Of a stretch of 64,000 bases of DNA, positions 1 through 64,000 are shown in pieces. The position numbers and the translations under genes were made by a program. Source of the DNA: Gemmatimonadota bacterium (GTDB taxonomy: Bacteria > Gemmatimonadota > Gemmatimonadetes > Palauibacterales > Palauibacteraceae); NCBI GenBank assembly GCA_965116475.1, contig OZ220691.1, forward strand, positions 1,120,001-1,184,000, given 5' to 3'. The notes under the pieces are model-generated. The model did not search any database. It saw only the letters and a list, made by a program, of their open reading frames with translations, and was not told where the DNA came from. Within the stretch, counting starts at the first letter, position 1; every line of letters starts with the position of its first letter.

Positions 1-6
1 CTGGTC

Positions 7-702
7 GTGGGTGACGTTCCCCTGGCGCCGCTGGTGGCGGCGTTCCCGCTCGTGGCCGTGCCCTGGGGCGCACTGCTGATCGGTCTCATCAGCCGGCGGC
101 GCGAGGGATGGGACAACGCCCGGCCTCCCCGGCTCCTGGTCCTCGGCGCGGTTGCGCTGCCCGTCCTGATGGGGCTCCTGTTCGGGTTCGGGGTGGTACG
201 GGAAGACGTCGGGTTGTCGGGCATCGCCGAGGTTCTCTCGATTGTTCTCGTCATCATCATCCCGCTCGTCCTGCTCCCGCTGACCGCGTTTCTCAGCGGG
301 CGCGCCGCCGCCACCTGGCTGCGTCCCCGGCTTGAAGTGTACGGCCAGCTCGCGGCGTACCTGCGGGTCATGTGGGTCCCGATCGGCGGGTTCGCGCTCG
401 GATACCTGACGATCATCTTCCTCTTCGCGGGCTTCTACGGAACGCTCGAGCGCTTCCGCCCGGGCTCGTTCGCCGACGCCGGCACCGGGATCGCGGATTG
501 GGTGTCCTTTGCCTTCTTTACCGCCCTCGCCCAGGATTACGCGGCCATCGTCCCCGTCTCGGCCAGCGCCCGGATGCTGGTCGGCTTACACTTGATCCTC
601 TCGGTGGGCTGGGCGCTGGTGCTGTTCGCGGCGGTGATGACGTCCATCGAGCCGAAGCTGGCCCGGATCGCGCGGCGACACGCCGAGGAAGACGCCGACT
701 GA
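7..702 (+). CDS. Membrane protein with C-terminal two-TM ion-channel-like (Ion_trans_2-like) domain, degenerate filter; probably 5'-truncated by the window
   Basis: Several TM helices, then FLFAGFYG...DWVSFAFFTALAQDYAAIVPVSASARMLV, which resembles the pore helix plus 'DIVPVS..AR' motif of K-channel-family proteins. Confidence 0.55.
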   Translation: MGDVPLAPLVAAFPLVAVPWGALLIGLISRRREGWDNARPPRLLVLGAVALPVLMGLLFGFGVVREDVGLSGIAEVLSIVLVIIIPLVLLPLTAFLSGRAAATWLRPRLEVYGQLAAYLRVMWVPIGGFALGYLTIIFLFAGFYGTLERFRPGSFADAGTGIADWVSFAFFTALAQDYAAIVPVSASARMLVGLHLILSVGWALVLFAAVMTSIEPKLARIARRHAEEDAD

Positions 703-737
703 CGAACTGCCCACGGAACTGTGTTGGAGGATTCCCA

Positions 738-1631
738 ATGACCAGGAGAAAGCAGGCGAGCGACTTCCCCCAGGAGGTGCTGGCCCTCTTCGATGGCTAC
801 GTGCATGGGTTCATTCGACGGCGGGACTTCCTGAAGGGAGCCGGGAAGGTGCTGGGCAGCAGCGCGGCCGCCGTCGCGGTCCTCGAGGCGCTTCGTCCCA
901 ACTACGCGTGGGCGCGGCAGGTGGCGACCGACGATGCCCGAATCCGGCAGGAGTACGTCACCTACCCTTCGCCGGACGGCTCGGGGACCATGCGCGGCTA
1001 CATGGCCGTGCCCGTCGACGCGACGGAGCCCAGGCCTGCGGTCCTCGTCATCCACGAGAACCGCGGCTTGAACCCCTACATCGAAGACGTGGTCCGCAGG
1101 TTCGCCGCCGCGGACTTCGTGGCGCTGGGGCCGGACGCGCTTACCCCCCTGGGCGGCTATCCCGGCAACGACGACGAGGGCCGTGTGATGCAGCGGCAGC
1201 TCGACCGGGACACGATGATGGAGGACTGGGTGGCCGCGTTCCGGTTCCTCCGCGACCACGAGACGACCACCGGGCGAGTCGGGGCCGTCGGGTTCTGCTA
1301 CGGCGGCGGAGTGGTGAATCAGCTCGCAGTCCGCCTTCCGGATCTGGGCGCGGGTGTGCCGTTCTACGGGTCGGCCGCGGCCGCGGAGGACGTGCCCTCC
1401 ATACAGGCGCCCCTGATGATCCAGCTCGCGGGCCTGGATGAGCGGATCAACACCGCCTACCCGGCCTACCAGGAGGCGCTGGAGGCGCACGGAAAGTCCT
1501 TCGTGGTCCACGTCTACGACGGAGCCAACCACGGCTTCCACAACGACACCACGCCACGCTACGACCAGGAAGCCGCCAGCCTCGCACAGGAGCGGACCAT
1601 CGCGTTCTTCAACGAGCACCTGCGGGGCTGA
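738..1631 (+). CDS. yghX: Dienelactone hydrolase family protein (YghX-like)
   Basis: VIHENRGLNPYIEDV, GAVGFCYGG nucleophile elbow, NHGFHNDTTPRYD; N-terminal FDGYVHG..RRRDFL; GGAGG RBS before ATG 738. Confidence 0.88.
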   Translation: MTRRKQASDFPQEVLALFDGYVHGFIRRRDFLKGAGKVLGSSAAAVAVLEALRPNYAWARQVATDDARIRQEYVTYPSPDGSGTMRGYMAVPVDATEPRPAVLVIHENRGLNPYIEDVVRRFAAADFVALGPDALTPLGGYPGNDDEGRVMQRQLDRDTMMEDWVAAFRFLRDHETTTGRVGAVGFCYGGGVVNQLAVRLPDLGAGVPFYGSAAAAEDVPSIQAPLMIQLAGLDERINTAYPAYQEALEAHGKSFVVHVYDGANHGFHNDTTPRYDQEAASLAQERTIAFFNEHLRG

Positions 1632-1643
1632 AGCCGCCGGTGT

Positions 1644-3776
1644 TCACGGCGCCGAGCGTGGACGCGCGCTGCGCCTCCACCACCGCGGCACGGCCGTCGC
1701 ATGCACGTCGTAGAGGTGCCGCAGGTCGATGATGTCGCGCGGCGAGCCCAGGATCGTGAGGCGATCGCCCGTCTCCACGACGGTGTCGTCGTGGGGTACG
1801 ATGAGCTGTCCGCGCCGCCGGATCATCGCGGCGAGCGTGGTCTCCGGTAGCGCCATCTCACGAATCGTCATCCCCGCCAGCGTGCTGCTCGCGCCCTCCG
1901 GAAGCACCTCCACGATGAGCATGCGCTCGTCGCGCAGCATGACCTCGCGCAGCTCCAGGTTGTCCTCCGCTTCGAGCCACTCGATCAGGAAGCTCTCGTC
2001 GTCCACGCGACCGGCGATCTGCGCCAGGATGCGCAGGTGGCGGCCGTGGTCGGCCGCGGGGCTCGCGAGGAAAAAGGCGGCCTGGATGAGTTCGTCTTCG
2101 GCCGGCGGCACGTCGGGCTCCCCCGTGTCGATCTCGATCCCGCCGCGAACGCGGGCGAGGACCATGCGCGGCCCGGGGATCTCGTCCAGGTGCAGGTGCG
2201 GCAGGACGACGCCCTCCGACATCGGCGTGAGGCCCGTGCCGGTGCCCTCGAGGAGTCCCCGCGCGACGCGGCCGGCGCTCACGCCCAACTGTTGCGAAAG
2301 GGCCTCCGACGCGCGGTCCACCAGCTTCGAGAAGGGAACCGCGCCCTCGTAGTCCAGCACATCCGAAGAGGCGATGAGTTCCTCGAAGGGGTCCGCGTCG
2401 CGCAGTCCCTTCTCCTTCAGGATCCCGCGCAACTCGCGCTCCAGCCCCTCGTTCCGCTGCTGGCCGAGCCGCTCGAACACGTGGTAGATCGCCCCCTCCC
2501 GGCGCACGTGGTCCCGGGCGTAGACGCGGTACCAGAGGAGGCCGAACGCGACGAACGCGACGCTGAACAGCGTCGCCATCCATCCCATCTGGACGATCAG
2601 CGGGAGCGGGATGACGATGCCGACGACCTGGACCCAGGGGTAGAACGGAGCACGGAAGCCGGGGTCGTACGGTGCGAGGCCGCTCTCGCGCATGACGATC
2701 ACCGCGAGGCACGCGAGCGCGAACATGATGAGCTGGAAGGCGCTCGCCAGCTTCGCGATGCCCGATGGGTCGAAAAGCACCAGCCACAGGACGATCAGTC
2801 CCGCCGTCGCGAGGATCGCGACCCACGGCGTGCCCCAGCGGCTGATCCGGCGCATGGCCGCCGGCAGCACGTGGTCGCGGCTCATGGCCAGCGGGTAACG
2901 GCTCGCGGCAAGCACCCCGGCGTTGCCGACCAACGTGAAGGCCAGGATGGCGGCTACGGTCATGACGGCTTCACCCGTGGGACCCACGACGGCCCTCGCC
3001 ATCGCCGCCGCCGGGGCCAGGTTGCCGCCATCGGCGGAGAGTGCCTCCACGCCGACCGCCCCCACCATCGCCCAGGTGCCGAGCACGTAGATGAGCAGCA
3101 CCGTGACGAAGGCCAGCAGCATGCCCAGCGCCAGATTGCGGTCCGGGTTCTTCACCTCTTCCGACACCGAGGCCACATGGGTAATCCCCATGTAGGAAAC
3201 GATCACCAGCCCCACGGTGGAGAAGAACGGCGAGGTCCCCAGGTCGAACGCTCCGGCGAAGGCATCGGGGTCCACGGCCGTCACGCCCGCCCCGATGAGC
3301 CAGCCCAGCATGGCCAGGAGGACCACCGTCAGGACCATCTGGATGGAGCTGGTCTTCTTGGCGCCGAAGAGGTTGATCGCGGCGAAACCCAGCGCGAAGG
3401 CGAAGGCGATGGGGCCGGAGGGGGCGTCGGGGAAGTAGACCTGCAGGTAGGCGCCGAGGCCCACGAGGGCGAAGGCGGACTTGAGCGTCAGCGTCGCCCA
3501 GGTGCCGAAGCCGCCGATCGCTCCCACCCGCTGGCCCATGCTGCGGTCCAGGAAGTAGTAGATGCCGCCGGCGCGCGGCATGGCGGTCGACAGCTCGGCC
3601 ATGCTGAGGATGCCGGGCAGGAGCAGGAGCCCCGCCAGCAGGTAGGCGACGGGGATCGCGCCGCCGGCCTGCGCGGCGGCGAGACCGGGCAGCAGAAAGA
3701 AGCCCGAACTGAGCGTCGCGCCGGTCGCAATGGCGTACACGTCGAACAGCCCGAGTTCGCGCTTGAGTGTGCCCAT
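1644..3776 (-). CDS. APC-family amino acid permease fused to PTS EIIA-like and TrkA-C (RCK_C) domains
   Basis: LKRELGL..GATLSSGFFLLPG, ELSTAMPRAGG, ~12 TM; GTGLTP..GVVLPHL...HLRILAQIA (EIIA); LAGMTIREM..IRRRGQLIVPHDDTVVETGDRLTILG (TrkA-C). Confidence 0.85.
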   Translation of the reverse strand: MGTLKRELGLFDVYAIATGATLSSGFFLLPGLAAAQAGGAIPVAYLLAGLLLLPGILSMAELSTAMPRAGGIYYFLDRSMGQRVGAIGGFGTWATLTLKSAFALVGLGAYLQVYFPDAPSGPIAFAFALGFAAINLFGAKKTSSIQMVLTVVLLAMLGWLIGAGVTAVDPDAFAGAFDLGTSPFFSTVGLVIVSYMGITHVASVSEEVKNPDRNLALGMLLAFVTVLLIYVLGTWAMVGAVGVEALSADGGNLAPAAAMARAVVGPTGEAVMTVAAILAFTLVGNAGVLAASRYPLAMSRDHVLPAAMRRISRWGTPWVAILATAGLIVLWLVLFDPSGIAKLASAFQLIMFALACLAVIVMRESGLAPYDPGFRAPFYPWVQVVGIVIPLPLIVQMGWMATLFSVAFVAFGLLWYRVYARDHVRREGAIYHVFERLGQQRNEGLERELRGILKEKGLRDADPFEELIASSDVLDYEGAVPFSKLVDRASEALSQQLGVSAGRVARGLLEGTGTGLTPMSEGVVLPHLHLDEIPGPRMVLARVRGGIEIDTGEPDVPPAEDELIQAAFFLASPAADHGRHLRILAQIAGRVDDESFLIEWLEAEDNLELREVMLRDERMLIVEVLPEGASSTLAGMTIREMALPETTLAAMIRRRGQLIVPHDDTVVETGDRLTILGSPRDIIDLRHLYDVHATAVPRWWRRSARPRSAP

Positions 3777-3889
3777 GGCTGCAATGTGGCTCCCTGTCGC
3801 GGTCGTGATCGTCGGACCGGTCTACCCGGGTTCCGGGCATCCGGCCGGCCGGACTGGTGCCGGGACGTGCGGGCGGCGAACATCCTCAC

Positions 3890-5668
3890 ATGACGTTCGA
3901 CATCGCATTCGTGCTCGCCCTGACCCTGGCGGCGCTCGTCCTGTTCGCCCTCGACCGGCTGCGGCTGGACCAGGTCGCCATGTCGGTGCCGGTGGTCCTC
4001 CTCCTGAGCGGCATCCTCACGCCGGCCGAAGCCGTATCGGGCCTGTCGAGCCGCGCGACCGTGACGGTGGGGTCGATGCTCGTGCTCGGCCTGGGGCTCC
4101 GCAAGACCGGTCTCGTGTCCGCCATCGGGGCCTGGGCGCGCACCGCGCCCCTCGGCGGCAAGTACTCCCGCATGTTCGTGCTCTGCCTCGTCTGCGCGCT
4201 CCTTTCACCCTTCCTCATGACTACCGCCGTCGTGATGGTGTTCCTGCCCGTCTTCGTCGCGCTCGCCGATCAGGCCGAGGAGCCAGCCTCGCGGTATCTC
4301 ATGCCGCTCTCCTTCGTCTCGATTCTCGGGGGCACCGTCACCCTGATGGGGACCTCCACCAACCTGGTCGTGCACGGCGAAGCGATGCGGCGCGGGTTCG
4401 ACGAACTCCACATGTTCTCGATCACTCCGCTCGGCCTGATCTGTCTCGCCGTGGGCCTGCTGTACCTCTTCACCGCCGGCCGGGTGCTCCTGCCGCGGCG
4501 CGCCCGGGCGCCGGACCTGTCCAGCAAGTACGACATCCGCCGCTTCGTCACGGAACTCCACGTCCCGGAGGATTCGCCGGCCAACGGCCGCTCGCTGGCC
4601 GAACTCAAGTGGGGCGAACGGTACGGCGTCACGGTGCTGGACATCGAACGGGGCGAACAGGAGATCACCGCGCCGCACGGAGACCGCCACATACGGCCGG
4701 GTGACGTCCTCTACGTGCAGGGGCCCGCCGAACGCCTCCTCGAACTCGCGCGACGGCAGCGACTCGAGACCCCGAGGGAGCGGAAGGAACAGGGACTCGA
4801 CCTCGCGGGCGGCGGCGGACGGCTGGTCGAAGTCCTCGTGGCGCCCGGATCGAGCCTCGTAAGCCGGACGCTCCGCGATCTGAACTTCGCGCAGCGTTAC
4901 GATGCGGCCGTGCTCGCGATCCAGCATCACGGCGTCACCGTGACGGAGCGGCTGGCGGAGGTTTCGTTCCACGTCGGCGACATGCTCCTGGTGCACGGGA
5001 GGGCGAGCGCGCTCGGGCGCCTCGTCGAAGATCCCGGGTTCGTGCCCGTGGGAGAAGTGAAGGCCCAGACGGGACGCAGACCGCGGGCCGGCGTGGCTGC
5101 CGCGATCATGGTCGGCGTCGTGCTCAGCGCCAGCCTCGGCCTCCTCGACATCATGACGGCCGCGCTCTCGGGCGTCGGCCTCATGGTGTTCACGCGCTGC
5201 GTGCGCGTCGAGGAGATCTACGCGGAGATGGAGTGGCTGGTCCTCTTCGTGCTGGCCGGCCTGATTCCGCTCGGGGTGGCGCTCGAGACCACCGGGGCGG
5301 CGGAGTTGCTCGCGCGCGGCGTCGTGGCGGCGACGGCGCCGCTGGGCGCGGCCGGACTCGTCGCGGCCTTCTACCTGGTGACCGTCGTCATGACCGCCAT
5401 CGTGTCCAACGCGGCGACGGCCGTGATGCTCACGCCGGTCGCGATCCTCGCGGCCACGCAGGCCGGCGTGAACCCGTACGCGCTCCTCGTCGCCGTCATG
5501 TTCGGCGCATCGGCCTCGTTCGTCACGCCCTTCGGCTATCAGACCAACGTCATGATCTACGGGCCGGGCGGATACCGCTTCTCGGACTTCGTGAAGGTGG
5601 GCGGCCTGCTGAACCTCGTCCTCCTCATCACGGCCAGCCTCCTCATCCCCATCTTCTGGCCGAGCTAG
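3890..5668 (+). CDS. SLC13/DASS-family permease with two TrkA-C domains
   Basis: YLMPLSFVSILGGTVTLMGTSTNL, SNAATAV, SASFVTPFGYQTNVMIYGPGGYRFSDFVKVG; central RCK_C repeats. Confidence 0.88.
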   Translation: MTFDIAFVLALTLAALVLFALDRLRLDQVAMSVPVVLLLSGILTPAEAVSGLSSRATVTVGSMLVLGLGLRKTGLVSAIGAWARTAPLGGKYSRMFVLCLVCALLSPFLMTTAVVMVFLPVFVALADQAEEPASRYLMPLSFVSILGGTVTLMGTSTNLVVHGEAMRRGFDELHMFSITPLGLICLAVGLLYLFTAGRVLLPRRARAPDLSSKYDIRRFVTELHVPEDSPANGRSLAELKWGERYGVTVLDIERGEQEITAPHGDRHIRPGDVLYVQGPAERLLELARRQRLETPRERKEQGLDLAGGGGRLVEVLVAPGSSLVSRTLRDLNFAQRYDAAVLAIQHHGVTVTERLAEVSFHVGDMLLVHGRASALGRLVEDPGFVPVGEVKAQTGRRPRAGVAAAIMVGVVLSASLGLLDIMTAALSGVGLMVFTRCVRVEEIYAEMEWLVLFVLAGLIPLGVALETTGAAELLARGVVAATAPLGAAGLVAAFYLVTVVMTAIVSNAATAVMLTPVAILAATQAGVNPYALLVAVMFGASASFVTPFGYQTNVMIYGPGGYRFSDFVKVGGLLNLVLLITASLLIPIFWPS

Positions 5669-5699
5669 CAGCCCGTGGAACGACGCCGGCGCCTGACCA

Positions 5700-7055
5700 T
5701 CAGGCCTTTCTGAAGCGCCAGCCGTAGAGGATGCGGCCGTAGTAGTTGAACATCTTCCTCGCCTCGGGATCCTCGAAGGGGTAGTCGGCGCCGATCTGTC
5801 TCGCGGCGGCGAGTCCGGTGACAAAGGCCGTTTCCTGGCTGTTGATCAGCGTGTGGGCGCCGCAGTGCCAACTCCCTTTCTTCCCCTGAATGAAGCGGAA
5901 GAGGGGGACGAGCCACGCGACATGGCGCACGTCGTGCACGATGTGCTGGAACCACCGCCGCTCGATCACTTTCTCGTCGTCGATCTTGCTGATCGGGTTG
6001 TAGGTCACCAGACAGGGCCTGTCCGACCGCTTCGCCCACGGCTGCTGGTTGTGCATGATGTACGTGATCTCGTAGTTGTCCGGCCGGGCCCCGTACTGCT
6101 CGATATGGTTGCTCCGCGTTTCCAGCGCCTGCACCTCGTCATCCGGCAGGACCGAGGCGTCCGAGTGCACGACCGTATGGTTGTGGAGTTCGCTCTCGTA
6201 GCGGACCGACGAGAGGATGTAGCGCTCCAGGAACGTCGGCTCGTCCAGCATCATCAGCGTCTGGTTCGCGTTGCAGGCGAAGATCACGGCGTCGAACGTC
6301 TCCTCCACGCCGTCCTCGTCCTCGACCACGACGTGCGATGGTCCTCGAACCACTCTCCGGACGGGCCGGTTGAGGTAGACCTTGTCGCGGAAACCGGCGG
6401 AGAGCTTGTCGTAGATCCGGCGCGTTCCCTGGTCCCAGGTCTGCATGGTCGTCGCGGTCTCGATGTCGAAGAATTCGAGATACCTGGAGAACAGCGAGGC
6501 GGGCATGTCGAAGACGTTCGTCGCCATCAGGAAGTTGACGAACATCGGCTTCAGCACCTTGTACCGGAAGTCGCCGGAGAAGCCGGCCACGTTCAGCACC
6601 GTGCCCATGCTGATGTAGTTGAAGGGGTTGAGGCTGTTCACGAACTTCGACCGCGAATGGGTCAGCCGCCCGAACCGGTGCAGGAGCCGCAGGATGCGCT
6701 GGAACTTCCGGATCTCGAGCTGCAGCCGTTCCCTGATGTTCGAATCGAAGTCGTGGGCGTAGGTCTCCCCGCGGTACTTCACGCTGTAGCTGAACCTCGT
6801 GTCGATCAGCTCGATGCCGAACTGCTCCAGCAACACGACGAAGTGCTGATAGACGGAGGGGATGCAGGCGGTGACGGAGATGTCGAAGGGGATCGCGCCG
6901 CCGTCCTCCTGGGGCATGTCGACGGTCACGGCGTTCCCGCCGAGCTGTTCCCGGGCCTCGAACAGGCGGAAATCGAACCGGTCCGAATCGTGATGCAGCG
7001 CCCAGGCCGCCCCGAGGCCCGAGATGCCGCCGCCGATGATGGCGATGTTCTTCAT
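5700..7055 (-). CDS. FAD/NAD(P)-binding oxidoreductase (COG2907-like)
   Basis: IAIIGGGISGL..AW Rossmann motif, FEAREQLGGNA.T, ETFDAVIFAC, IQGKKGSWHCGAH. Confidence 0.75.
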   Translation of the reverse strand: MKNIAIIGGGISGLGAAWALHHDSDRFDFRLFEAREQLGGNAVTVDMPQEDGGAIPFDISVTACIPSVYQHFVVLLEQFGIELIDTRFSYSVKYRGETYAHDFDSNIRERLQLEIRKFQRILRLLHRFGRLTHSRSKFVNSLNPFNYISMGTVLNVAGFSGDFRYKVLKPMFVNFLMATNVFDMPASLFSRYLEFFDIETATTMQTWDQGTRRIYDKLSAGFRDKVYLNRPVRRVVRGPSHVVVEDEDGVEETFDAVIFACNANQTLMMLDEPTFLERYILSSVRYESELHNHTVVHSDASVLPDDEVQALETRSNHIEQYGARPDNYEITYIMHNQQPWAKRSDRPCLVTYNPISKIDDEKVIERRWFQHIVHDVRHVAWLVPLFRFIQGKKGSWHCGAHTLINSQETAFVTGLAAARQIGADYPFEDPEARKMFNYYGRILYGWRFRKA

Positions 7056-7289
7056 CGGTCTCCCCTTCCTCTCCCCTTCCCGCGGGAGGTCGTGTCCTCC
7101 CGCTCCGGAAACGTCGCCGCGCCCGTGCGTGTTCTCCCATGCGGACGCCGCCGTTGCGCGAGGCAGTCGCCGCCGTTGGCGAACCTTGCTGTCGGGGGGG
7201 CACCCGCGACAGTTTTTTCAAGCTTCGCCAACCCATGTACCACGAGAAGACCCACGAGAATGAGCGACATGTTTTTCCCTGGAGACAAG

Positions 7290-8450
7290 ATGATCAAGCG
7301 GACCCCACTGGCGATTTTCGCCGCCGGGCTTTTTCTGTCGACCGCGACTCCGGCGCTGGGCCAGGAGGTGATCCAGTCGGCGTACCACGACTACAGGCTC
7401 GTTCCCGTGGTGGAGGGGCTGGTTCGCCCGTGGTCGATCGCGTTCCTGCCGGATGGCGAAATGCTGGTCACGGAGAAGGCGGGCACGCTCCGCGTCGTGC
7501 GGGACGGGCTGCTCCTTCCCGACCCCGTGAAGGGCGTGCCGGAGGTAGTCTCGGCCGGCCAGGGCGGACTCCTCGATGTCGTGCCTCACCCCGATTTCGA
7601 AGACAACCGGCTCCTCTATCTCAGCTACTCCAAGCCCGACGAGACGGAGCGCGGGACGACCGCGGTCATCCGGGGACGCTACGAGAACGGGGCTCTGACC
7701 GACATCGAGGAGATCTTCCTCGCGGTATCGGAAGGGCGCGGGCACTACGGTTCCCGCCTCGTATTCGACGGACAGGGGCACATCTTCATCAGCGTCGGGG
7801 ATCGCCAGGCCTCGACCCGCGGCGATCTCTACGCGCACCCGGCGCAGGATCCCTCGACCCATCACGGCACCGTCAGCCGCGTGTACGAGGACGGCGGGAT
7901 TCCCGAGGACAACCCGTTCGTCGACGACCCGGATATTCAGCCGGAGATCTGGAGTTTCGGGCACCGCAACCAGCAGGGCATGGTCATGAACCCGGAGACG
8001 GGCGACCTGTGGGCGACGGAGCACGGGCCGCAGGGCGGTGACGAACTCAACCTGGTGCAGCCGGGGCTCAACTACGGCTGGCCCATCGTGGGCTACGGCG
8101 TCAACTACGGCTCGGGCACCGCGATCCACGAGGGCACGCACAAGGAGGGGATGGAGCAGCCGGCCCACGTCTGGGTGCCGTCGATCGCGACCTCCGGGCT
8201 GCTCTTCTACACCGGGGACCGCTTCCCGCACTGGAAGGGGAACCTGTTCGTGGGCGGGATGGCCGGGGAGCAGTTGGCGCGCCTCACGCTGGACGGGCAG
8301 GACGTCGTGCGGGAGGAGACGCTCGTACAGGGACTGGGCCGCATCCGCGACGTTCGGCAGGGTCCGGACGGGCTCATCTACCTGGCCATCGACGGCCGGC
8401 GCGGTGAGCCGACGGCGATCGTGCGGATGGAGCCGGTCACCACGCGTTAG
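7290..8450 (+). CDS. PQQ-dependent sugar dehydrogenase (glucose/sorbosone dehydrogenase, YliI-like), secreted
   Basis: Signal peptide; PWSIAFLPDG, GQGGLLDV..HPDF, HYGSRL, IWSFGHRNQQG, EHGPQGGDELN, NYGWP, RIRDVRQGPDG. Confidence 0.9.
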   Translation: MIKRTPLAIFAAGLFLSTATPALGQEVIQSAYHDYRLVPVVEGLVRPWSIAFLPDGEMLVTEKAGTLRVVRDGLLLPDPVKGVPEVVSAGQGGLLDVVPHPDFEDNRLLYLSYSKPDETERGTTAVIRGRYENGALTDIEEIFLAVSEGRGHYGSRLVFDGQGHIFISVGDRQASTRGDLYAHPAQDPSTHHGTVSRVYEDGGIPEDNPFVDDPDIQPEIWSFGHRNQQGMVMNPETGDLWATEHGPQGGDELNLVQPGLNYGWPIVGYGVNYGSGTAIHEGTHKEGMEQPAHVWVPSIATSGLLFYTGDRFPHWKGNLFVGGMAGEQLARLTLDGQDVVREETLVQGLGRIRDVRQGPDGLIYLAIDGRRGEPTAIVRMEPVTTR

Positions 8451-8482
8451 CAGTCCGTGGCAAACTCTGCGTCAGCGCTCCG

Positions 8483-9352
8483 TCAGGCCCCCGCCTGTGC
8501 TTCGGGGGCCACGGCCCGGCGGTAGGCTTCCGACAGCGCCCGGGTAATCTCGCCCGGGCGTCCGCTTCCCACGGGCCGGCCGTCCAGTTCCACGGTCGGC
8601 CGCACCTCCGTCGTCGTCCCCGTGAAGAAGATCTCGTCCGCAGCCCGGAGTTCGTTCGCCGTGAAGGCGCGCTCGCGGGCGGGGATCCCCAGTCCCGCGC
8701 ACAATTCGAGCGTGAAGGCGCGGGTGACGCCGTGCAGGATGTGGTTCGTGGCGGGGGCCGTCGTCACCTCTCCGCCGAGCACCGCGAACACGTTGTTGTG
8801 CGTCCCCTCCTGCACCATCCCCTCGCGGATGAAGATCGCGTCCTCCACGTCCGCCTCCACCGCGGCCTGCTGCGCGAGGACGTTGGGCAGGAGGCCGGTC
8901 GTCTTGATGTCGGCGCGGGCCCAGCGCTGGTCCGGCAGCGTGATGGCGCCGAAACCCCGCTCCCACCGCTCCGGCGTCGTGCGCACGAGTTGCTTCGCGA
9001 AGGCGTAGACGGTCGGCGGCACCGCCTCCTGCGGGAACGCGTGCGTGCGGGGGGCGGCGCCGCGCGTCACCTGCATGTAGAAGACGGAGAACTCCGCCGC
9101 GGCGAGATCGTTCCGCGCGATGAGTTCGTCGCCCACGCCGGCGAGGGGAGCCACGTCCGCCTCGATCCGCAGCGTCCGGAGGCCCCACGCGAGCCGGGCC
9201 AGGTGGCGTTCGGGCAGGAAACAGCGGCCCGCATAGGCCGGGATCGCCTCGTAGACCGCGTCCGCGAACAGGAAGCCCCGGTCGTTCACCGAGACCCGCG
9301 CCTCGCCAACGGGCAGGTAGTCTCCGTTCAGATAGACAATGATGGTCCGCAA
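8483..9352 (-). CDS. dat: Class IV PLP aminotransferase, D-amino acid aminotransferase-like
   Basis: VSVNDRGFLFADAVYE, YMQVTRG..PR.H.FP, RWARADIKTTGLLPNVLA, ILHGVTR, ADEIFFTGTT; likely TTG start after GGAGGG. Confidence 0.85.
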   Translation of the reverse strand: MRTIIVYLNGDYLPVGEARVSVNDRGFLFADAVYEAIPAYAGRCFLPERHLARLAWGLRTLRIEADVAPLAGVGDELIARNDLAAAEFSVFYMQVTRGAAPRTHAFPQEAVPPTVYAFAKQLVRTTPERWERGFGAITLPDQRWARADIKTTGLLPNVLAQQAAVEADVEDAIFIREGMVQEGTHNNVFAVLGGEVTTAPATNHILHGVTRAFTLELCAGLGIPARERAFTANELRAADEIFFTGTTTEVRPTVELDGRPVGSGRPGEITRALSEAYRRAVAPEAQAGA

Positions 9353-9596
9353 CCCCTCCGCTTTCGGGAATCGCCCGCGGGCCCGCCGCGGACCCTCCGT
9401 GCCTCGGCACTCTCGGCAGCTCGCGGGTTTCCGGGACACGACACTAGATGCCCGCATGCAGCCCGGAGGGGCAAGTTCGGCCCCCATCTGGTTCACCCTC
9501 GTGCGCCGCGTTAGCGTTCAGCGTTCAGCGCTCGGCGTTAGCGCTCCGCGCGTCGGTTCCGCTGTCGGCCCGCTTTCTTCTGCTTCCGGAGGACCG

Positions 9597-10814
9597 ATGA
9601 AGGTTTCACGGCGAGTTCGCGGCATCCCTGCCACTCGATGGCTCTTCCTGGCGATCATCCTGCCCTCGACGATCCTCGCGGGCGCGACCCGGTTCACACC
9701 GGCGCTGTCGGCGCAGGAAGCGCGCACGCTCTCCTACGGCGAACCGGAGGAGGTCGGCATGTCCCGCGCCGTCCTCGAGGGCGCCCTCGGGCTGTACCAC
9801 GAGGCGGTCGAGCGGGGCGACATCGTGGGCGCCGTCCTGCTGGTCGCCCGCAAGGGGAAGATCGTCCTCCACGAGGCCGTCGGCATGCGCGACAAGGAGC
9901 GCGGGCTGCCCATGGAGCGGAACTCGATGTTCCGCATGGCCTCGAACACGAAGCCCGTCGTGGCCACGGCCATCGCGCAACTCGTCGAAGAGGGCAAGCT
10001 CTCCTACGACGACCTCGTGCGGGAGTACATGCCCGAGTGGGACAACTACCGCGCGGGGTTCATCACGGTCGGCCACCTGCTGTCCCACAGCAGCGGGCTC
10101 CGCATCCCCACCCTCTTCCTGCAGCCGCTGGGCGACAATCCGACCCTGCAGAGCGAGTCGGCCCGCTTCGGCGCGATCGGGGCGGAGGTGACGCCGGGCG
10201 AGACGTACTCCTACAACAATCCGGGCTACAACACGCTCGGCGCGCTGGTCGAGATCGCCTCCGGCCAGCTCCTGGAGGACCGGCTCATGGAGACCGTCTA
10301 CGGGCCGCTCGGGATGGCGGACAGCTACAACCACCACGCCGAGCACCCCGTCGGCGGCAAGGTCGACCGCATGGGCTCCGTCTACTACCAGCGTGGCCCC
10401 GACGGCGACTGGATGCCCGGCGGCACCCCGGGAGGCCCGGTGGCCTTCCCCTTCGCGCGCGCCTCGGGCGGGATGATCTCGTCGGCGTGGGACTACGCGG
10501 TCTTCGCCCAGACCTTCCTGAACGGGGGGACCTACGACGGCGCCGAAATCCTGACGCCGGAATCCGTCGAACTCATGACCTCGCCGAAGATCCACATTGC
10601 CGGCGAGGGGGACGAGGCGAGCTACTACGGATACGGCTGGCGGCTCGCCGACGGCACGTACGGCCACGGTGGGTCGGACGGCACGAACGCCTGGCTCGAC
10701 CCCGACCGCGAGATCATCGGTCTCGTGTTCACGCAGACGCCGCGCGGCGACAACCGCGGCACCCGCCTCGAGCGCTTCCGCGAACTCGTGAACCTCTCGC
10801 TCGAAGGCAACTGA
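9597..10814 (+). CDS. Serine hydrolase, beta-lactamase class C-like family, secreted
   Basis: FRMASNTK (SxxK), LLSHSSG, YSYNNPGY, YGHGGSDGT; signal peptide. Confidence 0.85.
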   Translation: MKVSRRVRGIPATRWLFLAIILPSTILAGATRFTPALSAQEARTLSYGEPEEVGMSRAVLEGALGLYHEAVERGDIVGAVLLVARKGKIVLHEAVGMRDKERGLPMERNSMFRMASNTKPVVATAIAQLVEEGKLSYDDLVREYMPEWDNYRAGFITVGHLLSHSSGLRIPTLFLQPLGDNPTLQSESARFGAIGAEVTPGETYSYNNPGYNTLGALVEIASGQLLEDRLMETVYGPLGMADSYNHHAEHPVGGKVDRMGSVYYQRGPDGDWMPGGTPGGPVAFPFARASGGMISSAWDYAVFAQTFLNGGTYDGAEILTPESVELMTSPKIHIAGEGDEASYYGYGWRLADGTYGHGGSDGTNAWLDPDREIIGLVFTQTPRGDNRGTRLERFRELVNLSLEGN

Positions 10815-10824
10815 CCGCGGCGAT

Positions 10825-11649
10825 TCAGGCGGACGACCGGCGGCGCAGCCATTCGACCGTCAGCAGGAGCGCGAGCGCGAACACGACGAGGAAGGTGGCT
10901 ACGGCGAGGATCGCGGGGCTGATCTGTTCCCGGATGCCGGCCCACATCTGTCGCGGGATCGTCCTCTGTTCCAGTCCGCCCATGAAGAGCACGACGACGA
11001 CCTCGTCGAACGAGGTGGCGAAGGCGAACAGGGCCCCGGAGATCACGCCGGGCGCGATGAGCGGCAATTGCACCGTCCTGAAGGTGCGCACGGGCCCGGC
11101 GCCGAGGCTGGCCGCGGCCCGCGTGAGGTTGCGGTCGAAGCCCGACAGCGTGGCGACGACCGTGATGACGACGAAGGGCATGCCGAGCGTGGCGTGGGCC
11201 AGGATGAGCCCGAGGTGCGTCTGGGCGAGGCCGACGTTGGTATAGAAGAAGAACATCCCCGCCGCGGAGATGATCACGGGCGTGACCATCGGCGAGATGA
11301 GGAGTCCGGTGATGAAACGGCGGGCCGGCATGGCGGCGCTCGAGAGCCCGAGGGCGGCGAGCGTGCCCAGGGCGGTTGCGAGCACCGTGGCGGAGATCCC
11401 GATCACGAGGCTGTTCGCGAGGCCCCGCGTCCAGGCCTCGTTCTCGAGGACCTCCCGGTACCAGCGCAGCGACCACGCCTCGGGGTCGAGCCGGAGCATC
11501 CCCTCGGTGAAGGTGAAGTAGGGCTCCGCGTTGAAGCCCAGGGGCACGATCACGATGATCGGCGCCACGAGGAAGATGAAAACGAGGACGCAGAAGGCGA
11601 GGTGGGCGAACCGGCCGATGCGGGCTCCCGTCACGATTCTCTCCGCCAC
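10825..11649 (-). CDS. potC: Polyamine-type ABC transporter permease (PotC-like)
   Basis: SLRWY, EAA-loop variant LTRAAASLGA, FATSFDEVVV, QRTIPRQMW. Confidence 0.85.
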   Translation of the reverse strand: MAERIVTGARIGRFAHLAFCVLVFIFLVAPIIVIVPLGFNAEPYFTFTEGMLRLDPEAWSLRWYREVLENEAWTRGLANSLVIGISATVLATALGTLAALGLSSAAMPARRFITGLLISPMVTPVIISAAGMFFFYTNVGLAQTHLGLILAHATLGMPFVVITVVATLSGFDRNLTRAAASLGAGPVRTFRTVQLPLIAPGVISGALFAFATSFDEVVVVLFMGGLEQRTIPRQMWAGIREQISPAILAVATFLVVFALALLLTVEWLRRRSSA

Positions 11650-11651
11650 CC

Positions 11652-12863
11652 TCAGCCGAGGCTCATGCGCTCGACGCCCACGAGACGGTCGTAGAGCAGG
11701 TAGAGGACGAGCACGCCGGCGAGGAGGAGCGCGCCAAGCGCCGCCGCCAGCCCCCAGTTCAGCGACGTCTGCATGTGGTAGGCGACCATGTTCGAGATCA
11801 ACTGGCCGCTGCTCCCTCCCACCAGCGCCGGGGTGATGTAGTAGCCGATCGCGAGGATGAAGACGAGGAGCGACCCGGCTCCGACGCCGGGCAGCGTCTG
11901 CGGCCAGTAGACCCGGCGGAACGCCTGCGCGGGCGTGGCGCCCATCGAGGCGGCGGCCCGCATGTGCAGCGGCGGAATCGAACGCATCACCGAGTACAGG
12001 GGCAGGACCATGAAGGGCAGCAGGACGTGCGTCATGGCCACGAGCGTGCCGGTCATGTTGTAGACCATGGAAAGCCGGCCGTCGTCTCCGACGAGCCCGA
12101 CCGCCACCAGCAGATCGTTGATCACCCCCTGCGTCTGGAGGAGGACGATCCACGACGTGGTGCGAACGAGGAGCGACGTCCAGAAGGGCACGAGGACGAG
12201 GGCGAGCAGCAGGTTGCCCCGGCGCGGCGGCGCGTGCGCGATGAGGTGCGCGACCGGGTAGCCGAGGATGAGGCAGAACACGGTGATCGCCAGACTTACG
12301 AGCAGGGTCCGCCACAGCAGGGGCAGGTAGATGCGCCGTTCTTCCGGCTGGGGGGCGATCGAGCCGTCCGGCAGCCGCTGCATGTCGACGGCGTTGAGGT
12401 AGTGGCGAGCCGTGAAGCGCTCGCCCGCGGCGCGGATCGCATGCCAGGTGCCCGGGTCGACCCAGGCCGAGTCGATGCCCGCCATCGCCTCGCGCCAGGG
12501 CCCGCCGGCCACGTCCGCGAGGTCCCGGGCGGTGCGCGTGAACACGCTGCGCAGTCCGCTCTGCAGCCGGTTCACGCGGCCCGCGACCTGCCCCAGCGTT
12601 CTCGCCTCCCGCGCCGACCCGAGTTCCCGCGCCGCCGCCTCGTATGCCGCCTCGGGAGGCAGCCCTTCCCCCTCCCAGTCGCGCAGCTCCGCGAGGGTGG
12701 CGGGCAGCGCATCCGCGACCACCGGGTCGTGGACGCTCCGCAGCAGCATCGTCCCCAGCGGAGCCAGGAAGGTGACGCCGAGGAAGATCAGCAGCGGCAG
12801 CACGAGCCCCATGGCCCGCAGCCGCTCGCGGGGGGGCGGCCGGACTTTCAGCGTGCCAACCAC
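11652..12863 (-). CDS. potB: Polyamine-type ABC transporter permease (PotB-like, with large periplasmic insert); start uncertain
   Basis: LILGYPVA, VPFWTSLLVRT, HVLLPFMVLPLY, RAAASMGA, GYYITPALVGG. Confidence 0.85.
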   Translation of the reverse strand: MVGTLKVRPPPRERLRAMGLVLPLLIFLGVTFLAPLGTMLLRSVHDPVVADALPATLAELRDWEGEGLPPEAAYEAAARELGSAREARTLGQVAGRVNRLQSGLRSVFTRTARDLADVAGGPWREAMAGIDSAWVDPGTWHAIRAAGERFTARHYLNAVDMQRLPDGSIAPQPEERRIYLPLLWRTLLVSLAITVFCLILGYPVAHLIAHAPPRRGNLLLALVLVPFWTSLLVRTTSWIVLLQTQGVINDLLVAVGLVGDDGRLSMVYNMTGTLVAMTHVLLPFMVLPLYSVMRSIPPLHMRAAASMGATPAQAFRRVYWPQTLPGVGAGSLLVFILAIGYYITPALVGGSSGQLISNMVAYHMQTSLNWGLAAALGALLLAGVLVLYLLYDRLVGVERMSLG

Positions 12864-13954
12864 GCGCTGAAGCGCTCGTTCAGCACGTCCTGATGGTCCA
12901 CCCACCAGGCCCAGTCCCGCCGGAGCGCGCGCGCCAGGTTGGCGGGATGCGTGGGCAGGTGCGGCCCCATCTCCACGCCCGTCTCCAGGTGGGTGGTGAT
13001 CAGCGGCGCGGCCGAGGCCCGCGCGGGGCCGTAGGATATTCGGCGGCCGAGGGCCGCGAGCGCCTCGGTGCTACTCGCGAAGCTCGCGAGTCGCATCGCC
13101 TCCTCCACCCGCGGCGTGCCGGCCACGATGGCCAACTGGTTGATGTCCAGGAGCTGCCCGTCCCACACGATCTCGAACGGCTGGTTCTCCAGCGCCTGGG
13201 CGTTGAAGATGCGCCCGTTGTAGGCCGTGCTCATGACGACCTCGCCGTCGGCCAGCATCTGGGGCGGTTGGGCGCCCGCCTCCCACCACACGACGTGATC
13301 CTTGATCGTATCGAGCTTTCGGAACGCCCGATCCAGGCCCTCCGGCGTGTCGAGCAGGGCGTACACCTCCTCCGTCGGCACGCCGTCCGCCAGGAGGGCG
13401 ATCTCGAGGTTGAACATGGGAACGCGCCGCATGCCGCGGCGCCCGGGAAACTTCTCGAGGTCGAAGAAGTCGGCGATCGTCTCCGGCCTGGCGCCCGGGA
13501 AACGGCTCGCATCGAACGCGTAGATCGTGGACCAGACGACAACCCCGACCCCGCAGTCAGAAAGGGTCCCCGGGGCGAAGTCCTCCGCCGCCGGCGTCCC
13601 GTCCGCTCCCGGGGGCAGCAGCTCCGCATCGATGTACTCGAGCAGCCCCTCGTCACAGGCGAGCGTGACGTCCGACACGTTGAGGTCCACGACGTCCCAG
13701 TAGACGTTGCCCACTTCCACCTGGGCCCGGATCTGAGCCAGACCGCCGGTGAAGTCCTCGACGTCCACCCGGATCCCGGTGGCGGCGGCGAACGGTTCGA
13801 ACCACGCCTCCGTGCTCGCCTTCTGATACGAGCCGCCGTAGGAGACGGCGGTAATCGACTGGGCCGCGGCGTGCCCGGCGAGACACGCGGCGAACAGGGC
13901 CGTGCATGCCGGCGCCCGCGCCAGAGCCGCCATCGCGCCCCCGTCAGTTCGCAC
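12848..13954 (-). CDS. Polyamine-type ABC transporter substrate-binding protein (paralog 2)
   Basis: VSYGGSYQ, GGLAQIRAQV, DFFDLEKFPGRRG, WWEAGAQPPQMLADGEV, AYNGRI. Confidence 0.88.
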   Translation of the reverse strand: MRTDGGAMAALARAPACTALFAACLAGHAAAQSITAVSYGGSYQKASTEAWFEPFAAATGIRVDVEDFTGGLAQIRAQVEVGNVYWDVVDLNVSDVTLACDEGLLEYIDAELLPPGADGTPAAEDFAPGTLSDCGVGVVVWSTIYAFDASRFPGARPETIADFFDLEKFPGRRGMRRVPMFNLEIALLADGVPTEEVYALLDTPEGLDRAFRKLDTIKDHVVWWEAGAQPPQMLADGEVVMSTAYNGRIFNAQALENQPFEIVWDGQLLDINQLAIVAGTPRVEEAMRLASFASSTEALAALGRRISYGPARASAAPLITTHLETGVEMGPHLPTHPANLARALRRDWAWWVDHQDVLNERFSAWLAR

Positions 13955-15074
13955 GGGTCAGCCAGGCGCTGAAGCGCTCGTTCAGCGCGTCCTGGTTGTC
14001 CACCCAGAACTCCCAGTCGTTGCGCAGGGCGCGTGCGACGTTCTCGGGGCTCGTGGGCAGGTGGGGCGCCATCTCGACGCCGGTCGCGAGATGGGTCGTG
14101 ACGAGCGGCTCCCCGGATCGGCGGGCCGGACCGTAGGAGATCCGGCGTGAGACCGCCGCCAGCGATTCCCCCGTCGTCGCGAAGGCGACGAAGCGAAGCG
14201 CGTGCTCCAGTCGCGGCGTCCCCGCCACGATGCTCAACTGGCCGTAATCGAGCACCTGGCCGTCCCACACGATGACGAACGGCTGCTCCTCCAGGATCTG
14301 GGCGTTGAAGATGCGGCCGTTGTAGGCCGTGCTCATCACGACTTCGCCGTCCGCCAGCATCTGCGGCGGCTGGGCGCCCGCCTCCCACCACACGACCTGG
14401 TCCTTGATCGTATCGAGCTTGTCGAAGGCGCGGTCGAGCCCTTCCGGCGTGGCGAGCGTGGCGTACACGTCGTCGAGCGGGACTCCGTCCGCGATGAGGG
14501 CAAATTCCAGGTTGACCTGCGGGACGCGGCGCATTCCGCGGCGCCCCGGGAACTTCTCGAGGTCGAAGAAGTCCGCCATCGTCGCGGGCTGCTCGTCCGG
14601 GAAGAGGTCGGCGTTGTACGCGTACACCGTGGAGTAGAAGAGCATCCCGGCCCCGCACTCCCCCTGCATCTCCGGATAGAAGTCCTCCCGCGCGGGCGTC
14701 CCGTCGGGCGCCGGCGGCAGCATGTCGATGTCGATCGGCTCCAGCAGGCCCTCGTCGCAGCCGCGCATCGCGTCCGCCATCTCCAGGTCCACGACATCCC
14801 AGTACACCGCGTCGACGTCGACCTGCGCGCGTATCTGGGCGAGGCCGCCGTTGTAGTCTTCCATGTCGACCCGAATCCCGGTCTCGTCCATGAACGGGAC
14901 CTGGATGGCTCCGCGATACGCCCGGCCGTAGGAGCCTCCCCAGGAAACGGCCGTGATCGCCGGATCTTCCGGCGCCTGGGGCCCGCAGCCGAGCGTGAAC
15001 GCGGCCGCGGCGGCGAGGACGACGAGCGTCGCGTCCCGTGATCCGCGGAGCGCCGATCTCTGCTTGGAATTCAT
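13944..15074 (-). CDS. Polyamine-type ABC transporter substrate-binding lipoprotein (paralog 1)
   Basis: Lipobox-like FTLGC; VSWGGSYG, DFFDLEKFPGRRG, WWEAGAQPPQMLADGEV; GGAGA RBS before ATG 15074. Confidence 0.88.
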   Translation of the reverse strand: MNSKQRSALRGSRDATLVVLAAAAAFTLGCGPQAPEDPAITAVSWGGSYGRAYRGAIQVPFMDETGIRVDMEDYNGGLAQIRAQVDVDAVYWDVVDLEMADAMRGCDEGLLEPIDIDMLPPAPDGTPAREDFYPEMQGECGAGMLFYSTVYAYNADLFPDEQPATMADFFDLEKFPGRRGMRRVPQVNLEFALIADGVPLDDVYATLATPEGLDRAFDKLDTIKDQVVWWEAGAQPPQMLADGEVVMSTAYNGRIFNAQILEEQPFVIVWDGQVLDYGQLSIVAGTPRLEHALRFVAFATTGESLAAVSRRISYGPARRSGEPLVTTHLATGVEMAPHLPTSPENVARALRNDWEFWVDNQDALNERFSAWLTRAN

Positions 15075-15097
15075 GCGTTTCTCCAAATCTGTCCGCG

Positions 15098-16240
15098 TCA
15101 TGCGCGGCTCCCCTCGTCCCCTTCGAAGTCCAGCGCGCGGCAGTCGTTGACGGTCCATCCGATGCGGACGGTGTCGCCCACCATCATGGCGCCGTGCCCC
15201 ACGATGTTCGGGATCTTGGCCACGACATCCCGGCCCCCGCAGGCGGCCAGCCGGACGCGCAGGTGGTCGCCGAGAAAGGTCATGTCCTCGATGGCGGCCT
15301 CGACGACGTTGTGATAGAGACCCTCCTCGGGCTTGATCGCGATCCGCTCGGGGCGGATAGAGAGCGTGACCGTTTCGCCGACCCCGCACGGGGCGATCCG
15401 GAAGGCCCGGATCCGCTCGCCCCCCACGTCCACTTCGCACAGGTCCCCCTCCACGAGCGTCACCCGGCCGTGGAGCCGGTTGTTCTCGCCGATGAAGCGG
15501 GCCACGAACGCGCGTTCGGGCTCCTCGTAGAGCCCCTCCGCTCCGGCAATCTGCTCGATCCGGCCGCCGTTGAGGACGGCGATCCGATCCGACATCACCA
15601 TCGCCTCCTGCTGGTCGTGGGTGACGTAGACGACGGTCACGCCCAGCCGCTGATGGATGGAGCGGATCTCGTACTGCATCTCCTCGCGCAGGCTGCGGTC
15701 CAGGGCGCCGAGCGGCTCGTCCATCAGCACGAGTTCGGGTTCGAACACGAGGGCCCGCGCGATGGCCACGCGCTGCTGCTGACCGCCGGAAAGCTGGCCC
15801 GGCCGCCGATCCTCGAGGCCGCCGAGGCGGACGAGGTCGAGCGCACGTTCGACGCGCTCGCGGCGCCGATCCTCCGCGATGCCGCGCACTTCCAGCGGAA
15901 ACGCGAGGTTCGCGCCCACCGTCATGTGCGGAAAGAGCGCGTAGTTCTGGAACACCATCCCGATCCCGCGCTTGCGGGGCGGAAGATCCTGGACGGAGCG
16001 CCCGCCGATGCGGATCGTGCCCGACGTTGCGGTCTGAAAGCCCGCGAGCATCATCAGGATGGTCGTTTTCCCCGAACCGGAAGGACCGAGCAGGGTCACG
16101 AATTCGCCCCTGCCGATGCCGAGGTTCAGGTCGTCCACCACCAGCGTGCGGCCGTCGTAACTCTTGCTCACGCCCTCGAACTCCACGTGCGCGGTCGGGC
16201 TGTGACGGCCACTCTCCGCGCCGTTGCGACCCGCGATCAT
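15098..16240 (-). CDS. potA: Polyamine-type ABC transporter ATP-binding protein (PotA-like)
   Basis: Walker A GPSGSGKT, VFQNYALFPHMTV, LSGGQQQRVA, LMDEPLGALD, VTHDQ, C-terminal TOBE. Confidence 0.92.
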   Translation of the reverse strand: MIAGRNGAESGRHSPTAHVEFEGVSKSYDGRTLVVDDLNLGIGRGEFVTLLGPSGSGKTTILMMLAGFQTATSGTIRIGGRSVQDLPPRKRGIGMVFQNYALFPHMTVGANLAFPLEVRGIAEDRRRERVERALDLVRLGGLEDRRPGQLSGGQQQRVAIARALVFEPELVLMDEPLGALDRSLREEMQYEIRSIHQRLGVTVVYVTHDQQEAMVMSDRIAVLNGGRIEQIAGAEGLYEEPERAFVARFIGENNRLHGRVTLVEGDLCEVDVGGERIRAFRIAPCGVGETVTLSIRPERIAIKPEEGLYHNVVEAAIEDMTFLGDHLRVRLAACGGRDVVAKIPNIVGHGAMMVGDTVRIGWTVNDCRALDFEGDEGSRA

Positions 16241-16370
16241 CTGGCGATCCTGCCTTGTTTTTCGGAATATGGGATGGTGGTCAGCCCCGATCGGGACCGA
16301 CCAACTTGAAGCCGGCGGCGCCAATCCGCGAGTGCGCGTCGCCCTGGCCGTTTGGAGTGGAGGAGGAACG

Positions 16371-17414
16371 ATGAAGATCAGGAACCGGAGGGCGGGAGGG
16401 GTCACGTGGGCCGCCTGCCTGCTCGTCCCCGTCGCCGCGTTCGCCCTGGCGACCGCGGGAGAACCGGACGCGAAGCTGGATTCGGTCTCCGCCGCGCAGG
16501 CCTTCATCTCCCTGCTCGACGAGGCGGGACGCGAGAAGGCGCTCTTCTCCCTGGAGGACGAGGAGCGCTTCAACTGGCACTTCGTCCCGAGGGCCCGGAA
16601 CGGACTGCCGCTCGCCGACATGACGAGCGAGCAGCGCGGCGCCGCGCACGATCTCCTTCAGGCCGCCATGAGCAGCCAGGGCTTTCTGAAGGCCAGCGCG
16701 ATCATCGAACTGGAGCGCATCCTGGGACTCCTGGAGGGGCGGCCCGAGCGCCGGGATCCGGAGAACTACTATGTCGCGATCTTCGGCGACCCGTCCGCGG
16801 ACGGGCCGTGGGCGTGGCGGTTCGAGGGGCATCACCTCTCCCTCAACTTCTCATCGCCTTCCGATCTGCTCACGGTGACGGGGCCCGCGTTCATGGGCGC
16901 GAACCCGGCCCGCGTGCCGTCGGGCCCGAAGGCGGGCTGGCGGCCGCTGGGGCGGGAGGAAGACCTGGCCCGCGCGCTGATGCGGAGCTTCACGCCGGAG
17001 CAGCGCGAGCGGGCGACCATCGCGACCGAGGCTCCCAGCGACATCCTCACCGGGAACGACCGCGAGGCCCGGCTCGACGCGTTCGAGGGTCTGCCCGCCG
17101 ACGCCATGACGGCGGAGCAGCGCGCGGTCCTGTTCGAGATCGTGCACGAGTACGCGGGGAACGCGACGACGGGCGCCGACTGGATGGCGCGGGTGGAGAA
17201 CGAGATTCCGGCGAGCGACATCCACTTCGCCTGGGCGGGTCCGCTCGACCCCGGCGCGGGACACTACTACCGGGTCCACGCGCCGACCTTCCTCATCGAG
17301 TACGACAACACGCAGAACGACGCGAACCACGTGCACTCGGTGTGGCGGGATCTGGAGAACGACTTCGGGGGCGACGCGCTGGCGCGCCACTACGAGGAGT
17401 CCGACCACCACTGA
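16371..17414 (+). CDS. DUF3500 domain-containing secreted protein
   Basis: RFNWHFVP, WRFEGHHLSLN, YYRVHAP.FLIEYDNTQNDANHVHSVWRDLENDFG; GGAGGA RBS; signal peptide. Confidence 0.85.
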   Translation: MKIRNRRAGGVTWAACLLVPVAAFALATAGEPDAKLDSVSAAQAFISLLDEAGREKALFSLEDEERFNWHFVPRARNGLPLADMTSEQRGAAHDLLQAAMSSQGFLKASAIIELERILGLLEGRPERRDPENYYVAIFGDPSADGPWAWRFEGHHLSLNFSSPSDLLTVTGPAFMGANPARVPSGPKAGWRPLGREEDLARALMRSFTPEQRERATIATEAPSDILTGNDREARLDAFEGLPADAMTAEQRAVLFEIVHEYAGNATTGADWMARVENEIPASDIHFAWAGPLDPGAGHYYRVHAPTFLIEYDNTQNDANHVHSVWRDLENDFGGDALARHYEESDHH

Positions 17415-17416
17415 CG

Positions 17417-17448
17417 CCGCGCGGCCCGGCGAACCCGGTCCCGCGCGG
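17417..17448. terminator. Possible bidirectional hairpin between convergent genes
   Basis: CCGCGCGG...CCGCGCGG self-complementary arms around an imperfect CCGG/CCGG core, in the 40-bp spacer between convergent stops. Confidence 0.3.
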
Positions 17449-17454
17449 ACAGGT

Positions 17455-19899
17455 TTACCGCCCGATGAGCCTCAGGAAGCGGGGGTCCCGGCGCACGCGC
17501 TCGAAGTCGTCGGCGCCCGGCAGCGTCTGCCGTCGACCCGGATTGAGTTCGACCGCCCGCTCAAGGGCGTTGAAGGCGTCGTCTTCGCGCCCGTCGTCGA
17601 GCAGGAGCGCGGCCAGCGTCACCCACGCGTTGTCGTTCTCCGGCGACCTGTCCGCAGCGTCGCGCGCCAGCGCCAGGGCGCCCTGCAGGTCGCCGTCCCG
17701 CCGCAGCCGCGAGGCTTCGCGCAGCATCTGGCCCGAACGGTACATGTTGAGGACCCGGCGCAGTTCGGCGAGCGGTGCGTCGTGGTCGTCGACCCGGATG
17801 TCGACGACGCGGTCGCTGTAGCCGCCGTTGACGCGCGGCGCCACGACGAGGATGGCGCCGGACTGCATGCCGCGCGCGTCGCCGCCGGCCGCCTGAGCGG
17901 CGTCGAGCGCGTCCATGAGCCGTTCCGCGAGCGGTCCCGTGGAGGCTTCGAACGAGGCCGCCATCGCGTCGACGACCTCGGGCCCGGTGAGGATGTTCCC
18001 CTGCGCGCAGTAGTCCACGCCGCACCTGTGGCCCTTCCAGTCGCTCGCGCCGGTGCCGGTCCAGGCAGCCGTCCGTCCCTGCTGGTCGAGGATCGCAACC
18101 TGGCGCCGATCCCGGCCCTCGTCGCTTCCCACCATCATCTCGAGCGCCTCCTCGGGCGAGTAGCCGGCCTGCAGGAGCTCGATGCCGATCGCCCCGTACA
18201 TGGGGTTCGCGGCGGCCTGGTGGGCGATGATCACGAGTCCGCCCTTCGCGTGCATGGCGCGGTTTCCGGCCCCGAACGCCTTCGACTGCACACCCATCCC
18301 CAGCTCGCCGGTCGCGGGGTCGCGCCCGATGATCGAGTACGTCCCGAGGTAGTTCGGGTCGTAGTTCGGGTCGACGAGGTCCGCCGCGCCCGATGTCGGA
18401 ACCATGCGCGGCTCGGGGACCGCTTCGGGCGAAGCCCAGGCACCGCCCAGCGCCCGATGGACGGCCAGCCTCGCCAGGGCCAGGTCTCGCGTCGCGCCCG
18501 CCAGCGCCGCCTCGACGTTCAGGAGCGTGCGCAGGGCGTCGAGATAATCGGTGTAGCCCACGACCCCCGACTCGTATCGCTGCGACTGCAGCTCCATCGT
18601 CGCCTGCGCCTCCTCGCGCTGGGAGGCGAGGAACGCGTGCCGTCGCGTCTCGTTCTCCAGGCCGGCGAGTGCGGTTTCGACTTCGTTCACCGCCGTCACC
18701 ACGGTCCGTCCGTACGCCGCGGCGGCTTCATCGAAAAGGCCCTCGGCCAACGCGAGATTGTTCCGGAGCCTACCGGCCTGGAAGATGGGCGCGGTCAGGT
18801 TCGTGATCAGGTTCGTGAACCACTGCTGTGCGTTGAAGAGTTCGCCGGCATCGGAGCTTGCGAGCCCGATGGAACCGGAGAGCGAGAGCGACGGAAGCAG
18901 CTGGGCCCGGCGTGCGCCGATACTGTAGCGGGCCGCGTCGAGCCGCTGGCCCGCCGCCCTCACGTCTGGCCGCTGGTACAGGAGATCCGCCGGAATCCCG
19001 GCGGGGACCGGGTCCGCCGCCAGTTGCGGCGCGAGAGAGTCGGGCAGGATCTCCTCGACGTCGTCCCGATAGCCGCCCAGCAGAACGGCCAGGCGGGCCT
19101 CGGCGCCCGTGAGCTGCGTTTCGAGCTGCGGCAGCCCCGCCTGCGTGTTCCTGAGATCCTGGCGAACCTGGGACAGCGTCCAGGAGTCGATCAGCCCGCG
19201 ATCGTAGCTCGTTGACGCCAGCGACTCGCGTTCGAGCAGCACCTCCACCGTCTCGCGGGCCAGTCCGCTCTGCCGCCGCAGGCTGACGATGTCGAAGTAC
19301 GTGGTGATGGTCTCGGCCAGGATGCCGATCCGCGCCGCATGGAAATCCGATTCCGAAGCCAGGTAGTGTGACCCCGCCGCCCGCGCGTCGTTGCGGGCGC
19401 GTCCCCAGAAGTCCAGCTCCCAGGCGAAATCCGCACTGACCGAATACGTCGTCAGCTCGATTCTTTCCGGAAACGCGAAACCCGCGACCGTATCTCCCGG
19501 ACTGCCGAGCCCGAGAGCCTGTATCTGCGCCCCGATGCCGGCGTCCGTCGGCTGGTCGACGTCGTTGACGGCGCCGCTCGCCCCGACGCTCGGGAAGAGG
19601 TCGGCCCGCGCCATGCGCGCCCTCGCGCGAGCCTGACGGACGCGCGCGACGCCCGCGGCGAGGTCGAAGTTGGAGGCGAGCACGGAATCGACCACGGCGT
19701 CGAGCACCGGATCCCGGAACGTCGTCCACCACTGCAACGGCTCATATGTCCCCGGCGGCAACAGGGCCGTGAAGTCCTCCGGCATCTCCGCCACCGGCTC
19801 CGGCAGGGACGGCCCCGGGGCCAGCGAACAGGCGGAGAGCAGCAGGAGCGGGGCGAGCCGCAGCAGTCTCGTCACACGCGGTGCTTCCGTGCGCGCCAT
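17455..19899 (-). CDS. Fusion protein: NodT/TolC-type outer-membrane efflux lipoprotein + DUF1028 (Ntn-hydrolase-like) + TPR
   Basis: Lipobox LLSAC, WWTTFRDPVL, WELDFWGR, PADLLYQRPDVRAA, LAVHRALGGAW (OEP); then TYSIIGRDPATGELG.GVQSK, AQGNILTGPEVV, AGGDARGMQS, DIRVDDHDAPLAELRR (DUF1028); C-terminal TPR-like helices; one uninterrupted 814-aa ORF. Confidence 0.85.
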   Translation of the reverse strand: MARTEAPRVTRLLRLAPLLLLSACSLAPGPSLPEPVAEMPEDFTALLPPGTYEPLQWWTTFRDPVLDAVVDSVLASNFDLAAGVARVRQARARARMARADLFPSVGASGAVNDVDQPTDAGIGAQIQALGLGSPGDTVAGFAFPERIELTTYSVSADFAWELDFWGRARNDARAAGSHYLASESDFHAARIGILAETITTYFDIVSLRRQSGLARETVEVLLERESLASTSYDRGLIDSWTLSQVRQDLRNTQAGLPQLETQLTGAEARLAVLLGGYRDDVEEILPDSLAPQLAADPVPAGIPADLLYQRPDVRAAGQRLDAARYSIGARRAQLLPSLSLSGSIGLASSDAGELFNAQQWFTNLITNLTAPIFQAGRLRNNLALAEGLFDEAAAAYGRTVVTAVNEVETALAGLENETRRHAFLASQREEAQATMELQSQRYESGVVGYTDYLDALRTLLNVEAALAGATRDLALARLAVHRALGGAWASPEAVPEPRMVPTSGAADLVDPNYDPNYLGTYSIIGRDPATGELGMGVQSKAFGAGNRAMHAKGGLVIIAHQAAANPMYGAIGIELLQAGYSPEEALEMMVGSDEGRDRRQVAILDQQGRTAAWTGTGASDWKGHRCGVDYCAQGNILTGPEVVDAMAASFEASTGPLAERLMDALDAAQAAGGDARGMQSGAILVVAPRVNGGYSDRVVDIRVDDHDAPLAELRRVLNMYRSGQMLREASRLRRDGDLQGALALARDAADRSPENDNAWVTLAALLLDDGREDDAFNALERAVELNPGRRQTLPGADDFERVRRDPRFLRLIGR

Positions 19900-19906
19900 C
19901 GCCTGC

Positions 19907-20623
19907 TCAGGGCGCGATGCTGAAGCCGAACACCAGGTGCGCCCGGTCCTGGTCGGGATTCAGGATGTACGCGACGCTCACCGGCACGGCGAAGGTCTCC
20001 GTGATCGCGAGGTCCTTGCTCGCCGTGACCCCCAGGTTGACCACGGCCGCCTCGTCGGTGCCGTAGAAGTCGCTCTCGCCGCCCACGAAACCCAGGTGCA
20101 GCCCGACACCCACTCCCGACACCTCGAAGGGCACGCCGACCTCCCCGTACAGCACGCTGCTCTCGGTGAGCATGCCTCCGAAAAGGGAGATCGGGAAGGT
20201 CTCCGGACCCGAGAAGGCGAGCGACATCTCCACCGTGTGCGATGCGCCGGCCCCGAAGCCCGTGCGGGCGTCGGGCGAGGGGAAGTAGTAGTCCGTGATC
20301 CCGACCGCGACGGAGAGGCCCGACTCGGCCGTCACCGTGTAGGTCGCCCAGAGATCGTTCTCGTTGGCGGAGGCGCCCGAGGCGGAGATGGAGTACGAAC
20401 CCCACGCACCGAACTCGAGCCCTCCGGCACCAAAGGTGATCGCCGGCTGCACGGCCATGGACTCGCCGAAGTCGACGCCGCGCCATACGTAGCGGCTGAC
20501 GACGTCGGCTCCGATGGAGGCCGACTGGCCCCACACGGGGGCGGCGAAGGCGAAGAGGGCCACGACGGCAACAGCGAGCCGGAGGCCCCGGAACCGGAAC
20601 GAATCAACGCGGATCACGGACAC
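19907..20623 (-). CDS. Putative outer-membrane beta-barrel/porin (TorF-like)
   Basis: Signal peptide; GADVVSRYVWRG..QP, GAWGS, ENDL, ITDYYF; alternating beta pattern, ends HLVFGFSIAP; GAGGAG RBS before GTG. Confidence 0.65.
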   Translation of the reverse strand: MSVIRVDSFRFRGLRLAVAVVALFAFAAPVWGQSASIGADVVSRYVWRGVDFGESMAVQPAITFGAGGLEFGAWGSYSISASGASANENDLWATYTVTAESGLSVAVGITDYYFPSPDARTGFGAGASHTVEMSLAFSGPETFPISLFGGMLTESSVLYGEVGVPFEVSGVGVGLHLGFVGGESDFYGTDEAAVVNLGVTASKDLAITETFAVPVSVAYILNPDQDRAHLVFGFSIAP

Positions 20624-21486
20624 GATTCTTCTCCTCTCTCGATAGTGACCCGGGAGCGAAGCATGGACTCCGCCGAACCCCGGAAGACGCCGCGAGTGGG
20701 CGGAACATCCGCATAATCGCGGCCCACCGCGACCCGCACATGGCGCACATCGCATTGTGTATCGTTGGTCGGATCGAAGCCGACCCAGCCCATGCCGGGA
20801 AACCAGCTCTCGACCCAGGCATGGCTTTCGCCCCTCGTCACGCCACCGCCGTTCCCACCATCCGGACCCAGATAACCGGACACGTAACGGGTCGGGATCC
20901 CCCAACCCCGCAGGATCGAAGCCATGACATGCGCGTAGTCCTGGCACACACCCTCGCGGCTCTCCAGGATGCGCTCGATCGGCGAATCCACGGCGGTCGT
21001 ACCTGGAATATAATCAAACGACTCGTGGAGCCGGCTCCGCAGGGCCGTGGCGGTCGCCAGCGGGTCGTCCCCGCGCTCGATGCCGCAGCTCGTGATGAAG
21101 TCGGCGAGGAGTGGCGAGGAGCGGACGAAACGGCTGGGCTGCAGCATCAGCCCGAGTTCGGGAGCGCTCGCCGCCGCGCCGAGCCGGGCCCATGCCTCTT
21201 CCCCGACCTCGACGGGCGTCTCCGGCATGGGACCCACCTCCACGGTCGAACGTCCGACGATCGAGAGACGGCGATGCGTCCCGGGGCGATCGAAGAAGTG
21301 GCCCCGATTGTGAAACGGCCCCTCGAACTCGAACACCGGGCCGGCCGGGTCGGTCTCGATCGCGAAACGGCGCACCACCTGTCTTCGATCCTGCACGGGG
21401 TGCAGATAGAGCGTCATGACCGACGCCCGAACCGGCGCGCTGTACACGAACTCGACCGCGTGTTCGATCGTGTAGCGCACGATCAT
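20614..21486 (-). CDS. Transglutaminase-like protein (Bact_transglu_N + Transglut_core)
   Basis: YTIEH...Y..PV, catalytic GVCQDYAH, RYVSGY, SHAWVE, GFDPTN, VAVGRDYADVPP.RG. Confidence 0.92.
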   Translation of the reverse strand: MIVRYTIEHAVEFVYSAPVRASVMTLYLHPVQDRRQVVRRFAIETDPAGPVFEFEGPFHNRGHFFDRPGTHRRLSIVGRSTVEVGPMPETPVEVGEEAWARLGAAASAPELGLMLQPSRFVRSSPLLADFITSCGIERGDDPLATATALRSRLHESFDYIPGTTAVDSPIERILESREGVCQDYAHVMASILRGWGIPTRYVSGYLGPDGGNGGGVTRGESHAWVESWFPGMGWVGFDPTNDTQCDVRHVRVAVGRDYADVPPTRGVFRGSAESMLRSRVTIERGEESCP

Positions 21487-22466
21487 GACGGGAGTCCCGC
21501 GGTCACCGGGTAGTCGACGTACGTGGCCTGCACCAGGTCGTGCAGGGTCCGGCTGTCGCGCGTCAGAGCACCGAAGGCCTTCCCGGGCCCGGCGTCGGGT
21601 ACGGGTTCCGCCTCGCCCGGGTCGAGTTCGAGGGCCGCGGCGATCCGGAGCGCCAGGCGGTGCGGCGCGGCGAGCGGCGGCCGTCCGCCGGCCGGGTCGA
21701 TGCCCCGCAGCGTGGATTCGATGCGGCCGGTGGCGTAGTGCAGCGAACGGGAAACCTGCGGGTTCCGCATCAGAAAGCCGAGCACGGAGCTGCGCCGCAG
21801 CGCGAGAGACCGGTCCCGGCGGTAGGGTTCGAAGGCGCCGCACACGCGCAGCAGATCGGCCCAGGAGAGGGCCAGGCCGTCGCCTTCCGGCCGGGCGATC
21901 CGATCCCATACTTCGAGCAGCACGATCTGCTGCTGCAGCCGTTCCACGTAGCGGCCGAGTTCGAGGAAGCGCCACGCATCGTCCCTGGCCATGCTGGCGT
22001 CCACGACCCCGGCGAGGAGGCGCAGCCGGTCGATCGCCTGGCTCACGAGAGCCGCCGGTCCTTCGCCCCATACTTCAGCGAACTCCGTCTCCTGGAGCCA
22101 GAGGAACCCCTGGTTCAGACACACCCACACCCGCAGGGGCAGCCGGGGCCGGATCTCCCTGGCGTTTTCCCGCGCCATCCCCCAGCACGAAATCATCGAC
22201 GCCGGGTTCGTCGTGTCTTCGACGAGGCCGCCGGTCAACGTGTAGGCATCCGCGATGAGGAAGGCTTCGGCCTCGTCCACATCGGCCGGCGCCTGGGGCG
22301 GGGACTGACTCAGCGCCCGGTAGACGACGCGCCACCCGAGGGCGAGTTCATCGGCGTCCGTATCCACGAGACGGGTCAGCTGATACTCGAGCAGGCGGGC
22401 CGTGTTTTCGGTCCGTTCCGCGTAGCGGCCGAGCCAGTAGAAGTTCGCCGCCATCCGGGCTAGCAT
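21483..22466 (-). CDS. Alpha-E domain protein
   Basis: MLARMAANFYWLGRYAERTENTARLL, ARENAREIR, WRFLELGRYVER. Confidence 0.9.
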   Translation of the reverse strand: MLARMAANFYWLGRYAERTENTARLLEYQLTRLVDTDADELALGWRVVYRALSQSPPQAPADVDEAEAFLIADAYTLTGGLVEDTTNPASMISCWGMARENAREIRPRLPLRVWVCLNQGFLWLQETEFAEVWGEGPAALVSQAIDRLRLLAGVVDASMARDDAWRFLELGRYVERLQQQIVLLEVWDRIARPEGDGLALSWADLLRVCGAFEPYRRDRSLALRRSSVLGFLMRNPQVSRSLHYATGRIESTLRGIDPAGGRPPLAAPHRLALRIAAALELDPGEAEPVPDAGPGKAFGALTRDSRTLHDLVQATYVDYPVTAGLPS

Positions 22467-22490
22467 CGTCCGTCGCCTCTCACCCGTCCG

Positions 22491-23990
22491 CTACTCACGG
22501 AGGATCCAGAGATCCTTGCAGCCTCCGCCCTGGCTGGAGTTCACGACCAGGCTTCCCTTCCTCAGCGCAACGCGGCACAGCCCCCCGGGAACGACATGCT
22601 GCGTTTCGCTCCCCTGGAGAACGAAGGGGCGCAGGTCCACGTGGCGAGGCTCCAGCCGTCCGTCCACGAAACAGCCGGCCCGTGAGAGGGGCAGCACGGG
22701 CTGCGAGATGTAGTTGGCCGGGTCGCTCCGCAGGTGCTCCGCGAACGCTTTCCGCTCGGCTTTCGTCGCATGCGGACCCACAAGCATCCCGTAGCCGCCG
22801 CTCCCGCCGACTTCCTTGACGACGAGTTCCTCCAGGTTGTCCAGCGTGTAGGCGAGGCCGTCCGGCTCCCGGCAGAGATGGGTCTCGACGTTGGCCAGAA
22901 TCGGCTCCTCATCCAGAAAATAGCGGATGATGCGGGGGACGTACGCGTACAGCGCCTTGTCGTCCGCCACGCCCGTGCCCGGCGCGTTGGCGAGCACCAG
23001 GTTGCCGGCGCGGTAGGCGTGGAAGAGGCCGGCGGCCCCCAGGACGGAGTCGTCCCGGAACGCGATCGGATCCAGAAAATCGTCATCGATCCGCCGATAG
23101 AGCACGTCGATCCGCCGCAGACCCGCGGCCGTGCGGGCGTACAGCGTCGCGTCGTGCACGACGAGATCCCGCCCCTCCACCAGATCCACGCCCATCTCGC
23201 CGGCCAGGAACGCGTGCTCGTAGTAGGCGGAGTTGTAGCGGCCCGGCGTCAGCACGGCCATGCGGGGCGTCTCCGCGGTCCGCGAGAGCGACGCGAGCGT
23301 CGAGTAGAGGCGCTCCGGGTAGTCCGCCACCTCGCGGACCCCGTACGCCCGATACAGGTAGGGGAAAGCCCACTTCATCGCCGTGCGGCAGGCGAGCATG
23401 TAGGAAACGCCCGACGGGACGCGGAGATTGTCCTCCAGCACCGCGAAGGTGTCGCCGGCGCGCACGATGTCCGTCCCGCACACGGCGACGTAGACATCGT
23501 GCGGCACCTTCATCTCCCGCATCTCGAGGCGGTACTGCGGACAGCTGAGCACGAGGTCGACCGGGACGATGCCGTCCCGCAGCGACTTCCCGTCGTGGTA
23601 GACATCGTGCAGGAACAGGTTGAGGGCGGCGAGGCGCTGCTTCAGCCCCCGCTCGATGTGATCCCACTCCTCGGCGGTGATGAGGCGCGGCACGCAGTCG
23701 ATGGGGATGATCTGCTCCGAGACATCTTCGACGCCGAGGACCGTGAACGTGATCCCCTCATGGACGAAACGCCGGTACACCCCGTCCTGGAGCCGCTCCA
23801 GATCTTCGGGGGGGATCTTCGAGAGGGCGGCGCCGAGCCGGCGCGCCCGCGCCCTGGGCGTACCGTCCTCGTGGAACAACTCGTCGTGAAACGCGGCATC
23901 CAGCTCGTAGTGCCGGAAAGGCCCGGACCCCGCCGAGATCGCGGGGTCCGGGTCGGCATAGCCGTGATCGACGAACGTCACCGCCGACAT
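22491..23990 (-). CDS. Circularly permuted type 2 ATP-grasp protein
   Basis: GITF, VLEDNLRVPSGVSY, LTPGRYNSAYYEH.FLA, DVLYRRIDDDFLDP, NAPGTGVADDK, GSGGYGM, PRHVDLRPF, LVVNSSQGGG.KD. Confidence 0.93.
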   Translation of the reverse strand: MSAVTFVDHGYADPDPAISAGSGPFRHYELDAAFHDELFHEDGTPRARARRLGAALSKIPPEDLERLQDGVYRRFVHEGITFTVLGVEDVSEQIIPIDCVPRLITAEEWDHIERGLKQRLAALNLFLHDVYHDGKSLRDGIVPVDLVLSCPQYRLEMREMKVPHDVYVAVCGTDIVRAGDTFAVLEDNLRVPSGVSYMLACRTAMKWAFPYLYRAYGVREVADYPERLYSTLASLSRTAETPRMAVLTPGRYNSAYYEHAFLAGEMGVDLVEGRDLVVHDATLYARTAAGLRRIDVLYRRIDDDFLDPIAFRDDSVLGAAGLFHAYRAGNLVLANAPGTGVADDKALYAYVPRIIRYFLDEEPILANVETHLCREPDGLAYTLDNLEELVVKEVGGSGGYGMLVGPHATKAERKAFAEHLRSDPANYISQPVLPLSRAGCFVDGRLEPRHVDLRPFVLQGSETQHVVPGGLCRVALRKGSLVVNSSQGGGCKDLWILRE

Positions 23991-23994
23991 TGAA

Positions 23995-24014
23995 CGCTAC
24001 CCGTCGCTACCCGT
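23995..24014. repeat. 10-bp direct tandem repeat (CGCTACCCGT x2) in the amt / ATP-grasp spacer
   Basis: Read directly from the sequence. Confidence 0.7.
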
Positions 24015-24024
24015 GGGCGGACGC

Positions 24025-25434
24025 TCAGTCCGCGTCGCGGTAGTCGTTGTCGTCGTCCGGATCCACCATGAGGACGAATTCGGGATAGGCATCGATCCCG
24101 AGTTCCGCCGCGTCCTGGCCGATGCTCTCGACGCTCCGCGACACGCGAACGCCCATCGTCCTGTCCAGCACCGTCCAGAAGATCCAGGAAACGGAGAAGA
24201 CGAACGCGCCCACGGCCGCGACGCCGGTCAACTGCACCCAGACATCGCCGCCGGCCGCGATGGCGGTGGCGAGCGTGCCCCAGATTCCGGCGAACAGGTG
24301 TGCGGGCACGGCGCCGACCACGTCGTCGATCCGCCGCACCTCGAGCAGCTTCAGCCCGAACATGCACAGGAGCGAGCCGACGGCGCCGATCAGGATCGCC
24401 CACAGCGAGTTGGTGATGTTCGGTCCCGCGGTGATCGCCACCATGCCGGAGATCGCCCCGTTGAGTGTGGCGAAGAGGTCGACCCGGCCGAGTATGGACC
24501 GGGACAGGCAGAGCGCCGTGATGACGCCGGCCGCGGCGGCGAGGTTCGTGTTCACGAGGATGTTGCTCATGGAGACCGCGTTGACAACGCCCGAGAGGGC
24601 GAGTTCGGAGCCCCCGTTGAAGCCGAACCAGCCCATCCAGAGGATGAACACCCCCAGCGTGACGGCGGGGATGTTCGAGGGCGGGGTCAGCTTGATGGAG
24701 CCGTCCTTGCGGTACTTGCCCCAGCGCGGACCCACGACGAGTGCGCCGGCCAGCGCCGCCCAGCCGCCGGTCGAGTGCACGATCGTGGAGCCGGCGAAGT
24801 CCGTGAAGCCCATCTGTCCGAGCCAGCCGCCACCCCACGTCCACGCGCCGACGATGGGGTAGATGACCGCGGTGAGCCCGCCCACGAAGACGAAGAAGGT
24901 CCAGAGCTTGACCCGCTCGGCCAGCGCGCCGGAGACGATCGAGGCAGTCGTGGCGACGAAGACCATCTGGAAGAACCAGTCCGACATCACGGAGTAGCCG
25001 TTCTCCGCGACGGCGGCGGCCGCGCCTTCGTCCCCGCCGATGAGCGCGACCTCGTCGGCGGACGGGCCGTAGAGGAAGCTGATCGACCCGATCAGGCTCC
25101 CGACGTCCACGTACATGAGGTTGTAGCCGATGACGTAGTACATGAGACCCGCAATCGAGTACAGTCCGATGTTCTTCATGCAGATCATGGACGCGCTCTT
25201 GGACCGCACGGACCCGGCTTCGAGCATCGTGAAACCCGCGCACATCCACATCACGAGCACGCCCCAGACGAGGAACGAATACGTGTTGAGGACGAACCCG
25301 AGATCTCCGACAACGTCCTGCGCGGCGACGACGGCCGGCGCCAGGAGGAGGCCCGCGCCGGAGAGCAGCGCGGCGGTTGCGAGATTCCTTCCCGCCGCGA
25401 ACCGGCGGGACCAGCGTACCTGATGGGTGCTCAC
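24025..25434 (-). CDS. amtB: Ammonium transporter (Amt family)
   Basis: GFTMLEAG, FFQMVFVAT..SIVSGALAER, DFAGSTIVH, GWFGFNGGS, IDDVVGAVPAH (twin His kept); GTG start after GAAGGAG. Confidence 0.93.
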   Translation of the reverse strand: MSTHQVRWSRRFAAGRNLATAALLSGAGLLLAPAVVAAQDVVGDLGFVLNTYSFLVWGVLVMWMCAGFTMLEAGSVRSKSASMICMKNIGLYSIAGLMYYVIGYNLMYVDVGSLIGSISFLYGPSADEVALIGGDEGAAAAVAENGYSVMSDWFFQMVFVATTASIVSGALAERVKLWTFFVFVGGLTAVIYPIVGAWTWGGGWLGQMGFTDFAGSTIVHSTGGWAALAGALVVGPRWGKYRKDGSIKLTPPSNIPAVTLGVFILWMGWFGFNGGSELALSGVVNAVSMSNILVNTNLAAAAGVITALCLSRSILGRVDLFATLNGAISGMVAITAGPNITNSLWAILIGAVGSLLCMFGLKLLEVRRIDDVVGAVPAHLFAGIWGTLATAIAAGGDVWVQLTGVAAVGAFVFSVSWIFWTVLDRTMGVRVSRSVESIGQDAAELGIDAYPEFVLMVDPDDDNDYRDAD

Positions 25435-25620
25435 GGCGGCTCCTTCTTCAACAGGTTCTGTCGGCTTGATCGTGCCCCTCCGCGACTCTCGATCTAGGTT
25501 GCGTCCCTGCTCGGCATCGCGCAACGGGTTCCCGGAGGGCCGGTAGCCGAACGGCGGCAGCCGCTTATCTTCGGGAGTGACCGGACTGCACCGGAATCTT
25601 CGACGAGAGGGCATATCATC

Positions 25621-26679
25621 ATGTGGAAACGCTCCATCGGAGTGGTCGCCGCATTCGGGTTGGGGCTGGCGCTCCCTGCCGCACACCCCCTCCTTGCCCA
25701 GGAAATCCGGGCTCGTGGCGGCTCCACCGTCACCGTGGGCGCCCGGATCCAGGCACAATACGAGGCTTCGAGCGTCGACGAGACGCCTTCGTCCTTCTTC
25801 ATCCGGCGCGCCTGGGTGACCATCGACGGGAGGCTCAACGATCTCGTCGCCGCCAGGGCGCAGTTCAACATCGACGGCGCATCGGTTCTCGAAGCGTACC
25901 TCGAACTCACACCCAGCGAGGCGCTGGAGATCCAGTTGGGGCAGTTCAAGAAGGGGATGTCGTACTTCTGGCTGGTGCCCAACGCCTGGCTCCCGATCAT
26001 CGAACGAGACGCCAGGGTCACGGGAGTGGATCACTGCCCCGGGGTCGGGAGCGTCTGCACCTTCGGCCGTCTCACCGGCGCGCTGGGCCTGGACAACTAC
26101 GAGCCCGGCATCCTCGCGCAGGGGCGCCCCAGCGACCACTTCGGCTACCGCTTCACGCTCACCAACGGCGAGGGGATCGGGAACAAGGACGTGAACACCG
26201 GGAAGTCGGCCTCGGGCCAGCTCTCGCTCTTCCCCACCGGAGGAAACACGCGCGTGTCCGCCTACTTCGCCCTGGACGAGACGCTCAACAGCCGGGACGA
26301 GACGATGGGAGTCCCCGCGATCGGGGCCGAGGTGGAATTCGGCACCTGGCTCGGCGGTCCCCACCTGATCGCCAACGTCCTGCAGGGCCGCAACTGGAAG
26401 CTGAACGATGACGCGAAGTTCTCCGCCTTCCAGTTCATGGCCTTCTGGTACGTTCCCACGGCCCCGGAGTCCGGGTTCTCGGGGATCGAGCCGATGCTGC
26501 GGGTAAGCTGGGTCGACTCCGGCGCGGAGCATCCGGAAAAGGTCACCGGGACGGTGGTCACGCCGGGCGTCATGGTGTACTTCGCGGGTCGAAACGGGAT
26601 CTCCACGAACGTGGACTTCTACAGCTCGGGCGGCCGGTCGGACTGGTCCTGGAAGGTGCAGGCGTTCGCGTTCTTCTGA
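25621..26679 (+). CDS. Porin (OprO/OprP-like), divergent from amt
   Basis: Signal peptide, RIQAQY, FFIRRAW, EAYLE...IQLGQFK, NGEG, C-terminal QAFAFF. Confidence 0.7.
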   Translation: MWKRSIGVVAAFGLGLALPAAHPLLAQEIRARGGSTVTVGARIQAQYEASSVDETPSSFFIRRAWVTIDGRLNDLVAARAQFNIDGASVLEAYLELTPSEALEIQLGQFKKGMSYFWLVPNAWLPIIERDARVTGVDHCPGVGSVCTFGRLTGALGLDNYEPGILAQGRPSDHFGYRFTLTNGEGIGNKDVNTGKSASGQLSLFPTGGNTRVSAYFALDETLNSRDETMGVPAIGAEVEFGTWLGGPHLIANVLQGRNWKLNDDAKFSAFQFMAFWYVPTAPESGFSGIEPMLRVSWVDSGAEHPEKVTGTVVTPGVMVYFAGRNGISTNVDFYSSGGRSDWSWKVQAFAFF

Positions 26680-26715
26680 TCGGGCCCGGACGGGCCGCGA
26701 CGAATCAACGCATCA

Positions 26716-26747
26716 GGGGGGCGCGCTGGCGATCCGGCGCGCCCCCC
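26716..26747. terminator. GC-rich hairpin between convergent porin and STAS genes
   Basis: GGGGGGCGCGCTGG-CGAT-CCGGCGCGCCCCCC, followed shortly by T-rich bases. Confidence 0.65.
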
Positions 26748-26767
26748 GATCCGTTTCCCGGCCTTTT

Positions 26768-27103
26768 CTAGCTGAAGCTCGCCTGAGCTTCTTCGACCGT
26801 ATCGAAGACCTTCGTCAGCCGCACGAAACCGCTGACCTCCAGCACTTCGAGGATATTCTCCGGGACCTGGCACAGGGCGAGCCCGCCGCCGGCCTGGTTG
26901 GTCTTGCGGATGGCGATCAGCAGCGCCCGCAACCCGGCACTGCTGATGTAGCGCAGGCTCCCGCAATCCAGGACCAGGTTGGTCGCTCCGCCATCGATGA
27001 TGCCGGAGAGCTCCCCGTCGAAGTCCTTGGCGTTGCTGGAGTCTACGCGCCCGCTGACCACCCCTACGGCGGTATCTCCCGAATAGCTGGTCTCAATGTT
27101 CAT
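26768..27103 (-). CDS. STAS-domain anti-sigma factor antagonist (RsbV/SpoIIAA-like)
   Basis: SGRVDS, LVLDCGSLRYISSAGLRALL (phosphoacceptor Ser), EVLEVSGF. Confidence 0.9.
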   Translation of the reverse strand: MNIETSYSGDTAVGVVSGRVDSSNAKDFDGELSGIIDGGATNLVLDCGSLRYISSAGLRALLIAIRKTNQAGGGLALCQVPENILEVLEVSGFVRLTKVFDTVEEAQASFS

Positions 27104-27536
27104 CTGGCGATTCCTCGCTTCCGGCAGCCCCCAGCGGCTGCCTTAGGGTAAGGCAGTTGAAACCCTCGACCCGCTCGTACGCAAGCGTATCAATAAAAGA
27201 CTTCGTAAGGTGGATGCCAAGCCCCCCGATGGGACGATCCTCTGCTGCAAGGCTTACGTCGGGAATCTCCGCGTCCTCAAGTGGGTTGAAGGCTCGGCCG
27301 TTGTCTCGAATCGTGATCTCAATGTCGGCGTCTCCGAGGCGAATGTCCACCGTGATGACCGGATCCTCCGTAATTCCCTCGAATCCGTAGGAGATGACGT
27401 TCGTCAGAAGTTCATCCAGCGAGAGCTGAAACCGGAAGATGATGTCCTGGGAAATCGCGCGCTCGACGCAGAAGCGTTCGACCTCGTCCACCACGCGACG
27501 TGGCTCGCTCGGGTCCGGTTTGACGGCGATCCGCAC
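27093..27536 (-). CDS. Anti-sigma factor Ser/Thr kinase (RsbW-like, HATPase_c_2); start uncertain
   Basis: LSLDELLTNVISYG, IRDNGRAFNPL, RPIGGLGIHL. Confidence 0.85.
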   Translation of the reverse strand: MRIAVKPDPSEPRRVVDEVERFCVERAISQDIIFRFQLSLDELLTNVISYGFEGITEDPVITVDIRLGDADIEITIRDNGRAFNPLEDAEIPDVSLAAEDRPIGGLGIHLTKSFIDTLAYERVEGFNCLTLRQPLGAAGSEESPDEH

Positions 27537-27769
27537 TCCCGCTCCGCTCCTGTTGGCTGGCTGTCTGCTCGCTGTCCCGGGCGCCCCCGGCGCCGTAACC
27601 ACGCACGCGCCCGAGGTTCGACATATTGCGCGGCCGGTCCCCGGTTGTGGAGATTCCCGCACCGTGGCGGGGACCCCCGCGCGAAATCGACAGAGACGAT
27701 GACGACTGGACGCGGTTTCGGACAAGGGCAGGGACCGATGACCGACGATTCACCTCAACCGAGGCCTCG

Positions 27770-28927
27770 ATGCCGAAGATCCTGGTAGTAGACGACGAAC
27801 CCGATCTGGAACTGCTGCTCCGGCAGAAGTTCCGGCGCCGGATCCGCTCGGGCGAATTCACGCTGGTCTTCGCCCAGAACGGGGTCGAAGCCCTCGCGGA
27901 ACTCGACGAACACGATGACGTCGACGTCGTGCTCTCCGACATCAACATGCCCGAGATGGACGGCCTCACCCTCCTGGCGCAGCTCGGCGAGCTCGACCAC
28001 GATCTCCGCGCCGTGATGGTGACGGCCTACGGCGACATGAAGAACATCCGCACCGCCATGAACCGCGGCGCCTTCGACTTCGTCACCAAGCCGATCGACT
28101 TCGGCGATCTCGAAACGACGATCGCCAAGACCCTGGAACACCTCGCCGTGATGCGGGCCGCGCTGCGCGACCGGGACGCGCTGGTGGCGCTGCGCCAGGA
28201 ACTCGGCGTGGCGGCGAGGATGCAGGAGTCGATCCTGCCGACGAACTACCCCAACGACCCGCGCTACGAGCTTCACGCGTGGATGACGCCGGCCCGCGAA
28301 GTCGGAGGGGATTTCTACGATTTCTTCCGCCTCGAGGAAGACCACATGGCGATCGTCATGGCCGATGTCTCGGGCAAGGGCGTGCCGGCGGCCTTCTTCA
28401 TGATGGTGAGCCGGACGCTGCTCAAGGGGACGGCGATCGGCGAGGCGGACCCCTCGATCTGTCTCGATGAGGTGAACCGGCTTCTCATCAACGAGAACGA
28501 GGAGTCCATGTTCGTGACCCTCTTCTACACCAAGTTCAATCCCGTGAACGGCCAGGCCACGTTCGCGAACGCGGGGCACAACCTTCCGTTCCTCATCAAG
28601 GCGTCGGGAGAGGTCGAGCAGATCGTCTCGGATCCGGGGCTCGTCCTCGGGATCATGTCGGGGGTGGACTTCCCCAAGGGGTCGATCACGCTCGAGCCGG
28701 GCGATGCCGTGTTCTTCTACACGGACGGCGTGACGGAGGCGATGAACGAGGAGGGCGTCGAACTCGGCGAAAAGGAGCTGGCCGAGGTGCTGGGCGAATG
28801 CCACGGCGCGTCCGCGGAAGACATCAACCGTCACGTGATCCGCGCGGTGCAGGAACATGCGGGAGAGGCGGACCAGTCGGACGACATCACGTGCCTGACG
28901 CTGCGGTACCTGGGGGCGCCGGCCTGA
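27770..28927 (+). CDS. Response regulator receiver + PP2C/SpoIIE phosphatase (RsbU/RsbP-like)
   Basis: KILVVDDE, LSDINMP, TKP; EVGGDFYD, ADVSGKG, NAGHN, YTDGVTEA, QSDDIT. Confidence 0.92.
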   Translation: MPKILVVDDEPDLELLLRQKFRRRIRSGEFTLVFAQNGVEALAELDEHDDVDVVLSDINMPEMDGLTLLAQLGELDHDLRAVMVTAYGDMKNIRTAMNRGAFDFVTKPIDFGDLETTIAKTLEHLAVMRAALRDRDALVALRQELGVAARMQESILPTNYPNDPRYELHAWMTPAREVGGDFYDFFRLEEDHMAIVMADVSGKGVPAAFFMMVSRTLLKGTAIGEADPSICLDEVNRLLINENEESMFVTLFYTKFNPVNGQATFANAGHNLPFLIKASGEVEQIVSDPGLVLGIMSGVDFPKGSITLEPGDAVFFYTDGVTEAMNEEGVELGEKELAEVLGECHGASAEDINRHVIRAVQEHAGEADQSDDITCLTLRYLGAPA

Positions 28928-30105
28928 TGCGGCGCCGGTCGTTCGCGCTCGCGGCCGTCGTGGCGGCCGGTACGCTGCCCGGCCCCATAATGTCGCAGCA
29001 GGGCGAAGCTCCGACCGAGGGCGTGTACGCCGATTCCATCGTCTTCGGCCAGTCCGCGGCCCTCGAAGGACCCGCGGGCGAACTGGGCCGCAACATGCAC
29101 CTCGGCATCCGGGCCGCGTTCGAGGAGGCCAATCGGGAGGGCGGCGTGCACGGGCGGGCCCTCCGCCTCATCGTCCGCGACGACGGCTACGAGCCCGAAC
29201 CCGCCGTCGCCAACACGCAGGCACTCATCGAACACGGCGTGTTCGGCCTCATCGGCGCCGTCGGCACGCCGACCTCCGCCGCCGCGGAACCCGGCGCGAG
29301 CGACCAGGGCGTCCCCTACATCGGGGCGTTCACGGGCGCCGGCCTGCTGAGGGGCCCGGACCAGCGTTACGTCGTCAACCTGCGCGCCTCCTACGACCAG
29401 GAGACGGAGGAGATGGTGGAGCGCCTCGTGGAGGATCTCGGCTTCGAGCGCATCGCGGTCTTCTACCAGGATGACAACTACGGGCTGGCCGGCCTGACGG
29501 GCGTCCGCCGCGCGATGGACGCGCTCGGCATGGCACTCGTCAGCGAGGCCCCCTACATGCGGAACACGCGGGCCGTGAAGCGCGGGCTCCTCGACATCCA
29601 GGCCGGCAACCCCCAGGCCGTCATCATCATCGGCGCGTACATCCCCGTGGCGCACTTCATCCGGTGGGCGCGGAAGATCGGCCTCGACGCCCTGTTCGTG
29701 AACATCTCCTTCGTCGGCAGCTACGCCCTCCTCGACGAGCTGGGCCGCGCCGGAGACGGCGTCGTGGTGACGCAGGTCGTGCCCTTCCCGCGCGACCCGA
29801 GCGTGCCCGTGGTGGCGCGCTACCAGGCCGCGCTGCGGGCGGTCGACCCTGCCGCCCGCCCAGGCTTCGTGTCGCTTGAGGGCTATCTGGCCGGACGGCT
29901 GGTCGTCGAGGCGCTGGCGGCCGGCGATCCGGAAGCCCGGCCGACGCGGGAGTCCTTCCTCCGCACGCTGACGGAATCCGGCCCCATCGACCTCGGCGGG
30001 TTCACGGTCGAATACGGGGTGGAAGACAACCAGGGTTCGGACCTCGTGTTCCTGACCGTGATTCGGGAGGGCGAGTTCGTTCCCGTGACCCGGCTCTCCC
30101 GGTGA
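28927..30105 (+). CDS. Periplasmic ligand-binding protein (type 1 PBP, leucine-binding-like), no cognate permease nearby
   Basis: FGQSAALEGPA..LG, GGVHGR, DDGYEP, GAVGTPT, NLRASY..E, YQDDNYG; TGATG overlap with upstream gene. Confidence 0.85.
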   Translation: MRRRSFALAAVVAAGTLPGPIMSQQGEAPTEGVYADSIVFGQSAALEGPAGELGRNMHLGIRAAFEEANREGGVHGRALRLIVRDDGYEPEPAVANTQALIEHGVFGLIGAVGTPTSAAAEPGASDQGVPYIGAFTGAGLLRGPDQRYVVNLRASYDQETEEMVERLVEDLGFERIAVFYQDDNYGLAGLTGVRRAMDALGMALVSEAPYMRNTRAVKRGLLDIQAGNPQAVIIIGAYIPVAHFIRWARKIGLDALFVNISFVGSYALLDELGRAGDGVVVTQVVPFPRDPSVPVVARYQAALRAVDPAARPGFVSLEGYLAGRLVVEALAAGDPEARPTRESFLRTLTESGPIDLGGFTVEYGVEDNQGSDLVFLTVIREGEFVPVTRLSR

Positions 30106-32330
30106 GTACCGCGGGCCCTCCGGTGAAACAGAGCGACGAGCGCATCCACCGCGCCTTCGAGTGGGCCCTGGCCCGGCTTCCCGGCCGGATCGGGGCGCGG
30201 GCGCGGGACGCGACCGGCGGCCGGTTCGGCATCGGCAGCCAGATCGTCGTCGGGCTGGGGGGCGGCGTGCTCCTGACGATCAGCGCCATCCTGCTCGCGC
30301 TCATCCTGATGACCATCGTGGAGCGGGGACAGAGCGAGGTCACGCAGGAGCAGATCCCTTCGCTCCTCGCGGGCCACCGCGTGACGCAGCACAGCGAGGG
30401 GCTCCTGCGCGCATCCCCGCAGCTCCTGTCGGCCGCCGACCCCGCGACGCTGGCCGATGTCCGGGCCGCCGTCCTGCTGGAACAGGACAGCCTCCAGTAC
30501 TGGGTCGGGGAGGTCGGCGGCGGCGCGGGCATGGATGCGGATGTCGCGGGCCTGGCCGAAGACCTCGTGGCGAACATCAACGAGATCTACGAGTCGGTCA
30601 ACAACCGGATGACCTACAACGCCCAGCTCACCGAGATGGCGGCGGTCGTCGAGGAGACCGGACTCCGTCTCCAGTCGGTGCTCGAGGAGGCGATCGACGA
30701 CCAGTACTTCTTCATGCGCACGGGGCTCCGCGAACTGACGGACGTGCCGGCGCCGGTGTCCCAGCGCCAGGCGTCCGACGAAATCGAGCAGCTTGACGGC
30801 CTCCTGAACTTCAAGGCGTCGCAGAACCAGGCGATCACGCTCATCCAGCAGGCCTTCACCGAGACCGAGGCGGAGCAGTTGCTCGCCAACCAGGGGCGCG
30901 TGGAGACCGCTCTTCGCGATGTGCGGGCGACGCTGCCCAGGATCCGCCCGCTCCTGAGGGAGACGCTGGCCGACGCGGTGAGCATCCCCAGCGAGCTGTA
31001 CGGAGGTCCCGGCGGCATTTTCCAGACCCGGCGGCGGGAACTGGAGGAGATCGGCCTGGCCGAGGAGCTGCTCGAGCGCAACCGGCAGACGACGGCGGAA
31101 CTCGACGTCGGGGTCCGGGCGCTCATGGAACGCGTCGAGGAGACCGCCCGGGACGCGGCCAGCCGCTCCGAGTTCCTCGTGCAGCTCGGGTTCTGGTTCC
31201 TCCTCGCCGTGATCCTGTTCACCATCGGCGCGGCCCGCGTCGCCTGGAAGACGTTCGGCCGCTCGCTCATCGTTCGGCTGAGCAGCCTGTTCGCAACCAC
31301 GCGGCGCATGTCGGAGGGCGACCTCGAAGTGAAGGTGGAGGTCGAGGGCAACGACGAGGTCACCGACATGGCGCAGGCGCTCGAGGTGTTCCGGAAGCAC
31401 GCCCTCGAGGTGCAGAGGCTGAACCTGGTCGAGAAGCTGGCGCAGGAGGTGCAGACGAAGAACGAGGCGCTGGAGCAGACGCTCGACGACCTCCGGCGTA
31501 CGCAGGAACAGGTCATCACGCAGGAGAAGCTGGCCTCGCTGGGCGCCCTCACGGCGGGGGTCGCCCACGAGATCCGCAACCCGCTCAACTTCGTGAACAA
31601 CTTCGCGGTGCTCTCGAAGGAACTGATCGAGGAACTGCAGGAGGAGATGAAAGAGGTCGCGGAGGGGAACGCGGAGCTGGATCGCGAGTTCATCGACGAG
31701 GTGCTCGGCGACCTGGACATGAACGTGACCAAGGTGCGGGAACACGGCGGCCGGGCCGACCGCATCGTGGAGGGAATGCTGGCTCATTCGCGGGACGAAG
31801 CCGGCGCCGCGGAGACCATCGACGTCAACCAGCTCATCGATGAGTACGCGAAGCTCGCCTACCACGGCCTGCGCGGCACGGACTCCTCGTTCAACGTGAC
31901 GCTGGACCGGGACTTCGATGACGAAGCCGGCGAGATCACCGGTATCGCCCGCGACTTGAGCCGGGTCTTCCTGAACATCGTGACCAACGCCTGCCACGCG
32001 ACGGCCGCCCGCAAGGAGGAAGAGGAGGACGCCGACTATTCTCCCACCGTCGCCCTCAAGACGAGGGGCTTCGAAGACCACGTCATCGTGTCGATTCGGG
32101 ACAACGGCACCGGGATTCCGGACTCCATCGTCCGGAAGATCTTCGAACCGTTCTTCACGACGAAGTCGGGTACGCAGGGAACCGGGCTCGGGCTGTCGAT
32201 CTCCCGCGACATCGTCGTCGGCCACGGAGGCCAGCTCGAGGTGGAGAGCGAGCCCGGCGAGTTCACCGAGTTCCGGGTCAAGCTGCTCCGCGAGAGCAAC
32301 ATTTCCGAAGTGGCGGCAGCCGTGACATGA
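30102..32330 (+). CDS. HAMP-domain sensor histidine kinase with large helical periplasmic domain (TorS-like)
   Basis: Two TMs, HAMP (GDL...GNDEVTDMAQAL), H-box AHEIRNPLNF, N-box NIVTNA, DNGTG, FEPFFTTK, GTGLGL. Confidence 0.9.
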   Translation: MSTAGPPVKQSDERIHRAFEWALARLPGRIGARARDATGGRFGIGSQIVVGLGGGVLLTISAILLALILMTIVERGQSEVTQEQIPSLLAGHRVTQHSEGLLRASPQLLSAADPATLADVRAAVLLEQDSLQYWVGEVGGGAGMDADVAGLAEDLVANINEIYESVNNRMTYNAQLTEMAAVVEETGLRLQSVLEEAIDDQYFFMRTGLRELTDVPAPVSQRQASDEIEQLDGLLNFKASQNQAITLIQQAFTETEAEQLLANQGRVETALRDVRATLPRIRPLLRETLADAVSIPSELYGGPGGIFQTRRRELEEIGLAEELLERNRQTTAELDVGVRALMERVEETARDAASRSEFLVQLGFWFLLAVILFTIGAARVAWKTFGRSLIVRLSSLFATTRRMSEGDLEVKVEVEGNDEVTDMAQALEVFRKHALEVQRLNLVEKLAQEVQTKNEALEQTLDDLRRTQEQVITQEKLASLGALTAGVAHEIRNPLNFVNNFAVLSKELIEELQEEMKEVAEGNAELDREFIDEVLGDLDMNVTKVREHGGRADRIVEGMLAHSRDEAGAAETIDVNQLIDEYAKLAYHGLRGTDSSFNVTLDRDFDDEAGEITGIARDLSRVFLNIVTNACHATAARKEEEEDADYSPTVALKTRGFEDHVIVSIRDNGTGIPDSIVRKIFEPFFTTKSGTQGTGLGLSISRDIVVGHGGQLEVESEPGEFTEFRVKLLRESNISEVAAAVT

Positions 32331-32343
32331 GGGTTCGCCGCAT

Positions 32344-32384
32344 GGATCATGATGGATCATGGAGGGATCACGGAGGGATCATGA
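32344..32384. repeat. Imperfect tandem repeat of GGATCA(T/C)G units just upstream of the amidohydrolase start
   Basis: ggatcatgat-ggatcatggag-ggatcacggag-ggatcatga. Confidence 0.6.
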
Positions 32385-34039
32385 GAACGAAAAAGTATTG
32401 TCGGCTCACGCTGGCGGCGGCCGGGGTCTTCCTCTTCGGCCTCTTCGGCGCGGGATCGCTGCTCGCGCAGGACGGACGCCCGGAAACGACTCCTCGCGGC
32501 GACGACGAGGGCGACGGCCCCTACGACCGTCTGATCCTCCGCGGCGTCACGATCATCGATGGTACGGGCGCGCCGCCTCAGGGCCCCGTGGACATCGTCA
32601 TCGAGGGCGACCGCATCGCCTCCGTCAACACCGTCGGCTTCCCGGGACTCGACATCAACGAGGATCGGCGGCCCGACGTGGAAGTCGAGGATGATCCCGA
32701 CGCGATCGTGCACGAGATCGACCTCTCCGGACACTTCGTCATGCCCGGCTTCGTCGACATGCACGCGCACACCGGCGGCTTCCCCAAGGCGCCGCAGCCC
32801 GAGTACGTCTACAAGCTGTGGATGGGGCACGGGATCACGACTTCCCGCGGCGTGGGCCACGGGCCGATGATGTGGTCGCTCGGAGAGAAGGCGAAGGCGG
32901 CCCGCAACGAGATCGTCGCCCCGCGCATGTACACCTACGTGCGGCCCGGCGAGGCCTGGGAACAGGGTCCGGTGAATTCGCCCGAGACGGCGCGCGAGTG
33001 GGTGCGCTGGGCCGCGGCGCAGGAGGTCGAGGGACAGAGGATCGACGGACTCAAGCTGGGCTCCTACGACCCGCCGATCATGGAGGCGCTCATCGACGAG
33101 GCCAAGCAACACGGGCTCGGCACCGTGGCCCACCTCGGCCAGATGGGCGTGGGGCGGATGACCGCGCTCGACGCGGCCGAGATCGGGCTCGACATGATGA
33201 CCCACTACTACGGCCTGTTCGAGTCGATGCTGTCCGACTACAGCGTCCAGGACTGGCCGCTCGACTACAACTACCAGAACGAGCAGCACCGCTTCGGCAA
33301 CGTGGCCCGGCTGTGGGATCAGGTCGACGGCCCCGGCTCGGAGAGTTGGAACGCGCTGCAGGAGCGCTTCCTTGAACTCGGGTTCGGGATCGATCCGACG
33401 ATGACGATCTACGAGGCGAGCCGCGACGTGATGGCCGCCCGCAACGCGGACTGGCACGAGGAGTACACGCTCCCCAGCCAGTGGGACTTCTATCAGCCGA
33501 GCCGCGCCGCGCACGGCTCCTACTGGTTCTACTGGGGCACGGAGGAAGAGATCGCGTGGCGGAACTTCTACAAGGTGTGGATGCAGTTCCTCAACGAGTA
33601 CAAGAACCGCGGCGGCCGGGTGACGACGGGCTCGGACTCGGGTTTCATCTACAAGCTGTACGGCTTCGACTACATCCGGGAATTCGAACTGCTGCGTGAG
33701 GCCGGATTCCACCCGGTGGAGGTCATCCGCTCGGCCACGCTGCACGGGGCGCAGGAGTTGAACGACCCCAGGGGACTCCCGCCCGACTTCGGGATGATCC
33801 GCCCCGGACTCAAGGCCGATTTCGTCGTCGTCGAGGAGAACCCGCTTCAGAACCTCAAGGTTCTGTACGGAAACGGCGCGGTGAAGCTCAACGACGAGAC
33901 CGGCGAGACGGAGCGCGTCGGCGGCATCAAGTACACGATCAAGGACGGCATCGTCTACGACGCGAAACAGTTGCTGGCCGACGTGCGCGAGATGGTGCGG
34001 GCGGCGAAGGCCGAACTCGCGACGCAGGACGACGGTTGA
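32381..34039 (+). CDS. Secreted metal-dependent amidohydrolase
   Basis: IIDGTG, VMPGFVDMHAH (HxH), TTGSDSG, GMIRPGLKAD, YTIKDG; signal peptide. Confidence 0.85.
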   Translation: MRTKKYCRLTLAAAGVFLFGLFGAGSLLAQDGRPETTPRGDDEGDGPYDRLILRGVTIIDGTGAPPQGPVDIVIEGDRIASVNTVGFPGLDINEDRRPDVEVEDDPDAIVHEIDLSGHFVMPGFVDMHAHTGGFPKAPQPEYVYKLWMGHGITTSRGVGHGPMMWSLGEKAKAARNEIVAPRMYTYVRPGEAWEQGPVNSPETAREWVRWAAAQEVEGQRIDGLKLGSYDPPIMEALIDEAKQHGLGTVAHLGQMGVGRMTALDAAEIGLDMMTHYYGLFESMLSDYSVQDWPLDYNYQNEQHRFGNVARLWDQVDGPGSESWNALQERFLELGFGIDPTMTIYEASRDVMAARNADWHEEYTLPSQWDFYQPSRAAHGSYWFYWGTEEEIAWRNFYKVWMQFLNEYKNRGGRVTTGSDSGFIYKLYGFDYIREFELLREAGFHPVEVIRSATLHGAQELNDPRGLPPDFGMIRPGLKADFVVVEENPLQNLKVLYGNGAVKLNDETGETERVGGIKYTIKDGIVYDAKQLLADVREMVRAAKAELATQDDG

Positions 34040-34677
34040 AATATACGCGCGGGATCGGGCTGCTCCTGGCGCTGGCCGCGTGCCGCGGCGACGCGGGCGA
34101 GGGGGAGGCGCGGACCGTCCAGCCCGGCGCTCCCGGCGAGGCCACGCGCGTCCTGACGGTGGAGGAGGCGGCGTCCCTCGAGCACGTCACGCACACCGAG
34201 GCGGACGTGCGCTTCATGCAGGGGATGATCCCGCACCACGCCCAGGCGCTTGAAATGGCCGCGCTCATTCCGGAGCGGGCGGACCACGAAGGCCTGCACC
34301 TGCTCGGGCGCCGGATCGAGATCTCCCAGCGGGACGAGATCGCGTGGATGACGCGCTGGCTCGAGCGGCGCGGCGAGACGGCTCCGATGGTGGGGGCCGA
34401 ACACGCGCACGGACTCGGCGAGGGCGAACTCATGCCGGGGATGCTGTCCCGCGAGGAGATGGACGCGCTCGCCGCGGCGCGGGGCTCCGCGTTCGACCGG
34501 CTCTTCCTCGAAGGCATGATCAAGCATCATCGGGGCGCGCTCATGATGGTGGCGGAACTGTTCGACAGTCCCGGCGGAGGTCAGGAGACCGAGATTTTTC
34601 GGTTCGCGGCGGATGTGGACGCGGACCAGGACATGGAGATCCTGCGCATGCGGGACCTGTTGAACACGATCCCATGA
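34036..34677 (+). CDS. DUF305 domain lipoprotein (ferritin-like)
   Basis: Lipobox LAAC; ADVRFMQGMIPHHAQALEM, MPGM, FDRLFLEGMIKHHRGA; TTG start overlaps upstream stop. Confidence 0.88.
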   Translation: MKYTRGIGLLLALAACRGDAGEGEARTVQPGAPGEATRVLTVEEAASLEHVTHTEADVRFMQGMIPHHAQALEMAALIPERADHEGLHLLGRRIEISQRDEIAWMTRWLERRGETAPMVGAEHAHGLGEGELMPGMLSREEMDALAAARGSAFDRLFLEGMIKHHRGALMMVAELFDSPGGGQETEIFRFAADVDADQDMEILRMRDLLNTIP

Positions 34678-34716
34678 CGGCTCATTTGGCGATTCACGGA
34701 GGCAGGAGGTAGGAAG

Positions 34717-36570
34717 ATGTCACGCAGAGAGACCCTGACGGAGTGGCGGCGCATCGGCCGCCCGGCGGCGGTGTTCCCCGTGTTGGCGTTCGGCTGGCTG
34801 GCCGGCGCGGACGCCCTGGCGGCGCAGGACCCGCCGCCACCCCCTCCGGAGGCCGTCTGGGAATGGGATCCGGACGATCCGCGCATCGGGCTCGCCCCGG
34901 GCCTCCACGATGCCGGCATGGCGATCGGCAACCTGGAGCGGCTGGTCAGCCTCCCGAAGCCCGATCCGTTCCTCACCGACGAGGCCGGCGGGCGCGGGCC
35001 GACGAACTCGGACATCGCCTTCCAGGGAGATCTCGTCTTCCAGGGCAGCTATTGGGGCTTCCAGGTGTTCGACGCCTCGGATCCCGCCCAGCCCGAACTC
35101 GTCGTCGCGGTCGTGTGCCCCGGAGGACAGGGCGACGTCAGCGTGCACGAGAACCTTCTCTTCATGTCGGTCCAGCAGGCGTCGGCCCGGCTCGACTGCG
35201 GCACGGAAGGGGTCCAGGACAGCGTCAGCACCGTCCGCCTGCAGGGGATCCGGATCTTCGACATCTCCGACATCGGGAATCCGCGCCAGGTGAAGACGGT
35301 GCAGACGTGCCGCGGCTCCCACACGCACACGCTCGTTACCGACCCCGGCGACGACTCGCACGTCTACATCTACGTTTCGGGGACGGGACGCGTCCGCTCG
35401 GGCAGCGAACTCGAAGGCTGCTCCGGCCTGCCGGCCGATGAGGACGAGAACACGGCGCTGTTCCGGATCGAGATCATCGAGGTGCCGGTGGATGCGCCCG
35501 AGAATGCCGAAGTCGTCAACATGCCGCGCATCTTCGCCGACTCCGAGACGGGGGACATCGCGGGCCTGTGGGCGGGAGGCGACCACGGCGAAGGCACGCA
35601 GTCGTCCCGTCTCACGAACCAGTGCCACGACATCACGGTGCGCTCGGATCTCGGACTCGCCGCCGGGGCCTGCTCGGGGAACGGGATCCTGCTCGACATC
35701 TCCGACCCCGAGAACCCGGTCCGCATCGACCAGGTCGTCGATCCGAACTTCGCCTACTGGCATTCGGCGACCTTCAACAACGACGGCACGGCAATCGTGT
35801 TCACGGACGAGTGGGGCGGCGGCGGAGCGCCTCGCTGCCGCGGCTCCGACCCGGAGACGTGGGGCGCCAACGCGATCTTCACGATCCGTGACCGCAAGAT
35901 GGAGCTGGCGGGCTACTACAAGCTGCCGGTGCCGCAGACGGAGCAGGAGAACTGCGTCGCCCACAACGGTTCCATGATCCCGGTGCCGGGCCGCGACATC
36001 ATGGTGCAGGGCTGGTACCAGGGCGGCCTCTCGATTTTCGACTTCACGGATCCGGAGAATCCGTTCGAGATCGCCTATTTCGACCGCGGCCCGCTGGACG
36101 CGGTGGAGATGCTGAGCGGCGGCTACTGGTCGGCGTACTGGCACAACGGTGCGATCTACGGCGCGGAAATCGCGCGCGGCGTGGACGTGTTCCAGCTCGC
36201 GGCCAGCGAGCACCTGTCGCAGGCGGAGATCGACGCGGCGATGTCCGTGATGGTCGGCGACTCCAACGTGCAGAACCAGGAGCGGTTCGATTGGCCCGCG
36301 AGTTTCGCCGTCGCCCGGTCGTACCTGATCCAGATGCAGCGCAGCAGCGGCATCCGGGCCGAGCGCGGCGAGCAGGTGGCATCGCTGCTCGACCTGGCGG
36401 AGAGCCAGTCCGGCGCCGAGCGGAACGCCACGCTCGATGACCTGAACGCGGTGGCCGCCGAACTCGACGAGGACGCGCGTCTCGCCGCCAATGCGGCGGG
36501 GCCGGGGGATGCCCCGCGCCTGGCGCTGCTGGCCGACGCGATCCGCGACCTGACGGCCTCGCTGCGCTGA
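34717..36570 (+). CDS. Secreted LVIVD-repeat protein
   Basis: NSDIAF, CPGGQGDVS, CRGSHTHT, QCHDI, LLDISDP, YWHSATF, DEWGGG, NCVAHNG. Confidence 0.8.
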   Translation: MSRRETLTEWRRIGRPAAVFPVLAFGWLAGADALAAQDPPPPPPEAVWEWDPDDPRIGLAPGLHDAGMAIGNLERLVSLPKPDPFLTDEAGGRGPTNSDIAFQGDLVFQGSYWGFQVFDASDPAQPELVVAVVCPGGQGDVSVHENLLFMSVQQASARLDCGTEGVQDSVSTVRLQGIRIFDISDIGNPRQVKTVQTCRGSHTHTLVTDPGDDSHVYIYVSGTGRVRSGSELEGCSGLPADEDENTALFRIEIIEVPVDAPENAEVVNMPRIFADSETGDIAGLWAGGDHGEGTQSSRLTNQCHDITVRSDLGLAAGACSGNGILLDISDPENPVRIDQVVDPNFAYWHSATFNNDGTAIVFTDEWGGGGAPRCRGSDPETWGANAIFTIRDRKMELAGYYKLPVPQTEQENCVAHNGSMIPVPGRDIMVQGWYQGGLSIFDFTDPENPFEIAYFDRGPLDAVEMLSGGYWSAYWHNGAIYGAEIARGVDVFQLAASEHLSQAEIDAAMSVMVGDSNVQNQERFDWPASFAVARSYLIQMQRSSGIRAERGEQVASLLDLAESQSGAERNATLDDLNAVAAELDEDARLAANAAGPGDAPRLALLADAIRDLTASLR

Positions 36571-36611
36571 GCCTGGCCCTTCGCAGGATGCTCCGGGGGT
36601 CTCGTGCGGCC

Positions 36612-36660
36612 CCCGGAGCGACGGCGCGGAACCCGGAGCGACGGCGCGGAACCCGGAGCG
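36612..36660. repeat. 20-bp tandem repeat, ~2.5 copies (CCCGGAGCGACGGCGCGGAA)
   Basis: Exact copies at 36612 and 36632, partial third copy at 36652; intergenic. Confidence 0.85.
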
Positions 36661-36719
36661 CGGCGGGCCGTATGACGGTGTGACCACGTCGAGCCGAGCA
36701 CATCCCGCGAAGTGAAACC

Positions 36720-37187
36720 GTGACGAGCCACGATACTCTGACAGATCCGACCCCCGCCGGTGAGTTGACCCGCGGCATCGTGCCCGGAGGCACCGTGCTC
36801 GCCGATTTCCTCTACCCCGAGCCGGCGGAGCGCCGCGTCGGCGCGATCATCGGCTGGTGGGAGAAACGCCGCCTCCCCTACAACCTCATCGTCGGCGGCA
36901 CCGGACTCGTGACGATGACATTTGGCGCGGCGCTCACGGCGGTGGTCGCGACACTTCAACCGGTCGACATGGTCCGCGCGGCGATCTGGTGGGCCGTGTG
37001 GGCGAACGTGTGCTATTCGCTGGGTCCCGCGGTCGAGATCGCGCTCGAGAAGCTGTTCGGCCGGCGGCTTCTTCCGACCGGTCCCCTCCTCTTCCGGGCC
37101 GGCGTGACCATCGCCGTCGGCGTCACCCTCCTGCCCATCATCCCCCTCACGATCGGGTTCATCCTGAACTTCTTCGGGCTGCTCTGA
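36720..37187 (+). CDS. Hypothetical membrane protein (paralog A)
   Basis: AIIGWWEKRRLPYNLIVG, ANVCYSLG, 3 TM; near-identical motifs in 37882..38352. Confidence 0.75.
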   Translation: MTSHDTLTDPTPAGELTRGIVPGGTVLADFLYPEPAERRVGAIIGWWEKRRLPYNLIVGGTGLVTMTFGAALTAVVATLQPVDMVRAAIWWAVWANVCYSLGPAVEIALEKLFGRRLLPTGPLLFRAGVTIAVGVTLLPIIPLTIGFILNFFGLL

Positions 37188-37738
37188 CGACCGCGAGATG
37201 GGGCCTGTGGCTCCTGTGGGTGTCGGCGAGCGGAGTCGGTGGAGCCGTGGGCGTGGTACCTGCGAGGATCGTCGGAACCACGATGGGCGAGGCCGTCCTC
37301 GGGGCCGTCGCGCTGGGCGGGATCCTCGGCGCGGTCGCGACGGGCCAGTGGCTCATCATGCGGCGACGCCTGTCCTGGGCTGCCCGGTGGGCGACGGCAA
37401 CGGTGGCGGGAGGACTCGCCGGGGGGGCCGTCGCTCTTGGCGTGTTGGACGCTTTGTCCGCAAACGGGAGTGAGACCCTCGGCGCCGTCCTGGGGACGCT
37501 CGCGGGCCTGGGCGTGTTCGGCACTGTCCAGTGGATGATTCTCCGTCGGGTCGCGCGGGCCGGCTGGTGGGTGGCGGCAAGCGTCGCGGGCCTCGTCGCG
37601 GCAGGCCCCCTCGGTGTGGGCCTGCTGGGAATGCTCGTCGGAGACGGCGGAGGGTTCGGGGTCGTGTACGGAGCGATCACGGGGGTTCGGTTCACCTCCG
37701 TGATCTCGAAGCGCCCGGCTTCCGCGCCAGCCGTCTGA
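37184..37738 (+). CDS. Hypothetical Gly/Ala-rich multi-TM membrane protein (repeated G..QW..LRR motif); start uncertain
   Basis: ATGQWLIMRRR..W..W and GTVQWMILRR...WW repeats, YGAITG; no ATG/GTG at the expected start, CTG overlaps the upstream stop. Confidence 0.6.
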   Translation: MTTARWGLWLLWVSASGVGGAVGVVPARIVGTTMGEAVLGAVALGGILGAVATGQWLIMRRRLSWAARWATATVAGGLAGGAVALGVLDALSANGSETLGAVLGTLAGLGVFGTVQWMILRRVARAGWWVAASVAGLVAAGPLGVGLLGMLVGDGGGFGVVYGAITGVRFTSVISKRPASAPAV

Positions 37739-37881
37739 GGGAAGTCGGACGGGGCCGATCGCGCACAACGCGGCTCCGGGGGAACCCGCTGCGAGCTCGG
37801 CCGTATCATGTTGAGCACCGCCGGGTGGGGAGGCCGCCCACCAGCGCCACGACCGCGACGCAGGCCCGAGACGAGCCCGGA

Positions 37882-38352
37882 ATGAATCCCGACGCCATAA
37901 CCGAATCGACCTCTCGCTGCGGCGGACTCACGCAGAGTGCGGTCCCCGGAGGCACCTTCCTCGCGGACTTCTTCTATCCGGCTCCGGCGGAGCGTCGCGT
38001 CGGGGCGATCATCGGCTGGTGGGAGAAGCGCCGTCTTCCCTACAACCTCATCATCGGCGGAACCGGCCTCCTGTCTGCGACCGCCGTCTCCTTCTTCATG
38101 ACATTGAACGGCGGACCCGGGCTGGTCGATTGGCTCCAGGTCGGTTTGTTCTGGCTGATCGCGGCCAATGCGTGCTACACGCTCGGACCCGCCGTCGAGA
38201 TCGCGCTCCAGAAGTTCCTGGGCCGGGAGGCCCTTCCCGCCGGCCCTCTACTCTTCCGAGCCGGCCTGACCATCGCCCTCGGCGTCGCGCTGGCGCCCAT
38301 CATCTTCGTCACGATCGCGCACCTGGCGACGGCGCTTGGCGTCGGCCCCTGA
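37882..38352 (+). CDS. Hypothetical membrane protein (paralog B)
   Basis: AIIGWWEKRRLPYNLIIG, ANACYTLG, GPLLFRAG. Confidence 0.75.
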   Translation: MNPDAITESTSRCGGLTQSAVPGGTFLADFFYPAPAERRVGAIIGWWEKRRLPYNLIIGGTGLLSATAVSFFMTLNGGPGLVDWLQVGLFWLIAANACYTLGPAVEIALQKFLGREALPAGPLLFRAGLTIALGVALAPIIFVTIAHLATALGVGP

Positions 38353-38373
38353 CGGGTCGCAACCTCCACGTCG

Positions 38374-38389
38374 CGTTCCCGCGGGAACG
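38374..38389. repeat. Perfect 16-bp palindrome CGTTCCCGCGGGAACG (copy 1)
   Basis: Intergenic between convergent genes; identical copy at 49137..49152. Confidence 0.75.
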
Positions 38390-38453
38390 TCCTTTCGTCA
38401 GTCGACGCCGAGCTCACGCCCCTCGAACGCAGCGGGGCTTTTTCCGCGGGCTG

Positions 38454-39314
38454 CTAGATCGTTTCGAGATCTCCGGCTCGTATCCAGCCCACCTTGCCGT
38501 CTTCCAGCACGATCTCGAGCCAGTCGCTCGATCTCCGGTCGATCCTCACGACGGCCCCCTCGTGAATCGTGAACAACCGCAGCGCGGGGTCGTCGGAGGG
38601 CGCGCTCTGAACGGCGGCCTCCGTCCGCAGGATTACCCCGCGCTCCGCGCGCCCGATACCGAATTCGCGGATCAGGAGGTTCGTGCCGACGACGACGGTG
38701 AGCGCGGCGGCGGCGACCGCGGCGTGGCGGGTCCAGACCGGCGGGGCGGTCGAGAGGAGCCGGTAGAGCAGGATGGATGCCAGCCCCAGGTAGCCCACAG
38801 CCAGGATCGCAATGAGCCACTCGCGCGGCACCAGTTGCACCGCCCACGTGACGACGCGGGGCACCCAGAACCCGGGGAGCGGCGTGATCTGGTCGGCGGT
38901 CAGCGAGCGCGCGAGTTCCAGGTTCGTGCGCACGCTCTCATCGCGGGGCAGCGCAACCCTGGCGCGCTCGTAGAAGAGGATCGACCTCCCGAGTTCGCCG
39001 AGCCTGAAGTAGGCGTTGCCGATGTTGTAATGGAGTTCGCCGCTCTCGAACCCGTCCTCGTACAGTCCGAGCCAGGCCTCGAGGGCGCCTTCATGATCTC
39101 CGGCCTGGTAGAGGCTGTTCCCCGCCTGGAACCGGTCTGCCGGAGCCGGGGCGGGCGTTGCGGCGGGTGCGGCCTCCTGCGCCTCGGAGAACCCGGTCGC
39201 CGAGGCCGGGGCGAGCGTTGGGGCGAGGGCGAGCGCCACGACCGGGAGCCCGGCGGTCGCCAGCCCGGCGGCCGCCGGTCCGTGTCGACGCCCGATGGCC
39301 CGGCGCGCGATCAT
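38454..39314 (-). CDS. batE: BatE-like TPR + SH3 protein
   Basis: YNIGNAYFRLGELGRSILFYERA, TMs, SAPS...LFTIHEG..V...W.EI.L.DGKVGW. Confidence 0.85.
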   Translation of the reverse strand: MIARRAIGRRHGPAAAGLATAGLPVVALALAPTLAPASATGFSEAQEAAPAATPAPAPADRFQAGNSLYQAGDHEGALEAWLGLYEDGFESGELHYNIGNAYFRLGELGRSILFYERARVALPRDESVRTNLELARSLTADQITPLPGFWVPRVVTWAVQLVPREWLIAILAVGYLGLASILLYRLLSTAPPVWTRHAAVAAAALTVVVGTNLLIREFGIGRAERGVILRTEAAVQSAPSDDPALRLFTIHEGAVVRIDRRSSDWLEIVLEDGKVGWIRAGDLETI

Positions 39315-41185
39315 CGGAGGTCTCGCGCGAGGGCGGACAGCACGGACTCGGCGCGGGCCAGGAACGCCTTGCGTTCTTCGATCTCGGCGCCGACCGGGGC
39401 GAACCGCTGCCGGTCGCAGTCTTCGAGTACGGCGAAGTACTCTTCGACGGTGGGCTCGCGGGCGCCGCGGCGGAGCAGGGCGGCGCGGAGGTCGTCGCGG
39501 ATCATTCCGGCGGCGGAGGTGTCGAGCTTGTCGGCGACGAACCCCTCCAGCGCCTGGGCGGTCTCGGCGTGGAAGGCCCGCGCATCGTCGCCTCCCGCGA
39601 GCCCGGCGGCCCGGGCGAGGCGCTTCTTCGCCACGCGGGCGGCCCGGCGGTCGCGGGCGTACGCCTGGTCACCGGCGAGCCGGTCGCGGCGGCGGCGCAG
39701 CCCGGCCGCGCCCGCGACCATGCCGACGGGCGCCAGCGCGACGATCCAGAACCACGCCCGGTCGAACAGCGTCTCCCCCCGGCGGCGGAAGCGCGGCGTG
39801 TCGATCCGGATGAAGCGGATGTCCGAGCGCAGCGCCTCGACGGAACCGCGCGCGCGTGCCCCCGGCAGCGCGTCCTCGACCGCCCGGCCCGTGACCCGCA
39901 ACTCGACCGGCGCCGCCGACGCGATCTCGTAGCGGTCCGCCGCGGCGTCGAAGTACCCCATGTCCACGCCGGGGATCGTCAGCACGCCCGGCGCCCGCGG
40001 GATGAGGACGTACTCCCAGGTCCGCATCCCCGAGACGCCCGCGTCGTCGGTTCGCAGCCGGTCCGACACCTCGGGCGGAAAGGCCTCCACGGTCGGCGGA
40101 AAGACGAGTTCCGGCGGCGCCAACGCCTTCAGGTTGCCGGAACCCGACACCTCCACGCGCAGCGTGACCGCCTCGTTCGCGGCCAGGCTGTCCCGGTCGA
40201 CGGCACTCGCGACGGCCAGGTCCCCCACGAGGCCGGTGAAGCCCGCGGGCCGGCCCTCGGCGGGGAGGGGGAGCACCTCGATCTCGACCGGACGGGAGGC
40301 GGCGCCCACCGTCACGACGTCCCCGAACAGGGAACTTCGGTTGAAGAACCCCCCGAACACATCGTCGAACGGATCGCGCGACCGGCGCTGCAGGCGGGCC
40401 TGAGCCTCGATCGCGAGCGGTTCGAGCGTCTTCGTGCCCGGCCCCGTCGGGTACAGCGCCACCTTCCGGATCACCGCGGTGGCATACGCGACCCCGTCGC
40501 GCACGATCTGCTCGACCTGCGGCTGTTGCGGAAGCTCGAACTCCTCGACCCAGAAGCCCGCCGTGCCGGGGAGTCGCGTGACCCCGTACGAACTCACGTT
40601 GACGCGCGTGAAGAGTCGGTATTCGACGATGACCGGCTCGTTCTCCCGCACGCGGCGCTTGTTCGGCTCGGCGACGATGAAGAGGTCGTCCGAGCCGATG
40701 GTCCCCGCATCGGAAGGCTGCCCCGCGGGCGCTCCCCCCGCTCCCGGCGCCGGTTGGGGAGACGAGGACACGCGCAGGCTCAACGGCTCCGTGGTCAGCG
40801 TCTCCCCGCCCGCCTCGACCGTTACCGACCCGATCTCGAACGTCCCCTCCGCCGTCGCCTGGAACCGGTACTGCACCGTGAGCGAGACGGTCGTCTGGCC
40901 GTTCACGATGCGGACCGACGTCTGGGTCCCGCTGCTCAGGAAGGCGGCGAAGGCGCCCATGTCGGGAAGGGCCGGGTCCTGGTCGAAGCGCTGGACGCCT
41001 TCCAGGACGACGTTGAGCGTGAAGGTCTGCCCGACGCCGACCTCCCCGCGGTCGAGATGCGCGGAAGCCGTGATCTCCTGCCCCGAGAGCGCGCCCGGGG
41101 CGAGACAGCAACCGATGAGCCAGCCGAGCGCGACAACCGTGGCCGCGTGCCGCGGGCGGGCCGGGGGTCGAAGGCGTCGCATCAC
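39311..41185 (-). CDS. batD: BatD family protein
   Basis: VRIVNG, GFWVEE, VLPLP...GLVG, VSGSGNL, SDIRFI; position in the bat operon. Confidence 0.85.
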   Translation of the reverse strand: MMRRLRPPARPRHAATVVALGWLIGCCLAPGALSGQEITASAHLDRGEVGVGQTFTLNVVLEGVQRFDQDPALPDMGAFAAFLSSGTQTSVRIVNGQTTVSLTVQYRFQATAEGTFEIGSVTVEAGGETLTTEPLSLRVSSSPQPAPGAGGAPAGQPSDAGTIGSDDLFIVAEPNKRRVRENEPVIVEYRLFTRVNVSSYGVTRLPGTAGFWVEEFELPQQPQVEQIVRDGVAYATAVIRKVALYPTGPGTKTLEPLAIEAQARLQRRSRDPFDDVFGGFFNRSSLFGDVVTVGAASRPVEIEVLPLPAEGRPAGFTGLVGDLAVASAVDRDSLAANEAVTLRVEVSGSGNLKALAPPELVFPPTVEAFPPEVSDRLRTDDAGVSGMRTWEYVLIPRAPGVLTIPGVDMGYFDAAADRYEIASAAPVELRVTGRAVEDALPGARARGSVEALRSDIRFIRIDTPRFRRRGETLFDRAWFWIVALAPVGMVAGAAGLRRRRDRLAGDQAYARDRRAARVAKKRLARAAGLAGGDDARAFHAETAQALEGFVADKLDTSAAGMIRDDLRAALLRRGAREPTVEEYFAVLEDCDRQRFAPVGAEIEERKAFLARAESVLSALARDLR

Positions 41186-41961
41186 CAGTCCCTGCGCGGC
41201 CTCGTGCCGCGCGTCGGCGTGCGCGGCTGGCGGTTCACCTCGTCCTGATCTTCCCGGATCGCGTCCAGCAGCCGCTCCGCCTCCTCTCGCGTCATCTCGC
41301 CCGGCGGGGGCGTTCCCTCCTGCGGCTGCGGCTCCGATTCGTTCGGGTCCTGCTCCGGATCCTGCTCCGGATCCTGCGGGGGCTGATCCTGCGGCTCCTG
41401 TTCGGGGTCCTGGTCCTGCTCGCCGCCCTGCGGTGGCGGCTCGCCCTCTTCCTCGTTTTCCTCGTCGTTTTCCTCGTCGTTCTCGCCGTCGCTCTGCTGC
41501 TGTTGCTCCTGCATCTGTTCGAGCACGCGCTCGAGGTTGTGTTTGGCGTCGGCATCGGCCGGGTCGGCCCGCAGCGCCTGCTTGAAGGCCTCCAGGCTCT
41601 CGGGGAGCGCCCCCTGCCGGTAGAGCGTGTTCCCGAGGTTGTACCATGCGGCGGCCGCCAACTCCGGGTCTCCGCTCTCCACCGCGGCGCGGAAGGACTC
41701 AAGCGCGGACTCGTAGTCTTCGCCCCGGTAGAGCGCGTTCCCGTCGTTGAACCGGATGATGGGAGAGTCGGGGGCCTCGAGGAGCGCCTCCAGGTACTTC
41801 TCGTGCGCCTCGGCGAAACGTCCCTCCTCGTACAGGCGGTTCCCCTCGCGCGTCTCCGCGCGGCCCGCCTGCGCACGCGCCTCGGCGGGCGCCGCGGCCG
41901 CGAGGATCGCGATCACCATGGGCAGCCACAGCCGCCCGCTGCCGCCGCGCGTCGTACTCAC
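41182..41961 (-). CDS. batC: BatC-like TPR protein with acidic Q/E/D/P-rich linker
   Basis: REGNRLY, FNDGNALY, WYNLGNTLY, DAKHNLE, MTREEAERLLDA, ends RDW. Confidence 0.85.
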   Translation of the reverse strand: MSTTRGGSGRLWLPMVIAILAAAAPAEARAQAGRAETREGNRLYEEGRFAEAHEKYLEALLEAPDSPIIRFNDGNALYRGEDYESALESFRAAVESGDPELAAAAWYNLGNTLYRQGALPESLEAFKQALRADPADADAKHNLERVLEQMQEQQQQSDGENDEENDEENEEEGEPPPQGGEQDQDPEQEPQDQPPQDPEQDPEQDPNESEPQPQEGTPPPGEMTREEAERLLDAIREDQDEVNRQPRTPTRGTRPRRDW

Positions 41962-42989
41962 GAAAACCTCCCTCTCCAGGCCCTCACCGTCTGCTTCCGG
42001 TCCGTCCAAAGGCCTTCCAGGAACAATAGGAGAATCGCCGCTCCGAGGAATATCTGGAACTGCTCCTCGTACTGGGTGACCTCGCGCGCGTCGATCTCCC
42101 GTCCGCCCAGCTGCGCCACCTCCTCGATGAGCGCGGTCAACTCGCTCGCTTCGGGGGTGCTGCGGTAGAGCTGACCACCCGTTCGCGCCGCGATCTCCCG
42201 CAGGGTCGCCTCGTCGAGCCGGGTCGTGACGACGGCCCCCGCCTCGTCGCGCTTGAAACCGGCCGGCCGGCCTGCCGCGTCGTACTCGGGAATCGGGACG
42301 CCGTCCGTCGACCCCACGCCGACCGTGTGGATCGTAACCCCGGACTCGAGCGCGCGATCCACGGCCGGCTCGATGCCCCCCTCGTGGTCCTCGCCATCGG
42401 TGACGACGATGATGATGCGTTCCTCCACCGGCGCATCGGAGAAGGCGTCGAGCGCAAGTTCGAGCGCCGCCCCGAGATCTGTCCCCTGCACGGGCACGAG
42501 ATCCGTGTCCATCGCGTTGAGGAAGAGGCGCGCGGCTCCGTAGTCGGAGGTCAGCGGGCTCTGGACGAAGGCCTGGCCGGCGAAGGCGATGAGGCCGATG
42601 CGGTCCCCGTCCAGCCGTTCGACGAGGCGCTGGATCTCGAGCTTCGAGCGCTGCAGGCGGTTGGGGGCGAGGTCCTCCGCCAGCATCGACGTGGAGAGGT
42701 CGAGGGCGACGACGATGTCCATCCCCTCGCGGCGGACCGTCTCCACGCGCGAGCCGAACTGCGGGCGGGCGACGGCGACGACGGAGAGGCCGAGGACGGC
42801 AAGGAGTCCGACGGCCTTCCAGGCGCGGGCCCGCCGGTTCACGCTCCGGCTCAGCTGACGGACGAGCGCGAGGTCGCCGAAGCGGGCCAGCGCTCGGCGG
42901 CGGTGCGCCGCGCCGCGCCACATCAGTCCGGCGGCCAGCGGGATGAGCGCCAGCCCGAAGAGCGCCGTGACGAACCCGAAGCGGAACAC
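41958..42989 (-). CDS. batB: BatB-like vWA protein
   Basis: ARPQFG, DLSTSMLAED (MIDAS), QSPLTSD, TDGEDHEG. Confidence 0.88.
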   Translation of the reverse strand: MFRFGFVTALFGLALIPLAAGLMWRGAAHRRRALARFGDLALVRQLSRSVNRRARAWKAVGLLAVLGLSVVAVARPQFGSRVETVRREGMDIVVALDLSTSMLAEDLAPNRLQRSKLEIQRLVERLDGDRIGLIAFAGQAFVQSPLTSDYGAARLFLNAMDTDLVPVQGTDLGAALELALDAFSDAPVEERIIIVVTDGEDHEGGIEPAVDRALESGVTIHTVGVGSTDGVPIPEYDAAGRPAGFKRDEAGAVVTTRLDEATLREIAARTGGQLYRSTPEASELTALIEEVAQLGGREIDAREVTQYEEQFQIFLGAAILLLFLEGLWTDRKQTVRAWRGRFS

Positions 42990-43006
42990 GATCTCGCCTC
43001 CCCCCG

Positions 43007-44002
43007 CTACGGCAGTCGTCTCAGGACCGTCTGCGCGAGCCCGATCTCGAGCAGCAGCAGTCCGAGTCCCGCCGCGAGCGGGAAGTGGAAGAGTTCGCCG
43101 TACCGCGTGAAGCTCTGCACGTCGATCTCGGTCGTCTCGAGGGCGTCGATCTCCTCGTAGATGCGTTCGAGACTCTCGCGGTCCGTGGCCCGGAAGTAGC
43201 GGCCTCCGGTGACCTCGGCGACCTCCGTGAGAGTGGGTTCGTCGACATCCACCGGAATCGAGACGAGGCGCCGCCCGAAGACCGGATCGTCGACGGGGAC
43301 CGGGGCCGTCCCCCGCGAACCGGCACCGATCGTATAGACCCTGACCCCGAGAGCGCGGGCCATTTGAGCGGCGGTCGCCGGATCGATCTCGCCGCGGTTG
43401 TTCCGGCCATCGGTGAGGAGCACGATGATCCGCGACTCGGTCTGGCTGGATTCGAGGCGCTTGAGCGCGGTCGCGAGTCCGAGTCCGACCGCGGTCCCGT
43501 CCTCGACCATTCCCACCTGCAGTTCCGCCATGACGGCGGAGACGGCCGGGTGGTCGATCGTGAGCGGGGCCTGGGTGAACGCCTGGCCCGCGAACACGAC
43601 GAGTCCGATGCGGTCGTTGCGCCGGCGCTCGACGAAGTCCGCCGCGACCTCCTTGGCGGCCTCCAGCCGGTTGGGCGCGAGATCCTGCGCGAGCATGGAA
43701 CTGGAGATGTCGAGGGCCATGACGATGTCGATGCCCTCCGTCGACACGTCTTCGCTCGTCGAGGCGGACTGGGGGCGGGCGAAGGCGACGATGAGCGCAC
43801 TGAGGGCGAGAAGTCGCAGCGCCAGCGGCACATGGCGCAAGCGGCCGGTGCGCTCGGCTCCCGCGTGGCGGAGGAGCGCGAGGTCCGGGTAGCGCAGGGT
43901 GCCGGCCCTGCGCCCTCCCTTCGCCAGGTGCCGGTAGGCGAGCGCCGGGACGAGGAGAGGCAGGAGCAGGAGAAACGCGGGGTCCGCGAACCGGTGGATC
44001 AT
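43007..44002 (-). CDS. batA: BatA-like vWA protein
   Basis: ARPQ, DISSSM (MIDAS), DGTAVGLGL, LLTDGRNN.G, TGGRYFRATD. Confidence 0.9.
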   Translation of the reverse strand: MIHRFADPAFLLLLPLLVPALAYRHLAKGGRRAGTLRYPDLALLRHAGAERTGRLRHVPLALRLLALSALIVAFARPQSASTSEDVSTEGIDIVMALDISSSMLAQDLAPNRLEAAKEVAADFVERRRNDRIGLVVFAGQAFTQAPLTIDHPAVSAVMAELQVGMVEDGTAVGLGLATALKRLESSQTESRIIVLLTDGRNNRGEIDPATAAQMARALGVRVYTIGAGSRGTAPVPVDDPVFGRRLVSIPVDVDEPTLTEVAEVTGGRYFRATDRESLERIYEEIDALETTEIDVQSFTRYGELFHFPLAAGLGLLLLEIGLAQTVLRRLP

Positions 44003-44981
44003 GGCGCGGCCGCCTCCGCCTCCGTCTCCGCGGCGGGCGGCGGCGGCACGAACTTCGTCTGCTCCACCAGCGTGCGCGCGTCGGCCAGGATGTTCCGGCA
44101 TGCCGCGTCATCGGGCCGCCGTTTTGCGAACTTCACGAGGTCGCAGGCGTCCAGGAAGTGCTCGAAGGCCGTGCGAATCCCGGGGTCCACGCCGGCATGT
44201 CCCAGGCTCGAGATCACGTCCGGCGTGATCATCTCCAGGGCCCAGATCCGGTAGCGTCCCTCGACGTACGCGCGGATGATCCGGGACACCTCGACGTGGT
44301 ACGGCTTGATCTCGCCCCGCTCCAGCAGAGGGGACGCTTCGAGCCGGTCCAACGCCTCGAGCGCGATCTCGTGCGCCGGCCTGGTGGGCACAGGCGGTCG
44401 GGCGTCGGTCCCGCCGGGGCCGCGACGCCGCCGGCGCCCCCACCAGTACCCGGCGCCGGCCAGGGCCGCGGCGAGCAGGAACCACGGCCACAGGAGCAGC
44501 CAGTTGCGCGCGATCGCGCGCGGGCCCTTGACCTCGCGGATGTCCCCGCCCTCGTCGAGCCCCACCGTGGTCACGCCGATCACCACCGGGTCGGTTGCGA
44601 CGGTGGCCGTCCCATCGCCCCCGTCCGTGAGTTCGAGGGTAAAGGAGGGGATTTCGAGTTCCCCGAGTTCGAAGGCGGTCACGTGAAGCACCGCCGCCGT
44701 GCGGGCGCCGTCCGCCGAGACGTCGGACGGGCTCACTTCGAGCGCCAGCGCCTCGAAGGAACCCAGCGAGAGGGAATCGGGCCAGCGCACCGCGAGTTCC
44801 GCCGGGTGCTCGACGGTGAGCCGCAGCGCGAGCGGGTCGCCCACATGGATCTCGGTCGTGTCGGGCTCGATCGTGACCCGCGGCGCCTGCCCCCGCAGGT
44901 CTTCGCCCGCGCCGAGCGCCCCGCACGCCAGCAGGAGGCCGACGACCGCGGCCCACCGCTTCCCGCGCCCCGGTCCGCGGC

Positions 44982-44985
<4 letters not shown>
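43999..44985 (-). CDS. bat-operon membrane protein (DUF4381/BatD-like)
   Basis: Signal peptide, DIREVKGP, TM, AHEIALEAL, DLVKFAK. Confidence 0.75.
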
Positions 44986-45857
<872 letters not shown>

Positions 45858-45885
45858 CCCTCGATCCCTTCGCTTCCCCGAACGC

Positions 45886-46875
45886 CTACGGGACCTCGAC
45901 GCTGTCGAGGATCCGGTTCACGACATCTTCGCTCGTGACTTCCTCGGCTTCGGCCTCGTAGGTGACGAGCACGCGGTGCCGCAGGACGTCGAGGGCGACG
46001 GAGCGCACATCCTCCGGCGTCACGTAGCCCCGGTGCCGCAGGAAGGCGTGTGCCCGCGCCGTGCGCGCCAGGCAGATGCTGGCCCTCGGCGACGCGCCGT
46101 AGGCGATGAGGTCGGCGAGGTCTTCGAGTCCGTGGTCGGCGGGCGCGCGGGAGGCGAACACCAGCTCCACGATGTACCGTTCGACCTGCCGGTCCATGTA
46201 GATGAGGTCGACCGCGCCGCGCGCCCGGAGGATCTCGTCCGGCGTGACGACCGTCTGCGGTTCGGGACCGGATCCGACGCCCATGCGCCGCATGATCTCC
46301 AGCTCTTCCTCCTTGTCGGGATACCCGACGGAGAGCTTGAGCATGAAGCGGTCGACCTGCGCCTCGGGGAGCGGGTACGTCCCCTCCTGCTCGATCGGGT
46401 TCTGCGTCGCGAGGACGAGGAACGGATCGTCGAGGGGGAAGGTCTCGTCCCCGATCGTGACCGTCCGTTCCTGCATCGCCTCGAGGAGCGCGGACTGGAC
46501 CTTGGCGGGGGACCGGTTGATCTCGTCGGCGAGGATGATATTGGAGAAGATCGGACCCTTCCGGGTCTGGAACTCGCTCCGCTTGGGGTCGAAGATCAGC
46601 GTTCCGATGAGGTCGGCGGGAAGGAGGTCCGGCGTGAACTGGATCCTCTGGAAGCCGGTGTCGATCGCCCGCGCGAGCGTCCTCACCGTGAGGGTCTTCG
46701 CCAGCCCCGGCACGCCCTCCATGAGCACGTGCCCGTCGGCGAGCAGGCCGATGAGCAGCCGCTCGACCATGGTGCGCTGCCCCACGATGACGCGCCCCAC
46801 CTCGTCCACCAGCCGCTCCACGAAGGCGCTCTGCTCGCGGATCTTCTCCTGTATCGCTTCGATGTCGTGACTCAC
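45886..46875 (-). CDS. moxR: MoxR-family AAA+ ATPase
   Basis: EGVPGLAKT, RIQFTPDLLPAD, LADEINR, ATQNPIEQEGTYPLPEAQVDRF, GASPRA. Confidence 0.95.
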   Translation of the reverse strand: MSHDIEAIQEKIREQSAFVERLVDEVGRVIVGQRTMVERLLIGLLADGHVLMEGVPGLAKTLTVRTLARAIDTGFQRIQFTPDLLPADLIGTLIFDPKRSEFQTRKGPIFSNIILADEINRSPAKVQSALLEAMQERTVTIGDETFPLDDPFLVLATQNPIEQEGTYPLPEAQVDRFMLKLSVGYPDKEEELEIMRRMGVGSGPEPQTVVTPDEILRARGAVDLIYMDRQVERYIVELVFASRAPADHGLEDLADLIAYGASPRASICLARTARAHAFLRHRGYVTPEDVRSVALDVLRHRVLVTYEAEAEEVTSEDVVNRILDSVEVP

Positions 46876-47113
46876 CGCGGTGCGTTCCTCTCCTCTCGAT
46901 TCGTCTCCAGCATGGTTTCGCGCGAAAGCCCGGCAGAGCGCGGTCGAACCGCCTCGGGCGCCGGGCGCCGACGGGGATCGGCGTTTGAGAGACATTTTAT
47001 CGAATTTCGGCGTTGCCCGAAGGGCTTCCGCTCCCCCCGCGTTGACGGGGGCGGTGGCGACGGTCACCGTGAAACCGAACACCCAGTCGCGGAGTGCCAA
47101 CCGGGAGGGCCGA

Positions 47114-48364
47114 ATGTACGACACGCCGGAGCCGGGATCGGAATCGAAGGCCGTCCACCGTCGCGACCTCCTCCGCTGGCTCGCCGCCAGCCCCCTCCTG
47201 GGTGCGTTCGCGGGCTGCGACCTGGGCCTCGTCGGGCGCGCGATGGCGCAGGAGGCGCCGGCGCGGTCGCTCGACGACCCCGTCGGGTCCGCGCAGGAGG
47301 CCCTCGATGTGTTCGACCTCGAGAAGGTTGCCGCGCAGACCGTGCCCACGGCGCACTGGGGATACATCAAGACGGGCGTCGACGGGGAGGGGACGCAGGC
47401 GAACAACCGGGCCTCGCTGGAGCGGATCTACCTCCGCGCGCGCCGGCTGGTCGATGTCTCGAACCTCGACATGCGCGTCTCGATCTTCGGGCGGGAGTGG
47501 CCGACGCCGCTCATGATCGCCCCGGCGGGGAGCCAGGGCGGCTTCCACCGCGACGGCGAACTCGCGACCGCGCGGGCGGCCGCGGCCCGCAACCACCTGC
47601 AGACGCTCTCATCGGTGAGTTCCACGGGAGTCGAAGCGGTGAACGAGGCGCGGGGGGAGCCGGTGTGGTATCAGCTCTACGCGCCCCGCCACTGGAACGC
47701 GACCGTCGCCCTCGTGAACCGCGTCCGCGCAGCCGGCTGTCCCGTCATCGTGCTCACCGTCGACCTCCTCGGCGGAAGCAATCGCCTCACGCTGGAACGC
47801 TACCGGCGCATCGACGACCGCAACTGCGAGAGCTGTCACCGCAGCGGCGGCCGCGCGGACCCCGTCAAGCCGATGTACGAGGCGTTGCCACAGGGCCCCC
47901 CGGACAGCGGCGGCCCCACCATGACGTGGGACTACGTGCACCGCCTGCGCGACATCACGGACCAGCGGATCGTCGTGAAGGGGCTCGTGACCCGCGAGGA
48001 CGCGGAACTGGCGCTGGAACACGGCGTGGACGGCATCTGGGTCTCGAACCACGGCGGCCGCGCGGAGGGGAGCGGCCGCGCCACGATCGACGCGCTTCCG
48101 GAGGTCGTGGAGGTGGCGGGCGGCGAGGTGCCGATCATCGTCGACGGAGGTTTCCGCCGCGGCACGGACATCTTCAAGGGCATCGCGCGGGGCGCCACCG
48201 CGGTGGCGATCGGGCGCCCCTACCTGTGGGGGCTCGGGGCCTTCGGCCAGGCGGGCGTCGAGCGGGTGCTCGAGATCCTGATCGAGGAACTGCGGATCAC
48301 CATGGGCGCCGTCGGGACGCCGTCCCTCGCCGACATCGGCCCCCATTCCATCGGGGTCGACTGA
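47114..48364 (+). CDS. FMN-dependent alpha-hydroxy acid oxidase/dehydrogenase with Tat signal and CxxCH insert
   Basis: RRDLL Tat motif; RRLVDVS, WYQLY, LTVD, VVKG, VSNHGGR, DGGFRRGTD, IGRPYLWGL; CESCH at 47825..47839. Confidence 0.88.
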   Translation: MYDTPEPGSESKAVHRRDLLRWLAASPLLGAFAGCDLGLVGRAMAQEAPARSLDDPVGSAQEALDVFDLEKVAAQTVPTAHWGYIKTGVDGEGTQANNRASLERIYLRARRLVDVSNLDMRVSIFGREWPTPLMIAPAGSQGGFHRDGELATARAAAARNHLQTLSSVSSTGVEAVNEARGEPVWYQLYAPRHWNATVALVNRVRAAGCPVIVLTVDLLGGSNRLTLERYRRIDDRNCESCHRSGGRADPVKPMYEALPQGPPDSGGPTMTWDYVHRLRDITDQRIVVKGLVTREDAELALEHGVDGIWVSNHGGRAEGSGRATIDALPEVVEVAGGEVPIIVDGGFRRGTDIFKGIARGATAVAIGRPYLWGLGAFGQAGVERVLEILIEELRITMGAVGTPSLADIGPHSIGVD

Positions 48365-48477
48365 CGGAGGCGGGGTCGGCGGCTTGGCTGCCGACGGATC
48401 TGCTGACCGTAAGCGGTTCAGCAACACTACTTGAGGTAAGTCCCAGGAGTCAGCGCCATACGGGTGTACCGCGGGAT

Positions 48478-49122
48478 CTAGCCCACGTCGCGCCGGCGCA
48501 TTTCCGTCGTGTAGTACTCCCAGAGCAGCCGGGCCGCCACGCTCCGCCATGGTCGCCAGCGGCGGGCGATCTCGCGCAGTGCCCTCTCGTCGGGCCGCTG
48601 CTCGAGGCCGAGCGCATGTCGCGCCGCGCTTCGCAGGGCAAGGTCGCCCGCCGGGAAGACATCGCTGTGGCCGGCGCAGAAGAGGAGGTAGACCTCGGCC
48701 GTCCACACCCCGATCCCCTTGAGGGATGTCATGGCCGCGATGGACGCCTCGGCCGGCATGAGACACAGCGCCTGTGGATCGAGACGGCCGCTCCGCACCG
48801 CCTCGGCCGCGCCCTTCAGCGTCGCCTCCTTGGAACGGGACAGTCCGATCCGGCGGCACTGCGCATCGGAGAGCCCGGCCACCTGCGCGGGCTCGCAGCC
48901 CTCGGCCTCCTCGACGAGCCGCTCCCAGATCGCGGCGGCCGCCGCCTTCGAGACCATCTGCGCCACGATGGTCCGGGCGAGCCCCTCGAAGCCCGGCGCC
49001 CGTCGCCGCAGCGGCACGGGCCCCGCCTTTTCTACGACTTCGGCGAGCCGCCCGTCGATCCGCACCAACGCCTCGAGGCCCTCGGCGATATCGTCCGGCG
49101 TTTCTATCGTTCTTCCCTGCAT
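48478..49122 (-). CDS. alkA: DNA-3-methyladenine glycosylase II (AlkA-like, HhH-GPD)
   Basis: IVAQMVS, GLSRSK, LKGIGVWTA, DVFPAGDL, WRPWRSVAARLLW. Confidence 0.88.
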   Translation of the reverse strand: MQGRTIETPDDIAEGLEALVRIDGRLAEVVEKAGPVPLRRRAPGFEGLARTIVAQMVSKAAAAAIWERLVEEAEGCEPAQVAGLSDAQCRRIGLSRSKEATLKGAAEAVRSGRLDPQALCLMPAEASIAAMTSLKGIGVWTAEVYLLFCAGHSDVFPAGDLALRSAARHALGLEQRPDERALREIARRWRPWRSVAARLLWEYYTTEMRRRDVG

Positions 49123-49135
49123 TCTCCCCCTCCGC

Positions 49136-49153
49136 ACGTTCCCGCGGGAACGT
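49136..49153. repeat. Perfect 18-bp palindrome ACGTTCCCGCGGGAACGT (copy 2)
   Basis: In the divergent alkA / oxidase spacer; the 16-bp core is identical to 38374..38389. Confidence 0.75.
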
Positions 49154-49202
49154 CTCGGCGCGCTCTCTGGCCGATCCCGGTGCTTGGCCTCAGTCTTATT
49201 GC

Positions 49203-50504
49203 GTGAAACGTCGAACGCTGATCAAGACCGTGGGCGCCGCGGCGCTGGGCTCGAGCTTCGGCGCGTGCTCCCCCGCGTGGCGCCGCCCTCCGCCGGGCCC
49301 CGCCGCCCCGAACCTCCCCCTCCTTCGCGTCGCGCCGGACCGCGTCATCCGAACCACCGTGGGTCTCCGACCCTTTCGTCCCGCCGGTTTCCGCGTAGCG
49401 ACGGAGCGGCTGGGCGAGAAGACCGTCATCCACAACTACGGACACGGCGGCGCGGGGATCTCCCTCTCGTGGGGGACGGGACTGCTCGTCTCCGAACTGG
49501 CCGAACGTCACCCCTCGCGGCAAGCGGCCGTCATCGGAGCGGGCGCCGTCGGCCTCGCCACCGCGCGGCAGCTTCAGCGGCGCGGGTTCGACGTGACGAT
49601 CCACGCGCGCGCCCTCCCGCCCGACACGACCTCGAACATGGCCTACGCCGGGTTCTCGCCGCTCTCCAACCTCGTGTCGGCGCCCGAACGCACTCCGGCC
49701 TTCGACACGCAGTTCGACCGGGCCGTCCGCGCCTCCTACGAGCAGATGCAACGGCTTGCCGGCGCCGGACGCGGCGTGTCGTGGATCACGACGTACACCT
49801 GGACGAACCGCCTCTCGGGCCGGCGGGTGGAAGATTCCGGACTCGATGAGACCGAGGATGAGACCGAGAGCGGCCTCGACCCGGGCCTCGACGTGGGCGC
49901 CACCGTGCTGCAGCCGGGAGCACATCCCTTCCCCGGCACCTATGCGCTCCGCCGGCCGACCCTCCGCATCGAGCCGTCGATCTACCTCGACCGGCTGATG
50001 GAGGAGTTCCTCCTCTTCGGCGGGCGCGTGCGGGTCCGCGACTTCGAGACGCGCCGCGACCTCATGTCGCTCGACGAACCGCTCATCGCCAACTGTACGG
50101 GCCTCGGCTCGCGCGCCCTGTTCGGCGACGAGACGATGAGCCCCATCAAGGGCCAACTCACCTTCCTCGCTCCGCAGCCGGAGATCGACTACAGCCTCGA
50201 AGGCAGCGCGCCGGGCGGCGGCCGCATCGGGGTCCTCCCGCGTGCGGACGGGATCGCGCTCGGACACGTGATGGAGCGCGGCGACTGGAGTCTCGAACCG
50301 ATCGAGGACGCGATCGCGACCCGGCTCGATCGCGCGGGCCGGCTCATGGCGGCGATGGCGGACCACCCCTCGGGACTCGGCAGGGTCGCGACCGCCCCCC
50401 GCCTGTCCCCGATGCACGACTCCGCGATGCACGGCGCACTCGAAGTCGATCCCGTTCCGGCGACCCCGCCCCCCGTCGAGAGCTTCTTCAACATCCAGTC
50501 CTAG
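49203..50504 (+). CDS. Tat-exported FAD-dependent D-amino acid oxidase-like protein, circularly permuted
   Basis: KRRTLIK + FGAC; VGLRP and HNYGHGGAG.SLSWG lie before the VIGAGAVG Rossmann motif; NCTGLGS, PIKGQ. Confidence 0.82.
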   Translation: MKRRTLIKTVGAAALGSSFGACSPAWRRPPPGPAAPNLPLLRVAPDRVIRTTVGLRPFRPAGFRVATERLGEKTVIHNYGHGGAGISLSWGTGLLVSELAERHPSRQAAVIGAGAVGLATARQLQRRGFDVTIHARALPPDTTSNMAYAGFSPLSNLVSAPERTPAFDTQFDRAVRASYEQMQRLAGAGRGVSWITTYTWTNRLSGRRVEDSGLDETEDETESGLDPGLDVGATVLQPGAHPFPGTYALRRPTLRIEPSIYLDRLMEEFLLFGGRVRVRDFETRRDLMSLDEPLIANCTGLGSRALFGDETMSPIKGQLTFLAPQPEIDYSLEGSAPGGGRIGVLPRADGIALGHVMERGDWSLEPIEDAIATRLDRAGRLMAAMADHPSGLGRVATAPRLSPMHDSAMHGALEVDPVPATPPPVESFFNIQS

Positions 50505-50536
50505 GGTCGTGGAAAACCCTGCGTCAGTCACCGGTG

Positions 50537-51241
50537 TCAGTCGCCGAACCGGTCCTCCAGCCGATCGCGAAGCCTGCGCCCGATTGCCTCGATCAAGGCG
50601 GCATCTTCGTCCGCGACACCGCGGATCGACAGCGCGACGCCGGGCGCAATCTCGATCCGCGCCCATCTTTCCACCTCGCCCAAGGGATCGGCGCCGCAGT
50701 CCGCCAGCTCCCGGAGCGCGACCAGCAACGCGGCCAACTCCGGATCGTCGGCGGGAGACGCCTGCGCCAATTGAGACCAGTGCGGTCCCTCCTCCCGCAC
50801 CATCAGCCTGTCTTCGAGGGCGGCGTGCCGGTCGGCGACGGCGGCATGCCGCGCCGGCGGGGCGGAGAAGGCGGCCGGCGACTCGCGCCGTTCGGGCACG
50901 TCCGCCGTCTGTAGCGGCAAATCCGCGCCGGCGGACCCGGCGGCGAGGAGGTCGGCGGTCACGGCGATCCGTCCGTCCGCGACGCCCGCGATCAGTTCCG
51001 GCGACGATCCCTTGAACACCGCGCGGATCTCGCGGAGCGCGGTCGCGGGCACCCTCCCGGCCCCCTCCGCCTCGCGGACCCGCCGAATGAAGAGAAGGCG
51101 GTCCCGCACAAGCTGCGGATAACGCGTCTTCGGCCCCCTCCGGCCGACCCGCGGCAGCAGTCCGACCTGCACGTAGTAGGCGATCGTGCGCCGGCTGAAA
51201 CCGGTTTCCTCTTCCAACTCCCGCGCCGTGTAACTGCGCAT
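50537..51241 (-). CDS. MerR-like HTH protein with C-terminal W.R..I.PG motif
   Basis: YTARELEEETGFSRRTIAYYVQVGLLP.....GP..RY; C-terminal RWARIEIAPGVALSI. Confidence 0.72.
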   Translation of the reverse strand: MRSYTARELEEETGFSRRTIAYYVQVGLLPRVGRRGPKTRYPQLVRDRLLFIRRVREAEGAGRVPATALREIRAVFKGSSPELIAGVADGRIAVTADLLAAGSAGADLPLQTADVPERRESPAAFSAPPARHAAVADRHAALEDRLMVREEGPHWSQLAQASPADDPELAALLVALRELADCGADPLGEVERWARIEIAPGVALSIRGVADEDAALIEAIGRRLRDRLEDRFGD

Positions 51242-51299
51242 GACGTTCCGCCCTTCCATTACCGAAGTGACGTCTGCTGTCATTTACCGACGACAGCCG

Positions 51300-51328
51300 T
51301 TGACTTGTTCGAACCTCCCCATTACTGT
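51300..51328 (+). promoter_or_regulatory. Sigma70-type promoter for the DUF6569 gene
   Basis: TTGACT-17 bp-TACTGT in an AT-richer divergent spacer; GTTGAC/GTCAAC inverted repeat overlaps it; AGGAGG RBS downstream. Confidence 0.6.
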
Positions 51329-51368
51329 CAACAGCGTATCAACACTGACAATATCAAGGAGGGGAGAG

Positions 51369-52376
51369 ATGAACCAGATTACGACCGCCATCGCCGACCT
51401 CGAGCTCGGCGAGCCCACGTTCTGCGGCGGCCTCACGGTATTTCCCCTGCTTGCCCCGGAGACCTCGGATCTCGATTACGTGCTGCTGGGAGACGGGCTT
51501 CGCGAGGGCCGGGTCACCGTGCGCGAGGTGTCGATGGGGGGCAGCGTCCCCGACCTCGAGGTGGAGAACCGCGCCGACCGTCCCGTGCTGATCGTGGACG
51601 GCGAGGAACTCGTCGGCGCCAAGCAGAACCGGGTCGCCAATCTCACGCTGCTGCTCCCCGCCGGGAAGCCGACGATCATCCCGGTCTCCTGCGTCGAGCA
51701 GGGCCGCTGGTCCTACGACAGCCCCGGGTTCCAGGTGACGAACCGGATGCACTTCGCGAGCGGCCGCGCGGAGCGATACGCGAGCGTCCAGGAGTCGATG
51801 CGCAGCGAGGGGACGCGGCGCTCCGACCAGGGCCGGGTGTGGAGTTCGATCGACGACAAGGCCATGGCGATGGACGCCCCTTCGGAGACCGGCGCCATGA
51901 GCGAGATCTTCGAGCGCCACGCGACGGCGCTGGACGACTATGTGCGGGAGGTGGAGGCCGCTCCGAATCAGCTCGGGGCCATCTTCGCGGTGGCGGGCGG
52001 CAATTACGGACTGGACCTCTTCGACCGTCACGCCACCCTCGCCGCGTTCCTCCCGAGGCTGGTGCGGAGCTACGGCGTCGACGCGCTGGAACGGCGCGCG
52101 GAGGGGGACGCGGCGGCGCCGGCCTCCGCGGCGCGGAAGTTCCTCGACCGCGTGCGCGCGGGGACCTTCGATGACCACCCCGCAGTCGGCCTGGGGCGCG
52201 ATGTGGGGATCGTCGCCGAACGCGCCATCGCGGGCGCGCTCGTCGTGGACGACACCATCGTGCACCTGACGGGGTTCTCCAGCCCCCGGGCCGGCCGCGG
52301 CGAGCGAGACGCCGAGCGGGTGTACGCAAACGTTCGCCAGCGGCGCGACGCCCTCCGCCGCCGGCACGCGAGCTAG
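51369..52376 (+). CDS. DUF6569 / ARPP-1 family protein
   Basis: EVS..GSVPDLEVEN, VLIVDGEELVGAKQNR, IPVSCVEQGRW, SDQGRVW, DLFD, LVRSYGVDAL. Confidence 0.78.
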   Translation: MNQITTAIADLELGEPTFCGGLTVFPLLAPETSDLDYVLLGDGLREGRVTVREVSMGGSVPDLEVENRADRPVLIVDGEELVGAKQNRVANLTLLLPAGKPTIIPVSCVEQGRWSYDSPGFQVTNRMHFASGRAERYASVQESMRSEGTRRSDQGRVWSSIDDKAMAMDAPSETGAMSEIFERHATALDDYVREVEAAPNQLGAIFAVAGGNYGLDLFDRHATLAAFLPRLVRSYGVDALERRAEGDAAAPASAARKFLDRVRAGTFDDHPAVGLGRDVGIVAERAIAGALVVDDTIVHLTGFSSPRAGRGERDAERVYANVRQRRDALRRRHAS

Positions 52377-52440
52377 TAGTTTATGCAGTCCGCCAGCGCG
52401 TTGGCGGCGTTCCGGCTACGAACGATCGCGTGGAGGACGG

Positions 52441-53673
52441 GTGAAAGCTCCGGGGCGGGGCCGCGAGGCGGCGATGGTCTTCATCTTCATCACCGTCTTC
52501 ATCGACGTGCTGGGGATCGGGATCATCGTCCCCATCCTCCCCGAACTCATCAAGGAGTTCACGGGAGGCAGCACGGCGCGCGCGGGGCGCTGGTTCGGCG
52601 TGCTCGCCGCAACGTACGCCGTCGCCCAGTTCTTCTTCGCGCCCATCCTGGGGTCGCTCTCGGATCGGGTCGGACGGCGTCCCGTCATCCTGGTCGCTCT
52701 CTTCGGCCTCGGAGTCGACTACATCATCATGGGGCTCGCGCCCTCCATCGGCTGGCTCTTCGCGGGCCGCCTCATCGCGGGCGTGATGGGCGCGAGCATC
52801 ACCACGGCGAACGCCTACGTCGCCGACGTGTCGGAACCCGAGAAACGGGCCCGGAACTTCGGACTCATCGGCGTCGCGTTCGGCCTCGGCTTCATCTTCG
52901 GCCCCGCCATCGGGGGCGTGCTGGGCGGCGTCGACCTCCGGCTGCCCTTCTTCGCGGCGGCGGGGCTCGCGCTCGTGAACGCGCTGTACGGCGTCTTCGT
53001 CCTCCCGGAATCGCTGCCACCCGAGAAACGCGACGCCTTCAGCTGGGCGAAGGCCAACCCGGTCGGGAGCCTGTTCGTGCTGCGCTCCTACCCGCTGGTG
53101 GCCGGCCTCGCCGTGTCCTTCGTGTTCATCATCCTGGCCCAGCGCGGCCTCGAGACCGTGTGGGTCCTCTACACCGGACACAAGTTCGGGTGGGACGAAC
53201 TCGCGAACGGCCTGTCGCTGGCGCTGGTGGGGCTCATGGCGGCCCTGGTCCAGGGGGTACTGGTTCAGCCTGTGATCAAGCGCACCGGGGAGCGGCGGGC
53301 GATCCTCGGCGGGCTCGTGCTGGGCATGATCACCTACCTGGGCTACGGTCTCGCCACGCAGGGGTGGATGCTCATCGCGTTCATCATCTTCGGCTCGATC
53401 GGCGGCGTCGCGGGCCCCGCCCTGCAGAGCCTCGTGGCGGGAGCCGTGGAACCGCAGGACCAGGGGAAGGTCCAGGGAGCCCTCCAGTCGCTCATGAGCC
53501 TGACGAGCATCGCGAGCCCCCTGATCTTCACCACCCTCCTGTTCAGCTACTTCACGTCATCCGCCGCCCCGGTGGAATTGCCGGGCGCCCCCTTCCTCCT
53601 CGGCGCCGTCATGTACGCCACGGCATTCGTGGTCGTGTTCCGGCTCTTCCGCCGCATCCCGACCGCCGGATAG
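52441..53673 (+). CDS. MFS transporter, TCR/Tet (DHA1) family
   Basis: DVLGIGIIVPILP, GSLSDRVGRRPV, GRLIAG, GFIFGPAIGG, LPESLP, QGKVQG. Confidence 0.9.
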   Translation: MKAPGRGREAAMVFIFITVFIDVLGIGIIVPILPELIKEFTGGSTARAGRWFGVLAATYAVAQFFFAPILGSLSDRVGRRPVILVALFGLGVDYIIMGLAPSIGWLFAGRLIAGVMGASITTANAYVADVSEPEKRARNFGLIGVAFGLGFIFGPAIGGVLGGVDLRLPFFAAAGLALVNALYGVFVLPESLPPEKRDAFSWAKANPVGSLFVLRSYPLVAGLAVSFVFIILAQRGLETVWVLYTGHKFGWDELANGLSLALVGLMAALVQGVLVQPVIKRTGERRAILGGLVLGMITYLGYGLATQGWMLIAFIIFGSIGGVAGPALQSLVAGAVEPQDQGKVQGALQSLMSLTSIASPLIFTTLLFSYFTSSAAPVELPGAPFLLGAVMYATAFVVVFRLFRRIPTAG

Positions 53674-53721
53674 GCCTTCCGACAGCGTCACCGGTCGACA
53701 CCGACACCGGGGAAACCCGGG

Positions 53722-55887
53722 CTACTGGTCGGGCGTGCCGAGTTGCTGGAGGAGGAAGGCGAGTTCCATGGCGGCGTTGCGGACGTTGCGGGTGAAGGAG
53801 CGGCCGCCGGCGTGGCCCGTGCGCGGGTCGTAGTCGAGGATCACCGGCAGGCCGGAACTCGAGGCGGCCTGCAGGCGCGCGGCCATCTTGCGGGCCTGCA
53901 GCGGGGGCACACGGGTGTCGAGGTCGCCCTGGGTGAGCATGACGGCGGGGTAGTCCACGCCATCGCGCACGTTCTGGTACGGGGAGAACGTCCGCAGCAC
54001 CTCGAACTCCTCGGGCACCGCCGCGTTCCCGTACTCCAGGAGCGCCGGCATGTTGTTCGTGTCGGTGAACTGGTAGAAGCGGATCATGTCGAGGTCGGGG
54101 AGGCCGCAGTAGACGGCGCGGAAGAGGTCCGGCCGCTTCGTCAGCGAGGCGGCGACAAGCAGGCCGCCGTTGCTGCCGCCGCGGATCGCGAGCCGGTCGG
54201 GGTTCGTGTAGCCGTTCTCGACCAGCCACTCGGCCGCGGCGATGAAATCGGCGAACACGTTCGGCTTGTTCTCGAGCATGCCCGCCCGGTGCCACTCCTC
54301 GCCGAACTCGCCGCCGCCCCTCAGCGTCGCCATCGCGTACACGCCTCCCTGCTCCAGCCACGCGGCGGCGCGGGCGTCGAAACGGGGCAGCAGGTTCACG
54401 TTGAAGCCGCCGTATCCGTACAGGAGCGCGGGGCTGCGCCCGTCGAGCGCCAGTCCCCTGCGGTGCGCGACGTACATCGGGGCCCGCGTCCCGTCCTCCG
54501 AGGTATACCACACCTGCTTCAACTCGTACTCCAACCCGTCGAAGGGGACGGATGACGGCCGCCACTCCTCCGTCTCCATCGTTTCGAGGTCGAGCTTGAG
54601 GATGGTGGAGGGGGTGAGGAGCGAGGTCAGCGTGAGGAGGGCTTCGTTCCCGTCATCTCCATGCGAGCGCAGCGTCGCCACGTGGTGCGCCGGGATCGGG
54701 ATCTCCCCCTTCACGGCGCCGTCGGGCCCGTAGCGCACGATCCGGCTGCTCACGTCGCGCAGGTAGTCGGCGTACAGGTCGTCGCCGATGAACCGGTATC
54801 CGGTGAGGAGATCCTCGCCTTCGGGCAGCACTTCCCGCCACCGCGCCGGATCCGGGTCCGGGTTCTCCAGGCTCACCGCGAGGATGCGGTTCCTGGGCGC
54901 GTCCAGATTTGTGAGCAGGTAGAGTTCGTCCTCGACGAAGCGGGTGCTGAAGCGGGCGGGCGCGCCGACGATGAGCGGCTCGGGGGCCGTCCCGGAGCGG
55001 AGGTCGTGCAGGTAGACGTCCGTCCGCGCCCAGCCGTGCTGTACGGTGTAGACGTGCCACCGGCCGTCGCCCCCCTGCGAGAAGCCGACGAAGCGCTCCG
55101 GGCCGTGCCCCTCGCCGAACAGTTCCTCGTCCTCTCCGGGGTCGGTCCCCAGCCGGTGGTAGCGGATCCGTGCCCCCGTCTCCCGCGACCGGCGGCTGTA
55201 GTAGAAGCCCTCGCCTTCCGGATCGAAGGAGACGTTGCCGTACAGGAACGTCGGCAGGCGGTCGGGCAGATCCTCGCCGCGCTCGAGGTCGCGGACGCGG
55301 TACTCGCGCTCGTCCCGTCCCCCGTCCCGGATGGCGTAGATCATGAGACGGCCGTCCGGCGAGAAGTCGATGATGCTCACGCTGGTCGTAGCGTCGTCGC
55401 GCAAGTCGAGCGGGTCGATGACGACCTCGAACTCGCCGTCCGGGTCCACGGGGCCTTCCCGCGGTTCTTCGGGCGCCGGCCGACGGTAGATGGCCCCCAC
55501 CTCGCGGCCCGGCTTCCGGAACGAGAAGTACTCGTAGTCCCCCGCCCGGCGCGGGAAGATGGCTCCGGGCGCATCCATCAGCTCGCGCAGCCTGCCCTCG
55601 AGCGCCATCCGCAGCGGCGTGTCGCCGACGATGTGCTCCGCGTAGGCGTTCTGCTCGGCGATCCAGGCGCGCGTCTCCGGGCTCTCCTGGTCCTCCAGCC
55701 ACCGGTAGTCGTCGGTGAACTCGACGCCGTGCAGGGTGTCGACGACCGGAATCCGGGCCGTCTCCGGCGGGGGCGGCCAAGCCTCGCACGCCGCCACGCA
55801 GACCGCGAGCGCAACGAGCCGCAGCGGCGGGAGCGCACGGACGGCGGGGCCGGCGATGGCGCGGGCGCGGGGTGTCGAGTCCGCCAT
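53722..55887 (-). CDS. Prolyl oligopeptidase (S9A), probable lipoprotein
   Basis: DDYRWLED, YGYGGF, RGGGEFG, GGSNGGLL (Ser), DTRV (Asp), GHAGG (His); VAAC lipobox. Confidence 0.92.
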   Translation of the reverse strand: MADSTPRARAIAGPAVRALPPLRLVALAVCVAACEAWPPPPETARIPVVDTLHGVEFTDDYRWLEDQESPETRAWIAEQNAYAEHIVGDTPLRMALEGRLRELMDAPGAIFPRRAGDYEYFSFRKPGREVGAIYRRPAPEEPREGPVDPDGEFEVVIDPLDLRDDATTSVSIIDFSPDGRLMIYAIRDGGRDEREYRVRDLERGEDLPDRLPTFLYGNVSFDPEGEGFYYSRRSRETGARIRYHRLGTDPGEDEELFGEGHGPERFVGFSQGGDGRWHVYTVQHGWARTDVYLHDLRSGTAPEPLIVGAPARFSTRFVEDELYLLTNLDAPRNRILAVSLENPDPDPARWREVLPEGEDLLTGYRFIGDDLYADYLRDVSSRIVRYGPDGAVKGEIPIPAHHVATLRSHGDDGNEALLTLTSLLTPSTILKLDLETMETEEWRPSSVPFDGLEYELKQVWYTSEDGTRAPMYVAHRRGLALDGRSPALLYGYGGFNVNLLPRFDARAAAWLEQGGVYAMATLRGGGEFGEEWHRAGMLENKPNVFADFIAAAEWLVENGYTNPDRLAIRGGSNGGLLVAASLTKRPDLFRAVYCGLPDLDMIRFYQFTDTNNMPALLEYGNAAVPEEFEVLRTFSPYQNVRDGVDYPAVMLTQGDLDTRVPPLQARKMAARLQAASSSGLPVILDYDPRTGHAGGRSFTRNVRNAAMELAFLLQQLGTPDQ

Positions 55888-55906
55888 GGCGCCTCCTGTC
55901 AGGCGG

Positions 55907-56782
55907 TCAGGGGGTGACGGTCACCCGGACGTAGGCGTTGCTCCAGCAGCACTGGTCGCCGCCGGCGCTGTCGTTCGCGTCCCAGTTGTCGGCGCGCGCG
56001 CGCAGCACGTACTCGCCCGGCTCGCTGAACGTCGCCGCGGTCGCTGTCTCGCCGGTCCCGCCCTCGACCGTGATCTGCCACGGCTCGAACGCCACCGGCG
56101 CAGCGGGCCCCTGGTGCTTGAACCAGGTCACCTCCACGTCGACCACCTGGTTCACGAGATCCTCGGGGTCGCGGACGGAGACCTCCTCGGTCCACAGCCG
56201 CAGCGTCAGAGGCTCGCCCACCCGAACCGTGCGCGGCTCGCCCCACACGCCCTGGACGTGCTGGCCCGCCTCCCCCTCGGGGTCGAAGCGGACGAGGGGC
56301 GGTATCGACCCCATGGCCCGCGGCCCGTAGTCGAGCTGCAGCGCCGGGGCGAAGACGCGCGCCGGTACCGGATACGTCACCCCGTTCGACGTGATCGTCC
56401 ACACGACGCGCTGCTCCCCGTCACCGTACGACGCGGGCACCGTGACCGAGAACACGCCGCGATCCCGCCGCGGCCGCACCGGGAAATGCGTGGGCTGCGC
56501 CCCGTCGAACTCGGCCGGCTCGATGAAGTTGTCCGGGCCGATCGGGATTTCGATGACTTCCCGGGTGTTCAGGTTGAAGTAGCCGAACGAGAAGGTGAAG
56601 GTGCCGTCGTCGTTCCGGTACCAACCCTCGAAGAAGGGGGCCACCGGCTCCCCTTTCGGCGGGATCGGCGCGAGCGGCAACCGCTGCACCTGCTGGGCGT
56701 GAACGGGCGCCGCCCCCCCGACGAGGGCGACCGGCGCCACCTGGGCGGCGACCAGGACGGCCGCGACATGTACGCTGCGCAT
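55907..56782 (-). CDS. Secreted hypothetical protein with C-terminal Ig/PKD-like domain
   Basis: Signal peptide; PFFEGWY.N.DG..T.SFGYFN, QPTHF, ATFSEPGEYVLR, QCCWSN. Confidence 0.65.
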   Translation of the reverse strand: MRSVHVAAVLVAAQVAPVALVGGAAPVHAQQVQRLPLAPIPPKGEPVAPFFEGWYRNDDGTFTFSFGYFNLNTREVIEIPIGPDNFIEPAEFDGAQPTHFPVRPRRDRGVFSVTVPASYGDGEQRVVWTITSNGVTYPVPARVFAPALQLDYGPRAMGSIPPLVRFDPEGEAGQHVQGVWGEPRTVRVGEPLTLRLWTEEVSVRDPEDLVNQVVDVEVTWFKHQGPAAPVAFEPWQITVEGGTGETATAATFSEPGEYVLRARADNWDANDSAGGDQCCWSNAYVRVTVTP

Positions 56783-56790
56783 GGCTCGGC

Positions 56791-58185
56791 TCAGTTGTCG
56801 TCGTTGCTGCTGTCGCCGGCGTCGTCGTCGGTCGCGAGTTTCTTCTCCCGCTCTTCGACGAGCCGCTGGAAGCCCTCCTCCGTGAGGTGCGTCACGGCGA
56901 GCCACGCGTGCGACATCTCGTCCCCCGTGCGCGCGCCGCGCGCGTACCAGATCTCCGGGTCCGGGGTCAGTTCGTTCTCCGCCGTGTTGTCGTACCACCC
57001 GGTCATGACGAGGACCGTCCCGGGCGGGAGGAGCGGCGCCACGTCATCCTCGTAGATGTAGCTGTGGTGCCAGCGGGCGTCGAAGTCCGTGACCATGCTG
57101 ATGAGTTCGAGCCTGCCGTCGGGGTAGAGCGCCTGGATCGACATGGCGTGCAGGTGCACATGCCCGTGCGGCTGGAAGCTGTCGAGCCTCACCGGGTGGT
57201 CCCAGCGGTAGAACCCCTGCGTCATCGCGGTCCCTCCCGGCGCCAGCGCGATATCTCCCCTGAGAGGGTAGAGCCGCAGATCCTGCTGGAACTCGGGCTC
57301 GTAGCCCTCCTCGTGGAACCAGATCCCGAGTTCGACCTGATCGCCGGGCACGTCGTATCCCATGGGATAGTAGTGCGCGTCCCACTCGATCATGTCGTTC
57401 ACCTTCAGCATCCGCCCCGCGTCCGCAGGCACGATCTCCCCGACCTTGCCCATCGCGTACTCCGACAGGCTCTGGATGCGCTGGTACTCTCCTTCTTCGT
57501 TGAGTCTCAGCAGGCGCGGGATCGCGTGGTGCACGACCTGCCGCCCGGCGGGGAAGGATGGCCTCGTCTCGAACGCCATCACCCAGCGGTCCTCGTCGAG
57601 CCCCGTCGGCACCCGCGGCCGCCACCAGGTGTCGCCGCCCTCGGCCGGAACGTCGAACGGCTTCGACTTGATCACGTGATCGGGCGGGCCGAGGATGTCT
57701 TCGAGCTGCCACTTCTGCTCGTTCGGCCACTCGATCGGGGGCGGCATGTCGGCCGGATCGCCCTCCGGCGCCCCGGCGTCCGCCCACGCGACGATCGTCC
57801 CGATGTCCTCCTCGCTCAGCCGCCAGTCATCCTTGATGTCCTGGATGCCGACGCCCGTGTCGAGGTGGAACGGGGGCATGAGCCGCTTCGAGACCAGTTC
57901 CTTCATGCGCGAGGCCCAGCGGCGCGTGTCCCGGTAGTCGAGGAGCGGCATCGGCCCCACGGATCCCGGCCGGTGGCAGTTCTGGCAGTTTGCCTGAAGG
58001 ATGGGGGCGACGTCCTTCGAGAACGTGACGTCCACCTCCGTCCCGGCCCCGTTCACCCCGTTCGCGGCCGGTCCCTGTCCCGCGAGATCCCGGAACGTGA
58101 GACCCAGAGCAAGGGGCGCGATGAAGACGGCCAGCGCCGTGGCGCGTGACCAGGCATGGCTCGAATGGCGATGCGATCCACGCAT
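56791..58185 (-). CDS. Secreted cytochrome c (CxxCH) fused to copper type II monooxygenase (PHM)-like domain
   Basis: CQNCH...GPM...MPP; VVHHA; PHGHVH; TGDEMSH. Confidence 0.72.
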   Translation of the reverse strand: MRGSHRHSSHAWSRATALAVFIAPLALGLTFRDLAGQGPAANGVNGAGTEVDVTFSKDVAPILQANCQNCHRPGSVGPMPLLDYRDTRRWASRMKELVSKRLMPPFHLDTGVGIQDIKDDWRLSEEDIGTIVAWADAGAPEGDPADMPPPIEWPNEQKWQLEDILGPPDHVIKSKPFDVPAEGGDTWWRPRVPTGLDEDRWVMAFETRPSFPAGRQVVHHAIPRLLRLNEEGEYQRIQSLSEYAMGKVGEIVPADAGRMLKVNDMIEWDAHYYPMGYDVPGDQVELGIWFHEEGYEPEFQQDLRLYPLRGDIALAPGGTAMTQGFYRWDHPVRLDSFQPHGHVHLHAMSIQALYPDGRLELISMVTDFDARWHHSYIYEDDVAPLLPPGTVLVMTGWYDNTAENELTPDPEIWYARGARTGDEMSHAWLAVTHLTEEGFQRLVEEREKKLATDDDAGDSSNDDN

Positions 58186-58391
58186 GAGACATCCTCCTCC
58201 AGATGGAACTGCTCCGCTGCCGCTCCCGGCGACTCCTCTTTAACTCCCTGATACAGTGCGAAGAAACGTCGCGTGCGTGCAAGGAGACGTTGCGTCCCGG
58301 GAAACGCGCGTCCACGATGGAGTGTTATCCTTGCAGCCCGCCCGACGGCGAACTGCGGAAGTGCGGAAGAGAGAACAGCGAGAGCGGACGG

Positions 58392-60470
58392 ATGATGAAG
58401 AACCACTGGAGCTGGCGACCGAGCAGCGCCCTTCTTCTCCCCCTTCTCTTCGGAGCCATCTTCGGAGCCGTCGGGGGGACCCCCGCCGCGGCGCAGGGTC
58501 CCGGCGTCGAGGGGGCCGCGTGGACCTACCTGGGCGGCGACGCCTGGCACACCCGCTACACGCCGGCGACGCAGATCGACGCCTCCAACTTCGAGAGCCT
58601 CGAGGTCGCGTGGCGCTGGGACGCTTCGAGCTTCGGGCCGAGCACGGCGCGGGCCACGCCATCCTACGTCGACGGGAAGATGATGACGGTCACGGGCGAG
58701 AACCGGCACGTGATCGCCCTCGACCCCTCCACGGGAAGACTCCTGTGGAGCTTCGCCGAGCCGATGACCTGGCGGCACGAGTACTCGATGCGGAAGGCGT
58801 ACGGGAAGGGCGTCGCCTACGCCGAGGTCGACGGACGCGGCGTCGTCTACATCATCAGTCCCGGGTTCTTCCTCTACGCGCTCGACGCCGACACGGGACG
58901 GCCGCTCGAGAACTGGGGCGAGGCGGTGCCGCTGCCGGGATTCCCGTCCTCGGGGACGGTGGACCTGGTGGCGGACCTCATCGAGGGGTGGGGGCCGTGG
59001 GAGAACCTGAACCAGGAGTACGACCCGGATCAGGGGATGCCGCTCGAGATCGGCTACATCACCGCGTCGTCCCCTCCCATCGTCGTGAACGGCGTGGTCG
59101 TCGTCGGCAACTCCGCGGAGCAGGGCTACAACCAGACCCGGAAGGAGATGGTCCCGGGCGACATTCTGGCCTATGACGCGCGCACCGGCGAGTTCAAGTG
59201 GAAGTTCCACGTCATCCCGCGGCCGGGCGAGTTCGGGCACGAGACGTGGGAGAACGACGCCTGGCAGTGGACGGGAGACGTGTCCCCGTGGGCGCCGCTC
59301 TCGGCGGACCCGGAACTCGGCCTCGTCTATCTCGTCACGAACAACGCCACGATCGACTATTACGGCGGCTTCCACCCCGGCGACAACCTGTTCGGCACCA
59401 GCATCGTCGCGCTCGACGTGGAGACGGGCGAGCGCCGCTGGCACTTCCAGTTCGTGCGCCACGACATCTGGAACTACGACACGCCGACCGCGCCGCTCCT
59501 CATGGACGTGGTCGTCGACGGCCGGCCGATCAAGGGCGTCTTTCAGGCCACGAAGCAGTCGTGGCTCTACGCGCTCGACCGCGAGACGGGCGAGCCGATC
59601 TGGCCCATCGAGGACCGGCCGGTACCGCAGTCGAAGGTGCCGGGCGAGAAGCTCGCCGAGACCCAGCCGCACCCGACGTGGCCCCTGCCCTACGACCTGC
59701 AGGGCCGCACGGAGCAGGACCTCATCGACTACACGCCCGAACTGCGCGAGCTGGCGCTGGAATACGCCCGGGAGAACGACCTCTTCGTGCCGCTCTTCAA
59801 CCCGCCCACGCACGTCGGAAACCCCGATGGCGAGGGGCCGGCGCTCATCTGCCCCGGCGGGGGCGGGGGGGCGAACATCACGGGTCCGCCCGTCGCCGAC
59901 CCCGTGAACGGGATCGTCTTCGTCACGTCGACCAGCGGGTGCTCGCCGGTGATGGTGGCGCCGGGCATCGACTCCGAACTCGATGGGCCGGAACAGACGG
60001 GCGTCACCCACTCCGAATTCTCCCGCGCGATCGGCGTCGTGACGGAGAGCACGGCGGACCAGGCGACGGTCGAGGGGCTGAGGATCTGGAAGGGGCCGGT
60101 CGGACGGATCACGGCGATCGACGTGAACACGGGCGAACACCTGTGGATGATCCCGCACGGCGACGCGCCGGAGCGGCAGCAGGCGGTGATCCGCGACCAT
60201 CCGATGCTGCAGGGAGTGGACGTGAATCCGAACCAGGGCCGGCGCGGCCATTCGGCCATGGTTGCAACTCCGACGCTCCTTCTTGCGTCTGGACAGACGA
60301 GCGATGGGACGCCGCACCTGTTCGCGATCGACAAGCGGACCGGCGAGCGCGTGGGCCAGGTGGAGTTGCCCGGCAACACGCGTTACGGAATGTCGAGCTG
60401 GGTCCACGAGGGCAGGCAGTATGTGATCATCCAGTTGACCGATGGACTTGCGGCGCTGGCCCTGCCCTGA
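58392..60470 (+). CDS. PQQ-binding beta-propeller quinoprotein (glucose/alcohol dehydrogenase-like)
   Basis: W.Y.GGD...TRY....QI...N...L..AW, YDARTGE..W.FH.IP, GDNLFGTSIVALD, HDIWNYD, LDRETGEP.WPI. Confidence 0.85.
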   Translation: MMKNHWSWRPSSALLLPLLFGAIFGAVGGTPAAAQGPGVEGAAWTYLGGDAWHTRYTPATQIDASNFESLEVAWRWDASSFGPSTARATPSYVDGKMMTVTGENRHVIALDPSTGRLLWSFAEPMTWRHEYSMRKAYGKGVAYAEVDGRGVVYIISPGFFLYALDADTGRPLENWGEAVPLPGFPSSGTVDLVADLIEGWGPWENLNQEYDPDQGMPLEIGYITASSPPIVVNGVVVVGNSAEQGYNQTRKEMVPGDILAYDARTGEFKWKFHVIPRPGEFGHETWENDAWQWTGDVSPWAPLSADPELGLVYLVTNNATIDYYGGFHPGDNLFGTSIVALDVETGERRWHFQFVRHDIWNYDTPTAPLLMDVVVDGRPIKGVFQATKQSWLYALDRETGEPIWPIEDRPVPQSKVPGEKLAETQPHPTWPLPYDLQGRTEQDLIDYTPELRELALEYARENDLFVPLFNPPTHVGNPDGEGPALICPGGGGGANITGPPVADPVNGIVFVTSTSGCSPVMVAPGIDSELDGPEQTGVTHSEFSRAIGVVTESTADQATVEGLRIWKGPVGRITAIDVNTGEHLWMIPHGDAPERQQAVIRDHPMLQGVDVNPNQGRRGHSAMVATPTLLLASGQTSDGTPHLFAIDKRTGERVGQVELPGNTRYGMSSWVHEGRQYVIIQLTDGLAALALP

Positions 60471-60527
60471 CGGCCACTCCGGCCGGACGGGCTGAACCTT
60501 ATCGAGAGCTTGAGAAAGAAGAAAAAA

Positions 60528-61199
60528 ATGCTGCGTGAACATCTGAATTCCGGACGCGCGGGCGTCTGCGTCGCCGTGGCGTTGTCCGTACTCGTCGCCG
60601 GGGCGTGCATCGAGAGCGAGGACACGATGGAGCCCACGCCCGTGAACGAAGCACCGGTCGCGGTCGGCGTCGTGCCGCCGGTGACCGTTGCGGCCGGCAA
60701 CCATGTGACGGTGGACGTGTCCGGCTTCTTCCAGGATCCGGACGGCGACCCGCTCCTGTACGGCGCGGGGACCTCGAACGCGCTCGTGGCCGGCGTCTCC
60801 GTCTCGGGCAGCATGATGACCGTGGTCGGGGTCGGGACGGGCCAGGCGGCCGGGTTGCTCTTCGCTCGCGATCAGGCTGGCGGTGAAGCCGTGCAGAACT
60901 TCCTGATCACCGTGCCGAACCAGCCGCCGGTGGCGGCGCAGTCCCTCCCGGCGCTGAGCCTGACCACGGGGCAGGTACACCAGATCGACCTGTCGCAGTA
61001 CTTCAGCGATCCGGAGGGCGACGACCTGACGTACAGCGTCACGACCGGGAACACGCTTGTCGCGGTGGGAGCGGTGTCCGGCAGCACGCTCACGGTGGTC
61101 GGCGTGACGGTAGGGAGCACGACGATCACGGTCACGGCGCGGGACGCGGACGGCGGCGAGGTCCAGCAGGAAACGCCGGTGGTCGTGAGCAGCCGCTAG
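60528..61199 (+). CDS. Lipoprotein with two Ig/cadherin-like repeats
   Basis: VAGAC lipobox; two N..P...F.DP.GD.L.Y repeats ending TARD. Confidence 0.75.
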   Translation: MLREHLNSGRAGVCVAVALSVLVAGACIESEDTMEPTPVNEAPVAVGVVPPVTVAAGNHVTVDVSGFFQDPDGDPLLYGAGTSNALVAGVSVSGSMMTVVGVGTGQAAGLLFARDQAGGEAVQNFLITVPNQPPVAAQSLPALSLTTGQVHQIDLSQYFSDPEGDDLTYSVTTGNTLVAVGAVSGSTLTVVGVTVGSTTITVTARDADGGEVQQETPVVVSSR

Positions 61200-61386
61200 G
61201 GTCCGCGAGGGCCGCGCCGGGCCGGGGGCCGCAGCGGCGCCTGTCGAGCGGTGACGGGCAGTGACGGGCGGGGCTCGTTGAAGATGTGACCCGTCCGGGG
61301 ATTGCTTCGTGTTAGGAGTGGCACACCGAAAACCCGGTTTGGCGCGAGCGATGAACGTTTCGCTCAGGCGCCTTGAAGGAGGCAAC

Positions 61387-62133
61387 GTGAAGTACCGATT
61401 CAGACAGTCCTCGCTGGCGGCCGTCCTCGCCGTCATCGGGGGAGCCTGGGCGGCCGAAGCGCTCGCGGCGCAGGACTTTCTCTTCGGGCGTCCCTCCATC
61501 ACGTTCGGCGCCCGAATCGGGTACGCGATACCCCGCGCGGACAGCGATATCTTCGATTTCACGCGCAGGGAACTGACGGTCGAGAAGAAGGATTTCAACG
61601 CCCTGGCGCTCGGCGCCGACCTCGGCATCCGGCTCTCCGATCGCATCGATCTTGCGCTGGGCCTCGGGTACGAGAACAGCGAAATCGACTCCGAGTCCCG
61701 GGAGTTCATCGGCACCGACGACCTGCCGATCGTGCAGACGACGGATTTCCGCCGGGTCCCGTTCACCATCGGCCTGAAGGCCTACCTCACGGAGCGGGGA
61801 CGGAGGATCAGCAATCTCGCCTGGATTCCGGGCAAGTTCGCTCCCTTCGTCGGCGGCGGCATCGGCTTCATGTGGTACGAATTCGAGCAGGAAGGCGAAT
61901 TCGTCGACTACGAGACGCTCGACATCTTCTACGACTACTTCTCGTCCCGTGACGGATCCGCGCTCGCCTACGCGACGGCCGGATTCGACTACTCGCTCGG
62001 GCTACGGTGGATTTTGACCGCCGAAGCCCGTTATTCTTGGGCCAGCGCGGATATGAGCCAGGGTTTCGTCGGGTTCGACAAGATCGACCTGACCGGACTT
62101 CGCGCCGCGTTCGGCATCTCGGTACGGCTGTAA
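61387..62133 (+). CDS. Outer-membrane beta-barrel protein
   Basis: Signal peptide, PFVGGGIG, AEARY, ends AAFGISVRL; AGGAGG RBS before GTG. Confidence 0.72.
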   Translation: MKYRFRQSSLAAVLAVIGGAWAAEALAAQDFLFGRPSITFGARIGYAIPRADSDIFDFTRRELTVEKKDFNALALGADLGIRLSDRIDLALGLGYENSEIDSESREFIGTDDLPIVQTTDFRRVPFTIGLKAYLTERGRRISNLAWIPGKFAPFVGGGIGFMWYEFEQEGEFVDYETLDIFYDYFSSRDGSALAYATAGFDYSLGLRWILTAEARYSWASADMSQGFVGFDKIDLTGLRAAFGISVRL

Positions 62134-62151
62134 ACCTCGAGGTAGGGTCAC

Positions 62152-63333
62152 ATGATGGAACAGCGAACTGCTGGAATCGGCTCCGCTCTTTTTGTAGCGG
62201 CCGGCATGATGCTCGCGGCCGGACCGCTGTCGACCGCGGCGGCGCAGGAGATGGATGAACGCTGGCTCGCCTGGATGGGTTGCTGGCAGCCCGTTCGTAC
62301 GGCAACGAGCGCGGACGCACCCGAATCGCTGCTCTGCTTCCGGCCGAGCGCGGAGGAGACCGGCGTCGAGATGATCGCGGTCGAAGACGGCGAGATCGCG
62401 GCCCGGGAAGTCGTGCGGGCGGACGGACAGCCCCGCGACGCGACCCTGGACGGCTGTAACGGATCCCGTCGCGCGGTCTTCGCCTCGCGTCCGGGCCGGG
62501 TGTTCATGGATGTGGACCAGGTCTGCGAGGGCGGCGTCGACCGATCGTCGAGCGGCATGTTCGCGATGATCTCATCCGACGCCTGGATCGACGCGCGAGT
62601 CGTCACGGTCGGCGGCGAGAAGCTGACGTGGGTGACGCGATACCGGCTGGCCACGCAGAGCCAGGCCGAGGCCGTCGGCCTGGGTGAGATCGCGGCCGAC
62701 CGGAGCCTGGCCGTGCGCTCGTTGCGGCTCGCGGCGTCCGGAGGGTATTCGGTCGCGGACATCATCGAGGCTCAGGCTCATGTGGATCCCGAGGCCGTGG
62801 AGGCCTGGATCGTCGAACACGAGACGCCCCTCGCGGTCGACGCCGACCGGCTCGTCCAGCTCGCCAATGCCGGCGTGTCCGAGGGCGTCATCGACATGAT
62901 GGTCGCGCGGAGCTATCCGGAGCGCTTCGCGGTGTCCACGGGCGGCGACGGCGTCGCACAGCCCTGGAGCGGCGCGGGCGGATACTACGACCCGTTCTAC
63001 GGGGGTTACGGCTGGGGTTATCCCTACCGCCCCCGCTTCGGCTACCGGTACGGTTACGGCTACTCGCCCTTCGGTTACGGCGGCTACTCGCCCTTCGGTT
63101 ATGGGTACGGGTACGGGTACGGCTATGGCTACGGTCCGACGATCATCCGCACGGAGCCCGCGAACAGCGGCGGCCGGGTGATCAACGGGCGGGGCTACAG
63201 CAGCGGAACGTCCAGAATCGGAACACGGCCGATGGGGTCCTCGCGGGGGACGGCGTCGATCGGTTCCTCCTCCTCGGGCTCGACAGGGCGGTCGACGGGA
63301 CGGACCGCGCGGCGGCGTGGCGGCGGTTCCTGA
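62152..63333 (+). CDS. Secreted hypothetical protein with Gly/Tyr-rich and Ser/Gly/Arg-rich C-terminal tail
   Basis: Signal peptide; W.GCW; GYGYGYGY tract; followed by a terminator. Confidence 0.7.
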   Translation: MMEQRTAGIGSALFVAAGMMLAAGPLSTAAAQEMDERWLAWMGCWQPVRTATSADAPESLLCFRPSAEETGVEMIAVEDGEIAAREVVRADGQPRDATLDGCNGSRRAVFASRPGRVFMDVDQVCEGGVDRSSSGMFAMISSDAWIDARVVTVGGEKLTWVTRYRLATQSQAEAVGLGEIAADRSLAVRSLRLAASGGYSVADIIEAQAHVDPEAVEAWIVEHETPLAVDADRLVQLANAGVSEGVIDMMVARSYPERFAVSTGGDGVAQPWSGAGGYYDPFYGGYGWGYPYRPRFGYRYGYGYSPFGYGGYSPFGYGYGYGYGYGYGPTIIRTEPANSGGRVINGRGYSSGTSRIGTRPMGSSRGTASIGSSSSGSTGRSTGRTARRRGGGS

Positions 63334-63364
63334 GACCCACTGCCCGACCCAGCCGACAGCTTTC

Positions 63365-63392
63365 GAAAGGGCCCGGTCTTCCGGGCCCTTTC
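63365..63392 (+). terminator. Rho-independent terminator-like hairpin
   Basis: GAAAGGGCCCGG-TCTT-CCGGGCCCTTTC perfect 12-bp stem, 31 bp after the stop codon. Confidence 0.8.
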
Positions 63393-63474
63393 CCGTTTCA
63401 CGTCTCGCGCCCGGAGGTCCGGAACCGCAGATTGGCGATGCGGTCGATTCCGATGCCGGCACCGAGGAGGAACG

Positions 63475-64000
63475 ATGAACGTGAACCGACCCGCCGCGCG
63501 CCCCTTCACCTACGTCGCGATCGGCGTCCTCGGACTCGCTGCTGCTGCCGCGGTCCTCATTCAGCCCGACGCGGCCCGCACGCAGACCACGTCCGGCGGA
63601 TGGGAGCCCCCGCTCACCGCGCACGGCCATCCCGACCTGCAGGGGAACTGGACCAACCAGACGCTGACGCCCTTCGAACGTCCGGAAGGCCAGGGACCCG
63701 TGCTGAGCCCGGACGAAGTCGCGACGATAGAGAGTGGACAGGCGCTGACCGTCGCCGAACGGACGGCACCCGTAGACCCGGACCGGCCGCTGCCGCCGGG
63801 GGGTGAGCACCGGGTCTGCATCGATGGGGCCACAACCTGTTACGACGAGTTCTACCGCGAGCCGGGCGAACGCGTGGCGATCGTGCACGGCGAGCCGCGC
63901 AGTTCCCTCGTCACCGACCCGCCGGACGGACGGATCCCGGACCTCACGCCGGAGGCCCGGCGGCGGCTGGAGGAGGCGGCGGAGTTCCGCGGCAGATTCG
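63475..64000 (+). CDS. Secreted hypothetical protein (G.PDLQG.W motif), runs off the window
   Basis: GAGGAGG RBS; MNVNRP...signal peptide; GHPDLQGNWTNQTLTPFERP; SLVTDPPDGRIP; open to the window end (absent from the ORF track). Confidence 0.7.
   Translation, partial: MNVNRPAARPFTYVAIGVLGLAAAAAVLIQPDAARTQTTSGGWEPPLTAHGHPDLQGNWTNQTLTPFERPEGQGPVLSPDEVATIESGQALTVAERTAPVDPDRPLPPGGEHRVCIDGATTCYDEFYREPGERVAIVHGEPRSSLVTDPPDGRIPDLTPEARRRLEEAAEFRGRF

Follow-up and report, generated by a model that had tools for sequence, protein, structure and literature searches.

A composite gene row in Gemmatimonadota: an ammonium transporter and CP-ATP-grasp module beside a deletion-born fusion of an outer-membrane channel and a DUF1028 hydrolase

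In excerpts of two papers (PMC5666114, PMC6376114), the Anbu operon is described as comprising CP-ATP-grasp, Alpha-E, a transglutaminase-like protein plus Anbu (Valas and Bourne 2008; Iyer et al. 2009, via these papers), and its genes as being induced under nitrogen limitation in Pseudomonas putida. Our literature search returned nothing pairing 'circularly permuted ATP-grasp' with 'ammonium transporter', and a full-text search for 'DUF1028' returned no related paper. To our knowledge, the DUF1028 family has no known function. Here we profile a row of six genes from a marine Gemmatimonadota bacterium, in which all of these elements meet except Anbu. Comparison among relatives establishes both the composite nature of this row and the origin of the fusion that ends it.

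A coordinate check of the window, meaning the whole 64,000-nt stretch of DNA that was analysed, places all six genes co-directionally on the minus strand (Table 1), exactly where a sequence-only reading had put them, with intergenic gaps of 34, 24 and 7 bp and two overlaps: one of 4 nt (ATGA) between the Alpha-E and transglutaminase genes, and one of 10 nt between the transglutaminase and barrel genes, or 4 nt if the barrel starts at 20617. Profile searches against Pfam and NCBIfam bear out the domain calls of that reading. The amt product, encoded by the only amt gene that tblastn detects in the genome, matches Ammonium_transp (PF00909, 6.7e-94) and reaches 513.2 bits on marine_trans_1 (TIGR03644), whose cut-off is 514. 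CP-ATP-grasp, a single-copy gene genome-wide, covers the whole CP_ATPgrasp_2 profile (1-374, 9.3e-154), and Alpha-E covers positions 1-293 of 294 in PF04168 (1.3e-60). Catalytic motifs are intact, as the sequence-only reading had it: the Cys, His and Asp motifs of the transglutaminase are legible in its translation, and both pore-motif histidines of Amt, which we take to be the 'twin His' pair, align with those of a solved Amt. The fifth protein has no family match in Pfam, and its NCBIfam match to TorF/gcw_chp (TIGR02001) is weak (1e-05) and under the cut-off; an AF2 model nevertheless predicts 12 strands (pLDDT 82), with KdgM (4fqe/4pr7, TM 0.73-0.74) as its closest fold, in keeping with the earlier label of 'porin-like'. 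In the sixth protein, Pfam detects OEP in two stretches, DUF1028 at residues 520-713 (9.1e-65) and TPR at residues 726-812, while NCBIfam recognizes a NodT-type OMF (TIGR01845, 293 bits, residues 16-486) and a C-terminal TPR end-of-group domain, modeled as helical repeats.

Table 1. Positions of the six-gene row, the segments of its terminal fusion, and neighboring genes in the window.
Feature	Positions	Strand	Basis or remark
amt, ammonium transporter (marine subtype), first gene of row	24025-25434	-	GTG start; AAGGAG just upstream
CP-ATP-grasp, circularly permuted ATP-grasp amide ligase (COG2308-type)	22491-23990	-	Pfam CP_ATPgrasp_2
Alpha-E	21483-22466	-	PF04168
Transglutaminase-like cysteine enzyme	20614-21486	-	Bact_transglu_N + Transglut_core
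Small outer-membrane barrel with signal peptide (TorF/KdgM-like channel)	19907-20623	-	Structure model
OMF-DUF1028-TPR fusion	17455-19899	-	OEP + DUF1028 + TPR
Fusion, OMF half, residues 1-495	18415-19899	-	NodT-type efflux outer-membrane lipoprotein, lipobox
Fusion, linker, residues 496-519	18343-18414	-	OMF C-terminal tail + conserved pro-segment ending DPNYLG
Fusion, DUF1028 Ntn-hydrolase domain, residues 520-713	17761-18342	-	PF06267; putative nucleophile Thr520
Fusion, C-terminal TPR domain + stop codon, residues 714-814	17455-17760	-	TPR_19, TPR_2
DUF3500 gene, convergent with row	16224-17414	+	PF12006 6.8e-89
OprO/P-like porin, divergent from row	25621-26679	+	Porin_O_P 2.1e-04
STAS, part of partner-switching set (26768-32330)	26768-27103	-	Domain search
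Response-regulator/PP2C phosphatase, part of partner-switching set	27626-28927	+	Domain search
HAMP histidine kinase, part of partner-switching set	~29880-32330	+	Domain search

Comparison of the row covered 36 species-level genomes from the genus, along with 80 loci sampled more widely; all of the genomes are metagenome-assembled. CP-ATP-grasp occurs in 24 of the 36; in these same 24 an orthologous amt adjoins the trio of CP-ATP-grasp, Alpha-E and transglutaminase, and the barrel comes after the trio without exception (24/24), occurring otherwise only in G024. No amt match was obtained at 1e-20 in 10 of the 12 trio-less genomes. Amt, the trio and the barrel thus form one conserved block, present or absent together, which recurs in nine Gemmatimonadota/Longimicrobiales-type loci outside the genus (CP-ATP-grasp 73-78% identical). 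The OprO/P-like porin travels with this block: it neighbors amt at the loci of the genus, as well as at L055-57 and L085 among the outgroups. Of the 80 loci, at least 16 have homologs of the partner-switching set next to the trio, Binatia, Acidobacteriota and Dehalococcoidia included. The trio is genuinely linked to amt and the barrel, but not consistently to the last gene: G021 has the module without OMF or DUF1028, and neither was matched at E 1e-6 in the fetched flanks of the nine outgroup loci. Conversely, G010, G013 and G051 retain only fragments of the trio beside an intact OMF and DUF1028-TPR. These three genomes form one clade in the gene tree and are assembled in 1 to 8 contigs; their trio genes show apparent frameshifts and large deletions, and as the large deletions differ in their boundaries among them, assembly error is an unlikely cause of these deletions.

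The tail has a history of its own. DUF1028-TPR orthologs 72-79% identical occupy the same chromosomal site in eight genomes that lack trio, amt and barrel, flanked in all eight, the full set of trio-less genomes with the gene, by orthologs of Aminotran_4/beta-lactamase and amidohydrolase/orf 34678, and in the same relative orientation as in the window. DUF1028-TPR has long resided at this site, and insertion of the OMF came later; the DUF3500 gene is confined to OMF-bearing genomes and missing at the G019 and G021 loci. At the syntenic locus, what follows the barrel varies: nothing in G021; a stand-alone DUF1028-TPR in G019; an OMF and a separate DUF1028-TPR with its own signal peptide in G007, G010, G013 and G051; an OMF and then MFP::DUF1028-TPR in G050; the OMF signal peptide and OMF tail joined to DUF1028-TPR in G042, the OMF body having been deleted in frame; and the full OMF-DUF1028-TPR fusion in 16 genomes. 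The fusion is a single frame (residues 1-814) in each of these 16 of 36 genomes, and so is not an assembly artefact. Against the unfused genomes, DNA alignment reveals a deletion of ~100-125 bp at the junction, which took the OMF stop, the spacer, and the start codon and signal peptide of the hydrolase; the gene tree places unfused G007 as the sister (support 0.935) of the whole set of 12 fused sequences that were sampled. The fusion arose once, by deletion, in the clade of 16 genomes, as a recent accident joining unrelated neighbors. Within the genus, DUF1028-TPR has been fused to three different exported partners, namely OMF, MFP (G050) and an SDR dehydrogenase (G001, G005). This single deletion, and the separate genes retained in four genomes, speak against the proposals that DUF1028 replaces Anbu beside the trio and that the OMF exports the trio's product.

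Both halves of the fusion are under purifying selection. Across 12 fused orthologs (66 pairwise comparisons, dS about 0.27-0.30), dN/dS is 0.128 in the OMF body, 0.29 in the linker and 0.036 in DUF1028, the lowest of the gene. In the structure model the linker is disordered (pLDDT <50), and the first beta-strand after it opens with Thr520, near-invariant in a 28-sequence alignment. Foldseek superposes the DUF1028 model on 2imh (TM 0.79-0.81, rmsd 1.9 A), with proteasome beta subunits and HslV as the next matches; in 2imh_A, the residue aligned with Thr520 is the Thr at position 4. For activity, the nucleophile of an Ntn hydrolase must have its alpha-amino group free, and each of the 14 stand-alone relatives examined has a signal peptide as well as a short pro-segment ahead of the conserved Thr. 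The alignment of Thr520 with the N-terminal threonine of 2IMH, together with its place at the start of the first strand, makes self-cleavage at Gly519|Thr520 a likely mechanism, through which the hydrolase half probably frees itself. As to the OMF half, an MFP-RND pair without an adjacent OMF (C1:1849547-1853927) is consistent with a conventional efflux role.

Taken together, the row is probably best understood as two layers, module and tail, with a deletion-born fusion and a proposed cleavage, rather than as one six-gene machine. The first layer, which includes the divergent OprO/P-like porin and, upstream, the STAS/RR-PP2C/kinase set, would be a nitrogen-limitation module; the barrel, or both barrels, together with Amt would carry ammonium through both membranes, while the cytoplasmic trio may perform an ATP-driven amide-bond ligation and a hydrolysis step. 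In the second layer, DUF1028-TPR is a Sec-exported periplasmic Ntn hydrolase, already at the site before presence or absence of the module came to vary within the genus. The NodT-type OMF, with DUF3500, was inserted later between barrel and hydrolase, and in one lineage the deletion welded the two genes in frame. The fused protein is presumably exported via the lipoprotein signal of the OMF, and the hydrolase then released by Ntn-type autoproteolysis at Gly519/Thr520, the same cut that stand-alone enzymes would already have to make to shed their short pro-segment. If cleaved, the product of one gene would become two conventional proteins, an efflux channel and a periplasmic hydrolase. Given the 7-bp gap, co-transcription of the fusion with the module is likely, and co-regulation with the nitrogen module possible.

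The sequence-only reading had instead proposed a single envelope-spanning system under ammonium control, in which the trio makes or tags a nitrogen-rich peptide, DUF1028 replaces Anbu, and the OMF and barrel export or scavenge the product. The tight co-directional spacing of the row is what such a system would predict, as is the finding that DUF1028-TPR adjoins the module in 23 of the 24 genus genomes with a trio. The absence of Anbu, noted for the window, also extends to the whole genome: a PF00227 search found only HslV, beside HslU, and queries with three Anbu-like ORFs taken from trio loci elsewhere gave E 0.24 at best. In light of the proteasome-like Ntn fold predicted for DUF1028, a functional analogy with Anbu is not absurd. 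Yet only 3 of the 51 wider trio loci with downstream ORFs scanned have a proteasome-family ORF, so absence of Anbu is the norm among the closest relatives and no substitute is needed. Moreover, the hydrolase gene sits at the same site in the eight trio-less genomes, the module stands without either tail gene in G021 and, within the fetched flanks, in the outgroup loci, and the tail outlives a decaying trio in three genomes. Compartments also differ, as the trio belongs to cytoplasmic families without signal peptides whereas DUF1028-TPR is ancestrally exported, and a domain search of the neighborhood found no inner-membrane pump or adaptor gene within or next to the row. On these grounds DUF1028 does not stand in for Anbu, and a make-and-export system is unsupported; we regard the single-system reading as very improbable.

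Two further readings concern the fusion itself. Were it to remain uncleaved, DUF1028-TPR would stay attached to the OMF trimer, on its periplasmic side, as a new accessory domain, and might trim peptides or cell-wall fragments at the channel, or dock partners via its TPR. Structures of TolC and OprM place the OMF C-terminus in the periplasm, a compatible topology, and the fusion has been kept in 16 species-level genomes with both halves constrained among the 12 examined. A cleaved-but-associated form would be a middle case; in penicillin acylase and like Ntn enzymes both chains stay together after cleavage. We nonetheless consider a permanent tether unlikely, since the domain would be inactive without a free Thr alpha-amino group and yet is the most constrained part of the gene, the linker is disordered and faster-evolving, G042 lost the OMF body in frame while keeping the export signal and the hydrolase, and the fusion partner appears interchangeable. 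Alternatively, the fusion could be a neutral or mildly harmful accident with one non-functional half carried along, as might be supposed from its origin by a single small deletion and from the loss of the OMF body in a descendant, G042. Purifying selection on both halves, an OMF half that still matches the full NodT model, and persistence in 16 of 36 genomes render this barely credible.

With the Anbu operon, the row shares its three families and their order, Alpha-E and transglutaminase being translationally coupled here, and a link to nitrogen, which consists of induction under nitrogen limitation in the excerpted reports and of adjacency to the genome's only Amt here; it differs in lacking Anbu, and in having Amt upstream, a 12-stranded barrel downstream and a partner-switching set alongside. 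The barrel resembles KdgM/NanC- and TorF-type small channels as a predicted 12-stranded monomeric barrel of ~215 mature residues, but is only 11-12% identical to KdgM in sequence, falls under the TorF cut-off and has no Pfam family. The hydrolase domain shares with the DUF1028 protein 2IMH (SPO2555, Silicibacter pomeroyi; Ntn-hydrolase superfamily) a full-length PF06267 match, the fold and an aligned N-terminal threonine; the Thr is near the N-terminus in 2IMH, whereas here it lies 519 residues in, behind an outer-membrane channel, and its domain is followed by TPR. The OMF half resembles NodT/OprM-type OMFs of tripartite pumps: its 495 residues match TIGR01845 in full and include a lipobox, and a paralog ~44% identical belongs to a classical OMF-MFP-RND operon elsewhere in the genome. 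It differs in that no adaptor or pump gene is adjacent and a 320-residue hydrolase-TPR extension is appended at the C-terminus. Self-processing Ntn precursors, among them proteasome beta subunits, penicillin acylase and glycosylasparaginase, likewise have a conserved Gly/Ala-Thr junction just before the first core strand and a pro-segment that must leave for activity; in the fusion, by contrast, the putative 'pro-region' would be an entire protein from a different family, with a function of its own.

A minus-strand row of six genes spans 17455-25434, with spacings in row order of 34, 24, -4, -10, and 7 bp, and profile searches of Pfam and NCBIfam recovered all of the domains that an earlier, sequence-only reading had named there, confirming that observation. 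The circularly permuted (CP) ATP-grasp protein matched CP_ATPgrasp_2 (512 bits) and CP_ATPgrasp_1 (451 bits) in Pfam; the Alpha-E protein, encoded after the 24-bp gap, matched PF04168 (206 bits); and the transglutaminase-like protein, which completes this trio, exceeded the Pfam cut-offs for both Bact_transglu_N and the core domain, and has readable Cys, His and Asp motifs, which we take to be its catalytic residues. Upstream of the trio, the ammonium transporter Amt matches positions 3-399 of the 399 in the PF00909 profile, and both of its His-containing motifs align with the solved chain 8qj3_A. The 238-residue protein downstream matched no Pfam family and fell below the TorF/Gcw_chp cut-off (TIGR02001, 25.3 bits against 47.15, over residues 21-129 only). 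A structure model (pLDDT 82) predicts a 12-stranded barrel with a signal peptide, to which KdgM is the nearest structure (TM 0.73-0.74). The last protein, of 814 residues, comprises a NodT-type outer-membrane factor (OMF; TIGR01845, residues 16-486, 293 bits against a cut-off of 210), a DUF1028 domain (520-713) and TPR repeats (726-812). The OMF also matched OEP in Pfam (154 bits, in two stretches) and has a readable lipobox, while Pfam, alignment, modeling and structure searching agree on a DUF1028 fold whose first core strand opens with a threonine. According to tblastn and family searches, the single-contig 3.62-Mb genome contains a single Amt, a single trio, a single DUF1028 and two OMFs. 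Tight co-directional spacing is not proof of one pathway, and the front and the tail of the row are considered separately below.

Coordinates of the six-gene row and of features discussed with it (window positions, unless a locus or genome is named)
Feature	Location	Strand	Remark
amt	24025-25434	-	GTG start behind AAGGAG
Circularly permuted ATP-grasp	22491-23990	-	
Alpha-E	21483-22466	-	
Transglutaminase-like	20614-21486	-	
238-residue protein (small barrel)	19907-20623	-	
814-residue protein (OMF-DUF1028-TPR)	17455-19899	-	
Linker with doubled DPNY	18343-18414		within the 814-residue protein gene
Flank, one side	8483-10814		class IV aminotransferase / beta-lactamase-family genes
Flank, other side	about 31922-36570		amidohydrolase / following ORF
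Partner-switching set	26768-32330		STAS, response-regulator/PP2C phosphatase, histidine kinase
MFP-RND (AcrB-type) pair	G000:C1:1849547-1853927 (L131 4548-8928)		
MobA-like nucleotidyltransferase	L053 12122-12928		Longimicrobiales
MobA-like nucleotidyltransferase	L063 12138-12851		Longimicrobiales
Partial copy of module end	L048 (G014:C3:1787000-1803000) 7253-8404		
amt and Alpha-E in pieces	L043 (G042) 4073-7885		

The five genes at the front form a conserved unit. Among 36 species-level genomes of the genus, including that holding the window (G000), the ATP-grasp gene occurs in 24; an orthologous amt adjoins the trio in the same 24, and the barrel is found in these and in one other. Ten of the 12 trio-less genomes (G001, G004, G005, G009, G015, G018, G023, G046, G047, and G049) gave no Amt match at 1e-20 with the window Amt as query, a search which distant Amt/Rh proteins could escape; the G046 assembly is only 65% complete. 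A wider scan of one genome per species across bacteria returned 80 loci around ATP-grasp relatives, nine of which, from Gemmatimonadota/Longimicrobiales outside the genus, have the trio preceded by amt and followed by the barrel, with ATP-grasp proteins 73-78% identical to that of the window. In the flanking sequence retrieved for these nine, which in one case (L057) stops 171 nt past the barrel, neither an OMF nor a DUF1028 was matched. Of the neighborhood associations that the sequence-only reading had suggested surveying, those of amt and the barrel with the trio hold both in the genus and in the outgroup loci; that of DUF1028 is missing from the outgroup flanks. In Binatia, locus L062 places an amt of 72% identity 2 kb past the transglutaminase gene, and the 80 loci include at least 16 with homologs of the window's STAS, response-regulator/PP2C and/or kinase genes. 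Together these comparisons show that the trio is conservedly linked with Amt, the small barrel and an OprO/P-like porin, and in many loci with a partner-switching set.

Several further arrangements were observed around these loci. Homologs of the window's partner-switching set adjoin the trio in Binatia, Acidobacteriota, Dehalococcoidia and others (L064-L067, L069, L070, L096, and L109); six loci have an RsbW-like HATPase_c_2 gene immediately after the trio or Alpha-E, and a transglutaminase match is missing from L064, L065, and L069. Where G000 has the OMF fusion, two Longimicrobiales loci carry a MobA-like nucleotidyltransferase gene behind the barrel. G014 carries, elsewhere on its chromosome, a second and partial copy of the module end, in which short pieces of Alpha-E and transglutaminase precede a complete barrel gene (87% identical). 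An apparent Amt::ATP-grasp fusion in G021 (a 999-aa open frame) was rejected, as amt has its own stop in another frame.

What follows the barrel varies within the genus. There is nothing in G021; a stand-alone DUF1028-TPR gene with its own signal peptide in G019; an OMF gene with a stop codon, a short spacer and a signal-peptide-bearing DUF1028-TPR gene in G007, G010, G013, and G051; an OMF gene and, behind it, an in-frame fusion of an RND adaptor with DUF1028-TPR in G050; the lipoprotein signal and C-terminal tail of the OMF, joined to each other and to DUF1028-TPR, in G042, the OMF body (approximately residues 36-497) being deleted in frame; and the full fusion in 16 genomes. DNA alignment with unfused genomes shows approximately 100-125 bp missing from the fused genomes at the junction, and in the unfused genomes these bases constitute the OMF stop, spacer, start codon and signal peptide. 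A tree of OMF and DUF1028-TPR coding sequences places the unfused G007 next to the 12 fused sequences examined, as sister to them all (support 0.935), and the remaining unfused genomes branch outside this group; one fusion event is enough.

The hydrolase half has a history at this site which differs from that of the trio. All eight trio-less genomes of the genus with a DUF1028-TPR ortholog (72-79% identical) carry it between the same flank orthologs as the window, in the same relative orientation. In the window these flanks enclose approximately 21 kb, made up of an ABC transporter, DUF3500, the six-gene row, the OprO/P-like porin and the partner-switching set; in the eight trio-less genomes they enclose the hydrolase gene and little else. 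Sister-family DUF1028-TPR homologs (36-40% identical) adjoin HtrA-like and M28 peptidase genes, a beta-lactamase-family gene and an amidohydrolase gene. On these arrangements, DUF1028-TPR was at the site already and did not join the trio. In G010, G013, and G051 the ATP-grasp gene is fragmentary, and Alpha-E and/or transglutaminase bear large deletions with boundaries that differ per genome, while amt, barrel, OMF and DUF1028-TPR are full-length. As the three form one clade, this decay represents at most a few events; frameshifts in the decayed trios could in part be assembly errors, which are unlikely to explain the large deletions. In G042, where the OMF body is also gone, amt matches as two segments (residues 1-109 and 163-457) and Alpha-E as two that overlap, reflecting either further decay of the module or errors of a 100-contig assembly.

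The sequence-only reading had noted that the window lacks Anbu and that an Ntn-superfamily DUF1028 domain lies in the operon, which raises the question of DUF1028 as its replacement. The first point extends to the whole 3.62-Mb genome: its sole PF00227 match is HslV, adjoining HslU, and three Anbu-like ORFs from other loci (L120, L126, and L129) gave a best tblastn E of 0.24 against it. A proteasome-family ORF lies downstream of the trio in at least three of 51 wider loci scanned, all three alphaproteobacterial, and in the other 48 none was found; this count is a lower bound, because downstream ORFs were chosen crudely, by GC3 or length. A missing Anbu is therefore normal among the closest relatives of the trio. 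The replacement itself does not survive comparison, given that the hydrolase occupies the same site without the trio in eight genomes and that the trio decays beside an intact tail; DUF1028 is not an Anbu stand-in. More broadly, the proposal of a nitrogen-linked system stands as regards a real amt-trio-barrel unit, but not as regards the OMF-DUF1028 tail, which is a recent add-on to that module, and the six-gene row is not a new system.

A nitrogen link for the front module is nonetheless probable in our judgment. Published work ties trio genes to nitrogen limitation by expression in Pseudomonas putida (PMC5666114, PMC6376114), and the adjacency of Amt is a line of the same kind, independent of those expression data. 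Our literature search found no paper combining 'circularly permuted ATP-grasp' with 'ammonium transporter', and in the main text of the Palauibacterales paper (PMC10469786), 'ammoni', 'nitrogen' and 'transglutaminase' each occur zero times. The module would be expressed under nitrogen limitation, and may couple ammonium entry with a cytoplasmic ATP-dependent step of amide ligation or hydrolysis; any specific chemistry for the trio is considerably less probable than the link itself. Regulatory searches returned no promoter-like sites in 17000-26000, three terminator-like sites in the same interval against 3.2 expected by chance, all within genes and therefore uninformative on transcript ends, and no match to a sigma-54 consensus in the window. 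Rfam gave no matches at E 0.1 over 16000-30000, and hence no glutamine riboswitch or other known leader there. One sponge metatranscriptome run (X1) contains a fraction of 0.30 of the sampled words, and its assembled contigs, taken at a likeness of at least 90%, cover every one of the 30 bins across 14000-30000 with sequence from this operon or close relatives; the contigs are short (383-806 nt for those listed), mostly belong to relatives, and may include DNA. One contig crosses the ATP-grasp/Alpha-E junction, although an assembled contig over two genes does not establish one transcript or its end.

No adaptor or inner-membrane pump gene adjoins the fused OMF, and the second OMF of the genome sits in a classical operon with an adaptor (MFP) and an RND pump. 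Elsewhere, an MFP-RND (AcrB-type) pair without an adjoining OMF gene is a plausible conventional partner for the fused OMF; its adaptor is 61.5% identical to that encoded behind the orthologous OMF in G050. The pair is flanked by genes for a leishmanolysin-like protein and a GPP34-P450 fusion.

The fusion itself is best explained as a putative self-cleaving precursor. Thr520, the candidate nucleophile, hardly varies across 28 aligned sequences, corresponds to threonine 4 of the chain 2imh_A, which is the only DUF1028 with a solved structure, and is the first residue of the first strand in an AlphaFold model of residues 480-814 (pLDDT 85), in which the 38 residues ahead of it are disordered. 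This model matches 2IMH (TM 0.79-0.81), with HslV and the beta subunits of the proteasome coming next. In each of the 14 stand-alone relatives examined, a signal peptide is followed by a short pro-segment that ends in a conserved motif (DPNYL-G/A in the genus, RPLRP-x-H in the sister family) immediately preceding the threonine, and the ancestral enzyme therefore already required a second cut after that of signal peptidase. Ntn hydrolases perform this cut themselves, so that a longer N-terminal extension should be tolerated, which fits the varied fusions in the genus, where the same gene is joined to an OMF, an adaptor, or a signal-peptide-bearing short-chain dehydrogenase, and in metagenomes. 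The DUF1028 half would thus free itself by cutting at the conserved junction before Thr520. Over 12 fused orthologs, dN/dS came to 0.036 in DUF1028 and 0.128 in the OMF body, with 0.29 in the linker and 0.30 in the TPR region; selection maintains both halves. In the linker, DPNY is tandemly doubled before the conserved LG-Thr junction in G000 alone, and single in the 11 other fused orthologs.

Among 77 long DUF1028 proteins from metagenomes, a wide variety of signal-peptide-bearing partners precedes the domain, and the threonine motif marks the junction; 13 of the proteins contain an OEP domain. Partners in P0045-P0076 include SDR, beta-lactamase-family, GH20 hexosaminidase, GT2, D-amino-acid oxidase, prolyl oligopeptidase and BNR proteins. 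Some linkers (P0061, P0069) retain a signal-peptide-like remnant, so a few fusions may be run-through gene calls. The proteins P0001-P0025 are of 660-692 aa (P0007, 635 aa) and about 75% identical; by alignment consensus these, or others in the set, may consist of two tandem DUF1028-TPR units, in which case a second pro-segment-plus-threonine motif would lie mid-protein. Whether the pro-segment and threonine form a portable self-cleaving junction, by which the hydrolase sheds its signal peptide and rides on any exported protein encoded upstream, is to our minds evenly balanced. If they do, the genus records three captures at the same gene, by an outer-membrane channel, a pump adaptor and a dehydrogenase; metagenomes hold many more, with beta-lactamase-family, hexosaminidase, amino-acid oxidase and prolyl-oligopeptidase partners, and tandem DUF1028-TPR repeats; and the window gene is a true bacterial polyprotein, translated as one product that gives rise to both an efflux channel and a soluble enzyme unrelated to it.

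The ligase trio is widespread, and we know of no product assigned to it since its description. Its conserved physical link to the cell's only Amt, to a dedicated outer-membrane pore and to partner-switching sensors nominates ammonium limitation as the condition under which to search for its substrate. The series of unfused, fused and body-deleted genes provides a clean example of a small deletion creating a two-function gene. If the predicted cleavage takes place, it would supply a testable activation mechanism for the uncharacterized DUF1028 family, and a self-excising Ntn junction would join the few known bacterial routes by which one reading frame gives rise to two proteins.

Follow-up and report, generated by a model that had tools for sequence, protein, structure and literature searches.

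In active proteasome beta subunits, a propeptide is autolysed ahead of Thr1, with Gly at position -1. Ntn hydrolases are described in the available text of PMC9140057 as being made as precursors that activate themselves. A solved structure exists for a single DUF1028 protein, SPO2555 of Ruegeria (Silicibacter) pomeroyi (PDB 2imh; SCOPe d.153.1.7); it is treated there as an uncharacterised, proteasome-like subfamily with a Thr nucleophile, and the paper remarks that the family lacks peer-reviewed data. A literature search for DUF1028 by name returned nothing relevant as judged by title, and PMC9140057 alone was relevant when COG3342, 2IMH, PF06267 and IPR010430 were searched. Known outer-membrane factors (OMFs) end about 20 residues past their last helix, and none in the available part of PMC8277102 carries an enzyme domain. 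A search of the literature for gene fusions or C-terminal extensions of TolC or outer membrane factors found no such fusion by title or abstract. Both parts of the gene presented here come from known families.

The window, i.e., the whole 64 kb stretch of DNA that was analysed, comes from a group of marine sponge-associated bacteria, and the fusion is found in Candidatus Palauibacter. The original prediction of a single 814-aa open reading frame holds; its strand, left unstated at the time, is the minus strand. A plus-strand reading of the same interval was rejected, as its translation is interrupted by stops. The product is arranged as a lipoprotein OMF (the OEP half), a linker with propeptide, DUF1028 and a TPR tail (Table 1). 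The landmarks lie where they had been placed: the OEP ends in ALGGAW, the linker of about 30 residues counts 31, and the Thr codon encodes Thr520, with the DUF1028 family of Pfam beginning exactly at the Gly/Thr site (the slash marks the predicted cut throughout).

Table 1. Features of the fused gene and of its neighbours, in coordinates of the window.
Feature	Coordinates	Strand	Residues	Basis or remark
Whole fused gene, ATG start, 814 codons plus stop	17455..19899	minus		ORF and domain searches
Signal peptide, lipobox L-S-A-C ending at Cys24	19828..19899	minus	1-24	Sequence and OMF alignment
NodT-family outer-membrane factor body	18436..19827	minus	25-488	Pfam OEP, TIGR01845, OprJ
End of OEP body, ALGGAW	18436..18453	minus	483-488	
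Linker, contains fusion junction	18343..18435	minus	489-519	Comparison with unfused L013
Exact 12-bp tandem duplication, DPNY-DPNY	18349..18372	minus	510-517	GACCCGAACTAC x2
Thr520 codon ACG, predicted N-terminal nucleophile, predicted self-cleavage site Gly519/Thr520	18340..18342	minus	520	Profile, alignment, model
DUF1028, proteasome-like Ntn-hydrolase fold	17761..18342	minus	520-713	Pfam, 2imh match, model
Helical TPR tail	17458..17760	minus	714-814	Pfam, NCBIfam, model helices
DUF3500, convergent downstream gene, stop 40 bp from fusion stop	16224..17414	plus		Domain search
238-aa gene upstream of the fusion, started by GTG and ending 7 bp ahead of the fusion ATG	19907..20623	minus		Signal-like N-terminus
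Transglutaminase-like	20614..21486	minus		Upstream, tightly packed
Alpha-E	21483..22466	minus		Upstream, tightly packed
Circularly permuted ATP-grasp	22491..23990	minus		Upstream, tightly packed

Judged against solved OMFs, the OEP half is complete from Cys24 to residue 489. The Pfam OEP family (PF02321) matches in two stretches corresponding to its two tandem repeats (E 4.3e-45). The NCBIfam model outer_NodT (TIGR01845) scores 293.2 bits against a cut-off of 210.05 and is covered from position 2 to 459 of 460, and the match to OprJ (5azs_A, E 2.3e-45) spans residues 24-489 of the fusion. At the N-terminus stands a lipoprotein signal, LLLLSAC24, whose cysteine falls, in the alignments, on the first residue of mature OprJ, CmeC and OprN; the lipobox was assigned by eye.

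The second half opens with an entire DUF1028 domain. PF06267 is matched at E 9.1e-65 (218.5 bits; gathering threshold 26.2) over profile positions 1-193 of 193, and Thr520 is position 1 of that profile. In a 75-sequence DUF1028 alignment, where the window sequence is the first row and Thr520 is numbered T32, this residue is invariant (75/75), as are S34, G46, Q73, D105, R111, Q112, N147, D217 and others; the family-invariant Ser at DUF1028 position 3 is present in the window protein. A four-layer alpha-beta-beta-alpha Ntn core is predicted by the AlphaFold model of residues 489-814 (pLDDT 90.3, pTM 0.86), in which strand E32-39 opens at Thr32, i.e., Thr520, and the nucleophile is first in strand 1. 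When the model was submitted to Foldseek, 2imh came first (TM 0.82, rmsd 1.8), followed by proteasome beta subunits and HslV. The TPR tail, modelled as seven helices (model residues 221-323, pLDDT about 98), is matched by TPR_19 of Pfam (29.2 bits, cut-off 25) and TPR_END_plus of NCBIfam (35.5 bits, cut-off 32). The linker has a pLDDT of 54-60 and is thus predicted to be disordered; consequently, the model is silent on the scissile bond. Elsewhere, DUF1028 genes stand in the context of SusC/SusD-like receptors, peptidases and amidohydrolases, which suggests a periplasmic amidase or peptidase whose substrate is perhaps imported material.

The linker is composed of the native OEP tail (ASPEAVPEPRMVPTSG..) and the remnant of a DUF1028 propeptide (..DLVDPNYDPNYLG), and its length and sequence vary, with indels of 3-12 nt among fused genes. 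The perfect 12-bp duplication first noticed by inspection was recovered by Tandem Repeats Finder (18349..18373, period 12, 2.1 copies, 100 % matches). It is absent from all 12 fused orthologues, which read ..L[LFP]DPNYLG/T, and for this reason it is, by comparison of these sequences, a real insertion private to the window and not a chance repeat. The propeptide itself is conserved across secreted DUF1028 proteins, with the consensus AQ[DE]YDP[DN]YL[GA]/T. Of the 189 relatives that have 12 or more residues ahead of Thr, 89 show Gly, 89 Ala and 7 Ser at position -1, and 141 show DP at -6/-5. The upstream part measures 12-70 residues in 159 of 190 relatives and resembles a signal peptide by eye, so several residues would be left ahead of Thr after signal-peptidase cleavage. 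A hydrophobic leader was also seen, again by eye, in 59/59 inspected N-termini of stand-alone relatives. More than 70 extra residues precede the same motif in 30 of the 190 relatives. The N-terminal partners include an RND adaptor (P0045), SDR-like proteins (P0046, L015), beta-lactamase-family proteins (P0048-51), hexosaminidases (P0060, P0062) and others. Since P0045 and the SDR fusions are placed elsewhere in the DUF1028 tree, these fusions are independent events.

The fused gene is found at 12 loci (L001-L012) in 12 species-representative Candidatus Palauibacter genomes, complete chromosomes among them, at 88-93 % identity, and 13 clusters at 90 % identity (P0002-P0014) hold both Pfam domains. 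The fusion is confined to this one genus. Gene order at the fused loci is constant: Amt, CP-ATP-grasp, Alpha-E, TGase, porin-like, the fusion, DUF3500, ABC, SBP, SBP. Outside the genus, no locus among L015-L055 matches the flanking genes of the window (E 1e-8). Both the OEP and the DUF1028 halves are under purifying selection. Across the 66 pairs of the 12 fused genes, median dN/dS is 0.12 for the OEP, 0.04 for DUF1028, 0.24 for the TPR tail and 0.38 for the linker, and the 464 codons of the OEP half contain neither frameshifts nor stops in the 12 genomes.

A sister locus with the same synteny (L013) carries the OEP and DUF1028-TPR as two genes with an ATGA overlap. There, the OEP ends ..PRMVPANGNLEEGRR-TGA, and the 331-aa DUF1028-TPR protein starts ATG-MKRRSVLLALGWLIAVPAALSAQKAVRDLPDPNYLG/TYS and has its own signal peptide. 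The interval from ALGGAW to Thr is shorter in fused genes than in L013 by 86, 92, 95 or, in the window, 83 nt, and every one of these deficits is 2 mod 3. By this comparison, a deletion took the stop codon of the OEP gene together with the start and signal peptide of the hydrolase gene, and spared the short propeptide DPNYLG/T. An accidental deletion joining two genes, one of the alternatives raised at the outset, is therefore retained as the origin of the fusion, given the separate genes of L013 and the missing 83-95 nt, but not as an accident of one genome, given 12 species-level genomes and purifying selection. Close relatives with a separate OEP beside RND partners and a separate signal-peptide DUF1028 gene had been named as the counter-case, and only part of this is found: L013 does have both genes as separate units, but these lie side by side, are coupled in translation and have no RND partners. 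The pairs P0079+P0272, P0082+P0275 and P0083+P0278 are probably neighbours, judging by a longest contig of equal length within each pair.

A single origin of the fusion is not borne out by the trees. The stand-alone OEP P0073 falls inside the fused clade of the OEP tree and shares 97.5 % identity with the corresponding half of fused L011; an AU test, applied to a group chosen after viewing the tree, rejects the fused OEPs as a monophyletic group (p 0.0025); and in the DUF1028 tree fused L010 and L011 group with unfused L013 and P0271 (SH-aLRT 98). The placement of P0073 and the AU rejection point to a history involving recombination or repeated fusion. The derived junction residues held in common (N-L-L, not D-L-P) argue for one fusion event that would have spread via recombination. 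In L014 and P0270, the OEP body has been lost in frame, and the lipoprotein signal, DPNYLG/T and DUF1028-TPR have been kept. This loss in two lineages came after the fusion. Because the body was dropped and the signal and hydrolase were retained, the export signal of the OEP appears to be the part that matters to the enzyme. At the L014 deletion, a 6-9 nt repeat (GAGCCG / PEP) is at most suggestive as microhomology.

The surroundings of the gene were considered as well. The 238-aa upstream gene, conserved at 78-92 % in L001-L014, probably encodes an outer-membrane beta-barrel; it has a weak match to the TorF family (NCBIfam, E 2.4e-5, below the cut-off). The transglutaminase-like/Alpha-E/ATP-grasp block (20614..23990) is likewise kept in synteny in L001-L014. 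Anbu often accompanies ATP-grasp/Alpha-E/transglutaminase genes, and an Anbu-type proteasome homologue was considered for the 238-aa gene; it was rejected, as Pfam is blank and NCBIfam gives only the weak TorF-porin match. The absence of an adjacent MFP or RND/ABC partner, stated in the original prediction, extends to the whole window, where none of the 64 ORFs (20 + 44) matches HlyD/MFP, ACR_tran or MacB; partner genes may be located in another part of the genome. The nearby ABC genes are of the importer type (ABC_tran+TOBE_2, two BPD_transp_1 and two SBP_bac_8). The nearest OEP relatives outside Palauibacter (63-68 % identity) belong to OEP-MFP-RND operons, with an HlyD-family gene next in 4/4 scanned loci and ACR_tran in 3/3. 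A scan of 17200..26800 gave no promoter-like site and three terminator-like sites against 3.3 expected. The paper on Palauibacterales (PMC10469786) makes no mention of TolC, Ntn or 'outer membrane'.

On balance, these sequence comparisons make it probable, with modest confidence on our part, that this genuine, lineage-fixed fusion works as a two-protein precursor whose hydrolase would cleave itself at Gly519/Thr520. The original prediction had left two readings side by side, a channel carrying three hydrolases and a polyprotein. The evidence favours the polyprotein, which would release a predicted self-cleaving hydrolase into the periplasm, because the propeptide is conserved, fusions behind other proteins have recurred and only the signal peptide was lost. 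The ancestor had a NodT-type OMF gene followed, with an ATGA overlap, by a secreted DUF1028-TPR gene with its own Sec signal and propeptide, and a deletion of about 86 nt merged the two, leaving ..DPNYLG/T in place of the lost stop, start and signal peptide. The 814-aa product would be exported and lipidated via the OEP lipoprotein signal (Cys24), and, once in the periplasm, the hydrolase would fold on the flexible tail that ends the OEP. The Gly519-Thr520 bond would then be self-cleaved as in proteasome beta subunits and other Ntn hydrolases, and cleavage would free the alpha-amino group of Thr520 required by the catalytic mechanism. DUF1028-TPR would be released, and the OEP would keep a tail barely longer than in its unfused relatives. 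The end result would match the two separate genes of the ancestor and would thereby account for the fusion having been tolerated and retained. Against self-cleavage, conservation of the propeptide could instead serve recognition by another protease, or folding. The Thr of 2imh, moreover, stands at chain position 4 and was probably exposed by removal of the initiator Met, so self-cleavage need not be a property of the fold. The translational coupling that preceded the fusion and the second fusion to an RND adaptor hint at a functional tie to the efflux machinery, which a neutral polyprotein would not need.

Alternatively, the product could stay uncleaved, or be cleaved yet docked, with the trimeric channel bearing three DUF1028-TPR units at its equatorial belt that act on cargo passing or assembling there or regulate adaptor recruitment. 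We regard this arrangement as unlikely, although it agrees with purifying selection on both halves, an ATGA coupling older than the fusion and the independent fusion of a DUF1028 enzyme to the RND periplasmic adaptor in P0045. According to the available part of PMC8277102, the OMF C-terminal tail lies in the equatorial domain and affects the adaptor interaction of OprM. The TPR tail would be a plausible docking module. However, an uncleaved Ntn hydrolase would lack the free amino group of Thr and would be expected to show no activity (available text of PMC9140057). The linker is variable and predicted to be disordered, the enzyme is found alone and behind unrelated partners, the OEP body has been deleted with the enzyme kept (L014, P0270), and there is no efflux partner among the genes of the 64 kb window.

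The missing MFP, RND and exporter genes, set beside the OEP-MFP-RND operons of the relatives outside Palauibacter, and the two deletions of the OEP body could also mean that the OEP is a mere export vehicle, its efflux function gone, kept for its signal peptide and eroding. This is decidedly unlikely: its dN/dS is low over 464 codons and 66 pairs, its reading frame is undamaged in 12 genomes and its full-length match to solved OMFs is intact. Orphan OMF genes serving pumps encoded elsewhere are, moreover, normal, e.g., TolC in E. coli. It is hardly credible that the gene is an artefact, whether of misassembly, of a sequencing frameshift or of an internal start giving a separate DUF1028 protein. 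The misassembly named as an alternative in the original prediction is refuted, because 12 species-representative genomes, assembled independently and in part as complete chromosomes, share the same junction in identical synteny. Met498 in the linker could serve as an internal start, but this residue belongs to the conserved OEP tail PRMVP, found in unfused OEPs too, and a product started there would carry no signal for export, whereas a hydrophobic leader was seen in each of the 59 stand-alone relatives inspected.

The two-protein precursor might be extended further, which we offer as a long shot. Secreted DUF1028-TPR proteins may be self-excising cargo riding exported upstream proteins; in Palauibacter, such riding may be more than neutral, with the enzyme staying docked on the channel through the TPR after cleavage. 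A self-cut at [GA]/T would make a signal peptide of their own dispensable, and this would have been repeated with the OEP, the RND adaptor, SDR, beta-lactamase-like and hexosaminidase partners. The TPR would perhaps hold the new ..DPNYLG C-terminus, and the outer-membrane duct would then have a proteasome-like peptidase of its own in the periplasm. Such an enzyme would be co-transcribed with the upstream ATP-grasp/Alpha-E/transglutaminase genes and would perhaps act on their product.

For DUF1028, with its proteasome-like Ntn fold, one structure and no biochemistry, the fusion is a natural experiment. Self-processing is directly testable, because close relatives provide the gene in its unfused, its fused and its OEP-deleted form, and the site of the predicted cut is precise. 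The route itself, in which coupled envelope genes are merged by deletion of one signal peptide, is rarely documented in bacteria, and a domain predicted to cleave itself would make such a merger harmless. Public names for these proteins go no further than 'efflux transporter outer membrane subunit' or 'DUF1028 domain-containing protein', and surveys of resistance and efflux genes in sponge symbionts therefore miscount these fusions.

The DUF1028 half shares family and fold with 2imh (sequence E 3.1e-21; 32 % identity over the fold match), and in both Thr opens strand 1. The protein in 2imh is short and stands alone without leader, propeptide or TPR, whereas the window domain lies behind an OEP and has a conserved propeptide and a TPR tail. 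After 2imh, the model is structurally closest to the Thr-type Ntn proteins HslV and proteasome beta subunits (TM about 0.5, probability 1.00), and the Gly or Ala at -1 in 178/189 DUF1028 relatives recalls the Gly of proteasome beta. Their identity to the window enzyme is 8-17 %, the latter would be periplasmic and is TPR-tailed, and we do not assign it to the proteasome family. Homology of the OEP half to OprJ, OprM, OprN, CmeC and CusC is full-length, beginning at the lipidated Cys and reaching the C-terminal tail (E 2e-45 to 2e-39); unlike in these NodT-family OMFs, the neighbourhood of the window gene contains neither an adaptor nor a transporter gene. Penicillin G acylase, cephalosporin acylase and gamma-glutamyltranspeptidase, as covered in the available text of PMC9140057, are likewise made with a signal peptide ahead of a precursor whose self-cleavage in the periplasm exposes the nucleophile. 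In these, both fragments form one enzyme and stay together, whereas in the window fusion the N-terminal fragment would be a membrane protein that is unrelated to the enzyme and has a function of its own. Fusion of a peptidase to part of a tripartite export system has a precedent in the C39-peptidase ABC exporters of type 1 secretion (PMC8277102, available part), where the peptidase is papain-like and cytoplasmic, is carried by the ABC protein of the inner membrane and works on the leader of the exported substrate.

The gene under study is a single 814-codon ORF with an ATG start, and the plus strand of the same interval is closed to translation. The original prediction of an in-frame fusion between an outer-membrane factor (OEP), DUF1028, and TPR helices was confirmed by this ORF, by domain profile matches, and by fused orthologues in 12 loci; its coordinates were all correct and are collected in the table. 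Pfam OEP matched two stretches of the OEP half, and TIGR01845 scored 293 bits against a cut-off of 210, covering model positions 2-459 of 460. The alignment with the solved outer-membrane factors OprJ, CmeC, OprN, and OprM runs from Cys24 (residue 1 in their mature chains) to residue 489. The DPNY duplication is a 12-bp insertion private to the window genome. It copies positions -10 to -7 of the propeptide, the residues just before Thr520, and leaves the proximal DPNYLG/T intact (the slash marks the proposed cleavage site). It is a slippage insertion, and no reason was seen to give it a function. The second repeat, within the OEP part, is not an insertion, since relatives read similar TNLLSNLT at unchanged length.

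Parts of the fused gene, other window features, and ORFs in related loci. dN/dS values are median pairwise values over 66 pairs of 12 fused genes (window and L001-L012 minus L011, whose start is not fixed; L013 and L014 were left out as not fused)
Feature	Position	Strand	Basis or content	dN/dS
Fused gene	17455..19899	-
Lipoprotein-like signal (..LLLLSAC)	residues 1-24	-	sequence reading by eye	about 1
Complete NodT-type outer-membrane factor	residues 25-488	-	Pfam OEP, TIGR01845, solved outer-membrane factors	0.12
ALGGAW	residues 483-488	-
Linker	residues 489-519	-		0.38
DUF1028	residues 520-713	-	profile 1-193 of 193, E 9.1e-65; profile position 1 = Thr520	0.04
TPR helices	residues 714-814	-	profile matches and structure model	0.24
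Thr520 codon	18340..18342	-
Exact 12-bp tandem duplication (DPNY)	18349..18372	-
Second exact 12-bp tandem repeat	18795..18818	-	TCACGAACCTGA twice, reading TNLITNLT
Upstream gene run	19907..23990	-
Bat/MoxR-type cluster	39311..47406	-	BatD, vWA proteins, BatA-vWA, DUF58, MoxR AAA_3 ATPase
Genes recurring from L016 and L020 flanks	372..1631, 8483..10814, 32327..34677
OEP-deleted ORF	L014:8001-9113
SDR-like fusion ORF	L015:7086-9032
ORFs with a second DUF1028-TPR match	L030:8025-9926, L035:8001-9848, L046:4030-5850

In a scan of species-representative genomes, the full fused gene was found in 12 loci (L001-L012), from Candidatus Palauibacter irciniicola, denitrificans, ramosifaciens, and rhopaloidicola and several Palauibacter/Gemmatimonadota assemblies, with complete chromosomes of 3.7-4.0 Mb among the sources. 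All 12 share one gene order: ammonium transporter, circularly permuted ATP-grasp, Alpha-E, transglutaminase-like gene, 238-aa porin-like gene, fusion, convergent DUF3500, and ABC importer. Because the fused gene recurs with this order, sequencing error is excluded, and so is misassembly, which had been raised as a real alternative. Purifying selection acts on both functional halves; the linker is fast-evolving and variable in length. In the protein database, clustering at 90% identity gives 13 clusters with both PF02321 and PF06267 (P0002-P0014; 803-813 aa, with one partial); their identity to the window protein is 87-94% over residues 440-814. The public names of P0010 and P0004 cover one half only (“efflux transporter outer membrane subunit” or “DUF1028 domain-containing protein, partial”). 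When 1.84 billion representative proteins were searched, the best 150 matches included no alignment to both halves, so the OEP and DUF1028 architecture appears to be confined to the Palauibacter lineage. The window itself evidently belongs to Palauibacter, a genus with members described from sponges and marine sediments (PMC10469786).

The origin of the fusion can be read from L013, a locus with the same synteny, but with the OEP and DUF1028-TPR as two genes. The OEP (503 aa) ends in PEPRMVPANGNLEEGRR and a TGA stop, which the ATG of the DUF1028-TPR gene (331 aa) overlaps (ATGA). The latter protein begins with MKRRSVLLALGWLIAVPAALSAQKAVRDLPDPNYLG followed by TYSIIGRD, which represents a signal-peptide-like leader, a short propeptide, and the family Thr. 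In the junction DNA alignment, the fused genes lack the stretch after ..GAAGAGG up to GA(T/C)CTC. Compared with L013, the distance from ALGGAW to Thr is 86 nt shorter in L005 and L008 (by alignment, L006 and L007 have the same junction), 92 nt shorter in L002, L010, and L011 (by alignment, L003, L009, and L012 have the same pattern), 95 nt shorter in L001, whose junction L004 shares, and 83 nt shorter in the window, where the 12-bp duplication is added to the 95-nt type. These differences are all 2 mod 3. By this comparison, the deletion took out the stop of the OEP, the start of the hydrolase, and exactly the hydrolase signal peptide, and it spared the propeptide. Stand-alone OEPs with the same tail occur (P0073, ending in ..GNSEEGGR; P0074; P0075-79), as do stand-alone, signal-bearing DUF1028-TPR proteins with 82-88% identity (P0271-P0280). 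Sequence comparison demonstrates that the fusion originated when a deletion joined two coupled genes. The original prediction had treated such a deletion as a possible accident; the deletion itself stands, but with 12 fused loci and purifying selection it is no accident of this one genome, and artefact is excluded. The genes flanking stand-alone DUF1028-TPR in L016 and L020 (DLH/YqhI hydrolase, class IV aminotransferase, beta-lactamase-family, and amidohydrolase plus DUF305) recur at other places in the window, which suggests that a rearrangement in the Palauibacter line brought the enzyme gene beside the OEP.

The fused and unfused forms do not separate in the trees but interleave. The stand-alone P0073 shares 97.5% identity with the OEP part of fused L011 and falls inside the fused clade of the OEP tree (25 rows, without 18 stand-alone OEPs that had no ALGGAW anchor). 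An AU test on a 23-row tree rejected fused monophyly (p 0.0025) for a group defined after the tree had been seen. The DUF1028 tree, built by a quick method from 70 selected rows, places fused L010 and L011 together with unfused L013 and P0271 (SH-aLRT 98). Either the deletion occurred more than once or alleles moved via recombination. Recombination is favoured over repeated deletion, given the shared derived residues adjacent to the junction (N-L-L vs. ancestral D-L-P).

A MAFFT alignment of 75 relatives shows no variation at Thr520 or Ser522. A larger set of 190 relatives was collected through the T[YF]S[IV] motif, which fixes the Thr by construction; 189 of them have at least 12 upstream residues. 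Among these 189, Gly occurs at position -1 in 89, Ala in another 89, and Ser in 7; position -2 is Leu in 153, position -3 is Tyr in 128, and Asp-Pro occupies -6/-5 in 141. The upstream part is 12-70 residues long in 159/190 and, when read by eye, consists of a hydrophobic leader ending in ..A-x-A/Q and then (Q)[DE]YDP[DN]YL[GA]. Since the leader ends before this motif, signal peptidase would leave several residues in front of the Thr, and an enzyme with an N-terminal nucleophile could work only once they are removed. In 30/190, the same motif is preceded by more than 70 extra residues; 14 of these are OEP fusions. Going by their Pfam accessions, other partners are taken to be a periplasmic adaptor of the RND type (P0045; Candidatus Palauibacter sp., 715 aa), SDR-like domains (P0046 and a 648-aa ORF of L015), beta-lactamase-family proteins (P0048-51), and hexosaminidases (P0060, P0062), and there are further types. 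The adaptor half of P0045 is 61-67% identical to adaptors encoded beside outgroup OEPs, and its junction, ..ETAAQVHDPNYLG before the T, agrees with the sequence that follows the signal in stand-alone P0323. Because P0045 groups with P0323 in the DUF1028 tree and the SDR fusions fall in other clades, these are, on this tree, independent fusions. The L015 ORF encodes a leader and SDR-like domain, then DPDEDPDYLA/T and DUF1028-TPR; NCBI annotates only a 281-aa protein (P0328) from an internal Met, so the fusion is missed publicly. In L014 (Ca. P. poriticola, 370-aa ORF) and P0270 (348 aa), the OEP body is deleted in frame, and the lipoprotein signal, tail, DPNYLG/T, and DUF1028-TPR are left. The L014 junction lies at a short PEP/GAGCCG repeat, and both sequences nest among fused ones in the DUF1028 tree. 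In L030, L035, and L046 (660-690 aa), a second, weaker match (42-44%) to the DUF1028-TPR query directly follows the first and may represent either a second copy in tandem or an extension of the repeat region.

The propeptide, varied partners, and OEP loss form the pattern that would be expected if the enzyme needs only export and then frees itself. Of the two functional readings offered originally, this pattern favours a self-cleaving polyprotein, the best-supported mechanism, in which we place moderate confidence. The main rival, a tethered channel-enzyme, is rather unlikely beside it. In the polyprotein mechanism, Sec would export the precursor and Cys24 would be lipidated. The OEP would insert as a trimer with its C-terminal tail emerging at the equatorial belt in the periplasm, as expected from the family and from the architecture outlined in PMC8277102. 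The DUF1028-TPR domain would then fold and cut Gly519/Thr520, and the active enzyme would be released, leaving an OEP whose tail exceeds that of unfused relatives by ~10-15 residues. The ATGA coupling before the fusion and the RND-adaptor fusion P0045 leave room for a functional tie between the enzyme and efflux components.

As originally noted, no MFP or RND/ABC partner is adjacent: no adaptor, RND protein, or ABC exporter was found among 64 scanned window ORFs. OEP relatives at a greater distance (63-68% identity; Longimicrobiales and others) belong to classical OEP-adaptor-RND operons, with an HlyD-family gene after the OEP in 4/4 outgroup loci scanned and ACR_tran in 3/3. Because outgroup OEPs have operon partners and the window has none, the OEP channel gene in Palauibacter is an orphan. 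The fusion closes a compact series of genes on the same strand, from ATP-grasp to the porin-like gene, and this series is conserved in L001-L014. Here, the transglutaminase-like gene has an ATGA overlap with Alpha-E, and the porin-like gene, a weak TorF-family match, ends 7 bp before the fusion ATG.

A possible clue to the substrate is the SusC/SusD-like neighbourhood of the stand-alone gene. In 8/19 outgroup loci scanned, these eight being from Longimicrobiales and related genomes, it adjoins SusC-like TonB-dependent receptors with a CarboxypepD_reg domain (L026, L027, L028, L030, L035, L036, L040, and L041, around 8000-12200), and SusD-like genes occur in 3/3 loci scanned for them (L027, L030, L036). 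Other frequent neighbours are beta-lactamase-family, amidohydrolase, and M19 and S9 peptidase genes. The survey covered 45/77 candidate neighbour ORFs, with L018 dropped as a near-copy of L016. These neighbours suggest that the enzyme may work in the periplasm on imported material, as an amidase or a peptidase.

Residues 489-814 were modelled using AlphaFold2 with a 75-sequence alignment (mean pLDDT 90.3, pTM 0.86). In the model, the linker is disordered (pLDDT 54-60), Thr520 opens strand 1, and seven helices pack C-terminally. The first Foldseek match in the PDB is 2imh (SPO2555, DUF1028; TM 0.82, rmsd 1.8), which also matches by sequence (E 3.1e-21), followed by proteasome beta subunits and HslV (TM about 0.5). 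According to PMC9140057, Ntn hydrolases are made as inactive precursors that cleave themselves at the nucleophile, and SPO2555 is an uncharacterised Thr-type member that resembles the proteasome family, without peer-reviewed data. Both parts of the fusion belong to known families, and the joining of OEP and DUF1028 is the new element.
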